Below, piece by piece: positions 1 to 64,000 of a stretch of DNA of 64,000 nucleotides. The DNA comes from Adineta vaga (Eukaryota > Animalia > Rotifera). The notes beneath the pieces were generated by a model, which was not told where the DNA came from, searched no databases, and was given only the letters and a program-made list of their open reading frames with translations. The position numbers were made by a program, and so were the translations under genes. Where the stretch lies: assembly GCA_021613535.1 (NCBI GenBank), contig CP075495.1, positions 6,138,001 through 6,202,000 of the forward strand, read 5' to 3'. How positions within the stretch are numbered: position 1 is the first letter of the stretch; every line of letters starts with the position of its first letter.

Positions 1-296
1 CAACACATAATAATCTGGCAACTGTTTATGGTTGTACTGGTCAATTGGATTCAGCATTACAACATTTTCATTCATCATTGAAGATTAAATATAAATGTTT
101 ACCATCTAATCATCAAGATATTGCTTTATCATTGAAAAATATTGGTCTAATTTATGAAATGAAAGGAGATTTTCTTCAAGCGAAAATGAATTATGAAAAA
201 GCAGCAACAATCCGTCGGCATGTTTTATCATCGACTCATCCGGATGTCGTGCGTATTGAACAAGATATTAAACGAGTGTCATCAAAACTCAAATGA
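1..296 (+). CDS. 3' end of a tetratricopeptide-repeat protein (kinesin-light-chain/NPHP3-like 42-aa TPRs), 5'-truncated by the window
   Basis: Open frame from nt 3: THNNLATVYGCTGQLDSALQHFHSSLKIKYKCLPSNHQDIALSLKNIGLIYEMKGDFLQAKMNYEKAATIRRHVLSSTHPDV... to TGA at 294-296. The repeated N[LI][AG]x[VI]Y...A...A/SLxI...LxxxHxD pattern is typical of TPR_10/TPR_12 repeats. Confidence 0.85.
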   Translation, partial: THNNLATVYGCTGQLDSALQHFHSSLKIKYKCLPSNHQDIALSLKNIGLIYEMKGDFLQAKMNYEKAATIRRHVLSSTHPDVVRIEQDIKRVSSKLK

Positions 297-800
297 ATAT
301 ATCATTATATCATTGATTATCTTTTCATTACGTCATATAATTATATTTCTGAGTATATCTTATTTCTTCCATAAGATCCATTTCTTTATCAACATTCCTA
401 CACATTTTCTAGTAGAATAACTAGAGATAAATCAAACTGTAAATGACATTCTATTACATAAATAATCATCAAGAGATAATCAATTGGATTAAAAGAATGA
501 ATTGTTATTTACATAAGAAATATTTCGTTGAATTCTTTTTATAGTCATATTATTATAAATAAGAAACACACAAAAGGCAAAGAATATGTATATATATAAA
601 TATGCGAATGAGGTTGTAGTCGTTCTATGTCGCACATTATTCCATATAATCACTGTGTGTAAAGGTAGATTTAAAGAGAAAGAGAGAGCAAACAGAAAAG
701 AATAAACACAAAATGAGGCAAGGAATGACAAGACAAGACAATAATACACGCACACACACATATTTAGAAAGAAAGCTGATGTTCGCACATAATTTTTTTT

Positions 801-3800
801 TCAAAGAAATTGCCATTCAAGTGCATGAATCAATGCAGTTAGATTTTGATGTTCACTAACACGCCAGAAGGGCCATGTGAGCTAAATGAAAATAATAGAA
901 CAAATTCATCTCAATTCGTTTTCTCTCCTTCAATTTACTTGTTTTGCAGCTAATTCTTCATCTCGACCGTCTCCAACAACTACGTATGTTGGTTTTCGTC
1001 CAAATCTTGTATGTATACGTTCGAAACAACTTTCTTTTCCAATTTTAGTCGCACTATATATATTTTCAATATCAAACACACCACCAAGTCCATATAAAAT
1101 AACTTTTGATAGTGCTGGTACTAATTGACATGTTGTGACAAGAACATTAATACAATTTTTTCTAAAATATTTCGATAAAAATATCAAAATTAAGAATATT
1201 TCTTTTCTCTTAATTGATTTACCGTTGTTTAATTATATTTAAAGCTTTTATTGCTAATGTAAGCCATGAACCAGTTAAAGTTTCAATATCAACACGTAAT
1301 TGAAGTAATTCTTCATATTTTTGTTGACCAAGTAAATCTAAATAGTAATAATGAAAAAATAATCCATTGCTTTTTCTTTATTTGTATCATTACTTTGGGC
1401 ATTTGTTCGATATGTGTTGTAGATTTCTTTTATACGTCGATAACGAAAAGCTAATTTACGCATCCAATCAACTCCACCACGAACAGTACTACTAATACAT
1501 GGATTATTAGTATTTGTTGATGAATGGAAACCATCGGCAGAGAAATTATAATTACTAAATCGAAAAGAAAAAGAAATTGAGAAACAGATGAACATTTCAA
1601 TTCAAATAAGAATTCATATCCGATTTGTATTCTTCATCGACAATAAAGTTTCGAAGACAGTTATCACTGAGAAATGCTTACGCAAGATCTTGTCCATTAT
1701 CGTCCGATGAAACATCATCAATATGAACTTGATCACATTCTTCCAAATCATTGAAAAATAAATGTGCATCAGCTAAGGTAAAAATAATTTCTTCAATACG
1801 TAAACCAAGCGCCATAGCAGCTTGAGCATCCTATTTTTTTGCAGCAATAAAATATATTTAATCCATCAAAACATTTTTTTGCAAATAAAATTTTACCTTT
1901 TGATAACGTTGAGCATATGTGCCTGTTAATAATGAATGTAGAATAATAATTGTTTCATCTAAATCCCAAACAAATATTCGTTCAACATGATTATCTGGAT
2001 CAGGTGATGATTGTTGTTGTTGCTGTTGAGTTTTATTTCTTCCACGATTATTTTTTGATTTTGATGCTAATGAATAAGAAATGTTACAATACATAAAAAA
2101 CAACAACAAAGCTTTGATCTTATATATTTACATCGTGCACTTGTTTCAGTTTTAATTGATGGTGATGGGGAATTCGGTGATGAAAGTACACTTGGATTTG
2201 AATATTGGTTTGGATGATCAAGAATTGTCGGTGGAAGAGATTCAATTGGATATCCTTGGGAGGATTTCAATGAAGTTGTTAATTGATTTGGTGATGTTGT
2301 TGACGAATTTAGATTATATGGAGATGGATAAGTAGCTGCTGAATAACATGGATAACCAAGAGATGGTTGAAATTGATGATAATAACTTGCGTCAAGATTC
2401 TACAAAAAATATCATATGTATTACTTTGAAATGAAAAGAAATCGTTTCAATATACCGGTTGAGCACCATATGGTGATGAACTAGCGAGACTGGTTGCTGA
2501 TGAAGCACCAGGAGTTGAATATGCTAATAAAAATATTAGAGGAAAAAAAAATAAGCAAAAATGTTAAGTTAATATGTATTGTTACCTTCAGGTATAGGAT
2601 ATTGAAAATTTAAAGCAGAATATCCATTGGGTGTAGTATTGTAATAGGGTGGTATGTTAACATATCCCGGCGATGAAAACGAATAGCTTGCCATCGACGG
2701 TTGGCTAAAATGAAAATTCAATCGAATAGAAAATAAACGATTTCTTTTTCTGTTGTATAAACATTCAGCAAAAACTCTTACATTTCTTCTCTTACCCATT
2801 TTTACTCGTTTCTCAAATATGATTCACACGTGCATGTATGATTTTCTTTTATTCATAGAGTAGAAAAAAAATCAAAGAATTTAAATCTGATACCCGTTAA
2901 TGTATTCTATTCGAAGAAGAAAAAACCTATCCTATTACGTTTCAACTAGTGAAATCCTACCTTTATTCTTTTTTGAAGGAAGAAAAAAAACGATAAAGTA
3001 AATGCTCGGAAGAGAAAAGGATTTTTCTCTTTCCCTCTCTCTCTCTCTGTCTCTGTCTCTCTCTCTCTTTTGATATAGACAAAAAAAGCGGAGAGCGAAT
3101 CAAAAAGAAGAGAAAAAACAATGAGAAGGTCATATTTATCTTTTTTCTTCGTGTCAAAAAGAAAAAGTAACTCACCCGTCGAAGATTGTAGAATTGTGTT
3201 TTTGATAGTAGTTATTATGATTTGTTGTTGATTTGCTTAGAAAATCTTGTTCATCATCTATAGAATAGAAATAAACATATGAAGAATATTCTCAAAATAA
3301 ATTCGACATGATTAAAAATGATTATTGACCACTTGTCTGTCTGTCTATTCTGATTTATTATCAAGTTTGTTATTCACGCGAATCTGTCAGTTTAACAATT
3401 TCAAATAAGACACATGTTCGACAAAGTTTCATATTACTGATTAACTATTTTTTCTTCTCTCTATTCCTCTCTTGCCTTGTCATTTTTCTTCCTACCGTTT
3501 GATGATCGTTTACGTTTAGATACAACAAGATCAATTGGAAGAGATCTAAATGACAAGAACCAATAATCAGAAACTTTTCCACTAAACAAATCCACTTACT
3601 CCGAAGTGATACAATTATTTTCAATGAATTTAATTGTAGGCTAGAGAAAAAAAAATAGAAACATACATCATAGTGAATGAACGATCAAAGTTGGGAAAAA
3701 ACGACGAAGCAAATCGACATCCTGTGGTTACTGATGTTATATAGTCACAATTATATTCTTTGATAATTATGTGTAAGACAGAAGTCAAATCTCAGCATGA

Positions 3801-3997
3801 TTAAAATTATCTGATTTCTTATGCATTTCTATGGATACAAAATATGCAAATGAGTTATTGATAAATAGATTCTTTCTATTTATCCCCTGAGCGAACATTT
3901 CCTTTTCACCTCTTTGTCTAGACAAAGCAATCGACCGTACTAGTGTAAAATAGAAGATCGATATGTAATCCCCCTTTCGTTTCTATTTAGTTACCAT
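801..3997 (-). CDS. eya: Eyes absent (Eya) HAD-family tyrosine phosphatase / transcriptional coactivator
   Basis: Phase-consistent GT-AG exons on the minus strand: 3997-3995 (ATG only, tentative), 3640-3600, 3545-3496, 3257-3176, 2704-2586, 2523-2456, 2399-2132, 2066-1897, 1830-1682, 1554-1394, 1337-1223, 1161-939, 881-801. Hallmarks: [99 protein letters not shown], plus a P/S/Y-rich N-terminal region. Confidence 0.97.
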
Positions 3998-4974
3998 GTG
4001 TGTTTGAGTAAGCATTAAGGAAAATCCATCTTCTCCGCCCCTGCTGGTGTGAAAACATTATTTCCGCTCAATTATGCATTTGTACACATACACACACTTA
4101 CTCTCTGTTTTTTTCTATATACAAACATATATATATATATATATGTATATGTATCTATCACATATTGTATGCATCTATAACACCTCGGGCTCGACATCAT
4201 CATCATCATCAACATCGTTGTCGTGTCCTTGATTCGATTCAGAATCTAAGATTATGACGTTTTGCCATTTTACCAGTATATACAGGTATATGTACTATAT
4301 AATGGACTTTTTCCGGCCGTCGTATCGGAAGAATGTCTGACTAACTCAATAATTGCGCATAGAGAAAGAATCAAAGGACAGAACGACAGTATCTAATTTG
4401 TTTGTTTGTTTGTTTTTGTCGATACGTGCGCGTCTGTATATGTTGGCATCATCATCAATATATACAATAGATTTGACTGACTCGATTGTTGACACAACTG
4501 AAGAGCGTTTACTTTTTTTTGATGTTCAAATAAGAACGGACACGTCTACTTAATATGTGTATGCATCATAGCGGCATTAAAAAAACAACTAAACTGTCAA
4601 TCATTTGTTTTACGTATTACAGATGGGTGAACGGATTGTTAAATGAAAATAAAAATAAAGAACAAATGAAAGTTTTTCTTTCTAAGAATTTCTTCCAAAA
4701 AAAAATTAAGCTGATCAAATGTAGTTTGACTCATCCAAATCAAGATAACATTCCAGTTATAAAATGCTCTATTACCTTTCACCTTCTCTCACAATTAGTA
4801 TAAGCATATCGAATTCGATCCACTCAGTTTGATCCATCGATATCATCTTTTTTTTTCTCTTTTACATACCTATATTTTCCTTTCTGATGCGTTTCAATGT
4901 GTCAATACGAACAACGAGAAAGACGATAAGCAACAAGATCTTGAGTAATATGCTCCAGAAGAGAAAGAAAACGA

Positions 4975-5026
4975 GAAGAAAAGAAAAGAAAAGAAAAGAA
5001 AAAGAAGAGAACAGAACAGAAGAGAA
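4975..5026 (+). repeat. (GAAAA)n/(AGAAC)n pentamer simple repeat
   Basis: aagaaaagaaaagaaaagaaaagaaaaagaagagaacagaacagaag read directly. Confidence 0.85.
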
Positions 5027-8000
5027 ATATAAGCGCATCCTTTCTAGCCTTATTGGTTGGCAATTTCATCGTTATGCATTCTAATTGGTCAGTTAGACGT
5101 TTTTTTCTTGCTTTTCTACTACTGATGATGATTTATTATTTAGTATACAAGTTTTTTTTGTCTATTACATACACATCAGATTCCTTTTCTTGGCGTTTTC
5201 TTCGACTTCGACCCACTTTTCTCATTCGACTGCTAAGATGACGACAACGTAGTAGATCAAATTTCAAACATGCATGCAAGCTAGCACAAGAAGAAAGAAA
5301 AAGCAGAGAGAAGGAACGAGAGAAAGACATTCGATCCACCCTGTTCTTTCGTTATTACTAGTGTAGTACCATCAGCTAAGATGATGACGATGATGATGAT
5401 GATGTGTATATCATAATTAAAACGTCACCCACTCGTATGGGTATTCACGCTTGGAATTAGAATCAGAATGAGAAGAAAAGAAGAACGGACCGATTACTGT
5501 GTCTAATCATAGAGCGGCAACAAGTGAATGGCACAAATATACTCGGCAGGTGCATCAATAGAAAAGATAAAACGAGAGAACATGTACGCATCATTTGAAA
5601 AACAATTATGATCTTTGTACGAGAGTTTGGCGGTGGAATTAATTGTATGATCACTTCTCTCTTTTTCAATTTATTCTTATCAGATGAATGTGTTTTTTCT
5701 TCTTTGCATTTAAAACCGTCAAGCATATTCAAAACTGGACAGGTGTTGTTGAACTAGAAGAAGAGCATCCTCAATTAGACAGTAAGAGAGAGAGAGAGAC
5801 ACGCACACACATACATCTTTGTTTCTCTCTCGTTCTCTTCTAATCATCAATACTACGAAATTTGATCTACTTCAAATAGACAGGAGAGGTTTAAAAAATG
5901 CAAAAGGTTTTTTTTCTTCTTCTTCTCATTCTCTTGTGCTGTCTTTTTCGCGTGATAAGTGGCATGAGAAAGAGTGCACCTTCATCGTTTGTATGTTGTT
6001 AAATATTGGCGACAAAGCGTACCTCATTCATTTCATTGTTTTGTTTGGATTTATCAACATTCGATATGCTTTTTGTGTGCATTGTATATAAAGACGATCA
6101 GTGAGAGCAACAATGATCTGTTTAAATTCAAACCTAAATGAACTCTGTTTAGCAATCGAAAGTATATGATATGAATGAAATAGAAAATTTTCGATTAGTT
6201 TTACGGATTAAATAGAGTGAAGACTATGAGGAGAAGGAAGAAAGAAAGAGAGAAAAGAAAAAAAGAAAGGAAATAGACTTGAAGACAATGAAGTAAAATC
6301 TCAATTTTTGTTCTAGTTAATAGTATGAAATTATACAAATTAAAAGTTTTAATATTAACTATATCATCATTTGATGATTTTGCACAGAAGGAAATCTTTT
6401 AGGACGACATCTACATTGCAACTCATCGGGAGCGTGTCGATTAATTTTAGTATTCAATTTGAAAAATATTCAACTATTATTGTTGAATAAATCGAGTATC
6501 TTAAAAATGTAATCTTATATATCAATCGATCTATTCAATTATCCTTATTTCTACATACAGTATTCCTTTGTAATCATCAATGAACTTACTGTGTGTATTC
6601 GAAGTTTACAATTTGATATTTTGACATTGGTAGTATTCGTCTGTTTGTCGTTACAATCGTTCATTGATAATCTATTGATATAGCAAGAACAAAATTGGAT
6701 TTCTTCGATCTATTACGATGTAAACTCTAGTAAATATAATTATGTTCTCACTTTTCGATGATTTATTCTTGTTGAGAATTGAGACACAAAAAAAAGGAAA
6801 TCCGACGTTTCCTTTCTTACATCATCTCATATTATATCTGTCCTTTTCCCCCTTATGCACTAGCTAACAGCATATGTCTCAGTGATGCCAATCACTTTTT
6901 TCCCTCATCTTGTTTACTTGCAGTGATCATTGTTCCTATCATCAATGATTCTGTACAGTGTATAGGCACGTCTTGTTTGTATTACTCCTTTTCTAGTAAC
7001 ATGCCATTTGAATCTGTATATGAATACAATTCTACATAGATCGATGGTGCCAAAGAAAAAGAAGAAGAAAAAACCACGAACGTATAGAGAGATAATCATA
7101 ATTCTACGTTGTGATATCGAGTGTAATACAGATGAGAAAAGAAAAGAATCAATCGCTAATCATTGCTTGTATTGTCACTGATAATCTCTATGCATATCTC
7201 AATGGACATATGCAGCATTCAAGGATTGATAGAAGAAAATAATAACAATCTTTATTGATGAGAATGCTCGCTTGTTTATACAAGATATACTAGTGATGCG
7301 TACACATGCGCATGTGTCAAAATTTGATTTACTTTCATAGGATATGGGTAATCTAATGGACATTTTTTCGAATAGAATTTGCTAATCAATCTAATAGAAC
7401 AATGGTTATTTATCAAAAATTTCAATGCGATTTACAAAATTCACTAATTACTGACATGTATATTGTGATATGTATATATATATATATATATCATTCAATT
7501 TGACTTATCAAGGATCGTCTGTGTGTATGTAAACATGAACTGACAAAGACTGTGTATGATATCTGAATCTTAGCAATCGAAACGATCAAATTATCCGACA
7601 GAAAAGAATTGTCTATGAAAATAAACTGTTAGTTTTTCTATTTATCTAGCTGTTTTCTTTCTTCAAATAAATTCACTTGATACATAGACGTATTATCATA
7701 ATCTAAATAATAAAATTGTTTATTATACATATAGAACTAATCAAATATCATAGTTTTCTTTCAATAGTCAAATTATTGATCAAAGATATTAAGAATAAAT
7801 GATGAGATTTTGTAAGTTGAACAGCATGATTAGTAAATGTCTTGGCATATTCAGACGTTATGACATCGTTCTAATAACAATCATGTCTTGTTTTGCTTCG
7901 AGCAATGGTATTTTATAGGATCCATTTGCTTACTTGTTTCGCTTTCCTTTCGGTTATATAAAAATTTGATAGTTCGATTGAAAACATTTGGCTATAAAAT

Positions 8001-8567
8001 TACGTGGTTCTAATCAATTAAAGAATCTATATTTCTTAATATACATGATTATTAGAATATCTACAATGAGATAGAAGATTTCTGTTTAAGGAAAAATGAT
8101 GATTCTTTTCATGGTTTGTCAAAAACAAAAGAAGATTTTCTTACGATCTTTAACAAATGTCATTTATCTTTAAGGCCATATCCTGGTGATTTACTAAAGG
8201 TTGAATTGATAATAATTCTTTATCAAGTTTTCGATATACATATCGGTCCAATAAGACTGAAAATCTTACAGATGTATATCGACAAAGTCTTAAATATCAG
8301 TACGCTAATAATAGATACCGTATGCAAACCATCGATAAAATCAAGAATTAAAATACAGCAATGGATAGGTAACTGGTTTATTGACTGATTGTCGCACTGC
8401 ATTCTAGCGCTATCTATCTTATAAGAAAAAAACGACTGGAGTCGTTTCTAGTCCAGTACTTTTTATTAGATTTATTCGATTCGATTCAATTCAGCGACGT
8501 CATCCATCCATCGTCGTGTAAAGTCAATCCTCTTCTTTGCTTTCTATCTTATCAATTTTTTAGAATC

Positions 8568-9534
8568 ATGTTAGGTGATACGATTTTAATTATTTTTATT
8601 TCAATCGCAACTGCTTTACTTGGTGAAGGTATTTATTTTGTGTTTTAAATTGATTCAAAATCATATTTTATTTTTCTGTAGGTCTTACATGGGTTCTAGT
8701 CTATCGAACAGACAAATATCAACGATTGAAAGGTGAAGTCGAAAAAGCTAGTAAACGACGTAAGTTCAATGCTATTATTTTCTTGTTTGTTTTTTCTAAA
8801 ATAACTGATTTGATTTATTTCATAGTTGAAAGACAAAAGGAAACTGTCAGTGAATCAGCAGATAAAGTTCAAAAACGTAAACTTGGTTAGTTATATTTAT
8901 TATTTGAATGTATTTCTTGATAAGATTTATTTTGATTTCAGAACGTCAAGAGGAAAAATTAAAAGTTAATAATCGAGATTTATCAATGGTAAGAAACGAA
9001 TTCTTACAAAGCAATTTACAAGAATGATTTTATTTTTATTTTGATTTTAAAGGTGAAAATGAAATCAATGTTTGCATCAAGTTTTACATTCATGGCCTTA
9101 CTTGGCATGTTTAATTCAATGTAAAATCAAGAGAATTCTTACATCTATTTGAAAAGAATTTTTTTATTTTTCTTTATTTTATTAGTTTTGAAGGTCGTGT
9201 TGTTGCTAAACTTCCATTTGAACCAATTCCATGGGTCCGTGGTTTATCTCATCGAAATCTTTCTGGTGATGATTTCACGGATTGTTCATTCATTTTCCTA
9301 TATGTTTTATGTACAATGTCTATTCGACAAGTAATAATTTTGCTTTGATAGAACACATTAAATTAAAAAATTTTTCATTTTAGAATGTACAAAAATTATT
9401 TGGCCGTAAGTTATCTATCTGACATTTTTTTCTTCTCTAAATAATTTGTTTTATTTTTAGTTGCTCCATCACGTGCGGCAAGTAAAGCATCTGGTGGTTT
9501 CTTTTCAACACCTGGTCAATTGTCTTCACGTTAG
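8568..9534 (+). CDS. TMCO1: TMCO1 (Oxa1-superfamily ER membrane protein / Ca2+ load-activated channel)
   Basis: Exons 8568-8628, 8682-8759, 8826-8885, 8942-8988, 9053-9120, 9186-9330, 9384-9405, 9461-9534 give MLGDTILIIFISIATALLGEGLTWVLVYRTDKYQRLKGEVEKASKRLE...NNRDLSMVKMKSMFA...FEGRVVAKLPFEPIPWVRGLSHRNLSGDDFTDCSFIFLYVLCTMSIRQNVQKLFGLAPSRAASK. The ORF track misses it because the exons are short. Confidence 0.97.
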
Positions 9535-10846
9535 AAATGCATCATGTTCAGTACTTTAGAATGGGAACAAAAAACAATAGAAAATGAACTCTTTTTTCCT
9601 TTCTTTTTTTTCATTTCGTATTAAAACGAAATAAATTCTGATGTGTTTTGAGATGATCAGAACAATTCTAAGATACAAAAGAAGTTTTAACAATGACCTT
9701 AGATGAATATCTATTGTCAACATTTGTTTTATGATAAAGACTTAAGGATTGTGTTGTAGTACGATTAAAATATCGGAAGATTTTGATTTTAAATCAAAGA
9801 ACAGTATTTTTATTTGTTTTTCATGATTGCTGTTGATGATTGAGAAAGAGGGAAGAAAAAAGAAGAAGTTAGTGTTATTTTCAAGGTCTCAAAGTATTTT
9901 GTTTGATTTTCTCGTTCGAAAGCTTGTATAGTCAAGGTCAAAGATTCATTACATTCACACTTTTTTAAATAGTTTGTAACAAGAAGTACAGATATTATTT
10001 TACCATAGATGAGTAAACATTAAAGATGAATAGTTTTGTGACACAATTTGTCTAAGAGCTTTTCTTTTTTCATTCAAGAGAATATATCTGTTCATGCATT
10101 GAAATTAAATGAAGGAAACATCGAACAGTTGTTTTTGCTGCTATGAAGACTTCTTCTGTTTAAAATTATTCTTCATACGGAATATAAAATATACTTTCAA
10201 ATTTGATTAATCTATCATTAGTTTTGGTAGGTAAAGCTTGTTCATCCGCTTTATATGATTGCCTATCATTAACATAAAAGTGTAATATGTATATTCACTT
10301 CTTTTTTCAATGTGTACATTTCATTCAATGATATATCAACATAGAAAAAGAAACGAATGTTACATGAGTCATATAGAAATTGAATACAATTCCTTTTTTT
10401 ATTTTATACAATAATAATAATAATAATCGCATATGCATTCTTGTATGTATTAATTCAAAGTTACACTACTGTCGTGTTGATAATAATAATAATAGAACAT
10501 AAACAAATGTCGTATAGGTAGTTTATTTGTCATATAACTCTTTTTTCTTTCTGTATACGAAATATATGAAAAAGAAAATGTGCAGGCAGGTGTATGGTAT
10601 CTTTTTATCAGTATTAATATACACACAGAGAGAAACAGAAAAAAAAGTACACAAGTAGTACTTCAATCTGTGGGTCTCCATTCTTCTTCTTCTTCTTTTT
10701 TGACAACATACCAAAGGAAGAATCTCTTCAACAAAAGAGAAAAACGTCGTTATTTCGATATCTTCAAACAAAGATCCGCAGATACTTGAAACAAAATACA
10801 CTTCTCATCATCAACTATCAACAGAAGGAATTAACAATAGTACATC

Positions 10847-13800
10847 ATGCTCATTATATGTAGTTCATGTGGACTGCTCACTTCATGGAGCCAACATCGA
10901 ACAGGTAGGAATGTAAAATAGAAAGAAGAATAAGTCTAGTTTTGTATGTGTGTGTGTGTATGTATGTAAAAGAAGGAAACACTCACTTCTTTCCGACATG
11001 TATGAACAGAAGCGGAACGTCGAGAAAAGGTGCTTTTTTCTTGATTAATCAACATTCACATACGTTCTTTTTCATATATTTTAACAGATTGAAATGATTT
11101 TATTTAAAATAACATAAATGTTTATTTATAACAGAACTTCAGACATATTTTAAATCTGTTAGTTAGTAAATTTCTATGTATGTACGTTTTTTTTGTTAAG
11201 TTTAAATTAATTGTCGTTAGCAACATTTGTTAGTTTCTTCAAATACTCGAAATTTATTGAATAGTATTGAGAAAAATTGATTAAATTTTTCTAGACAGTA
11301 GACATCATATTTATCGTTTCTTTGTCTCTAAAGTAGTATTATTATGATAATATATGTCATCATCTATGTATGGACTTTAATTGACATCCAATATTATGAC
11401 CAGTCGTTTTAGTCCATGAACATCAACCTGGAAGCCATTTGTTTGCTATCACACGATAGAAATAATAACGGAAGTTAAAAGCCAGACGGACCTAATTAAT
11501 GAGAAATGTCTTAAACATATAAACGAAATCGTCTTTGTTCTAGCACACTCATTTTGATCAATAATCGTTCTTAAATAGTACTTACCTTTCATTTTAATTG
11601 GTCTCTCTCTCTTCTTCTTCTTCTCCTCTTGTGTGCATGTACTTGCATGCAATTTTCTGTTTATCTCTGTTTCGTCTTTGTATTTGAAGTTAAATAGTAC
11701 GCGTCGATGGTGACACGATTTGACGACTCATGCATTCATTTATATATATACACATACATACATAGGGAGAATGTCTGATTTTAAATGTCACCAGAAGGGT
11801 TATCTGTCATCGGTCGTTCTTTTTCTTCATTCTTCTTCTTCTTCTGCTTCTTCTCTCATTTATTTAATGATCAATTCTACAATGATGATGTATGGGTCTG
11901 TGCACCTATTCGATAGAATTTATGTGCCTGAACGACTATTGTGTCATCTATTATACTTTTTTTCTTTTGCTTTCTCTCTTTCTTTCTCTCTGTCTCTTTC
12001 CCTCTTCATGCAGGCTCGTTTTCCGTTTTTTCATGTTAGTTGTTTTTTTTCCTAAGTTGATGTCTTGTATAGTGTGAAGCGATGCACAAGTCCGGTCTAA
12101 AAGTGTTATTTCCATCAAGAGAAGATTTCTCTTTTTTTTTACATTACATGCACACATATCTTTATCCTTAGATGAACGTAGTGAAAAAGACTAGAGATGA
12201 AGAATTTTCTTTTCTATTTCGTTTGTTTTGTATGTGTCGGATAGATCAAGTATTCGAAGGGCGATAGACAGAGAATAAGAATAGTTGTCTTAATAATTAT
12301 ACTATTGATGTTTGAATAGAAGGTGAAAAATTCAATTTAACCCCAAATTCATCTATATACGAGAGGATGATTAGATTTGAATGTCCTTTTACGTTCGGTT
12401 TTATTCTCGCTTGATTGTAACTAGTAGATCAATTTCTTTGTAGTTTCTTCTTTGTTCTGTCTTTGAATAATTTTATAGTCTAGAATACATACATACATAC
12501 ATATACATATACATATGACTTTTTTCTAGGCTGTAAATTGGCCCCTGCCGAGCCTCTACAACAATCAGCATCGATGACTGATTTTACAAGTAATAGACAA
12601 ACTAATTTATTTACGGCTAGTTCTAATGAACACACACTTTTTGCTGGAACACTACGTAATTGGGGTGATCCATTATTACAAGGATACGAACCAACTCCAG
12701 TCCCATTATGTCCCCGTTGTGCAACATGTCGATGTGAATCATTAAAAGCTTTACCTCGTACGTCAGTTAGTCGAAAGTATCATCATCATCATCAGAAATA
12801 TCACGAACCATCATGTCCAAATTATCGTCAACATGAAAGAGCTAAAACAGCTAGTAAACAACGGACAACGACTAAAATAAAACGTCGAGCGAATTCATAT
12901 GATTCATCTGTAACCTTAGATCATCGTCCATTAATAATGAAACAAAATACTGAATATTCTTCATCAACATCATCGACACCGTTAATTAAACAGAGAAATA
13001 ATAAATCGAAAATACCAGTGAGAATATCAACATCATCGTCTAATTTAACAACAACAACAACAACTAGTGAATATTCTCCAGCATCATCTATACATGAAAG
13101 TCATTCCTCAAATGCGCAAACAAAACTTCCACGACCATTGATTAAATCGAATGCATCATCAACAACAGTTTTCACTCATACAAATCAAACAGTATCAAGT
13201 AGCGATGAAGATTTTAATGAATATGATCAAGATAGGTAAATAAATAAATAAATAAAGTGAAAAATAATGAAATCTAAAAATAAAGCTTTCGAAAAAGAAG
13301 AAGTAGGTTGTTATTGCCAAAAGCAAACTGAGGAACTTTTTATTTTTATATTTTATTAAGTGAAAGAAACGTATATGAAAATAATTTTATACAAAGGGAT
13401 ACTTAGAAATGTCTTCTGGTAAATAAAAACGTTTCTTTGATCGCTCATTACTAGTAGCTAGTTCAGTTATAGAAGATAAGATATTCACAATTCATGTTTT
13501 CAAAAGTGATAAAATCCAAAAACAGTCAACTTTCATTCGATCGTGTCACAGAATCGCTATGTCTATTTTCAATTGATTCGTAAGTTCGTCGTATTTCTCT
13601 CTCTCTCTCTCACTGTCTCACATTCGTTCAAGAAGTTATACTCATCAATCTATAGTAAGCTCATTGTAAGTTTTATAATTCGATTTTGACCAGCAATCAC
13701 TTCTTATAAAAGGTATACATTCTCTTTCATTTCGATTAGTAGACTTCTATTTAAATAAACAATCTTGTTTGTCTCAATAGAAATTTCATCCGCATAAATT

Positions 13801-13859
13801 ATGTTCGTTCAAGGATCTTCTTATTCATTCATTCATTCACATTAACACACAAATCAGAT

Positions 13860-13893
<34 letters not shown>

Positions 13894-16800
13894 ATATACC
13901 TATTCTTAGAAATGAATAATGATAGATTTACCATTTAGAACAATTTCTTTCGAACAAAATGATCAACCTGATAAAACAAGTAGTTTTTCATTGTGAAAAA
14001 ATGACATACCTTCAAAGTTAATACAGTATTTCTCCTTGTACATACTTCTTTTTGAATACATACAAGAGAAGACATGAAGTTCAACATAGAGAGGATTTAA
14101 AACACTAATTCATAAGTGAAAATACACCAGACAACGAAAATAATGTTCGATGTTTGATATAATTATATAAAGTATTCCTTTTATGTTAAATATAAGAACA
14201 ATAAAAGTCTTCGTTTTCTTTTACTTTCATCAAATATCGACTCGTTTTACTTTACATAACTTCAAGGTTAACATTGTTATAGACATGTCTCAACACTAGA
14301 GACACTTGAAAGTTCTTCGAGAATAAAAGAAAGAAATGAAGCAACATATACATACATAAATGTACATATACAAAATGAAGAGAACCTTTCAATCTATTTC
14401 ACTTTTTTATTAATGCATTCTTATATTTCGTCTCGAACGAATCAATTTAATCGAAGTATGCTCATATCTACAAGTAATAGGAACCTTTCATTTCATCTAC
14501 TTTGATCGATACTCAGAATGTCTCATAGAGACAAATGGAGTTGAGAGTACGAACAGGTGTTATATGCATCAATGCTAATCATACATCACTAGAGAAAAGA
14601 TTTATCAGTAACATTTTGACTTTTCTTATATATGAATTTTTATATTGTTTTTATAATATAGTTTAGACGATAATGCGTATGAAACGTCATCACCAATCCC
14701 TACCAATGAATTTTTCAAAACGAACAGATCATCGAAGAAGAAAAAGAAGAATATGATGATGTACTATTGTGCATTAAATAATTCAGATCATTTCGATGAT
14801 ATGGACGAAGAAGAAGAAGAATTACTAATGAAAAAGAAAAAAAGATTAACACCATCACGAAAGCATACTCACAGTAAATCACCGTCGCCATCATCATCAT
14901 CATCGCCAGAAAAACGACAACGAAGATTATGGTATAAAGAAGGTTAGTATTAAAAATATAATCATTTGTATGGATTTTTCTTTTTTTTTCGTTTTACTAT
15001 TCAAATTGATTCATTTTTCGTATAAATAATAATGATGGTGAAAGGGTTATAGACTAGTAGAAATGAAAGAAATGTGCGCAAGAAAAAACAACAAGTATCG
15101 ATTAAACTAATGCATAGTGTAAGAGCTAAACAGGATTTTACATTGATTATAAAATATTCTCTCGAGTTTCTGCATTTTCAATCGAAGGACATTGAGGTCA
15201 AATATTTCGTTTCTTTTTTTTTCTCATCAATCTCTCTCGATACTTGATCATTATAGTATATCTAGACTTCACTGATGTTCTCCCATATACACTTGTTTGC
15301 TTCATTAATAACAACTTTATAGACACGCATTCATCTTTACACATGTGAAGTCAAACAAAAGAAAGAAAAACATATGTACAGACATTGTGCCTCGATCAAT
15401 TTTGCGTCATTTAAATTAGTGTCAAAACTGAAATAAATATAAATATGTTTTCATAAAGCAGATTGAGTTCCGTTCTTTCTTTCCCTTTCTCTCTTCGACC
15501 ACGATCAATTTTCAATTGTGTTCTAAATGTCTGTCAACTATATGTCGTGTGACTATAACAGAAATCAATGGTGTCATATAAACGTTTAAATTGGTAACAG
15601 CCAGAATCATTTCTTTTTTTCTTCTTTCTTCTCAATATACTACCTTTGGAATTCATGAGAATTATTTCTTTCGATAATCCAACGTATATATATATATACA
15701 GCTATTTGAAAAAAAAACAATATTTAGAAAAAGAAAAATTTCGCAGACATATGCCGTGCACCTTCTGCTATTATCGACCTCCTCGGGTTTTACGTGAGTA
15801 TATAAATCATGAATACCCTTTTTTTTTCACTAATCACTTTCAAGTGGAAAATTGTGAGAAAAAAGAGTGTGCATATGTCTCACGCTCCGTTTGATGGCAT
15901 ATCATGTGTATGCATATGTAAATGTACTGTTTCGTCATCTGCATGTATGTACATAGAGGGAATAATCAACATCGGTTGAAAAAATACAACGAGAAAGAAA
16001 TGTGTGGGTGTGAGAACTTCGATGAACAAATGATTAGAATACTAGTTCTGTATACGTTTTCTTTTTTCATCAATAATCATTTCCGGCAGACATTGTCCGT
16101 TCTAAGCTGTTTGATCAATGTGGACAATATAACACCATTTGAATAGAATAGTGCATGGTCCAATAGTGACTATAATTTGTTAGTTATTGATTAATTTTTT
16201 TCCTGTACAAGCAGAAAAATCGATGTGAAACGTATTGTAATCAATTAATTAGGGAAAAGAGTCAAATAAAAGGGAAAATAATTGCTTCTACCGTCTAATC
16301 AAAAATATACCTAGAAGAACAACATAGTCACACACATACACAGCAGAAACGCGGCTATACTTTATTTCTAATCAGAAAGTAATCATAAGCATATGCAGAC
16401 TTGAATCTGTTATACTGTAAGACAAGAAGAAGAGAGAAAGAATGAGAGAAGAAATAGAAAAAAAAGGTATGATGGACAATGATCGAAGTGGTTTATGATA
16501 CCCAGTCTTTCTTCCTTTCTTTTTTTCTTTCTCCTCTTCTCTCCTCTTCTTCGTCTTAATGTTATTACTCAGTAGGCGGCAACGACGACGACAAACGAAT
16601 ACTATTACCTATCGTGCATTACATTTGATACATAAGATTTGTATCAAAAGAAATTAATGTTGTTATTGTTTTACGTAAAATACGACGTAATATCTTCGTT
16701 GAGTGCCATTAGGCAATGTATCGTTCAAACACTTCGAACGTTTTAATCTGAGTAGTACAAAAGAAGAGAAAGTGAGTGATTTGATCATTTGTATACTTTA

Positions 16801-19800
16801 CTACTACTACTACTACTACACAACATTATGTTTCCGTCAATTGGTACATTCGTTAATAAGACATTTTTTGCTTTACGTGGTGAGTGATTTATTAAGATAT
16901 CTTTCAATATGATTATTTCAGTTAGTGACTATGAATCATTTGAATGAACTGAAAGACGTGACTAAATTTTTATGTCTCGACACAAATGACATTTGATAAG
17001 AATCTTTTCTTTGTTTTCTTTTTGTACGTTTCATCTATAGAGATGAGTTATTCTAACAGGTGATGAAGTTATTTTTTTCTTCTTCCATAATTAACAATCA
17101 TAGATCAAATGTCATCATCATCGAATATGAAAAGACACGACATGCAAGTGTCAAACAGTTTTTATTACCTTTTACCAGAATACATATATGATAGATCATA
17201 TTACTAAAACGTGTGTCTAGATAGAATAATTATACTTTAGCATGAAAGTGAGAAAGACTAGGGAGTGTTTTGTTTTTAAATAGATCAACAGGAATGTTCA
17301 TTCCTTTTGTTGATTTATAAACAAGATGATCCTAGTTCGAGTGAAAAGATAGACAGTTCAGGATGATCATTATTTGCGAAAGGCAAATTATACAATCACT
17401 CATTATGTTCAAATACTAATTTAGTCACATCATCATATGAGTTAACTATATCCTCATGTAAATAACATGCGATTCTTTCTTGTCTTACTTGATATTTATA
17501 GACAAATCAGTTGCATATATCTATGCACTTCTTAAGATTCTCGGTGAGACTAGTGAAGTTTTATCCTTTCATTTTTATTTTATCGATGTATATATTCGAT
17601 ATTCGTATAAATGAAAGAAAACATCTTCATATGATCTTACAAATAAGAACGATTTTAAGTACTTCTACGTGCTTCTTCTCAAGTTATTGAAGACTAAAAA
17701 AATTATAGACTATTGGTCAAGTAGGATTGACAATGATTTCAGACTTTTCATCATTGTCGTAATCCATTCGAAAGGATGATTTCTCATGCCTATGAACTTG
17801 CTGTTCAAAAGAAAAGATATAACATCATCTATTTAAATTCAAATGTGCTTATATATATATATATATATCTAGTTCAGTATTTGTTCATTCTAACGACAGT
17901 CTGAGGTGACAAGTGAGGAGAATGGTATAATCAAATCTTAAAAGAGTGAATAAGGTTCATACTGAAACAAAAAAGAAAAAAAGAAAAAAAGAAGTGTTTG
18001 CATTCACCTATAGCAATTGAGCATCTAATGCATTTGATTATACCATTTTGTAACCTTGTAATCTTATTTAATTTTAAAATTAAACTATTGAATAAAGAAT
18101 GAGAGAAGGCAAGAAAGAAAGAAAGTAAAGAAATTTTATACAAATGTCTTGACAAACATTGTCATAGTCAAATCATTGAACAATACATGTAAGATAAAAG
18201 AAAACGAATTGATATTCGAGGTTAGATATTTTGTCTATTACATATTTCACTTATTCAATTTGGTAGTTAATTAATAGAAGAGAGAAATGATATACTTTTG
18301 TAAGAAATAGACCTTATATTAGACAATGACCATGGTTAGAATGACAAGTTAGAGTTCGTTCCTTGACAATCTATTAGAAAGGTGAATCAATTATCTCTCA
18401 TCATTGTCATTTGATACAATGCAATCGATGAACCGTATTCTTTTTTTCTGTCGCATTGTTCAGAACAAGGTTTTTCATTTTCATTTCTATCGTTGATTTC
18501 TTGACAGGTCGTCATTCGAAATCAAAAGCAACAGGGCAAACGTCAGCATCATATATTGACGATTTGTCATCGAATTCTTCGTCTTCAAATTCAACATCTT
18601 CCTCTATGCAATCACGAAATAAATCACGTCCATATAAACTCGCATCTCCAACACAATCTAACAAACTTACACCATTATCAGATGATTCCTTATCAGAAAG
18701 AACTTCTCAATCATATCGAAAACGACGTCCACGTTCAGCATTTACATCCTATGAATCACCACAACGTTCATCACGAGTTGATTCAACTTCATCAGCGGCA
18801 CCATCTGTGTATCTGATTGAAGTTAAAAATACAAATCGTCCAAAGAATTCTTATGGTTTAACTAAAACAGTCACATATGTTTGGAGAAATAATCATCTTC
18901 AAACTAAAAAAGACGATGATGTAAATAATTATCCCAAATATTCAGTTGAACAAGTACCACCCATATTTAGTGAAAATAAACGTTCGATACCTGTAACTTC
19001 TCGTCATGTAACATTACAACGTGGTAAAACGGATTGTTGGCAAAATAATCAACCAACATCAAATTCAATTTTAACTTCGACATGTCAAAATCATACTGGT
19101 TCAGCATCGAATATACTTTCACCAAATTTCGAAAGCAAACAAAATGGAATACAACATCGACCAAAATCATCTGGACATGTTATTTCTGTAACAACAACAA
19201 AACGTGACCAACCATCCTTATTAAATGAACGACAAAATACTGAATGGAATATTGAAGGTGATGGAAAACATATTCGATATTCAAATTTGAAATGGTATAG
19301 TGCTGATCAATTACAAAAACCTAATCGATTAATTATTAAACCACGAACAAAACGACGACATCAAACATCAGACACGGCAACAGATACAGGATCATCAAGT
19401 GATCAACACAATCGATCAGCACCACCTATTCTACTACGTAAATTCAATACAGATGTAATTAATGAAATACACGAAGGTAAGACAAGAAAAAAACAAAACA
19501 TTATTAATAACGTATGAAGTTTGTCTTATTGAAATCGATCTATCATTTTTTAATAGTGCAATATTCCTTACTTTTAAGCTTTTATATCTTTTAGCCTCTA
19601 GGAAAAATCGATGTTCATTCCTTCTGCATGAAAAAATCTATATAAATCATTACTTTTGTGTGTTTATTGCCTATGAGCAAGAAGCATATATTTAAAAAAA
19701 TCGAGATGTTTAATCGATCGATTTGCTCTTGTCATTATACAATCGAGTAGCACAATGCATTTTGAAATCTTTTCATTAATTAGAATAACAAAATAGAGGT

Positions 19801-22800
19801 AATTTTGCCAAAGAAAAGTACACTCAAGTCCAACCTTAGAAATTTAAAACTTCGTAGGTTTTTTAAGTACGTTTAGAAATATTTCAATTCAATATGCTAA
19901 GAACAAATCAATTTCCGGTAATGTAACTTTATAGGATAGAGAATAATAAATATTCGTTGAATAGCAATGAATTGAAAATCAATTCTACTTATTCGTTCGT
20001 TGAGATTTTGTTCAAATTATGAATCATTTGTTCAACAAATGATCATATTCACTTCCGGTGTCAATATTCAAGGCCGATTGACATGAAAGAAGTATAGCAA
20101 ATAGGCATATAGTTAAAATTAATTGTCCTTTGAGCTCCATGGAAAAAGAAGAGTACAATATGACATAGTCTGTTGATTTAATTAATAAAATACGTTCGAT
20201 AGTTCTTTAGATTAAACAGTACATTTTCCTTCTGGTTAGAAATAAGAATATTTTCCAATTAGAACTGAATTATTTATTTACACTATGTTATTTTAGTAAT
20301 CGATTTTAATATTCTTCATTAATAAGATATTTCTCTCTAATGATTACTTTTAATTCCATAGAAGAAGAAGAAGAAGAAGAAGAAAGTGTAATCCTGTTTT
20401 CCTAACAATTAGTCTTTTACAAGGAATTTCTATGAAGATTTCTATGACAACAAACAGAATAGAAAAGAAAAACCAATGAAAACTACTAGAAGTGTTTGTG
20501 TTTGTTATGTTTTATATTCTATTGATCTTTATCCTACCTACATCATTAGTGTATGTTCGTTAAATAAAACAAAAATCTATTTATTGTTCTTCATAATCTA
20601 TCGATTTCCGTCAATTGACCTTCCTATGATGTATTTACTTAACAAAACAAAATCATAAATCTCTCATCATTTAAAATAGAAAAAGAAAGAAATCCTTGTT
20701 GGTTTTTATTCTCATCTTATCAATAATGTTATTTTAGGTTTTGAAAGTCCAATAATGAATAAACAAAATGATTTAACTATACCAGATTATTCATCTTTTC
20801 ATCGTGAAATTAATGATACTTCATCGCCAATTATTCATAATGAAGAACAACAAAATCTTTCCTCTTCTTCATCACCAGCATCATCATCATCATCGAAAGA
20901 AATTCAACATATTGAAACTATTCTCAATGAATATACATCAGTACTACGAAAACGTAAATTAAATTGTTATGCAAGTACTGATGAAGATGTTGATGAATTA
21001 AATATTGATTCTTCTGAAGATGTTGATCAATCAGTACAAACTATTCAAACATATCGTGATCAATTATATGCACGTTTAAATGTTGAAAGCAATCCATTTC
21101 GTTCACGGATCGTATCGATGGAATATTCTCAAATAACTGTTGATTCTGGAGTTGATATTATCAGTGAACAGAAAATTTCTCAGCCAAAAATTGATGAACA
21201 TCATTCTGAAGAAACAACAAATCAAAATGATTTATTTGCATTATCCGACGATTCATTACTTGATATTGAAACCACACATCCACATGGTTTATTATTAAAA
21301 ACTCCAGCAATAACACATGAACAATCTTTGTCCTTAGCTGGAGAAGGTGATGAATATAGAAGTTTTCTAACTGCGATGACAGATTCAAATTTAAACACAA
21401 AAAATGATCGTGGACCAGCGAATACAAGTGAACAATATTATTCGGCAGAAAGTGAATTTAATACATCATTAGCAGTTGCTAATCAAGAGTTACAGCAGAG
21501 TTTTGAAGTCGAAAATGTCATCGATGAAAATAGTGAAGAAAAAGAAACGGAAAATATTATTGAAGAAAAAAAGAATCAATCAACAGAGCTTTCTCGTACA
21601 CCATCACCTCGATTTGATTTTACATTACCAACATTTGGTGATTGGATTGATCATGTTTTTACAACATTTCTTGCTGAAACAAATCAATATTCATCCTCAA
21701 CAAGTCGATCATCATCAATTATTTCGATTCAAACATCACAAAATACAATCGATACCTCATCATCACAAGTCCGATCTGTCATTGAAACGGCGAACAAAAA
21801 TCAACAATTAACAGGGATATCACGAAATCTTGATACACACGAAGAAAATAATCCATCGAATGTCGCATGTCGTCAATCGCAATCGTGGCCAAATGATGAA
21901 CAACACGAAGAACAACAAGATGAGCTGAATCGAAAAGGTAATTTTTGCCTTGTTTTTTTCTTTTCTTCCATGATAAGATAAAAGAAAAGAAAAATCTTTG
22001 TGAGTGTGCACAGCTGCTTATATCAAGGCTACAAGATGACGACAAACAATGTTCAAATCTATGTTTTGCTTGTATTTTAGACGTGTCGAGTTCAAATGTG
22101 AACAATGAAAACATTGAATTGACTTCATCTTCAATTGCAGGTAATTATGAAGAAATGACTAATATCAACGAACAAGAGGAACATAAAACTTCACAATCAT
22201 TACTATTGTCATCGAATAAGAATGGTGGTGATGATGATGATGATGATGATGATGAAGGTGAGTTTTTATTATTCTAGCTAAACGAACAGTAAGAGAAGGG
22301 AAAAGGCAAGCAAAAAAAAGAAGAGGAGAACAAGAGCTATTTCCTTTTCACTGAGAATGAATGTACGCTGTTGCTCTTGAATAGCAAGGTAACAGAAAGA
22401 GAAAGAGAAAGAGAGAATGGGAGGAAAAAAGTGCATCGAACACTTTTTTTTTCTTCTTTTCTTCACTTTTTTTTCCTGAGTAGTCAGTCGGACGGTTCAA
22501 TAATGGAGGTCAACTATTGGCATAGAGTGAGTAACAGAAAGAATAGATTTTTTATTCATCGATGTTATGTTTTTTTTCTAAATTAAAAAAAATGATTAAT
22601 AGAATCGAAAGAAAAAAGGTTCTATCGTGTTTTTTTTTGACTGCAAATATCGAAAGACAAAAAAAGAAAATAGTATTACTACGCCCACATATAAACATAC
22701 ACGTATGTATGTATATATATATATTTCCATTATAATCGATTTAACATGCCCTGTATTTATTGTTCAGTGAAATAAACGAATATTCGGGCGTTGTTTTCAA

Positions 22801-25800
22801 TCAAAGAGCACGGGCCGACTGCCTATATTGTTCTTATTTAACGATGAGCGTCGGCTTTACCTGTTCAATATATCCTTTTCTTTCTTACTCTTATTGTCTG
22901 ACAATAGTCAAAATAGACATAGAGTGAGTCATATGAGAGTGCTTGAACAATAGTCTATTAGGTGAAGATGATCGAGGGCGTCGAAACGAATACTTGAAAA
23001 ATACGAACATACATAAGTTATATATCTCTCGACTAAACTAAACTGACCATAGTAAGCCGACAATGATTTGTAAACAGATATCTATATATATAAATATATG
23101 TTTTTGTCTCATTTAGAAGTAACTAACAAGAAAATAATGCAAAATAACTATCATCATGATGATCAAACTATTACTACTACTACCGATCGTAATCATTCTG
23201 CGAACGAAAATTTTTCTTTTCTAAATATTATGAATAAAAATAATGTTGACGAAATGGAAGAAAAACAACACGATAAGAGTGGCGATGATGTTGATGATGA
23301 AAAACATATTGAAATCGAAGTCGATAACAACAACAAACCACTTATTCAAGTAGAAACACTACATGATTCATCGTCAGCATTTTCATTTTATGAAGATTTT
23401 CATCGTCGTGAACTATTACTACAACAATCACAACAACAAAATCAAACTCAACCACAACATACTGATAGTCATGATTCATTACTACAACCTGATCATCATA
23501 TGAATAATATTAATACAGCAGCATCATCAACTGATGATTTATCGACTACACATCAATTATCATCGTCAGTATTTCATTCAAAAGATTCAGCATTAGGCTT
23601 ATCAGATGATAATTTACATTATTTACAAACAAATCCACAACCTATCAAAGATGATGATGAAGATGATGATGATGATGATGACAATGTTGACGATGATCAA
23701 GATGATTTACATCAGCAAGATAAAAGTAAATATCACATGTCTCGTTCGATTAATCGAATTAATTTTCATTCTTTAAAATGAAAATCATTTCAGTGAATAA
23801 TCATCAATTTTTAATATTTCGTTATTAAATATTGATGATGCAATATGTATGAAATTGATTGCCTTTACGTACTCTTTTTTTTCTTCTTTACTATTTCTTC
23901 TCTTCTAATAAGAAAAAGCATTTGTTATGCGATGCGTGAGGCGTGTCCATATTTCGTTCTTCTTCTTTTCTTCTCTCTTTTTTTTAGTCGAGTTGTTTAG
24001 AATCATTTCGTACATGTATATGTAAAGGTCAAATGTGCTGTTACGCAGATTGTACATGAAGTAGAGAGATCGATCACCAGAAGGGTCCTCAGTTACAAAT
24101 GCATTTTTGAGTTCAATTATCCTTGAATATTTCTCTCATTTTCGTTCTTACGTTCTCGCTTTACTCGCTCTTTGTCTCAATGTATCATTAGACATATGTA
24201 GAGATAATGTCCATCTCAAACGTCTCATTCACTTTCAATCTGAGCCGATTGAGGTTGTTAACTAATCCTTCATCATGTCTCTCTCTCTCTCTCTCACTCA
24301 CTCAATGCGAAAAAGACGAAAGAAAAAGTTCATCCCGCTCAATCGATCTACTTCTCGATATATCAATGTACAATTTCATCTTCTGTCTCCATATGTACAG
24401 TGACACTCTAATGAACTATGTGCGTGTTGAAGATGTTGAGAGAATGAACTGAACATGTATGTGTATGAATAGATGGATGGTGATATATAAACACATTAAA
24501 AATTAGATGCAAAACACGCGTATGCCACGTAAGGAAATGAGAGAAGAACGAGAGAAAGTAAAAGAATACAACAAAAGGTATATAGACATTCTTGTGCGTG
24601 TTTGAGCACGTTGACATGATGGTTTTTATTTCATTAGTATAGAAGAAAGTAAAAGAATTCGAATGCATTTCTTCTTCTTCTTCTGATTCTTTTTCTTCTC
24701 CATTTTCTTCTTTCAATATCAGATTTTGGTTAGATTATTTTTATTTTTTGGTGTCTGATGCCGTTATTGTAAAAGATTTATTTTTATTCTAGCCATTGAC
24801 AATAATGTAATTCAAGATAATGCAAATAATAATAATGATAAGAATGAAATGACATATGAGCATATTAATGATGACACAAATTCTCTGAGAAATAAATCTA
24901 CAATGATTTTTGTGCCTGCCGATCAAACACAATCGTTACCATCACCTTATCGAATTGATCATGGCGAACGAACAATTTCATCAAGTTCATCCGAACAATT
25001 AATACCAAAAGAAAAACAAACAGGTAAAACAATAAAAAAAAAACAATAATACGCCCACTCACGCATACAGAATCGAATAAAATCATTTCATTTTCTTTTT
25101 CTTCTTCTTAAGGAATGTATTATCCTGCTTTTGGTAGTACAGCTGCCATACAACTAGCAGAAAAATATAATTGTGAATGGGTTCAAGATATAACTTCACC
25201 TTCCAGTACATATCATAAATCTCCTACGAATGTTAATAATGAAATGATTTCCGATTCACGAATATTTCATCAACATCAAGCACTCGGTGATGAAGATGAG
25301 TTTTATTTATCTCTTCAAACACTTCAACCATCACATTCTTGTCCACATTTAAATTATAATTTTATACGTGAACCATTACGTGAACGTTCTTACTCGTTAA
25401 CAACATTAGATGCATACGCACGTTTAGATATAACACGTGATACTCTGGAACAAATGTGGCTTTCATTACTTGATCTAGCTTTTAGTGACAAAGATGATGT
25501 TGAACTAGGTGAATATAAATTACGTCATATCATGGGTTTATCGAATTCTTATACACATATCAATGATACTTTAATTGAAAAATCTCGAAGTCATGGAGAT
25601 ATCTTTTCATCAGCAAATAAGAGTCAACAATTAACTGCAAAAAAATCGAAATCATTCGATATTACATCATTACCGAAATCAACTAAAACATCGGATAATG
25701 AAGCAAATGTTGGTTTACTTCAAGGTGCTGCAATATCCGAACCATTTGTTGATCGTATAGGTTTAACATCGACACAATCAGATACAGAAATGCATTTTCT

Positions 25801-28800
25801 AGGTAATGACGACGATGATGATAATGATGGTAGTGTTCAATCATTAGAACAAGATCATCTTGAACCAGAAGAACAATATTCACCACAAAATCCAATTTCA
25901 TCACCAGTTATCAAAGAACCATTGAATTATGTCTTTCATTATCCACATCAATTAGATAATAATGATGATTTTGATTTTGAACCTGAAGATGATATAACAA
26001 ATTATTTACCTGAAACGACTCTCACAATGAATCAGTTGTTTGGCGATGAAGATAAACAATTGTGTATGTCCTTGGGTTTTGATGATGACGAGGCAACAGC
26101 TGCATTTGCTGCTGCTGTGGCACAACCAAGAGATATACAAGCTATATTGGCGGACTATCGACCGCATTCTCTATCGACAATACCAAGTTCGCGAGCAAGT
26201 CAATACGCTTCAAGTGTCGATGATAGTGATGAAATTATCGACAATTATGAACGTATAGGTCGAAAAAATACTATTAGTTTTGATCAAGAAGAAGAAGAAG
26301 AAGTTTATCGATCGGATCATAGTATCAACGGTGGCGAAGACGTTGATGAAGATCTTGGACAAATTGAATCAAATCTTTCATCACCACCATCACGAGCATT
26401 ATCACCAATTCAAAATTATTCTCGAACATCACCCGCACAATTACCCAAACAAACTTCCGTAAGTTCGTTTTTGATTAGAAATGAATACATTTCGAACATT
26501 TTAATGTTTTCTATTAGTTATAAATTAGCAAGACGAATAATAGATTGCAAGAGAGGCTTCGTTTTACACAACATTCTTACATTTGTTTTTCTTTCATAAT
26601 CGAGAAATAATATCATTAGAATCAAATTATTGCATGACATACTTTAATTAAAGTTAATTACACTTTGGGCTGTTTCATCCTTGAGCTTAATTCTATATTT
26701 AGTTCAAACAGTAAAGAAGACAAAGTTCATCAGAAAAGAAATAAAAATCTAGTTCTTTAAACTAAATTTTTTAAAAGGTTATCTAGTACTAGTAACTTCT
26801 TTCCAATCTGATACAATTTCTTAGATCAATTAAAAAAGCTTTTTGTTTTATTGCAACATATGCTAAGACTTACTTTTAACAGTATCTTGTTCTTTCGTTC
26901 TCTTTGCATAAAATCAAAATTCAATGTCAAACAATTAATGCAATATGCATTTGATTCTATTCGATACTTTCTTTTAGCAATTAAAACTTCCCAATTTTGC
27001 AAATATTGATCATGATGCTTGGGTACAATCTATTAATGAATCAATCTATTCCGAAAATCTTTCTGTTCAAAAACATCAACATGAAACTGACTCCTTCCCA
27101 TTTACTGATAATTTAACTTCTATTATTCCAATTGATTCCGTTCCTCATCCTCAAACTTTAACTATTGATCAAATCGAACCAAGCATACCATTAAGTGAAT
27201 ATAAATTAAATCATTTTATTGAACAAACTAATGATACAAATCTAATTGATTTTTCATCATCACAAGAAGATTATATTGAAACAATGAATAATCAAACTGA
27301 CAATAAATCAAGTAATTCAACTCGTACATCACTGTCATCTATACATGATACACATCTTGATCCAAATGAATTAGCATACCGTTTAGCAAGATTAGATTCA
27401 ATGAATATATCCAGTCCTCCAAAGAAAACATTAGCAGATGAATTAGCAGAATTAGGTGAACAACATCATCATCAATTTGAGTCCGATTCATTAGATCATT
27501 CTTCCATGCTAACAACTGAACATCCACAAGAACAATCTAAAATTCCTGATATTGATAGTTTACAATCCACACCCCATACCTATTCCACAACACCTCCACC
27601 GCCTATTCATATCGATGAACTGACAACAATTGTTACAGATATTCGAAATATTAATCAAGAAAAATCAATTTCCTCCCTATGCAATATTGTTGCAGACATT
27701 CATGCACAAACAAATAATCAATTTTTAACGAAAATTGTTAGTTATCACCAATCACCACCTGTTGCTAACTTACAAACAATCGTCACTGAACTTCATCAGA
27801 CATCTAGTGGGAAATCGATTCCACGACCTCAACGACCAACTCATTTAGAACTTAATACTGAAGAACATGAAGAAGAAAATGAACAAACTTCATCGCCTGC
27901 TCTTGTAAATAATATTCCAACATCATCAGATATCATTTCTGAACTTGAAGAACAAGTATCACTATCGAAGTTAAAGTCTCCATCTCCATCATCACCATCA
28001 ACATCGCCAACTCCCTCTCCGTTACCTGTATCACTACCAATGACAAGACGTATTAGTGATACATCCATGCAATCGGCACGTTTTCATTCTCAACGTATTG
28101 ATAAAGTATCTGATTTAGAAATTGTTAAACAAGGTAAAGGTTTTAAAATTGGTTATGTCGATCGACAAGGTACAGATCAACGTGTTATATTAACGAAACA
28201 TATTGAAGCAGGACCTGATATTATGGCAAGAGATCCACATGTTCGTTTACCATATAAAGGTCGAAAACTTTTAAGTCAAGTTTATAGTTCATTATTATAT
28301 ACAAATGGTTATAATGCAATTCAAGAAGATAAGAAATTTGAACGAAGATCAAATGATATTGAAGTTCCAATTATTGGTACTAATCCTCAACATTTCGATG
28401 AGGTTTGTTTTTGATTTCACTTTATCAAAGTTATTTTCAATCTCTTCTTCTTCTTCTTCTTCTTTTTAGTCTGATATGATCTCCATTGATATAGATGGTC
28501 CATCGACTATGTTAAATTCAATTTGTGAATCGATTGTTATTACTCAAGGTTCAGTATATTCTGATAATAGTTTAAAACCATCCAGAGAAAAATCTGTCAT
28601 TGAAACATCGATACCAAAAAGTATATTCGATAATCCTATTTCATCTTCATCCTCATCCTCATCTCGTCTTCGTCATGTTGTCTTAGATCATCATGAAGAA
28701 TATCTTCTCGATAGTTCTCGTACTCCAACACCTTCAACGAAAAAAGATAAAGTAGAAGTTATTGAAACATGGGAAGATCGAACAGTAATCGATGGTAGTA

Positions 28801-31800
28801 GTCAATCATGGTATAGTTCATCCTTACTACCACATAAAGTAAATAAACATAAACAATCAACAAGTACGGTTGAACAATTTGTTTCTCCCTATCAACCTCA
28901 AACTGTTCAAATGCGTATTGCACCGTCACATGATGTCAAATATCGTACCAGTGAACAAATACAAATTCCATCTGTCTATGATTGGACTGAAGAAACGATT
29001 CAAACACCAATAAAACTAACGAAAACAACACGCGATATTGCTTTATCTCCCATCATGATTGAACAACATGATTTAACCTCGACAAAATCACCTAAACAAG
29101 CTCCTGAAAAAGTTGATCGATCGTGTCAATATAGTCTTGGAACACAAGATTTTGGTTTACAATGTCGTTTTGATAATTTAACATCATCAACTCAAGTATC
29201 AGCACATGATTTACCAAATTTTTTGGTTTCATATGGTGGAACTCAAACCGTTATTGATTCAACTCATCACTTAGATGATTCTGGTATTCATACACATATG
29301 CAAACTGTTTCACCATCTTTATCAGTTGTATCCTCAGAAAATCAACTAATTAATCAACCATTTACATTATCAGGACCGGATTTTATTCGTAAATTAAATG
29401 AACAACGTGATCAAGCATCAGCACTCACGGTAACACAATTTACAGATGATCATTATTATCTTCCATCAAATGATACTAATCACACAACAACAAATACTCG
29501 TCCAACAACTCTTGAACGTAGTGCAGATTCAGGCATTCTTGTTGATGATCAGGTTTGTTCTCTTCTTTTTTTTTCCATTGTTTGATTCTATATTCGATAT
29601 GTTTATAGTCATTACGAAATCGTTCGAATAAAGCAAATTTTGCTTTACAAGTCGATATTAAAGGTTCATCTTCTGATAGTGACGAAATTTCCGAAGTTAC
29701 TCAACGTCCAATCAATCGTTTAAACCTATCGACAAATGATGGTGCTTATGAACATCGTAGTGAACTAGTGATTACAACACGAAATTCTTCAAGAAATGAT
29801 CAACGATATGAACATTCAGTCATTTCATCAGCTAAAGAAATTGAACAACAAATTTTACAATTACAACGAGAACGTGCACATATATTAGAATTGCTTTCAT
29901 TAAATTGGAGTCGATCAAATATTTGGGTAGAACTAACTGAAGCAAAATTAAATTATATTATTGGAGAAACAGGTATGTCGACGCCATTTCTAGTGCTCTG
30001 TTTATAAGAATTCATCAAAGAAGAGATTATATAAAACGTGTTAATAATATCTTGCTATCTCATAAGTCTTAAGGATTCCTTTCATCACGATTTACTACTG
30101 AGAATCCTTCTAATAACTTAATGAAGTAAGTTCTATGACGTAGATATCAATAAAATTGTAATATTTGCGTAGAATTTCTATTTTCAGAACTAGTCAAATA
30201 GAAAGAGAGCCGGATGTGCTAAATACGAGATAAATTATTTTTATATCATTTCAAAATAGAAAAGTAAATGAGTCTTAAAGCAGGACACTTTGGCATGTTT
30301 AACTTTTTGAGATTGAATAATGTCTTTTAACATTAGATAGTCTAAATAAATACAAGAAAATAGAAGAATTTTTTTTCAAGGACATTTGAAATTGTGATCC
30401 CGATTAGATTAAATACAAGGAAATTTATTTCTATTCAAAAAATAAATCAATCATAATAATACGGAATCTTTATAGATTTAATCATCCTTAGAAGCTTGAC
30501 GTACAGGATCTCTAAAATGGATTGAATATAATCATGCATATTTTTCAAACAAATGGAATAGAATTCCTCAAGGATTCTCTTACAATTCATTTGTCTTCTT
30601 TTTTATCATCAGAAAAAAAAATCATATAGTTATTAAAAAACACTTATTACCATATCATGACAGAATAGTTGTTCAAAGAAATTTGATATTTTGATTATCT
30701 TCTATCCATAGTGTCACGTCTCTCAAATATTCTCTCTTTCACATATATGATAATATGGTATTACATCAATCCCCCGTAGGAAGTATTTTATTATCATATG
30801 ATATGCTAAAAAGTAGCGCAAAGTTTTTATCCATTTGATTTTTCGATACTAAGGAAACATTTACAGTTGTATAACGAAAGATCTTTGTCACATTGAACAC
30901 AAGGGACTTGTAATGTTGAATAGAAATAGAAATCTATCATCATTTTTGCCTGCTAACTGATCTGAATTTAATAAAAAGAAAAAATGCAAACTAATCTTTT
31001 CTTAGATGCTTTACTTCGATCATTATCATTCGATGCTAGTCCAATGGATAATGAACGTGTAAAATTAAAAATGCATCAATACGAAGAAGAAATGGCTGAA
31101 TTAACACGTCAACGTTTAGCAATCTATCGTGAACGTTTAGAAGATTCGAAACGACAAATAGATAAGAAAATTGATGAATTAGAATTGAAACGATCAGTCA
31201 TTGGACAGAATGCATCGCATTATTCAACTTTGGAATATACACCACGAGTGAATAATAATAGATATTCGAAATCTTATTTAAGTACAAGTGCAGAAAATCT
31301 AACGAATATGCCAGTACAAGATGCTATTTCCAGTCATCCACAATTTCTTGATGTTTCATTCTTAACATCAACACCAGCAAATCAAAATAGTGCCATTCCA
31401 CCCCGATATCCTCGTGTAACACGTTATCCTCATCAAGATATTCAACGAACGGTCTATCGTCCAACACCACGTTATCCATCAACTGTGATTACATCAAATC
31501 CTGATAATCGTTATGATTATCCACGTTATCGTTCAACATCATATGTAACACCAAGTAGTAATCTTTCTGGTTTACAAGGTTTAAGTAAAAGTCAACAAGC
31601 AATATTAGATGAAACCGATAAATTAGTGAGAGATTCTCAACAATTTCACAGTGAATCAGCATCACAATTTGAACGTGCAAGAGAAAGTCTATTATCAAGG
31701 TAATCTATTGTTTATTTTTGCGTTTGGCGTCGTCAATTTTTTATATTTTTGAAAAGAACCTTTTTCAGTTCATATTTTACACAGGTAATTGATCATTTCC

Positions 31801-32115
31801 TTCTTTATTTGCATGAACGAATGAATGAATGAATGAACAAATAAGTGATGTGCTTGCTAGCATGATATTGAGTTGGAGAAATTGGAAAAGAGAGATTGTA
31901 AACGAAATTTTCATTTGTTTTCATTTATTTCTAGTGAAACACCAATTCGGTTGGCACGAGCAAATATGGCTGCATCTCGTCGTTCGCCAAATACAAATTA
32001 TCTTCCAACAGATGTGACATTAGCTGAATTATTTAAATATGAACAGTCTTTAGCTAGAGAAACAGCAAAGAATACTCGAACATATTCATCGATCTCGACA
32101 AGTGCCGAATCTTAG
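10847..32115 (+). CDS. Giant (~3,107 aa) largely disordered protein of unknown family; N-terminal Cys/His motifs, C-terminal coiled coils
   Basis: 14 GT-AG exons, all phase-compatible, summing to 9,324 nt: 10847-10904, 12530-13235, 14662-14942, 18508-19476, 20738-21937, 22081-22257, 23117-23725, 24793-25023, 25113-26458, 26978-28402, 28470-29552, 29609-29972, 31006-31699, 31935-32115. Joining them all into a single transcript is inferred. Confidence 0.75.
13858..13898 (+). repeat. (TA)n microsatellite, representative of many TA, GA, CAT and GAA tracts in the introns
   Basis: atatatatatgtatatgtatatatatatatatatatatata read directly. Confidence 0.85.
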
Positions 32116-32689
32116 CATTTAATAACTTGCTCTTATCTTGTATAGTTTGGAATCGTTTTTCCAGAAGTTTTCTATGCCGTCCATTTGACGAAAATATAAT
32201 CCATGCACAAAAAGAAATCTGCTGGTGCTGATTAAGCTCAGTTTTGTGTTTTTCCCTCTCTCTCTCTCTCTCTTTCTTTTGCGTGTCCATATATAGTTCG
32301 TTTTTTCTCTGCAGCTATTGTTGTTTGTTATGCGACATGTTTTCCTTTTCTCTCTATGTGTGTTTTGGTTTCATTCTTTTTTTCTCCTTTGCTCCCGTTT
32401 CGTTTTTTTTCAAAGCTCAACATTTCATTTTTGGCTATTTTTGAAATTTGTATGAAAAGAAAATAGAAATAAATAAGATTATCAACTTGCATATGATAAA
32501 TAGAAATGATTTCAATTTTCTAAAGCCATGTAAGATTGTCTACTTGAATGATCATGTCGATTTAGATTTTGTCAATTTCATCGTTAAATAAAATAAAAGC
32601 TTGAGTGTGTTTGATTGTAAAGAAAGAAAAATGAAAGGGTGAAAGAGAGAAAGATAAAGGAAAAAATAGAGATGGAAAATCCTGTTTGC

Positions 32690-32940
32690 ATCTCTATCCG
32701 CTCGGTCGGTCACTATAGGTTTCTCTAGTTTTTACGGCCGGTGTGACGCGCCATACATCCGTTTTTCATGCACTGTGCTTTTTTTCTTTTTTTTGCTTTT
32801 CCTTATTTTATGTCCTTTTTTCTGTCATAATTAAAATAGTTCTCTTCTTCATTTTCTTCTTTTCCCTTGGGCGACAAAAAAAAAGAGAAAACGCGCTAAC
32901 GTCTTCTGCTTATGAAGCAACCGCCGTAGAGTACAGGTAA
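32690..32940 (+). promoter_or_regulatory. CpG-enriched putative promoter / first non-coding exon of PDE1
   Basis: Local GC/CpG enrichment (tccgctcggtcggtc...tacggccggtgtgacgcgcc) in an AT-rich background, just upstream of the PDE1 first-exon candidates, with a donor-like cag|gtaaat at 32937. Confidence 0.4.
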
Positions 32941-33139
32941 ATGACGGTTTGCTGTGTCAGCAAGCAGGATGTTGATGAGCACAGAAATCATAATTCTCGT
33001 TCTTATGTTTTTTCTCTCTCTCTCTCTCTCTTTCTTTCTCTCCCTTTCTCTCTCTCGTGAAATCCTTCTCGCATGATCAACATTACCACTACCACACAAA
33101 TCTTAGCTGAACATCATCTAAGTAAATACAAAAAAGATA

Positions 33140-36100
33140 ATGCTGTTGCAAGACGGTGTTACTACACCGCATGATAGTCTTCCTAATTATTTATTTATTG
33201 CTGATCATCATCGTCTTTCCCTACATTTATGTAAGATAAGATAATTTGTCAAACAAAATCGTTTAGTTTTAATTATTATTCATAGAAAAAAAAGACAAAA
33301 CAATACTTATCTTACCAATTGTTTATGCATATTTATGCAAATGCCGGGACGAAAAGTTCGCTTAACTTCTGGCTCATCACTAGTAATCATTGGAACTTCA
33401 CTTACAAATTCGGCATCTAAAACAATAAAAGGTAAAGATAAAAAGTTATCGAGTTCTTAATAAATGAAATCTCAGATGATTTTAATCTTATATATATATA
33501 TATAATATAGAAAGGAAAGAAACATGTTTTCATTAGAAGCTAACATGGATTTTTCTTTAGACCAAGAAAAGCTTAAAGCTACGCTTCATCTATTCAAGAA
33601 GAATTGACGTCATTCGTTGTCAGCTGTCATGATCATAGAATGCCTTAAGGAGCATCCCGTCTGGAGAGACAAGAATAAAGATATAACTGAACAGAAAATA
33701 AGCTTAACGAAGCAAATATTATTTATTATTCTTTGAATGAAAACAGAAATGATATTAATGAGTTGAAAAATCATCTAAATGATCAATTCGATACTAAGTC
33801 TTCTTACACAAAAGAAAACAGTTATAGGAAAGAATAGCATGTTCTGCCAAGAAGAAAAAAAATTGGTTTTCGTGACTAAATTTATTGAGAAAATCCTCTT
33901 AAGTTTTGATGTACCTACTACAATGTGCGTGCAAACGATTTCTTTTTTCCTAAGAAAAAAAAATTAGTCGAATAAATGTTGTTTATTAAAGAATTAGCCT
34001 TTAGGCAAATCCGATTGTACGCATTATTTTGACAAGAGAGACGAAATCGACTCATCGGAAGTTGATGATCTAAATACTATTCGTTTCGGACAAAAAAAGA
34101 AAGAAATCAGAATGAATGATGGTGAGGATGATGATTTTAAGTATTCTCTTGCCTCTCTATTTTTTTCTTCGCTTTTTTTTCTTCGATTGCTTTCGACAGA
34201 GTTTTTTGTATGTGTATCTTTTGTAAAGATGTTACTGATTTTGTTGCTTTTAGACAGTACGATGTTGATAGGGCTGAACATACATCTCATTTCATTAACA
34301 TCCGAAAAAATGTTAGCGTATTCAAGCATTCCATTGACAATTAGATAAAGAGGCCTATATCTACATCCATTTTTTTTTAAGTAAAAGATAGACGACATTT
34401 TTAAAAAGAAACAGCGTATGTGCAAGTAATTTTAAGTAACGGAAGAAACGATGTTACAATTTGCTGGAGATCTGGCTCAGGTGAAGTTTTATCAGAACAA
34501 TCGTGGCCATATTTTTGTAAAATTAAATGATGGAACAATGATCAATGGTGTGATTTGTTTTCCTTTTGTTTATTCTTTTCTGCTATGAATTAAATTGAGA
34601 TGAAAATTTTTTCTTTTCTTTTTTTATTTATTCTTCTAGTCTCGGGAGCAACAGGCACCAAACGACATCATCATCATCGTCATTCATCAAAATCGAACAA
34701 AGCACTCGTAACAGCAACAGCGATTAATAATGAAGGTAGTTAATGATTAGAAGAGTTAATTTGATTTTGAAAGAGACTATAAGAAAGAATAACAATTGTT
34801 CTTTCTCTTTGCCGAACGATATAAGTAAATATGAGACTAAATAAAATAGTGAAGAAAATCACAACGAAGAAGAACATTTTTCTTTCTTATTAACATCAAA
34901 AAATTTGACAGGCTCTGGTTTATTTCATGACTTTCACTGTTTTATCTGACGGTAAGTCATGAAATGTACGAAACCTTAGTTACTTTTTTTCTTTATCTTA
35001 TTGAATAAAAGTATCTTTTTAACATCAATAGTATATAAATGATAGAAAAATGATGATGAAATCTGTGGGATTCCTTTCTACATATTCGCAGTATGATTTA
35101 ATGCATCTTCTGCTGTGTTGAGTATCTTACATGAAAACATGATTTGCTATCTATCTCTTTTACGTTTTCTGTCTTTTTCTCTAATCATTCATTGACAAAA
35201 AAGAGAATCTAAGACTTGTTCTATTCTCCTTAGTTTACATGTTCATTGATGACTTCCAATCAATACAAGCTATATATATATATTCAATGTAAACAAACTG
35301 TGTTTTTCTCGTTCGAAAAATTCTGTTTTTATTGAATATATTTAACTTGATAACATATATTCAATTGAATAAGGTTCTATTTCTTTCTAGAACATCAATC
35401 ATCGATCTTTTCAAGCAAAAAAAAATCGACTGGTGACACTGATGCAATGGGACTTGGTGCTACCAATTCACATGATATTATCGAACATGATGTTGGTAAT
35501 TTAACAAAAATGAATCAGCTACCAGCAGCAAGTTCCTTCGAAGCATTAAAGCTGAGTAGTGAGAGGTAAATCATATTTCTATTATTTAACTACTTATATA
35601 CAATTCGATTGCTTAATTTAATAAAACAAAATTAAATAAGAATCTGTTCGACTAATTTCGAAATATGATATCTATATGCAAGTAAAAATGCACGTAAAAT
35701 TTCGATAAATATTTTAATTAGATAAGATTCATAAAAATCGATATTTCAATAAGACGAAAACAAAAGAAAAGTCCATTATTATTATTATTTCTTTTTTGTT
35801 CTATTTAGATTACGGACAATAATTGCTGCTCTTCATTGTAATATACTTATACGAAAAGATGATCTCGTGCGTAATTTGGATTATGCGGCTAATGTTCTTG
35901 AGGGTGTTTATCAAGATGAAACAAAGTAAGTTAGATTTTTATTAAATTTAACCATTGGCTAGATTCTTTTCTACTTCTTTACTTCTCATTTATTTAAGTT
36001 TTACTTTCTTTTTTCACATAAAACCTCATATATATGTATATATTCTCACAGACAAAAACAGCAGTCACACTATCAACATAAATCAGAAACATCTACTCGT

Positions 36101-39100
36101 CGGTAAGCGCATGAGATCAAGTCGTCTATGAACATCCTAATCATTATCGTTACCTCCCACTCATCACTAATGAAAGTAGAAAGCTTCTGATTTTGCACAT
36201 ATAATTCTAGATTGAAACTAACCTTCCGTTTTTTTGTAAAACTCATACGCACCCTTCTAGTGAGATTCAGACTGTTAATTAGCTGCATTATAAATTATTC
36301 TGATCGAATATGTGTGAAAAATGAAATTCTTGAGAAAAGTTATTTTTACATATGAAAACTTATCTTTCCAAGTATCATAGAATAATCGTAGATGCAGATA
36401 TGGTATTTGGATAAGCTACTTAGCTTGTTTATTTTGTAATAATAGTTTTGTTGCATGATTACTCTTGTTAGTTTTATCTTTTTCCTTCTTTCTTTTTCTT
36501 TTCTCTCGTTTAGATACTCATTCGTGTATACCCGAGTTTTGTTTTTATCACTGCAATTATGTGTAAATGAAACACTTTTAAAAGTGTTTCGTCTTGTAAC
36601 ACTTACTATTATCATTATCACTAACAATAACATCTACGCAATGATGATTTTCTATACATTTATGAAAAAAATGAGAGAAAGTGAAAAACAGAGAGATAGA
36701 GAGAGAGAGAGATAGAGAAAGAAAAGAAAATGTTGTTAATAATTGTCATGTCGATGGTAGAAAATTTGTAGCTTAGTGAAAAAATGCAGCAAAATAAAAC
36801 TATGTTCATTTTGTTCTCTTGGCCTTTGTCAGATTTTCATTTCTTTCTATTTTCTAGACGACTTATGGAAGAAGACGATGATGCTTTATCAGAAATTGAA
36901 CCTGATTCAGTACCAAATGAAGTACGAGATTGGTTAGCCATGACATTCACTCGATCTATGTCAACAATAAAACGTAAACCGGCTGAAAAACCAAGATTTA
37001 AAAGTGTTGCTCAAGCAATTCGTGCTGGAATAATGGTTGACAGGTGCGTAAGCAATCTCAACAGTTGTTCTCTATTTTTTGATCTAATCAAAAAAAAACA
37101 TCATAGGATAAAAAAACACAGAAGTCTTTTTTTGCATAGGTTATTTTCCTTTTATTTCTAAGTATATCTGTGCTAGAAAAATTGATTTTTTTTTCTTATT
37201 GTGTGTTGCAGCTGTGCCAGGTATGACTTCAGCAGTCGCTCTAAATCTAGATGCAGTCCGCATTTTTTGTCGTATACTTTAAATGTTTTCTCTTCTTTTT
37301 CTTCTTCCTTTCTCTTTGTCTATTCACCATCCTTTTTCTGCTGATCACCCTTTGTCAAGATTGTCAAAATATGGTCTCTTCAGGTGATATTGAAGGTATG
37401 ATTATTTTCAACTAACAACGACGAACAAGAGAAAACTAAAGATATCTCATTGGAAGATAAGGCATACCATGCCGGATTTGGTTTGATTATTTGCACATAT
37501 CCTTCCCTACTTGGATGTACCGCTCGAATTGGCATCCAATGTTTTGTGTATGTTTTCTAGGTACCTGAGACGTCTGTCTATCGACATTAAATTTAAGGTA
37601 TTTCAAAAAACATGAGTGATTCTATCGTTCGAAATCTTCTGTCTTTTCATCATCTGAGTTCTTTTATTCGAACCTCTTGCTGTGCTCTTCTTCTTCTGTC
37701 TTCTATTCTTTCAAAACAACTGTATACTTCTGCACATTTGATATTTACACATACACGATTTTCTCAATGTTGGCTAATACACGCTAGCTCGTTCTATTAC
37801 TCACACACACACACACACGGATATATATATAGATAGATATATATAACTAATATAAGGTTATAAACAATAAAAATCGACCAAAATACGTTTAGACTATTTC
37901 GAAGAAATACTGTGGCTGTAAGTTCGGGTTTTCATCAAGTAAGTTGATTACTAGTTCGATAAACGTGAGGTATATCCTTTGCTAAACATTTTTCTCTCTC
38001 TCTGCATCTATTTATATCTATCCTCTTTTGATTTGAATTTTTCATTAGCACGAATGTATTAAATATGCATGCTTTTTATGTTGTCCAGTTGAATGGAATA
38101 TTTTGTTGATAAAAGTTATTTTCTATCGAACAGATTTTTTCTTTTGTTTTCTTTTTTATTTCCTCACATCTAGACAATTAATGAATGGACATTTGATGTA
38201 TTTTCTGTTAACGAATTCACCAATGGACAATGTTTACGTTATATTGGTTTTGAACTTATGCAACGATATAATTTACCGAATAAACTTCGAGTAAATCTCT
38301 TTGATTTATTCATTCATTCTTTCATGTTTATTCAATTTTAGATTCCAATCACAGCATTACAAAATTTTCTTGAACAAATGGAAAGTGGTTATAGCAAATA
38401 TCGAAATCCATATCATAATTTAATTCATGCAGCTGATGTCTTACAAACGATCTATCAAATTGTTTACAATTCTGGTCTTATGGTAGAGGTTAACATCGTT
38501 TTCTAGTCTATCTTTGCTTTGTAGATTGTAGAAGGAAAAAAAGAACGAAATCACTGATTGCATTGTTTAGATTTCACTTTCACTTAGCATTGTGTAAAAT
38601 TCTAGATTTTTTATTCACCACGTAGACTTCGTTTATATGAATTGATTTGAAATATTCATTTATTTGCTTTTATAATTAGAATTGGTTAACGGATCATGAA
38701 TTATTTGCAATGTTTATTGCAGCAATTGTACATGATTTTGAACATACAGGAACATCAAATAATTTTCATATTCAATCAAGGTAAGTGTTAATTCAAATAT
38801 CTGAAAGAACATTTATGTCTCTTTTGTATATCAGATATACTACGATGTTTTGTGAAAGGATTTATGGAATTTTGTTTTTTTTATAAAATTTAGATCTGAT
38901 GTGGCTTTAACATACAATGATCGAGCTGTACTTGAAAATCATCATGTTAGTGCTGCATTTCGTTTAATGCGAGTAGATGATTACAATATTATATCTGAAT
39001 TTACAGCCGATGAATATAAGTATGTCAAACGAATTATTGTTTATTGACTTATAATTCGTTTATTATTTAAAGAAATTTTCGACATCTCGTTATCGAAATG

Positions 39101-39968
39101 GTGCTTGCGACAGATATGAGTTGTCATTTTACTCAATTGAAAACAATGAGAAGTTTATTAAGTATGCCAGAAAAGTAAGTCAATTGCAAGAGATATATTT
39201 TCAATATCTATATGTATGTTCGTATGATAAAATAGTATTGAAAAAGCTAAAGCATTAGCACTAATATTACATTGTGCTGATATAAGTCATCCAGGTAAAC
39301 CGTGGACAATTCATCAAATATGGACACAATCATTGATGGAAGAGTTCTTTACACAAGGTCAAAAAGAGAAAGATCTTGGTTTACCTTGTTCACCATTATG
39401 TGACCGTGAAAATACACTAGTTGCTGAATCACAAATCGGTAAATATTTTCAATAGATTTTCAACTCATTTTGAAAATTTTCTTTCTGTAGGTTTTATTCA
39501 ATATATTGTCGAACCATCATTTATTGTTATGGGTGATATGTTAGATAAAGTATTGAAATCTATTGTTGCTAATGATTCTCAACTACCATCACCATCATTA
39601 CCAACAAGAAGTCAAGTATCATCACCAACACCATCAGCAGCATCATCAACTAGTTCAAATGTTAATCCTGAAGAATCAAACGAGTAAGAAATGAATGTTT
39701 TCTATAAAGAATTTCTATTAACAATAATTCATAAATCATTTCAGAGCAGATAAAAGATTACCAGCATCTATGACAACACCCATACCTCGGCCAACTATTG
39801 CTCGAAGACCATGGGCTGATTATTTGAAATCCAACAGAGAACGATGGATAAAAGAAGCAGGTTAGAATTATTGAATCATTTTTTTTCGAAAGTTTTCTTT
39901 TTTCTTTATCTTTTATAGAAGAAGAACGACGACGTAAAGAACTAAAAGTTATTGAAGAAGAACCATAA
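33140..39968 (+). CDS. PDE1: Ca2+/calmodulin-dependent 3',5'-cyclic nucleotide phosphodiesterase 1
   Basis: Core exons 34640-34735, 35391-35565, 35809-35925, 36858-37043, [variable exon 37200-37940], 38174-38290, 38342-38482, 38680-38780, 38894-39019, 39073-39174, 39236-39438, 39490-39683, 39746-39860, 39918-39968. The PDE1-specific N-domain is present (LSEIEPDSVPNEVRDWLAMTF...KPRFKSVAQAIRAGIMVDR), as are catalytic motifs NPYHNLIHAADV, HDFEHTGTSNNF, VLENHH, ATDMS, HCADISHP and QIGFIQYIVEP. The first coding exon is uncertain (three candidates). Confidence 0.96.
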
Positions 39969-40651
39969 AATAAAACTTTCATCCAAACTTATCACATTCC
40001 ATATTCAACACACATAAACATATGTTTCCTTTTCTTATGTTGCTATGCAATTCATTTATACCTATTATCGAACATATCGATAAATCTATAATAACATTAT
40101 AATGATCTATAATCATTCTTTTCTCTTTCTATATGTATGCGTATATGTGCATAGGTATTACTATATTTATATTTCTGTTTCTGCGTACTATTTCTAGTTT
40201 TGCTTCAGTTCTGGCTTTTGTTTCTTCTTTCTTATCATCTTCGTTTTGCTAACGTCAGTTCCTAAAACAAATTTTAGTTATCAATATTTTTTATAGTAAA
40301 GTGTTTTATGTTATATTTCATTTGTTTGATTAATAATAACAAAACAACACCACCACCACCACAATGAATTGAATATCTCGAGAAAAGAAAATGATAATTG
40401 CACCATTTTGAACGATACTAACACCATCTATAAAGCATAAATATCGACTTTTTTTCTCAATATATATATTTGATGATCAAATTTAAAAGAAAATATAAAT
40501 TCTTTTGAATAAAAATCGAAAATTTTGTCGAAGAAATGATTTGCAATTTAACAAAAAAACTGCGGTTCTTTGTTTCATTTCTTTTCATTGTTCATGCTTC
40601 GTTTTTTCAATCAGTGCATTTATATCGTTCTTTACGTTACCGAACCTATCT

Positions 40652-41911
40652 ATGGATTCAACGAATATTGTCATTCCATTTAATTTTCCATTTGCAATTT
40701 TGGGTAAATAAAAGCACGTCTATCTTTTCGTTTATTATCAACTTAACATTTTAGAACACCGTCATAATTCTGATCCAAATAATAAGCTTGTTTATGCTGT
40801 TGCTGACGGACAATATACATACGGTCCACTTTCATTATATCAATATCATAATGATGAACATTATTCTAAAACGTAAGTTTTTCTTTGTTTAATTCATAAT
40901 TAGGAAATAATTATGTTTGCTTTTGGTTTGAATAGAATACGAGATGAAGAATTACCACCATCGTTACCATGCAAAGTAAAAAGAAAATTATTTTGTTTTT
41001 ATTGGATTATCTTTATTGTGTTTTTGAAATAAAGGAGTTTTATATCATCGAACCAGGTTTTTCAATCGATGATACCATTGAGATAATTGATGAAAATCGT
41101 GGACAAATCTTTGTAAGAGAACTTATTTCGGTTGATGACGATGATTCTATGGTAACAATCGATCAAGAACCAGATCAAGGTTTATTTCATTCATCGATAT
41201 TTCCTTAGCATATTTATCAATTTCTATTTTTTTTTCTTAGTTCATATGAAAGAGCTTTTCAAAGAAATGGCTGAATGTAAAAATGAAATTCGTGATTTAA
41301 AATCTATTGTAAGATTACAATCCTTCTTTTCTATACGATTTTTGAACAAAAAATTATCTTCTAGGTTTTATCAGAAAATCGCTTTACTAAACGTCGATCA
41401 ATTTCGACAGGTAAATAGATTCAACATTGGAATATTTTATTTCAATGAAAACGTTTTATTTTTAGATTCACCAGGTTTTCGTGATGCAGAAAATAATGCT
41501 AAATGGATTCGTGGCGGCGGTGGTGGTAGTCGTTCAACAAATAATGGACATATGTCTGATGATGGTGGTGTATCAACTCCATTACGTTATACGAAAGCAA
41601 CTGGTATTCGTAAACCACAACAAGTTCAATCATCAATCGTTCAACGAAGTGTATCATCAACATTAACTAACAGAAATATTCTAACACCACTTCGAGGTAA
41701 AACAACAGCAACAACAATGTCATCAGTAACAACAAAATATGCAACACCAATGAGAACAACATTAGCAACTAATAAAAAAGTTGTTTTAAAAAATGTCAAA
41801 TCATCCGGTTATGGACAATTTAATGTCATGAATAATACAACAACAACGATCAAAAAACAACAACAACAATTAGCAACATTAGCTACGCCTGGACGATCAT
41901 TTCGAAAATAA
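40652..41911 (+). CDS. Unknown protein: small globular N-terminus, short coiled coil, basic Ser/Thr-rich tail
   Basis: Phase-consistent exons 40652-40703, 40755-40872, 40936-40975, 41035-41179, 41241-41308, 41365-41410, 41466-41911 (MDSTNIVIPFNFPFAILEHRHNSDPNNKLVYAVADGQYTYGPL...MKELFKEMAECKNEIRDLKSIV...KVVLKNVKSSGYGQ...), separated by six canonical 51-63 nt introns. Confidence 0.8.
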
Positions 41912-42700
41912 TTCTTTCGTGCATTTCATCTTTTCGTTTTTTTCCCTATCTCTTATCTTTATCTTTATGTATAGTTGATTACTTTATAAATAATTCGTTT
42001 GTTATATATGATCAAAGCAAAATTCAAAATATCAAATTGGTGTATTTTTTCATCTAGATGTTGTGTTTGTGAAAATAAAATGTATATTTGTTTGAAAAAA
42101 AAATGACAACTCAATTTCTACAGAAAGAATCGCTATTTAATTCTATTGATATTATAATAAAAACAGATCAACTAATCTGAACATTGCAGTTCATTGAAGT
42201 TTTGGAAATCATTAGATTCTAAGCTCTGTCATGTCGACAAAAGCTAAATTTATGTTTAGTAAGCAAAAATTACTATAAAATATCGTTATGAGGAGAAGAG
42301 AATAAAAAATAGAATACTGCAATGAATTCCTACTAGATCGAGATTTTTTTTTAAAATTTCAATTTCTAACGATGAAAATATCATTTCGGTTACAAAGAAG
42401 CCTCGTTTAACAGTCTTATTCCTTCAAATTTATGTATGTGAGGATAAGAGAGAAGGATGTACAGGGTTTTTCTTTCTTTATGTAAGCATGTCATTTATTT
42501 GTTTACATGTTTCTATTTCTTAAAACTACCAATCTTTTCTACTATACACGAGATCGATCGATTTATCGAGGGTTTTAGTTTTCAGACCTGGATACACTAG
42601 AATGATATATAGATATATCTTACCCTTCGTTTTCTTCCTATCCTGCATATATAAACGAATTGCAGAGACTGTATATTTCACTTTTAGAATTACATAAATC

Positions 42701-43618
42701 ATGCATTCATCATTCGTGTGTCTTTTCCTAACTATTCTTATCTCCAACCTTTCATGGTCGGTATTAGCCGGTGATTATCCCGTTGTTGGAGTAGTATTAC
42801 TTCAATCAGCACCACGATTTGAAGCATTTGGTACCATTATGATGACCCAAAAGACTGAAGGTTGTTAGTTTTATATTGATAATTCGTATCTATTCCTCGT
42901 TTTATTGAAACAGGCAGTCCAATAACTGTCGAAGGTATCATTTTCAATCTTAAACCAAACAGTCGTTTTGGTTTACATGTTCATGAACAAGGTGATCTTA
43001 CAAATGCATGTCAAAGCACTGGTGCTCACTTTAATCCATATGGAAAAGAAGTAAATTTCGATTTTGAATAATATTTTCATTAAAAACAAAACACATTTAA
43101 ATATTATTTTTAAATTTCTAGCATGGTAGTGAACGAAGTGTTGAACGTCACTGGGGTGATTTTGGAAATATAATGAGTGATAGCTTAGGTATGGCACGTG
43201 TTATGATTACAGTTGAAGAAAGTTCATTGATTGGCGTTGATGGTGTAAGTGTAAATTCATAGAAAACAAATTTGACTGACTCAAGTTTCTTTCTTTTTTT
43301 TAAATAGTATTTTGGCCGAGCTCTTGTACTTCATGAACGTGAAGATGATCTTGGTTTAACTGAACATGAAAAGAGTAAAACAACAGGGTAAGACAAAGAA
43401 TGATTTGTTTTATATTGAACAAATGTTTCTATTATCTTGTAATATTTTATTATAGAAATTCCGGAGAACGTCTTGCTTGTGGTGTTATTGGTATTCGTCG
43501 ACCAACTGATCGTTTACCATTTTCTCAACAAACACAAAAATCTATGACAAATCCACAACGTCCAATGAGTTTCGTTCCAACATGGCGTCAACAAGCACCC
43601 AACACGAGAACAGTTTAA
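42701..43618 (+). CDS. SOD3: Secreted (extracellular-type) Cu/Zn superoxide dismutase
   Basis: Exons 42701-42860 (or -42863), 42914-43050, 43122-43244, 43308-43387, 43456-43618. Signal peptide [23 protein letters not shown] is followed by [52 protein letters not shown] and [13 protein letters not shown]. All Cu/Zn ligands, the disulfide cysteines and the catalytic Arg are present. The symbol reflects the signal peptide, not proven orthology. Confidence 0.93.
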
Positions 43619-44153
43619 GATAATAAACGAACTAGTTTTATTCTTTTTCTTATTCTATTACTGACATATTAAAAGATCCATTTCATGTATTTGGATGGAT
43701 TAGAGATTTTCTTTCTAATAAAAAAAATACAAAAATACGAACAAAATTTTACATAGGACAAAAAGTTGATAAAATATATGTGGCTTCTATTAAAATTTCA
43801 GCAAAAATATAGCTAGTTCTTTTAATCGTTTATGTTAACAAATACTTATTCTTTGAATTGAATGTTTGAAATATTGGAAACATATTTATCTATCTGATGA
43901 GTACTGTTATCGTACAACTAGTCGTGTTACCGTTTAACATTTTAAAGTTTGGGGTTTTTTTCTACACACTTTTCTGTTTCTTTTCGACACATTTTTTTTA
44001 ATACGCCCTGTCTCAAAGAAATACAATCAATGATTGAAAAGAAAACACACGAGCAGAAGAATTTGTTGACATAAGCATTTTTCAAACTTCACTTCTTTTT
44101 TCGTTTTGATGAAAAAAGAAAAAGAAGAAAAAGACTTTTGACTATCTTGAGAC

Positions 44154-47100
44154 ATGACTACACATAGTGATAATGATGTTAAATTAACTCTTGAATCAAA
44201 TGGTATTATGTCATATAAACGACTTGATGGACAATCAACTCCTAGTACATATTCATCAATTGTTCTTAGTAATTATAGTGATGATGAAGACGAAGAAAAT
44301 GATGATCAAAATCAGTTACCAACAGTAAAATGGAAACGAGAAAAATTTTTAAATAATGTTGATAGTAATATGTAAGTTGAATCATTTGTTATTTTATTTT
44401 TACTCATTTCGCCCAAGATAAAGATTAACAACTAATCCTAAAGTAAAGAAAACAGACATGCTTTTTTTGTTCTTAAATATTATCATTGATAAAATGTCAG
44501 TATATTCTAATATCTATGCGTATTTAAAGACGTATAGAGAAATTAATGAATAGATATGCTTCTGTCCGCACAATTATCAAGAAAACTTTCTCCATTATTA
44601 AAAAAACAATCGACGTAGGAGAATAATAAACTTGTCCTACTTTTGATTATATCTAATAAAAATTTGTCTTTATCTTTTTTTAAGTGAACGACTTCCAAAC
44701 TGTACTGATGTTCTTAATAACTACGTCATGTCTTCAGAAGATAAGACTAATGCATCATTTGATGATGGATTACGACCATTACCATCACGACGATTACCAC
44801 CAATTCCTGCTGATAAATTACATCGAGTCAGTATTCTTCACGAAAATATCAATTTAGATTAAAACTAAAAATAACGTCTATCTCATTTTAGAGAAATCCA
44901 CAAATAGTACGACAAGAATTTACAATGCTCGAAGATTTTGTTTCTGATGCTGATTTAGTCGATATACATCTAAATGAAATGCCTGGTCTTCAAAATACAG
45001 GTAATTCTTTGTGACAATGAAAATCTTCATTTTAGTATTAAAATCGAACAATTTATTAGATCAATGGAAGCGTATTGCTGGTCGTGCAAATCAATCATCA
45101 CCACCTTTATCTCGTCAATATTATCGAACAGTCATATCAGCTTCGGATTTACAGGATGGACAAGACCGCAACCATTAGGTTCTTATCGACGACCAGGTCG
45201 CATTGATCCTGAGCCAATTGTATCCAATGCTGGAACATCTTTAGGTCGATTACCTCGTCGTCGAATTTTACTAGGTTCATTTATTGCTGTTGTCATTGTT
45301 GCAGTTGTAGTGTCCGTAGTTCTTGCTATTACAATTGGTAAAATAAATCTTAGATAATTGACATTCTATCTCAATCATTGATTTTCTTTTTCTCTATTCT
45401 AGTACAAAAATCTGTTGTAACAACAACTGACTATTACGAAGGAAGTGTTTATGTTCGTGCAAGATTCAATGAATTACTTCTCAATCCATCTTCAACATTA
45501 GCAAAAAGTTATAAAAGAGAGCTTTGTTCTTTAGTAAGTACTATTATTTTGTCCTTCTTTTCTTCCTTTCTATCGATAATTGAGTCATGTTCTTTGAATA
45601 TGCGGTGTGTAAATTTCGACTTCGTGACACATGTTTATAAAATCATAATCTATGTTTGATGGCTTAATCGTTATTAAATTTTCTTGAAATCCCATGTTGA
45701 TACAAATATGAATTTTAAAAGATATTTAAAAAAGAATGTATCTCATATTTAATTCCCATGATATCATTTAGTCAATTCTTATTCATTTCATTGATTGACT
45801 ATTCTTGTCGAATATATCATTTACGGTTGGTTACAATCGAGGAAAAGTTAAGATGAAGAAGAAGAAGAAAAATCTTTCGAAATAAGATATATATATTAGG
45901 ATTATTATAACAAGATCGGAAAAGAGGAAAGAGAAAAAAGAAGATTTATTCTTCTTCGTCTTCTTCTTGTTTAGCATTCGTTCATGTTCAGCGGTCGATC
46001 GGTTGGTTCGCGATTACTTATTCTAGTGTAGAGCCAATTTGATTTTTATCTGCAACTATCTATTGAGCTAGAATGTTCATGCAATAAGAAACAAAATTAA
46101 ATTAGATCGAGCGTGTGCATGTTTCGATCAGTCTTCCTTTCTCTTAAACAACTTGCCGTTTTTCTTGGCTAAAGACTTTTCTCGTCTTTTCTTTCTCTCC
46201 TTCTTATCTAGATTGGAACGACACTCGCAGATACACGAACGAAATATGCTATATTCTATTCTACTTGTGTTGTAACTGCTTTTCATAATGGAAGTATTAT
46301 TGCGGATTTTGTTCTTGGTTTTACTCAACATCAAAATGTAACATATTTAAATTTATTTCTTAATCGAACATTAGTTAATAAACCATTATTTGATGGAACA
46401 ATTTCTTCGATAACATTTTATTTAAATGATACAAATACAAATTCTACAGGTGTTAGCAATGATGATCCAGTTTATTCGACACATTCAGAAAAATTCATCA
46501 TGACCGAACAAAATTCAATCAATGAAACTTCACAACAACCGGCACATACATCGTATACAACTGTGACGTATACAACACTTGAAAAAGGTTTGTCTATAAC
46601 TATATCTGAAACCATAACAATTACTAACAATAATCTTGATAAATCACCGATTAATAATAAAAATTATGAAGTTATTCTGATACCAACAATTGAAAATACG
46701 AAAGCAGTTGTTGTTCCTACGGGTAATACGAACGAAAAAACGTTGTTACCCGCAACTACGAACAATGTTATTCCAACAAGATCTTCATCTCAAGTTAATC
46801 TCCTTCGACCAATTAAACCAATTAATGATGTAAATTTTGCTTATATTGATGCATCAAGTGATGATCGATCGTATAGTTCAGGAGATGGTATTTAAATCTA
46901 GATGTATACATATATATTTCTTTCGTATTGTGTTTCGCCTTAGTTTCCTTTAGAATGCCTTTATTTGTTTGTTCGATTGGTTATTTTAATATCTTATCAT
47001 TCTTGTTTAGCTATGTCCACTCTAGGAGATATAACTACTCGAGATTCGACAACAACAGATTCAACAACATCACTTAGCGATGGAACAATAACAGATTCTA

Positions 47101-48431
47101 CGTCAACTTTGGCAAATAATTTTATCTTACCAACAACAATAACAAATCCATCGAGAATATCAACAAATCGTCCGATTCCGACAAATCGACCACCAGTACC
47201 AGCTACTACTGATAGTAGTGAAGAAAAAAAAACACGTTCTTCACGTTTCAATTCTAATACAGTCAAACGTCAACGACGTTCAGTTATTCCAAAAAATCAA
47301 CGTCGTCTATTGCAATATGAATTAATGCCTACGGGAAAAATTTATTATGTTGATCGACCATTCTATAATGAAAAGAAGAATTTTAAAGGTGATCATGATG
47401 ATAATTCCAGTGCTGTCCTTAGTACAATATTATCTCGTTCAAGTTCCGTTGATACATTGAGTGATAAACGTCATCGTCAACATCAACATCAACATAGTCG
47501 AAAATATAATCCAGATTTATCACCGAAAAAGCCAGAACCAACAAAACTATCTGTAGGTGGAAGATTAGCATCAAATAATAATCTAACGACAACAACGATG
47601 TCATCATTTAAACCAATAAATTCTATGAAAAAGAGTCGTTTTTCTTCATTTGAACCAACAGATGAATCGCTTGATCAAGTTTTTGATGTTCTAATTGCTG
47701 CTGAAAAACGACGAGAAGAACATGATTTTTGGAGAGAAAAATTTGATCATCGTTCAACATCAACACGAATTCCAATTTCAAATAGTCGAACACAAGAATC
47801 AACCAATGCAAATACAATACCATTTCTTCGTTCGAAACAAACTCAACTAACTCCAAATTCAATTGTGAACAATACTGAGAGTCGTTCACAATCTTATACT
47901 AATAAGCGTACTTCACTGTATGAAGCTATCAGTCGACAGAATGGTTGTTTATTAGAAGATTGTCTTCGACGACGAACACATATTGCTCAACAACAATTAC
48001 CTCCACCACCAGCAGAACGTAATTATTCTCCTAATACGATTTATTCGACTAATTATCCAAAACAACAAATACCATTCGTCAATAAATCAGCGACAATTCC
48101 TGCTCAACAATCAGCACGTATTCTTTCGATACCAAATGGTCGAGTTGGTCGAGCTCCCCAAGCTCGACAAACATCGGATGAACTTTCTTCAACATCTGAT
48201 ATTTGGGCAGCACGTTCTACGCTCGAAAATGACATGTCTCATAATCCAAAAGCAATAAATCGTATACGTACTCCATCCGCTGCTAATCGTAGTCGAATCA
48301 ATCAACAGAAAATTCTCAATAGTAAACGTGCATTAAGTGCCGAACAACAGAAAAGCAATCGAACGCAGAATAAGAATTTTTCATCCACAACAAAAAGTAA
48401 ATTTTTTGATTTATTTAAATTTACTCGTTAA
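44154..48431 (+). CDS. Type-II single-pass membrane protein with a SEA-like domain and a long Ser/Thr/Arg-rich C-terminal region (model uncertain)
   Basis: Exons 44154-44371, 44685-44826, 44892-45000, 45155 (or 45060)-45337, 45403-45533, 46212-46887, 47011-48431. Basic RRR precedes the TM segment ILLGSFIAVVIVAVVVSVVLAITIV. Then YYEGSVYVRARFNELLLNPSSTLAKSY...CVVTAFHNGSIIADFVLGF matches the SEA signature F-x-x-GS[IV][IV]xxF, with several N-x-S/T sequons. Confidence 0.65.
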
Positions 48432-48510
48432 ATTATTCTCGCTCATTTTCTTCACAACAATAATATAACAAAAAAAAAGCAGCAACGGAATACGAAAGAT
48501 TTCATATTAG

Positions 48511-50437
48511 TCAAATAAAAACCGGAAAAAGAATTCTTTCAGCTTGTTCAATGCCATAAAGAAAATAAATGAAAAATCCAATAATCATCCAAAATATAAA
48601 CCGTATCCATGTTATCGAACTTAATTTTAACATTAAATATATATTGAAAAAAATACTTAAGATTGGTAGCCATGGTACGCATGGCGTAAGAAAAATATTT
48701 TCCAAATCTTCCGAAAGATTTTGTTTTCTTTTCGAAAATTTTTTATAAATTATGTATATTAAAAGATATAATAAAACGAAAAAGATGACGATGAAGATTG
48801 GATTTATATAATCATGTTGTTCAAATGAATGAATCGAAATGAAACATAATAATATTATAATTCCGATGATTGAAAATAAGTTTTTACTTAAATCATAAGT
48901 ATCATCATCTTTCATTTCATAACGTGAAATTAATACAGCTAAAGCGACTTGAGTATAAGCAATCAATGTTCCTATACTTAACATTTCAACTAAGGTTAAT
49001 AAATCGAATACTAAGGCCATTAATGCTGCTGCAAAACCACCGATTAATGTTGCATAAATAGGTGTATGAGATCTAGTTGAGATTTTACTGAATAACGAAA
49101 ATAATAGGCCATCGGACGCCATTGAATATAAGACACGAGGTAATGGAAATAATGAACCAATGATACTTGATGTCAAACCTGTTACTGCACCGATTGCGAC
49201 TAGAAACAAAAGAAAAATATATTAATCATTGAATAAATTATAAGTCTAAGAATGCCTACTTGCAATTTTAACATGTGGAAGTCCAACACGATCGAATGCA
49301 TCAGGTAATGATGCATCAACTCGTATTGAATAATAAGGAATAATTAAGGTTAAAACTGCACTAACAGCACAATAGACAAGACAACAAATGAGAAGAACAA
49401 AACAGATACTAATTGGAATTGCTCGTCGAGGATTTTCTGTTTCTTCACCTGTTGTTGCAATTAAATCAAAGCCAACAAATGCATAAAAACATGTTGCTGC
49501 ACCAGACAATACACCAGAGATTGAATAAGGTAAAAATCCACCTTGTCCGGCGTTAGTTATTGTTTGATTTTGTTTAATTTGATCCATTGATATATGCCAA
49601 TTATCAGTATTCGCTTTCGAAAGACCACTTATAACAATAACTAAAATATAACAAAATATTCGACGATCTTCTTTTCGTTTTAAGAAAAAAATTACTTGCA
49701 ACACTCATTAAATTAACAAGTGTACAAATACTATTCGTTCGACTCGATTCTTTCACTCCAATAGTAAGAATAATTGTAGTAATTATTGTTAGACAAAATG
49801 CTCCAATATCCATATAGGGTGCAAATATTCCCATTGGATTAGGAAATGGAAATGGAAAATTTTGTTGAAAGAAAATACTCATACGAAAATTCATTATTGA
49901 ATCAACTGAACTTGTCCAAGCACGTGCTGCCGATGCTATCTAAGTCAAATAAAAATCTTTTTTATATCAATTATGAAACAATCACTATTCCTTACCAGCA
50001 CCTACGATATATTCGAGAATTAAATTCCAACCTAAAAGATCAAAATTAAACTGATTGTTCAGCAAAACAATTCGAATAGTTAAACCTGTAATAAACGCTG
50101 CTAATTCTCCAAGAATAACATATGAATAAACATAGGCCGATCCAGCACGTGGATATTTGGAACCTAATTCTGCATAACATAAGCCCGAAAATAATGAAGC
50201 TATACCAGCAATCAGAAATGATAAGAGTACACCAGGGCCAGCTAAATTTCTTGCCACTGTACCAGCAAGGATATAAATGCCAGCACCTAATGTACTACCA
50301 ATACCTAAGATAGTTAGATCGATCACTGTTAAACATCGTCGTAATTGTGAATGAAGAGCACTAGTTGGTGTAAGTCGTTTGCGACGCGAAAAAATAGTTA
50401 ATGCTTTTTGCATACGATTATTCTTTTCTGTACTCAT
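48511..50437 (-). CDS. Cationic amino-acid transporter (SLC7A1-4/CAT family, APC superfamily)
   Basis: Minus-strand exons 50437-50086, 50031-49996, 49935-49696, 49640-49260, 49199-48511. Motifs: LRRCLTVIDLTILGIGSTLGAGIYIL, GLCYAELGSKYPRAGSAYVYSY, GAATCFYAFVGFDLIATTGEETENP, PLPRVLYSMASDGLLF, SIGTLIAY, and the CAT C-terminal F-x-x-PCVPWLP...TWIRF. Confidence 0.96.
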
Positions 50438-50439
50438 GG

Positions 50440-52261
50440 ATAAAAGATTTCACGATTAAATATGAAACAGATCTTTTTTTGATTACGCAAATATTTGATT
50501 CGATCTCAATCAAATTAGTTCTCTTAAATCAAGTACATTACAGATTGTAATTCACAATATAGCCGTGTTAAACTTCATGATTTGCTGTGTATTGAAAGTA
50601 GTGATGTATGACGACCATACCAACGTAATCAAAAAAGTAGAAGTATATATATGCACGCATGCATGCATGCAGGAGATTTTTTTTCTTCCTTTTTTTCTTC
50701 TCGCAAAAGTTATTTGCTTTTTTCAATTTTTTTTCCTCGTCCTCGTTGTATGCAAACGACCGTCAAATACACGCAAAACTTAAATACTTTCACACATACA
50801 AGACGACAAATATATATATGTATATACATGTTTGAGTGCTCAGGGAAGAAAAAAGAACGGAGAAGTAAAATTAAAACATACATTGGATGGAATTCATAAA
50901 TATTTTAATATACACTGAAGATGTTATCTATGAAGATGAAAAAAAGAATGTTTATTGATGATCAAATGTGAAATAGGTCTATATATATATGTATATGCTC
51001 GAAATTATGACACGCATGCATAGAAACATATTTATTTTGTTCAACCGAATCACTCCGCCTTCAAAGGCTGAAATCGGTCACTAAAATAATGGTAGACTAT
51101 ATATATATATATAGACGTAAAATGAAGAAGACAAAAGTAGGACGAGCAGACTTTTTCTGCAAGCTGATTGATTATATTAAACAACGTATGTATTGTGTTA
51201 ATTCATGTTTATTATCTAAATGAATATCATTCGAGACAGAGAAAGAAAACGAAAGAAAGAGTCGTTTTGAGTTCAGAAATAAGAAATTGCGTTTTCTTCT
51301 TGTGAATATCAAAACTTATTGACATGATTCGATGTAATCGATGAACACTAAAAGTTAAGAGATATTGTCTGGCTTTTGCTTTTCATTTTTATTAGTCGCG
51401 TATGTTCATATGCACGCGAATCAATTCGAACAATTTATTTTCGTGAATTCATCTAGTTGAATATATGATTGATGGCGAATTCAATGAAAGAATTTCTTTG
51501 ATTTTTTTTTTCTTTGTCACTAGATATCATGCATGATATTATCTCATTAACATATCTAATATATGAAGAAAAGAATCTTCAGCAATAAAACGAGTCTTTC
51601 GTTTTTCGATTTTTATTACACACATTTTGAATGAGAATTTATTGAACGTGTCATTGTAGATATGTTCTATATATCGATTGTATCGAATGATATAGATCAA
51701 ACAACGAATAGTAATGTTTCGTCGTTTGTATTTACACGCACTCTTTGTCATTGAGTTGAAATCTTTCGTTTGATACTGATCAACTATCGACTTGCGTATA
51801 AAGAACGTATATGAATGTAAAAAAGTATTACTAAATGACTAAGTAGTAGTATATGTGTCTGTGTGCTTATATATGGACACTCTTCGAGACATTTTTCTTC
51901 TTCATCACCACCTTACGACCTATTTTCAAGAGAGTCTATATATGCAGGCGTTCGATCACACTTTCAAATGAAATACAAGTGTAGGTAATAAGTGTGGACA
52001 ACGGCATATTTTATCAGTTTTCAACTTGACATAAAGTATCGAACAAGTGATACAATGTATGAAATTAAGAATAGACGAAATAGAAGTACACTTGAAAATA
52101 TTGATGCAGAAGTCAACTAACATTTATTACAAATGAGATTCAGTTTGTTTTTTTGTCAGAAAACTAACCATTATATAAATTCGACATAAAAGATTACGAT
52201 TAATTTAGATGATTTCTTACTATTTTTTTTCATCTGAAAATATTAACTTATTTTATTTTAG
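50440..52261. promoter_or_regulatory. Divergent intergenic region between the CAT transporter and the NAC-beta-like gene (possible bidirectional promoter)
   Basis: The two genes are head-to-head and there is no coding signal between them. Confidence 0.35.
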
Positions 52262-52564
52262 ATCTATTCTTGGCTTGAGCCCACGTATCATCTTCTCATT
52301 TTAGTTCAATGAGTTTGCTTGACGTCGAGTGCTCTTATATTCAATTATCAATATTGTACAAAAAAAGAACATAAAATTTTCAAATTTACATTGAACTAAA
52401 GGAGAAGCTTTTCGACGCTTCTCCTCCTCCTCCTCCTCCTCCTCTTGCTCACTTAGATTTCATCTGTTGGCCTATCAAATACAGACCATCAAAAATAACA
52501 ATAATATTAACGACAACTAGTGATTATTATCTTATTGTTACAAAACGTACTAAATCAAAATACG
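52262..52564 (+). other. Probable 5'-UTR exon of the NAC-beta-like gene
   Basis: Strong acceptor (ttttattttag, ending 52261) and donor (g|gtaaat at 52565). An in-frame stop precedes the junction with the 53412 exon, so it is non-coding relative to the ATG at 53418. It contains a short uORF, a hairpin and a (CCT)n tract. Confidence 0.45.
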
Positions 52565-53417
52565 GTAAATATTTTCGTTTTATTTCTATACATTATTAAA
52601 CACATTGACCTCATTGAACAGCTATGATTATTGCAAGTAATATCGATGAGTCTTCTCGAACACTGCATGATCATATGTGAATAAATGCATTGTTTCGAAA
52701 AACGAAAAAAGAAAGAAAGAAGATTGAAGATAGTAACTGTTTTATATCAGTTTCTTACGTATTCATTGAGATTCGCTATTTGAAATATGTCACACATTTG
52801 AATAATATCAAGCAATCTCATAAATCAAACAATCGATTAGTATTATCGACTTTTCTTTTTCTTTACTTTCTTTTCTTTTATCTGATAGAAAATATCATTT
52901 TAGCTGACTGTCGATACGTCATCAATACTCCAATCGATCAACGTGATTATTCATCGCCAATATTTTACTTATATATATATATATATATATACAAAAAACG
53001 AACGTAGTAAGGGCAATAACCAACAACTGATCATTTAATTGCTAAAAAGTAGGTATGATAGCCTAAAGAACTATTACCTCTATAAGTGCACACCTGTACA
53101 TATAGATGCACATATATGTATTTTAAAAAGCTTTTTGAACCTTGAAATATTGATACTGGTAATCATTATCATTACAATGAAAATGAGATGACACAATCAT
53201 GTTGTAGGTGTGTGGTGTGAATACAATAGATCAGTACGTTTTATAGCTTTTGTTCTTCCAAGGTGTGGAGAATATGCATGATCGAGTGCATTATGAAAAC
53301 TATTTGTTAACAACATTATGTTAACGAAATATTCTCAAATAGATAGTCATTTTTACTCCTCATCTCCACTCAAAGGTATCTAGAAACTTTGAAATATTAT
53401 TTTTGTTTTAGATTCCG

Positions 53418-56400
53418 ATGGCTGAAGCATCAGAAATACCACCAGATAATTATAATAATAATTCTAATCTAGTAACAACTATTCAACCAGCTATAAAACT
53501 TGGTGGTCGTGGTACGCCACGTCGTAAAACACGTCGTTCATCTAATACAAACCATTCTGCACTTGTTGCTGCACGAACTATAGAAAATAAATTGAAACCA
53601 TTTCGTACTCAATATCAATTATATGATCAACAAGAACTTTTTGATGTTACTATTCTTTATGAAGATGGTCATATTGATACGCAAAATCAAGTTCATATTC
53701 ATTCGACACGATCAATGACTATTCATGAGATTGATTCATCGGAAACAGGTACGCAAACCTATCATATTAATGATCTAGATTCAACAACATCAGCTTATTT
53801 ATTGGGTAAAACTGATCATTTTTCTAATGAAATCAACGGACAAACAATATCTTCATTGCCAATATTAACAAGTTCAACAAATTATTATAACGATATTCGA
53901 CAACGACAATTGTACACTCAATCATCACCATACTATATGAATGCTAGTAATTATCAACAAACTCCTTATGCATACAATTCTTTTGATGCGTATTCGAAAA
54001 ATATTCAAGAAGTATATGGTGGTGTGAATGAACAATCCGATGATGAAGAAGAAAAAGATGACATCATTTCAACGGTGACAAAATCAAAAAGAAGACGAAA
54101 ACGTAAACCAAGGAAATCAACATCAGGACCATCGATATTAACTGTTTCTTCGCAAATAAAACAAAGAGAAGATGACGATGATGATGATGATGATGCTCAC
54201 GGCAATGATGATGTCCAAGATATAGAGAGTGTAACTGAACAACCAGTTGAACATCTCGAGAATGATAATATCATAGCAACAAAAACAAAACGTAAACGAC
54301 GAAGAATACGTAAACCAAAAAAATCGTCAACCACCGGTGAACAAGTTCCATCCTCAACTATGGTTGAACAATCGAATACTAATGCATTAGATTCTTTACC
54401 CGATGAAAAAAGCCAAAGTGAACATATAACATCACAATCATCTACACCATCGACGCCAGCTATTCAACACCACATACCGCCACATTCAACATACTTTGAA
54501 CTTGAGAAAAACCAACCGTCGATCTCGTCTGGGAATGACATGCATGAGAATAAGAATAATTTTTCTCATGAAGATGTTCTGAACGTGCTAAAGAACGTCG
54601 AAGAAAAAAAAGAAATAGACACAACGAACTTTTTATCAAGAACTACTGACATTCCTGTTAATAGTAGCACTCCAACTATTTCCATTCCTACTAAGTCTAT
54701 TATCACTGGCGTAGTTAAAAATGAAGATGAAAACAACCAAATCAACAATTCTATTACATCGACAACATTCCGAAATACTACTAATTTACCCATTATTGTT
54801 ATTAACGATGATGATGATGAAATATCAAACAAACAAAATGATTTAGATCAGGTTAGTTAGAAGAATTTTTATGTCATTCTGTTTCATATATAGTAGGAAA
54901 GAAATACAAGGACATTCTGAGAAATTTTCTTCCCATAGAAAGATAAGATACTTAAGCATAAAAGACGATTTTTATGCTATAGACAAAGACTGTCTTGTCT
55001 TGTCTTGTCTTTTCTTTTCTTTTCTTTTCATTCAATTTTAATCTTCATCGTCGAAAGAAAAAAACAAAAAAACGTCATTCATCAATGTTCGTCACTGAAT
55101 TCAATCAATTTCTTTTTTCGCACTTTCTTATATAATTAACATTCATATGAAGCATCCTTAGAGAAACAATGCATGTTTCAAATAACCTTGTTTGATATCC
55201 AAAATAAAATCCAAGGATACATATCTCTAGATTTCATCTATCTCCATTTTCTCATCAGAAATGTCAATATATTATTGTACTGAAAAATAAGATGTATTTT
55301 TATTCGATCAATTTTCATGAAAATCTATTTGCCCTTGAATATTGATGTGAGAATAAAAAAACACGATACGATTTCATTTTCATATCACGTTTAAGCCCTT
55401 GTTGACTAACAAATAGGCAAACATGTTTCTTTTCTCTCCATTTCTCTTCTATGATAACAAATATACATGAGAAAAAACGACGGACGGACTTATATGATTG
55501 TTAGTATCGTAAACATTTTTGAGCAACTAAAAAACCGATGAGACAAATCGTTCTGCATCAACAAATGATTTTTATCACATTAATTAGTCGAAGAAAATTA
55601 AATGAAATAGATTTCTTGATAAAATCTACAAGAATATCGTTTGCGTTGACAATTTAAAGAGACTCAAAGGATTTCATAACAAAGTTAAAAAGGACAATTT
55701 TAATACCGTCAAATAGAAGCATCAGTCCTTTTAACATTATTGTTCTCCAAAGTGAATCCTTCGAAAACAAATATCAAAATTCAAACGTTTTCATGAGTTT
55801 TCAACCAAAATAATTATCCATTCACAATGAATATATATATGTATATATAGAATATATTAACAAAAAAAAACACGAATTATATTTACATTATTCCAAACAA
55901 CATCAATTTGCACATTGATCACGTTTTTGAAATTATCATTCGTCGACACAGCTGTTTCTCTCTCACATCAGAAATGCTTGAAAAAAAAACAGACTAAAGT
56001 GCATTATTCTTTTATTTTCAATTTTATATTAAACGGAACTAAATGATTTTTAGTCTATTTCATATTAAGAAAAATAAAACTAAATAGAAAAAAGAAAGTG
56101 AAAATAAGGCTTTAATTAATTTTTCAGCAAGAAAATTGATTTTGTCTATATATATTTAAATCTAGTGACTAAATACATATATTATTTCTTACACACCTGT
56201 TTCAATTTATTTTAGAAAGCCAATTCAACGTGTATATCTAATAGAATTAAATCACCTTTGTCTACAATCAATTTTGATATGGATAGCAAAGATAATGATC
56301 CATCTTCTTTACAAAATTTCACACAATCAACAAATAGCATTTCATCTAATGATAATATAGAAAATTCAACAACAACAACAACAACAACAACACCACATGA

Positions 56401-59400
56401 AACATTTATTGGAGATATTTTATCAACAGATGGAAAATATGCATCAGTTAGGTTTCATGATGAACCACGACGTCATACCATATCTCATTTTACACCATCA
56501 ACAATACATAATTCATCTCGAAAACAATCGAAAACGAATTTGAATAATGTAACATCTGATTTAAATACACAATTAGAATCGAATGATAGTGACAAATCAA
56601 TAATAAAACAACTCAATCCTGATGCACCTGATTTTAAACCAACTGATTTCACATCATCTTATCATTCAGAATTAGCACCAGCACATTTACAACGACGTGC
56701 AACACATGGAGATTTTCAATATGACGGTCGAAATCGTACACGTAATCATTCTGATACACTTCATCATGGAGAAAGTTTAACGACAATAAGACCATTGTTA
56801 TCAATTGTACCACAATATACTCCATATCATCGAAAATCATGGAGTACAACAACATCAAATTCTTTATGGCAATCTGAATTGAATCATTCAACATCACCGA
56901 ATTCAAAATCAGTAACGCAAATCTATGCACCTTTAATGCCTCAACCATTATTACCTGATGAGAATAATTTTTTACACAAGCAACCAACAAAACGACCTCG
57001 TGCTTATTCAGGTCGAGCTGTGATGTCTTCTTTGAATCCACCAACATATACTCGACAACGATCTCAATCAGGTCCTGAACCATCTATTCAACCACCATCA
57101 TCACATCTTACTGGTATCCATTCATTGACAAGAATAATGGTTGATTTATTACGATTGATCAAACCTATCGTAGAAGAACAGTCACAACAACAAGATAAGG
57201 AAACAATCTTAGTAACAAATAGTACTTTAGATTCTTCCTACGAACATAAAGATCAGAAATACCCACAAGATGAAAAACAACTTGGTAAAGTAGGTACAAG
57301 AGAAAACGTTGTTATTGCTGAAGACAAGTGTACAACACCTTCATCATCATCGTTATTATTATTATCAAGCGATAAAGCAGCAGGTACTGGTGTTTTTTAT
57401 TGACAAAAGTACTTTCGCTTGATTTACATATATACTTGAAAAATATAAGTAGTGAAGGAATACCAAAAAGTTAAAAAGAAACACATAGACAGAGAGAGGG
57501 AGAGGGAGAGGGAGAGGGAGAGGGAGAGAGAAAAAAGAACCTTGTATTGATTAAGATATGTGAGGCTAAAAGAAGGAGTAACCTGCTGTGTCCTCATTTT
57601 TCTTCAATAATAATGATTAATGATCATATCTGAAGAAAAATGAAACCATCGCACGCTAGTATGCCAACAAAAAAAATATATTTATTATTCGATTATCATT
57701 ACAGACATATTGTGAATATACAATCGACATTTCTTCTTTTCTTCCTCTATACTGTTTCTCATTAGAATCAGACAGACATCGAGCATAAAAATTGCTGCAA
57801 GTACATAATTTATTGAGTGTATATAATCATTCTGAAATTAGTTATATTCAGACATTGAATTACGATCCTATTTCATATGATAACCTGGACAAATATATAT
57901 ATAAACATAATATGTTTTTCTTCTCAAAAAGATTCAGATTTCTTGATTCATACAAAGATACAAAGAGAAGAAAATTTAAGATCATTATATGAGCGTATTT
58001 AGATTAGAAATAAAGACAATCATAAAAAAAAGTATTCTTTATATCAAAGTTAATTGGACTTTGCATATATATATGTATACGCAACGAGAGATTATTGTTG
58101 ACAGATAGGATCTCGTCGAATTATTTTACATAACAGTGTATTTTGTCAATAAGAAATGAATACTGATGAGAGACAGCGTCATTACTTGGCTGTGTCATCA
58201 ATCAAAAGTGTATTTACTTCATTACGAGTTTTTTTTGTCAAAGTAAATAATATGATAACAATAGACATTGCATCAAGCGAGCGAATTTTTCAACCGATTG
58301 TACAAATACTTTTGTAATCTGAGTATGATATCAGAGGGTAGAAAGGTGTCTTAAAAGAAAAATGTAGAAATATTTTAGTAAAACGCATTGAAGCGTGCGA
58401 GCAAACATCATTCATATAACCACCACAATGATAAGTGTTTGTACACCAAACTGTCATGTGTAATTTTAGCCGACGAATTTTAACCTTTTAAATCGTGTCG
58501 ATTTTCTTTTGTTTGATAGATAGATAGTTATATAACTTATAAATATATATATATATATATATCATAGTTATTAACAATATATAAAAATGATAGATATCTT
58601 TCATTTACGTTTTTTCTTAATAATAAAGTGACTATATATATTGATAAAAATCATTAAATTTATGCATATATGTGCAGACCACAAAACTCAATTTTTGTTC
58701 ATATAACTATTCAAACATAATATTAACGAACGAATGAATCTTTCGATAAAGATCGGTTTCGCTTTTTTCTCTGCAATTAAAGACGAATGTTAAAAAGTTC
58801 AATAAAAAAGAAATTGATTGAAAAAAAAATTTCAATTGATTCTATTATTTAGATGTCACGAGCGAGGATGAAAACTCGTCAACAAATTTCAATACAAATG
58901 AACCGAAACTAACATTATCGTTGATTTCGATCGAAAGAAAAAATGAAAACAATCTTACATCAACGTTTGATGTACCGTCTTATCAAAATAGTGAAAATGA
59001 CGAAACAACAAGAGCAACAACCGAATCTGTTCTCCTAGGTACGCCTGATGCTCGAGCAGCTAATTGACTTTACACTAACATATATGTGTTACACATTCTT
59101 CTTTACTAACTCTTAGATCAAGTATGTTGATTAGCATTAATAAAAGATTTTTTTTCAATCACAGGGTATAAACTTATATATACAATGATTCTTTTAAAAA
59201 TAATCTCTAGAATTTTGCCAACATTTAATAGGTTCTCGGTTGTTTTTCTTATTAACTCACATGCGTGTGTGTGTGTGTTGGTGTGCGTGTTTGTTGTATG
59301 CACTTTCTGTATTTTTCTTTATTCTCTTCTCTTATTCAGAACATTACATTGGAGAAGAAGAAAAATCCGGTAATCAATGCCGACATATGGCGAAAAATGC

Positions 59401-62400
59401 CGAAGATGAAGAACAGCAAAGACATCAACAGTCAAATTCTACAATTTCTTCAGCATCCCCTACAGGGTCAAGTAAATATTTTCATTCAATATCAGTCCAA
59501 AAAAAACTCTTAAAAAAATCTCCAGAAATGGTAGAAGTAGAAGAACAAATGCCTTCGACAACAGTGATGAAAAATGAGGGTTCGAGTAATAATAGACCGT
59601 CAAGCATGAATATTCTCCATAGTAATATTGATGATGGTTTGATGAGAAAAAAACAAAGAGAAAAAGGAAATCTATCAATAGAACAAGAAAATTTGGTAGA
59701 AGAGAAGAACGAGAAAAACGACGAACAAATGTGTACAATAAACATGAAGGACGGAAAAAACGACAAAGAAATAAAATCATTGTATTTTATGAGATCGAAT
59801 ACCGACCATAATGATGATGATGATGATACGAAAAATAACGATAACAACAACGAAAGTGTACTTATTAAAAATGATTTTTCTTTTTTTACTACTCGTTCTT
59901 CTCCTTCAAACAGTCATAGAGAACAAAATGATGAATCTTTTAAAGAACGACCTGTAATAACATCATCTTCATCAATTATGAGTGTACCAAAGAATCTTAT
60001 ATCGACACGACTTTTTCCTATTGTAAATGAAACTACTAGCATATCGACAACATCATCTTGTATTTCTACTTCTCTCAATTCTATTACTTCCACCAACAAC
60101 ATCGTCAATAATGACAATAAATGGGATGAGCAAGATACAGAAGCTACGCTTAGTGGCGATGAAAGAGCGGCAATGACAACGGCAAATGTCGACGATGGAG
60201 GCGAAAATAAGAGAGACAGAGAAAAAGGTGAAAGAGAAAAAAGAGAGGACAACATTAAGAGAACGCTAACGTCAACGACGGCGAGAGAAGAAGAGAAAAC
60301 AGAAGAGAGAGAAAGAGCAAGGCAACCAAATAAAAATACTGATTCAGTTACATCGTTTACAAGCGAGCAGCACAGTTGCCCGAGCGTCGTCCGCCTTAGT
60401 GTTGACGACTCAATGGCGAACCGTGTCTCGGCATCATATAGTAGAAATAATCCTAATCAAAATACTTCATCGTCAAATAATCGCTCAAGTCGTTCGACAC
60501 TTACTACACATACTTATGCATCTACCAATACATGTAATACAGAACCAACATATACAACAACACGTATAGAAGGTGATCCTCGAACTCTTCATTCATATTA
60601 CCTTACATCATCGAATTATCGTCCGCCATCGACGAGTCCAGTTAATTCCTTGACTCGTCGTTATCATCATCATCATCATCATGAATATGAACCTTCATAT
60701 CCGTCTATTTCACGTTATCGTACACCCTCATCTTCATCACCGTACCGTAAAACGCATTACTTAGATGATTCTGATGAAGAAATAATCAATGAAGAAATAC
60801 TTGAAATCACTGATCTCAATCATTATCCAACGTTAATTGAACGATGGGGTGATGATACGAAGACTGTTGTTCGACAAGAAGGAGAATTAAAAATTGAAGA
60901 TTTTGTTGAATTTGAAGAAACAGAACCAACTGTCATTGAAGAGATACTCTATGAACTTGTTTACTCTGGTGATAATTTAAAGACATGCCGTCAAATTCAT
61001 CGATCACGTTCCGAATCACGAAATTTTCGTAAAATTAAAAAACGTCGTACTAAACGAAAACTTCAACCAAATGATGATTCATCTTACATAACTTCACAAG
61101 CAACATCAAGAGATACGAGTGGTACACGTTCACCATATTTTAATGATAGTCAATATAGTCCAGAACGTTCATCGACACCAACTCAATCAATTCTATCAAC
61201 ATCATGGCAATCAACAGGATTTACTTCAACAAATAGATCTTCATTAGAAATACCTTTACAGAATCGTTCTAATGAAAACAATTATATCAACAGAGTTAAA
61301 GTGAATGAAAATCAAACATTTCCACGAACAACAATCACAAATAATAATAATATTCAATATGAAACATTTGAAACCGATGCAATTGATAAACAAAAGATAG
61401 ACCTGGTTGATGAAATGCGATATATATCAAATCAAATTGATACGTTAATTACAGCTGATGATGATGCTTTAATTGAAAATGACAAATATGCACCTATCAT
61501 TAGTGAAAAACAAGGTATCACAAAAATAAAACTTGCACCAACAACTTCTGATCAAACAACAGATGATTCTCTTCTTAATAAACATTCAAATGATACAAGT
61601 GAACTTCTACCATCACAAGGAAATGATCAATTCATAACAACTTCTCGAGCAATAGACGACAAAGAACAATCAAGGATAAATATTATCGAACAAACATCTC
61701 TACCGAAAGAAATCAGTCGTAAGTAATTATTCTTCCTTTCTTCTTTTGCCTGTTATCCTCAATCTTCTTATGACATAAATACTCATTAAGTATCTCTCGA
61801 AAGGAAAAAAAACGAATTCTGAAGACATGAAAATTAATCATCTTAACATTAGTCGAAACGAAGAAAGAAAAAAGGTTTCATCATTCAAATATTTGAGAAG
61901 ATATTGAAAACTTTTTAAAAAAATGTCAAAAAAGTTTTCTTTATTTTAAATTTAAATTTTATGTACATATTATTTATTAATAAGAATAACAACAACCTAT
62001 TATTAATTACTTGTCTTTTCAAGGTCAACAAATTTATTCAATTGATAATGAAAAACAAATCAATAATACAATTTCAACGAAACATGATGAGTCAGAAAAA
62101 GAGGACGACGAACAATCAAGTACAACTGGACCGACTGTACAAGAACTTGATAAAGATGAACATATTACAGGAAAAGATACGGATGAAGATGCGTCATTTA
62201 GTGAGAGTGAACAAATATCATCTCAGTCTATCAAGTCAGATACACCTCAACAATCAGATCATGTAATACAACCAACGACAACAACAACAGCAACAATAAT
62301 CGATGAACTTCGTCCTTCACCTTTACCTTCTATAGAACTACTAGAAGATGAAAAGAAAACTATTGCTGAAACTACAGACTTATTGATTAGTGAACTTGAT

Positions 62401-63978
62401 GATATAGAAGCTCAGTTGAAATCGATTGAATCAGAAGAACAACAATTGGAAACTATGCTCGATCAAAACGTAAAAGAATATTCAAGTACAAAAAAATTTG
62501 TTTTTTTAATTCTTCTTTTTTTCTTAGGAAACGGAAGATATATCTACAAGCGAAGATCAAACAACCTCCGCTGGAACTGTTCCATCGATTACACCTGAAA
62601 AAGCTATATTGTCGGTAACAATCGATGATGAACATGATACTGAAGAAGATCTTCGACCATTTCTAAATTCTCTAACAGCTCATCTAATGCCAGAATTGCC
62701 AAGATCATTTGAAGACGAAACTGAAGATGAACTATCATTTATGTCTGAAACAAAATCGTCAGAAGAACCGATTTCTCAAGAAGATCAAGTCCTCAACTCT
62801 GGAGTACAACAAACAAAAGAAAAAACATCGACACAATCTCATCAACATATTCCATCAGAACAAATCGAAGCAAAGTAAATAAAAAAGTCAACAGTCTTCT
62901 TTCTTCTTCTTCATTTTTTCAATTACATCACTTGAATTTTGACTTTTTTTGTTTGATTCAGAACTCAAGATCAACTACCAAAAGATCAAACGATTGTTCA
63001 TGTACAAGAAACCGAACAAGAACAAGAACAGAAAGAAAATTCTTCTTCGATCATTGATACAAGTGCTAGTACGGTTTCATATGTTCAAGAAACAAGCTTA
63101 CATAAACAAGAACCAACGACGAAAGAAATATCACATTCAATTGATTCTTCTGTCCATAGTGCCGAACAAATAATAACAACTGATAAGACACCTCAAGATC
63201 GAAAAGAACAAGAACCAATTTCTCTAACTTCTTCCAATCAACTACAATCAAAAGAAATAACATCTGAAGAAATACAAGAGGTGACAGAAGAACAATCGGA
63301 TAATGTCAAATCTCTTACTGATATTGTTCGCCAAATAAATACTCAACCTTCGAATCAAGTAGAAGATAAATTATCGTCTCTTGATTCCAATGTCGAGCGT
63401 ACTCAATCCGTTAACACATCTGAAGAACAGAAACAATCAATTTCTAACACCTCATCTACAACTGATGAAACTATTGAAAGAAGAACATCTATTGATCGTC
63501 AACCAACAACTGAATTTAAATCAACAAAAGCATCTGATGAACATATACCATCAGATTCTCTCGTTGATGTTGTTCGTCAGATTCGTGCTATACCACAAAT
63601 CACTCGTCTTCCATTTACTGATAATAGACCAGAAACTGCTGATCTTATAGAACAAAAACTTGAGAAACCGTCCGTTGATTATCATGTAGATATTATAGAA
63701 ACAAATGAAAGCATTCCATATGAACCGGTGACAATACCCGAAGAACATGTATTATCCACAACAGATAAAAGACGATCTATCACAGAAACAATGTCAACAC
63801 CGATTTCTGAAAATACAGAGCAAGAAACGCAAGCTGAACGTCTTTCAACTGAAGCACCATTAACTACACAATCTCCATCAATAGATACGACAATAGAAAG
63901 CATTGTATCCATAGAAAAACAAAATGAAAAACAACCATTAATTAAATCATTTGATGAAAATATCAACAACAATACAGA
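53418..63978 (+). CDS. Giant (>2,300 aa, 3'-truncated) disordered protein with an N-terminal divergent NAC-beta/BTF3-like region and a PAM2 motif
   Basis: Phase-consistent exons 53418-54851, 56216-57383, 58853-59038, 59340-61718, 62024-62469, 62528-62874, 62962-63978; the next intron starts at 63979. It contains KLGGRGTPRRK (compare BTF3 RIGGKGTARRK) and QLNPDAPDFKP. It may instead be two overlapping transcription units. Confidence 0.7.
54989..55029 (+). repeat. Compound (TGTCT)n(TTTCT)n pentamer microsatellite
   Basis: actgtcttgtcttgtcttgtcttttcttttcttttcttttc read directly. Confidence 0.85.
57491..57530 (+). repeat. (GGGAGA)n hexamer microsatellite
   Basis: agagagagggagagggagagggagagggagagggagagag read directly. 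Confidence 0.9.
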
Positions 63979-64000
63979 GTTAGTTATTTTCTTCTTTTGT

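Follow-up and report, generated by a model that had tools for sequence, protein, structure and literature searches.

A divergent NAC-beta-like module and a PAM2 motif in one bdelloid rotifer gene: a candidate ribosome/PABP scaffold

The locus and its transcript

The window, the whole stretch of 64,000 nucleotides that was analysed, comes from Adineta vaga. The first coding exon of the gene studied here (Table 1) opens directly after an AG acceptor at 53410-53411, which marks either a 5'-UTR intron or a trans-splice site. An AG lies 6-7 nt upstream of the ATG in 9/9 loci, that is, in this locus and in the eight others compared with it from Adineta, Rotaria and metagenome contigs (the last labelled bdelloid solely from synteny and similarity), and Met1 is invariant in the homologue alignment. 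Contigs from two RNA-like runs cross the 54851/56216 junction on which the first-pass annotation depended, spliced and in frame, and those of a third have a loose end that agrees with it. The RNA-supported transcript continues through a splice from 57383 to 58853, reaches the TGA at 59065 and ends near 59163, giving a product of 938 aa that is identical to the annotated protein UJR26384.1. A disordered region of more than 2,000 aa had been proposed; a main product of that length is rejected, since the transcript stops and ends at these positions, and the giant in-frame isoform is absent from the contigs. The A. vaga protein is mostly disordered, with FoldIndex below 0 over 84% of the 938 aa, the PAM2 region included, while residues 773-803 are predicted to be ordered.

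The interval from anchor to PAM2 is covered by a chain of contigs rather than by any one of them, and the chain is interrupted at the simple repeats 54161-54205 and 56359-56402. Both motifs are placed on the same molecule by the overlap of contigs along the chain, by the open frame and by independent Rotaria gene models, which together support a single spliced gene. The gene identifier is absent from two A. vaga transcriptome supplements, whose files may be incomplete or carry different identifiers.

Table 1. Features of the gene, in window coordinates
Feature	Position	Strand	Residues	Details
First coding exon	53412..54851	+	1-478	ATG 53418; contigs and annotated protein
NAC-beta-type basic ribosome anchor GGRGTPRRK	53496..53540	+	27-41	aligns with NAC-beta GGKGTPRRK
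Helix ARTIENKLKPF	53571..53603	+	52-62	equivalent of NAC-beta DKKLQxxLKKL helix; hhalign register; helix in both AF2 models
Degenerate NAC beta-barrel half and trailing helix	53619..53807	+	68-130	NAC-core HMM, guided AF2
Tyr/Gln/Asn-rich conserved segment	53880..54020	+	155-201	alignments
Two conserved basic runs flanked by acidic tracts	54081..54323	+	222-233, 290-302	10-mer identity 0.74 and 0.80
Intron 1	54852..56215	+		GT..AG, phase 0; RNA-like contigs
Exon 2	56216..57383	+	479-867
Met500, candidate start of NAC-less isoform	56279..56281	+	500	conserved Met
PAM2 (LNPDAPDF core)	56606..56641	+	611-618	fits LNxxAxx[F/W]
Conserved motif IRPLLSIVPQY	56786..56821	+		10-mer identity 0.88
Conserved RxRSxSGPE site, then amphipathic helix-like motif IHSLTRIMVDLLR	57053..57163	+		identity 0.78 and 0.94
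Intron 2	57384..58852	+		GT..AG, phase 1; spliced in three runs
Terminal exon 3	58853..59163	+		stop TGA 59065; AATAAA 59139-59144; internal phase-1 donor 59038/59039
Candidate exon 4	59340..61726	+		phase-1 acceptor 59339/59340 conserved, frame open; leads into downstream giant gene

A NAC-beta-like N-terminus and a conserved PAM2 motif

The N-terminus carries KLGGRGTPRRKTRR at 53496, followed by the helix and the beta-rich stretch, all as first claimed. In profile-profile comparison the anchor, helix and beta-strands of residues 20-130 are colinear with NAC-beta, and hhalign gives a probability of 95-96% (P 7e-9 to 2e-8) and a score of 53, where column shuffles reach at most 21. A profile search of 5.8-billion proteins returned only two matches outside the family, both PF01849 proteins (E 0.11 and 0.22). 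With the anchor removed, a NAC-core HMM places 16/18 homologues at <=2/200 against 200 shuffles, in the same register, and orthologue barrels take 8 of the 11 top places among 1,346 real windows; the hhalign score of the barrel alone is only ~16 (P ~0.04, about the 95th percentile of a partial set of column shuffles). Pfam NAC (PF01849) finds no match at E<=10 in any member or isolated domain, and a PDB phmmer search with the protein finds none. Unguided AF2 reaches a pLDDT of 58 with no Foldseek/VIA fold match. When NAC-beta rows are supplied, pLDDT rises to ~91 for aa 58-107 and the top Foldseek/VIA matches are all NAC (against 3MCB_B, VIA Z 5.3 and rmsd 2.5 over 58 residues), figures that are partly circular because the model was guided and the unguided one gave no fold match. 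The NAC profile match that the first-pass annotation called for is recovered by hhalign and missed by Pfam, and a NAC fold is seen in AF2 only under guidance.

After the DG turn most NAC-beta invariants are gone, namely the His, the Pro, the Phe and the PGILxQLG stretch. The barrel region is nevertheless under selection, because its 10-mers, at 0.84-0.89 identity among bdelloids, are far better conserved than the IDR. It is very likely indeed, judging from the profiles, that residues 20-130 descend from NAC-beta, and the anchor, whose function on the ribosome has been described for NAC-beta (10.1101/2025.07.29.667405), probably still binds ribosomes. Since the barrel has lost most of its invariants, dimerisation with NAC-alpha is uncertain, and we lean slightly against its having been retained. 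An identity of ~20% across 100 residues is too low for a tree to place the branch. In the description of the gene as a lineage-specific NAC-beta paralogue, ancestry by profile, conservation among orthologues and apparent restriction to bdelloids all stand, and the loss of most barrel invariants counts against it.

The sequence KQLNPDAPDFKP is confirmed at 56606-56641, and its core matches the PAM2 consensus LNxxAxx[F/W] (PMC7356810). The core is kept in 9/9 loci, one of them with Val for Leu, and within exon 2 the PAM2 10-mer ranks first in conservation (identity 0.95 against a mean of 0.36 in the eight other loci). The GGRGTPRRK anchor is invariant in 13 homologues, with a 10-mer identity of 1.0 in the 8 loci; both motifs are therefore conserved in related genomes, and the alignments show them to be under purifying conservation. 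Pfam PAM2 (PF07145) scores are 14.9-16.5 bits, the A. vaga motif having 16.5, under the gathering cut-off of 20 bits. The motif also occurs in full-length Rotaria models of 917-1113 aa. Each of the two motifs occurs once in the six frames of the window, and 200,000 protein shuffles yielded 4 matches to the PAM2 regex and 0 to the anchor regex; shuffles and conservation together rule out chance. Binding of PAM2 to MLLE is predicted and highly probable.

Other segments are conserved as well. The Tyr/Gln/Asn-rich segment is possibly a sticker or prion-like region, the two basic runs may be RNA-binding or NLS-like, and RxRSxSGPE resembles a basophilic-kinase or 14-3-3-like site. Among 1.84 billion representatives, the 14 hits include no homologue beyond bdelloid-like loci, so that the family is apparently restricted to bdelloids. 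Literature searches on NAC with PAM2, bdelloid with BTF3 and rotifer with nascent polypeptide found nothing on this gene.

A predicted scaffold and its alternatives

The explanation that we prefer, and to which we give an even chance, is that a bdelloid NAC-beta paralogue has turned into a scaffold with predicted binding to ribosomes and PABP. A NAC-beta (BTF3) gene, found only in bdelloids so far and most likely a duplicate, would have retained the anchor while its barrel diverged, and would have acquired a disordered part of about 800 residues in which short motifs, PAM2 among them, are conserved. The anchor would dock at the eL19/eL22 site beside the exit tunnel, where it would compete with canonical NAC-beta or take its place (a canonical BTF3 is assumed to be present in the A. 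vaga genome as well), and the divergent barrel may pair with a NAC-alpha. PAM2, about 480 disordered residues from the anchor, would bind the MLLE of cytoplasmic PABP, and the protein would then serve as a flexible scaffold that joins poly(A)-bound mRNPs to ribosomes engaged in translation, under the control of the basophilic phosphosites. It may also have a role in desiccation or in granules. Alternative starts and ends might add NAC-less versions (from Met500) and giant ones (~6,950 aa). A wider form of the idea sees a modular tether in which the choice of start and 3' end yields a NAC-less PABP regulator, the 938-aa bridge or a ~7,000-aa scaffold; it is possible but rather doubtful.

The two modules could instead be separate, the main product being a NAC-less PAM2 protein that starts at Met500 and regulates translation or decay through PABP, with the NAC-like exon as an optional minor N-terminus that tethers ribosomes or RNA and forms no NAC heterodimer. 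A Met is present at codon 13-22 of exon 2 in 9/9 loci, against a Met background of 1.4%, and the annotations of A. steineri and Rotaria Silwood2 begin a gene at its equivalent, which suggests that the PAM2 part may also be made alone. RNA-like contigs at 55508-56104, inside intron 1, may stem from unspliced RNA or from a 5' end within the gene; in two runs the contigs start at 54625, the 5' part of the NAC exon lacks contigs in run X5, and the lost barrel invariants fit as well. We consider this unlikely, however: two runs show exons 1 and 2 spliced together in frame, the two exons are also joined in four independent gene models, the barrel region is conserved as noted above, and isoforms cannot be ranked by contig depth. 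By analogy with skNAC, the important form might be the giant isoform, a structural and possibly muscle scaffold that tethers ribosomes and mRNPs locally. Splice signals predict such an in-frame ~6,950-aa form, fused to the giant gene that lies downstream (5,665 aa, with its annotated start at ATG 60413): every locus keeps the phase-1 donor of exon 3 and the phase-1 acceptor of exon 4, the frame from acceptor to giant gene is open in 5/9, models of Rotaria Silwood1, R. socialis and A. steineri cross the boundary, and the exon-4 Met is missing in one locus. The importance of this form is improbable, since in three runs the contigs continue past the donor, finish at ~59155-59163 and leave the sequence after that almost uncovered. 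In addition, conservation extends to the read-through peptide and its stop, the frame is broken in four loci (three Rotaria and L002), and an ultraconserved start region belongs to the giant gene itself. The exon 3-exon 4 junction is absent from the RNA-like contigs, which show neither the NAC-less nor the giant form here.

Two further readings concern the nature of the motifs themselves. BTF3 is also known as a transcription factor, and the two conserved NLS-like runs could, with the anchor, be localisation or RNA-binding signals of a nuclear or nucleolar protein whose PAM2 binds another MLLE protein (e.g. UBR5) or a nuclear-shuttling PABP. The GG-x-G-T-P spacing and helix-strand order fit the NAC-beta ribosome anchor specifically, and PAM2 proteins are mainly partners of cytoplasmic PABP (PMC7356810), which makes a nuclear protein quite improbable. 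That the folded part is a truncated BTB/POZ-like or unrelated domain with a convergent basic motif is more improbable still. A profile search against PDB sequences placed the KLHL3 BTB (E 0.098) above BTF3 (E 0.76), ESM Atlas features pointed to BTB clusters with a value of 0.87, which lies under the threshold for recognition, and to nothing once BTB was excluded, and one member matched Pfam BTB at E 0.16; but every BTB score is non-significant, the stretch aligned with BTB helix 1 alternates as a beta-strand does and is modelled as a strand also when NAC rows are left out, nothing corresponds to the later helices of the five-helix BTB core, and the anchor and helix at NAC-beta spacing are left unexplained.

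NAC is found on nearly all translating ribosomes and is a hub for nascent-chain factors. If both motifs work in the preferred scaffold, it would be a directly testable case of a ribosome anchor put to a new use, that of joining the exit tunnel to the fate of the mRNA. Were the modular tether true, it would be the first direct link from tunnel exit to poly(A) by a NAC subunit, and it might store translating ribosomes or keep them at one site, for instance in desiccation; no report of a NAC subunit contacting mRNA-bound PABP was found in the literature. The motifs also offer a first way into the function of a gene family that lacks annotation and is conserved in Adineta and Rotaria.

Comparison with known systems

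NAC-beta is essential in animals. The rotifer protein shares with NAC-beta/BTF3 (PF01849; PDB 7QWR, 3MCB_B) the basic N-terminal anchor, the helix, the beta-strands with a DG turn and the trailing helix, in the same order and spacing, at 15-23% identity over the domain. It differs in length (938 aa against ~160), in the largely lost barrel invariants, in an N-terminal extension of ~25 residues, in the PAM2 and other tail motifs, and in having no acidic DDVPDLVENF-type tail.

The giant NAC-alpha derivatives skNAC and NACAD likewise carry a NAC module on a very large disordered region, and their isoform choice through alternative RNA processing may be likened to that of the rotifer gene. They bear a UBA and have NAC at the C-terminus, whereas the rotifer protein is beta-derived with an N-terminal anchor and its giant form is only predicted. 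Exon scans gave no UBA match in the rotifer gene; with the beta-type anchor present, a NAC-alpha derivative is rejected. With the PAM2 proteins (Ataxin-2, PAIP1/2, eRF3, LARP4/4B, MKRN1, Upa1), several of which couple PABP to ribosomes or translation control, it shares an LNxxAxxF inside an IDR, and unlike them it has no LSm, La, RING or FYVE domain; a PAM2 protein with a NAC-beta anchor was not found in the literature.

Direct precedents exist in Drosophila, where the lineage-specific NAC-beta paralogues uncNAC-beta (CG11835) and germline gNAC-beta carry long IDRs at the C-terminus, of about 800 aa in uncNAC-beta, together with conserved phosphosites (PMC9249742). The NAC domain of gNAC-beta has diverged, yet it dimerises with NAC-alpha and is found on ribosomes (PMC9249742). 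The uncNAC-beta protein differs from the rotifer one in its near-canonical NAC domain and its Pro/Lys/Gln/Ala tail; PAM2 is absent from the five uncNAC-beta sequences inspected, no LNP string occurs in the alignment file, and PMC9249742 does not mention one. A long disordered tail on NAC-beta thus has a precedent that the first-pass annotation missed; the addition of PAM2 appears to be the new part, no description of NAC-beta and PAM2 in one protein having been found in the literature. The rotifer and fly proteins appear to be of independent origin, and the pattern of lineage-specific, long-tailed NAC-beta paralogues would be extended from flies to rotifers.

Gene structure and transcript evidence

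The gene carrying the NAC-beta-like and PAM2 modules is real, conserved and expressed, and belongs with the lineage-specific NAC-beta paralogues as a variant. Transcript evidence was taken from public-run contigs aligned to 53401-59400; three runs are called RNA-like from their mainly exonic cover, RNA status being absent from their records. The junction 54851/56216 of the first-pass annotation is indeed spliced in two of these runs, with a matching loose end in the third, and the GT..AG joint 57383/58853 is present in all three; neither joint was found in the DNA-like run. The last-exon contigs end at 59155-59163, about 20 nt past an AATAAA at 59139. Across these junctions the frame is open from the ATG at 53418 to the TGA at 59065, giving 938 aa identical to the annotated protein (UJR26384.1, hypothetical protein I4U23_007716, bdelloid rotifer Adineta vaga), which the exon-1 peptide matches at 100%; the product of >2,000 aa proposed earlier gives way to this junction-supported one. 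Anchor and PAM2 are not joined by any single public-run contig, as simple repeats break the contig chain. Exons were joined only for checks of frame, identity, composition and coordinates, and similarity searches used single exons or within-exon protein parts; exact look-ups, alignment and local scoring drew on the 938-aa protein entry.

One RNA-like contig seems to start at 53412, and the conserved AG upstream of the start codon is taken to mark either an intron in the 5' UTR or a trans-splice site for a spliced leader. Contig loose ends in intron 1 indicate a short repeated element.

Features of the locus and the surrounding window
Feature	Coordinates	Observation
Eight long ORFs (+ strand)	12484-31700	235-495 codons; no Pfam match at E<=0.01
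Permease (- strand)	48511-50437	cationic amino-acid transporter-like; PF00324, PF13520, PF13906
AG acceptor	53410-53417	6-7 nt 5' of start ATG; kept in 9/9 loci
Exon 1	53412-54851	
Anchor	53496-53540	GGRGTPRRK
Loose ends, intron 1	55832-55882	in DNA and RNA-like contigs
Exon 2	56216-57383	
PAM2	56606-56641	
Exon 3	58853-59163	
Predicted alternative 3'-end switch, conserved	59039-59067	short read-through peptide and stop overlap conserved donor; poly(A) signal follows
Near-invariant DNA	60340-60430	Adineta vs Rotaria, synonymous sites included; just 5' of ATG 60413
Giant gene	60413-64000 and beyond (16996-25650 in locus L018)	Ser/Thr/Glu-rich; annotated 5,665 aa in A. vaga, 4,681-8,834 aa in relatives
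Likely folded stretch, giant gene	near 60740-61060	in highly conserved ~250-aa N-terminal block; no Pfam match for block

Probable NAC-beta ancestry of the N-terminus

The N-terminus very probably derives from NAC-beta. Pfam scans found no NAC match. In profile-profile comparison the rotifer family aligned to NAC-beta with a score of 53 over 78 columns (probability 95-96%, P 7e-9 to 2e-8), where column shuffles scored at most 21 and the reversed control 11. The anchor supplies most of this score, the barrel alone reaching ~16 (P 0.04). A NAC-beta HMM built without the anchor gave the same register, exceeded composition shuffles (at <=2/200) in 16 of 18 homologues, which are related sequences and so not independent, and had orthologue barrels as 8 of its 11 best-scoring windows among 1,346 real ones. 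When the family profile was run against a 5.8-billion set, with candidates preselected by shared words, the sole outside matches were two NAC-beta proteins (E 0.11 and 0.22).

Given only rotifer rows, AlphaFold2 produced a low-confidence model (pLDDT 58) with a helix-strand-strand-strand-helix order. Once NAC-beta rows were included, pLDDT was ~91 over aa 58-107 and the best structure matches were all NAC chains (3MCB_B, Z 5.3, rmsd 2.5 over 58 residues); this guided model shows compatibility with the NAC fold and is not proof of it. Many NAC-beta invariants past the DG turn are lost. The anchor is intact, and the barrel is degenerate yet under selection.

The PAM2 motif and conservation of the locus

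LNPDAPDFKP fits the PAM2 core consensus LNxxAxx[F/W] (PMC7356810), lies within predicted disorder and scores 16.5 bits with Pfam PAM2, below that profile's cut-off of 20. Among 1.84 billion representatives, phmmer returned 14 matches and no second protein family, the named members being from Adineta vaga, A. steineri, Rotaria socialis, R. magnacalcarata and Rotaria sp. Silwood1/2. Both motifs are conserved in orthologues: neither Met1 nor any residue of the LGGRGTPRRK anchor varies among homologues, and the PAM2 segment, at 95% in eight other loci, is the best-conserved 10-mer of exon 2, whose mean identity to A. vaga over those loci is 36%. Both modules likewise sit in one chain in three Rotaria gene models (917, 940 and 1113 aa). 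Further conserved islands comprise a Tyr/Gln/Asn segment, two Lys/Arg runs, IRPLLSIVPQY, RxRSxSGPE and an amphipathic helix-like motif. Most loci have an amino-acid permease upstream, head-to-head, and the giant gene downstream, whose internal start likely has its promoter or 5' UTR in the near-invariant block.

Predicted isoforms, possible mechanism and known relatives

In mammals NAC is held at eL19/eL22 by the basic N-terminal motif of NAC-beta, whose barrel is formed jointly with NAC-alpha (10.1101/2025.07.29.667405; 10.1101/2025.08.02.668148), and the MLLE domain of PABP is the binding partner of PAM2 (PMC7356810). The joint conservation is most simply read, with evenly balanced credence, as a flexible scaffold whose N-terminal anchor end would hold the ribosome and whose mid-chain PAM2 would hold PABP. 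A non-NAC fold is very unlikely; the BTB resemblance is non-significant and at odds with the predicted strands. A nuclear role is slightly less improbable.

Conservation also predicts two further isoforms. In 9/9 loci exon 2 has a Met within codons 13-22 (A. vaga Met500, 56279), annotated as the gene start in two species, RNA-like contigs lie inside intron 1, and contigs of two runs begin at 54625; together these suggest that a NAC-less PAM2 protein may exist, through which the modules might act separately, a possible though rather unlikely course. A giant structural isoform is a still more doubtful reading. Exon 3 contains an internal phase-1 donor (59038/59039); in the loci examined, a stop comes 8-9 codons beyond it. 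Splicing from this donor to the conserved phase-1 acceptor 59339/59340 would join the 5,665-aa annotated neighbour in frame (total ~6,950 aa). Five loci keep this frame open and four have it interrupted, and public-run contigs over exon 3 show the read-through form only. In the interrupted loci (L002 and L019-L021, three Rotaria and one other) the frame of exon 4 meets a stop after 53-91 codons with the acceptor still conserved, which may reflect an extra intron, lineage-specific truncation or homopolymer assembly errors.

Long-tailed NAC-beta is not new: Drosophila uncNAC-beta already carries a disordered C-terminal tail of about 800 aa (PMC9249742). The Drosophila uncNAC-beta paper nowhere mentions PAM2, none was present in the uncNAC-beta sequences inspected, and among the papers searched none contained both NAC and PAM2. 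The rotifer protein differs from known NAC-beta paralogues in its PAM2, its degree of barrel divergence and its predicted modular isoform layout.
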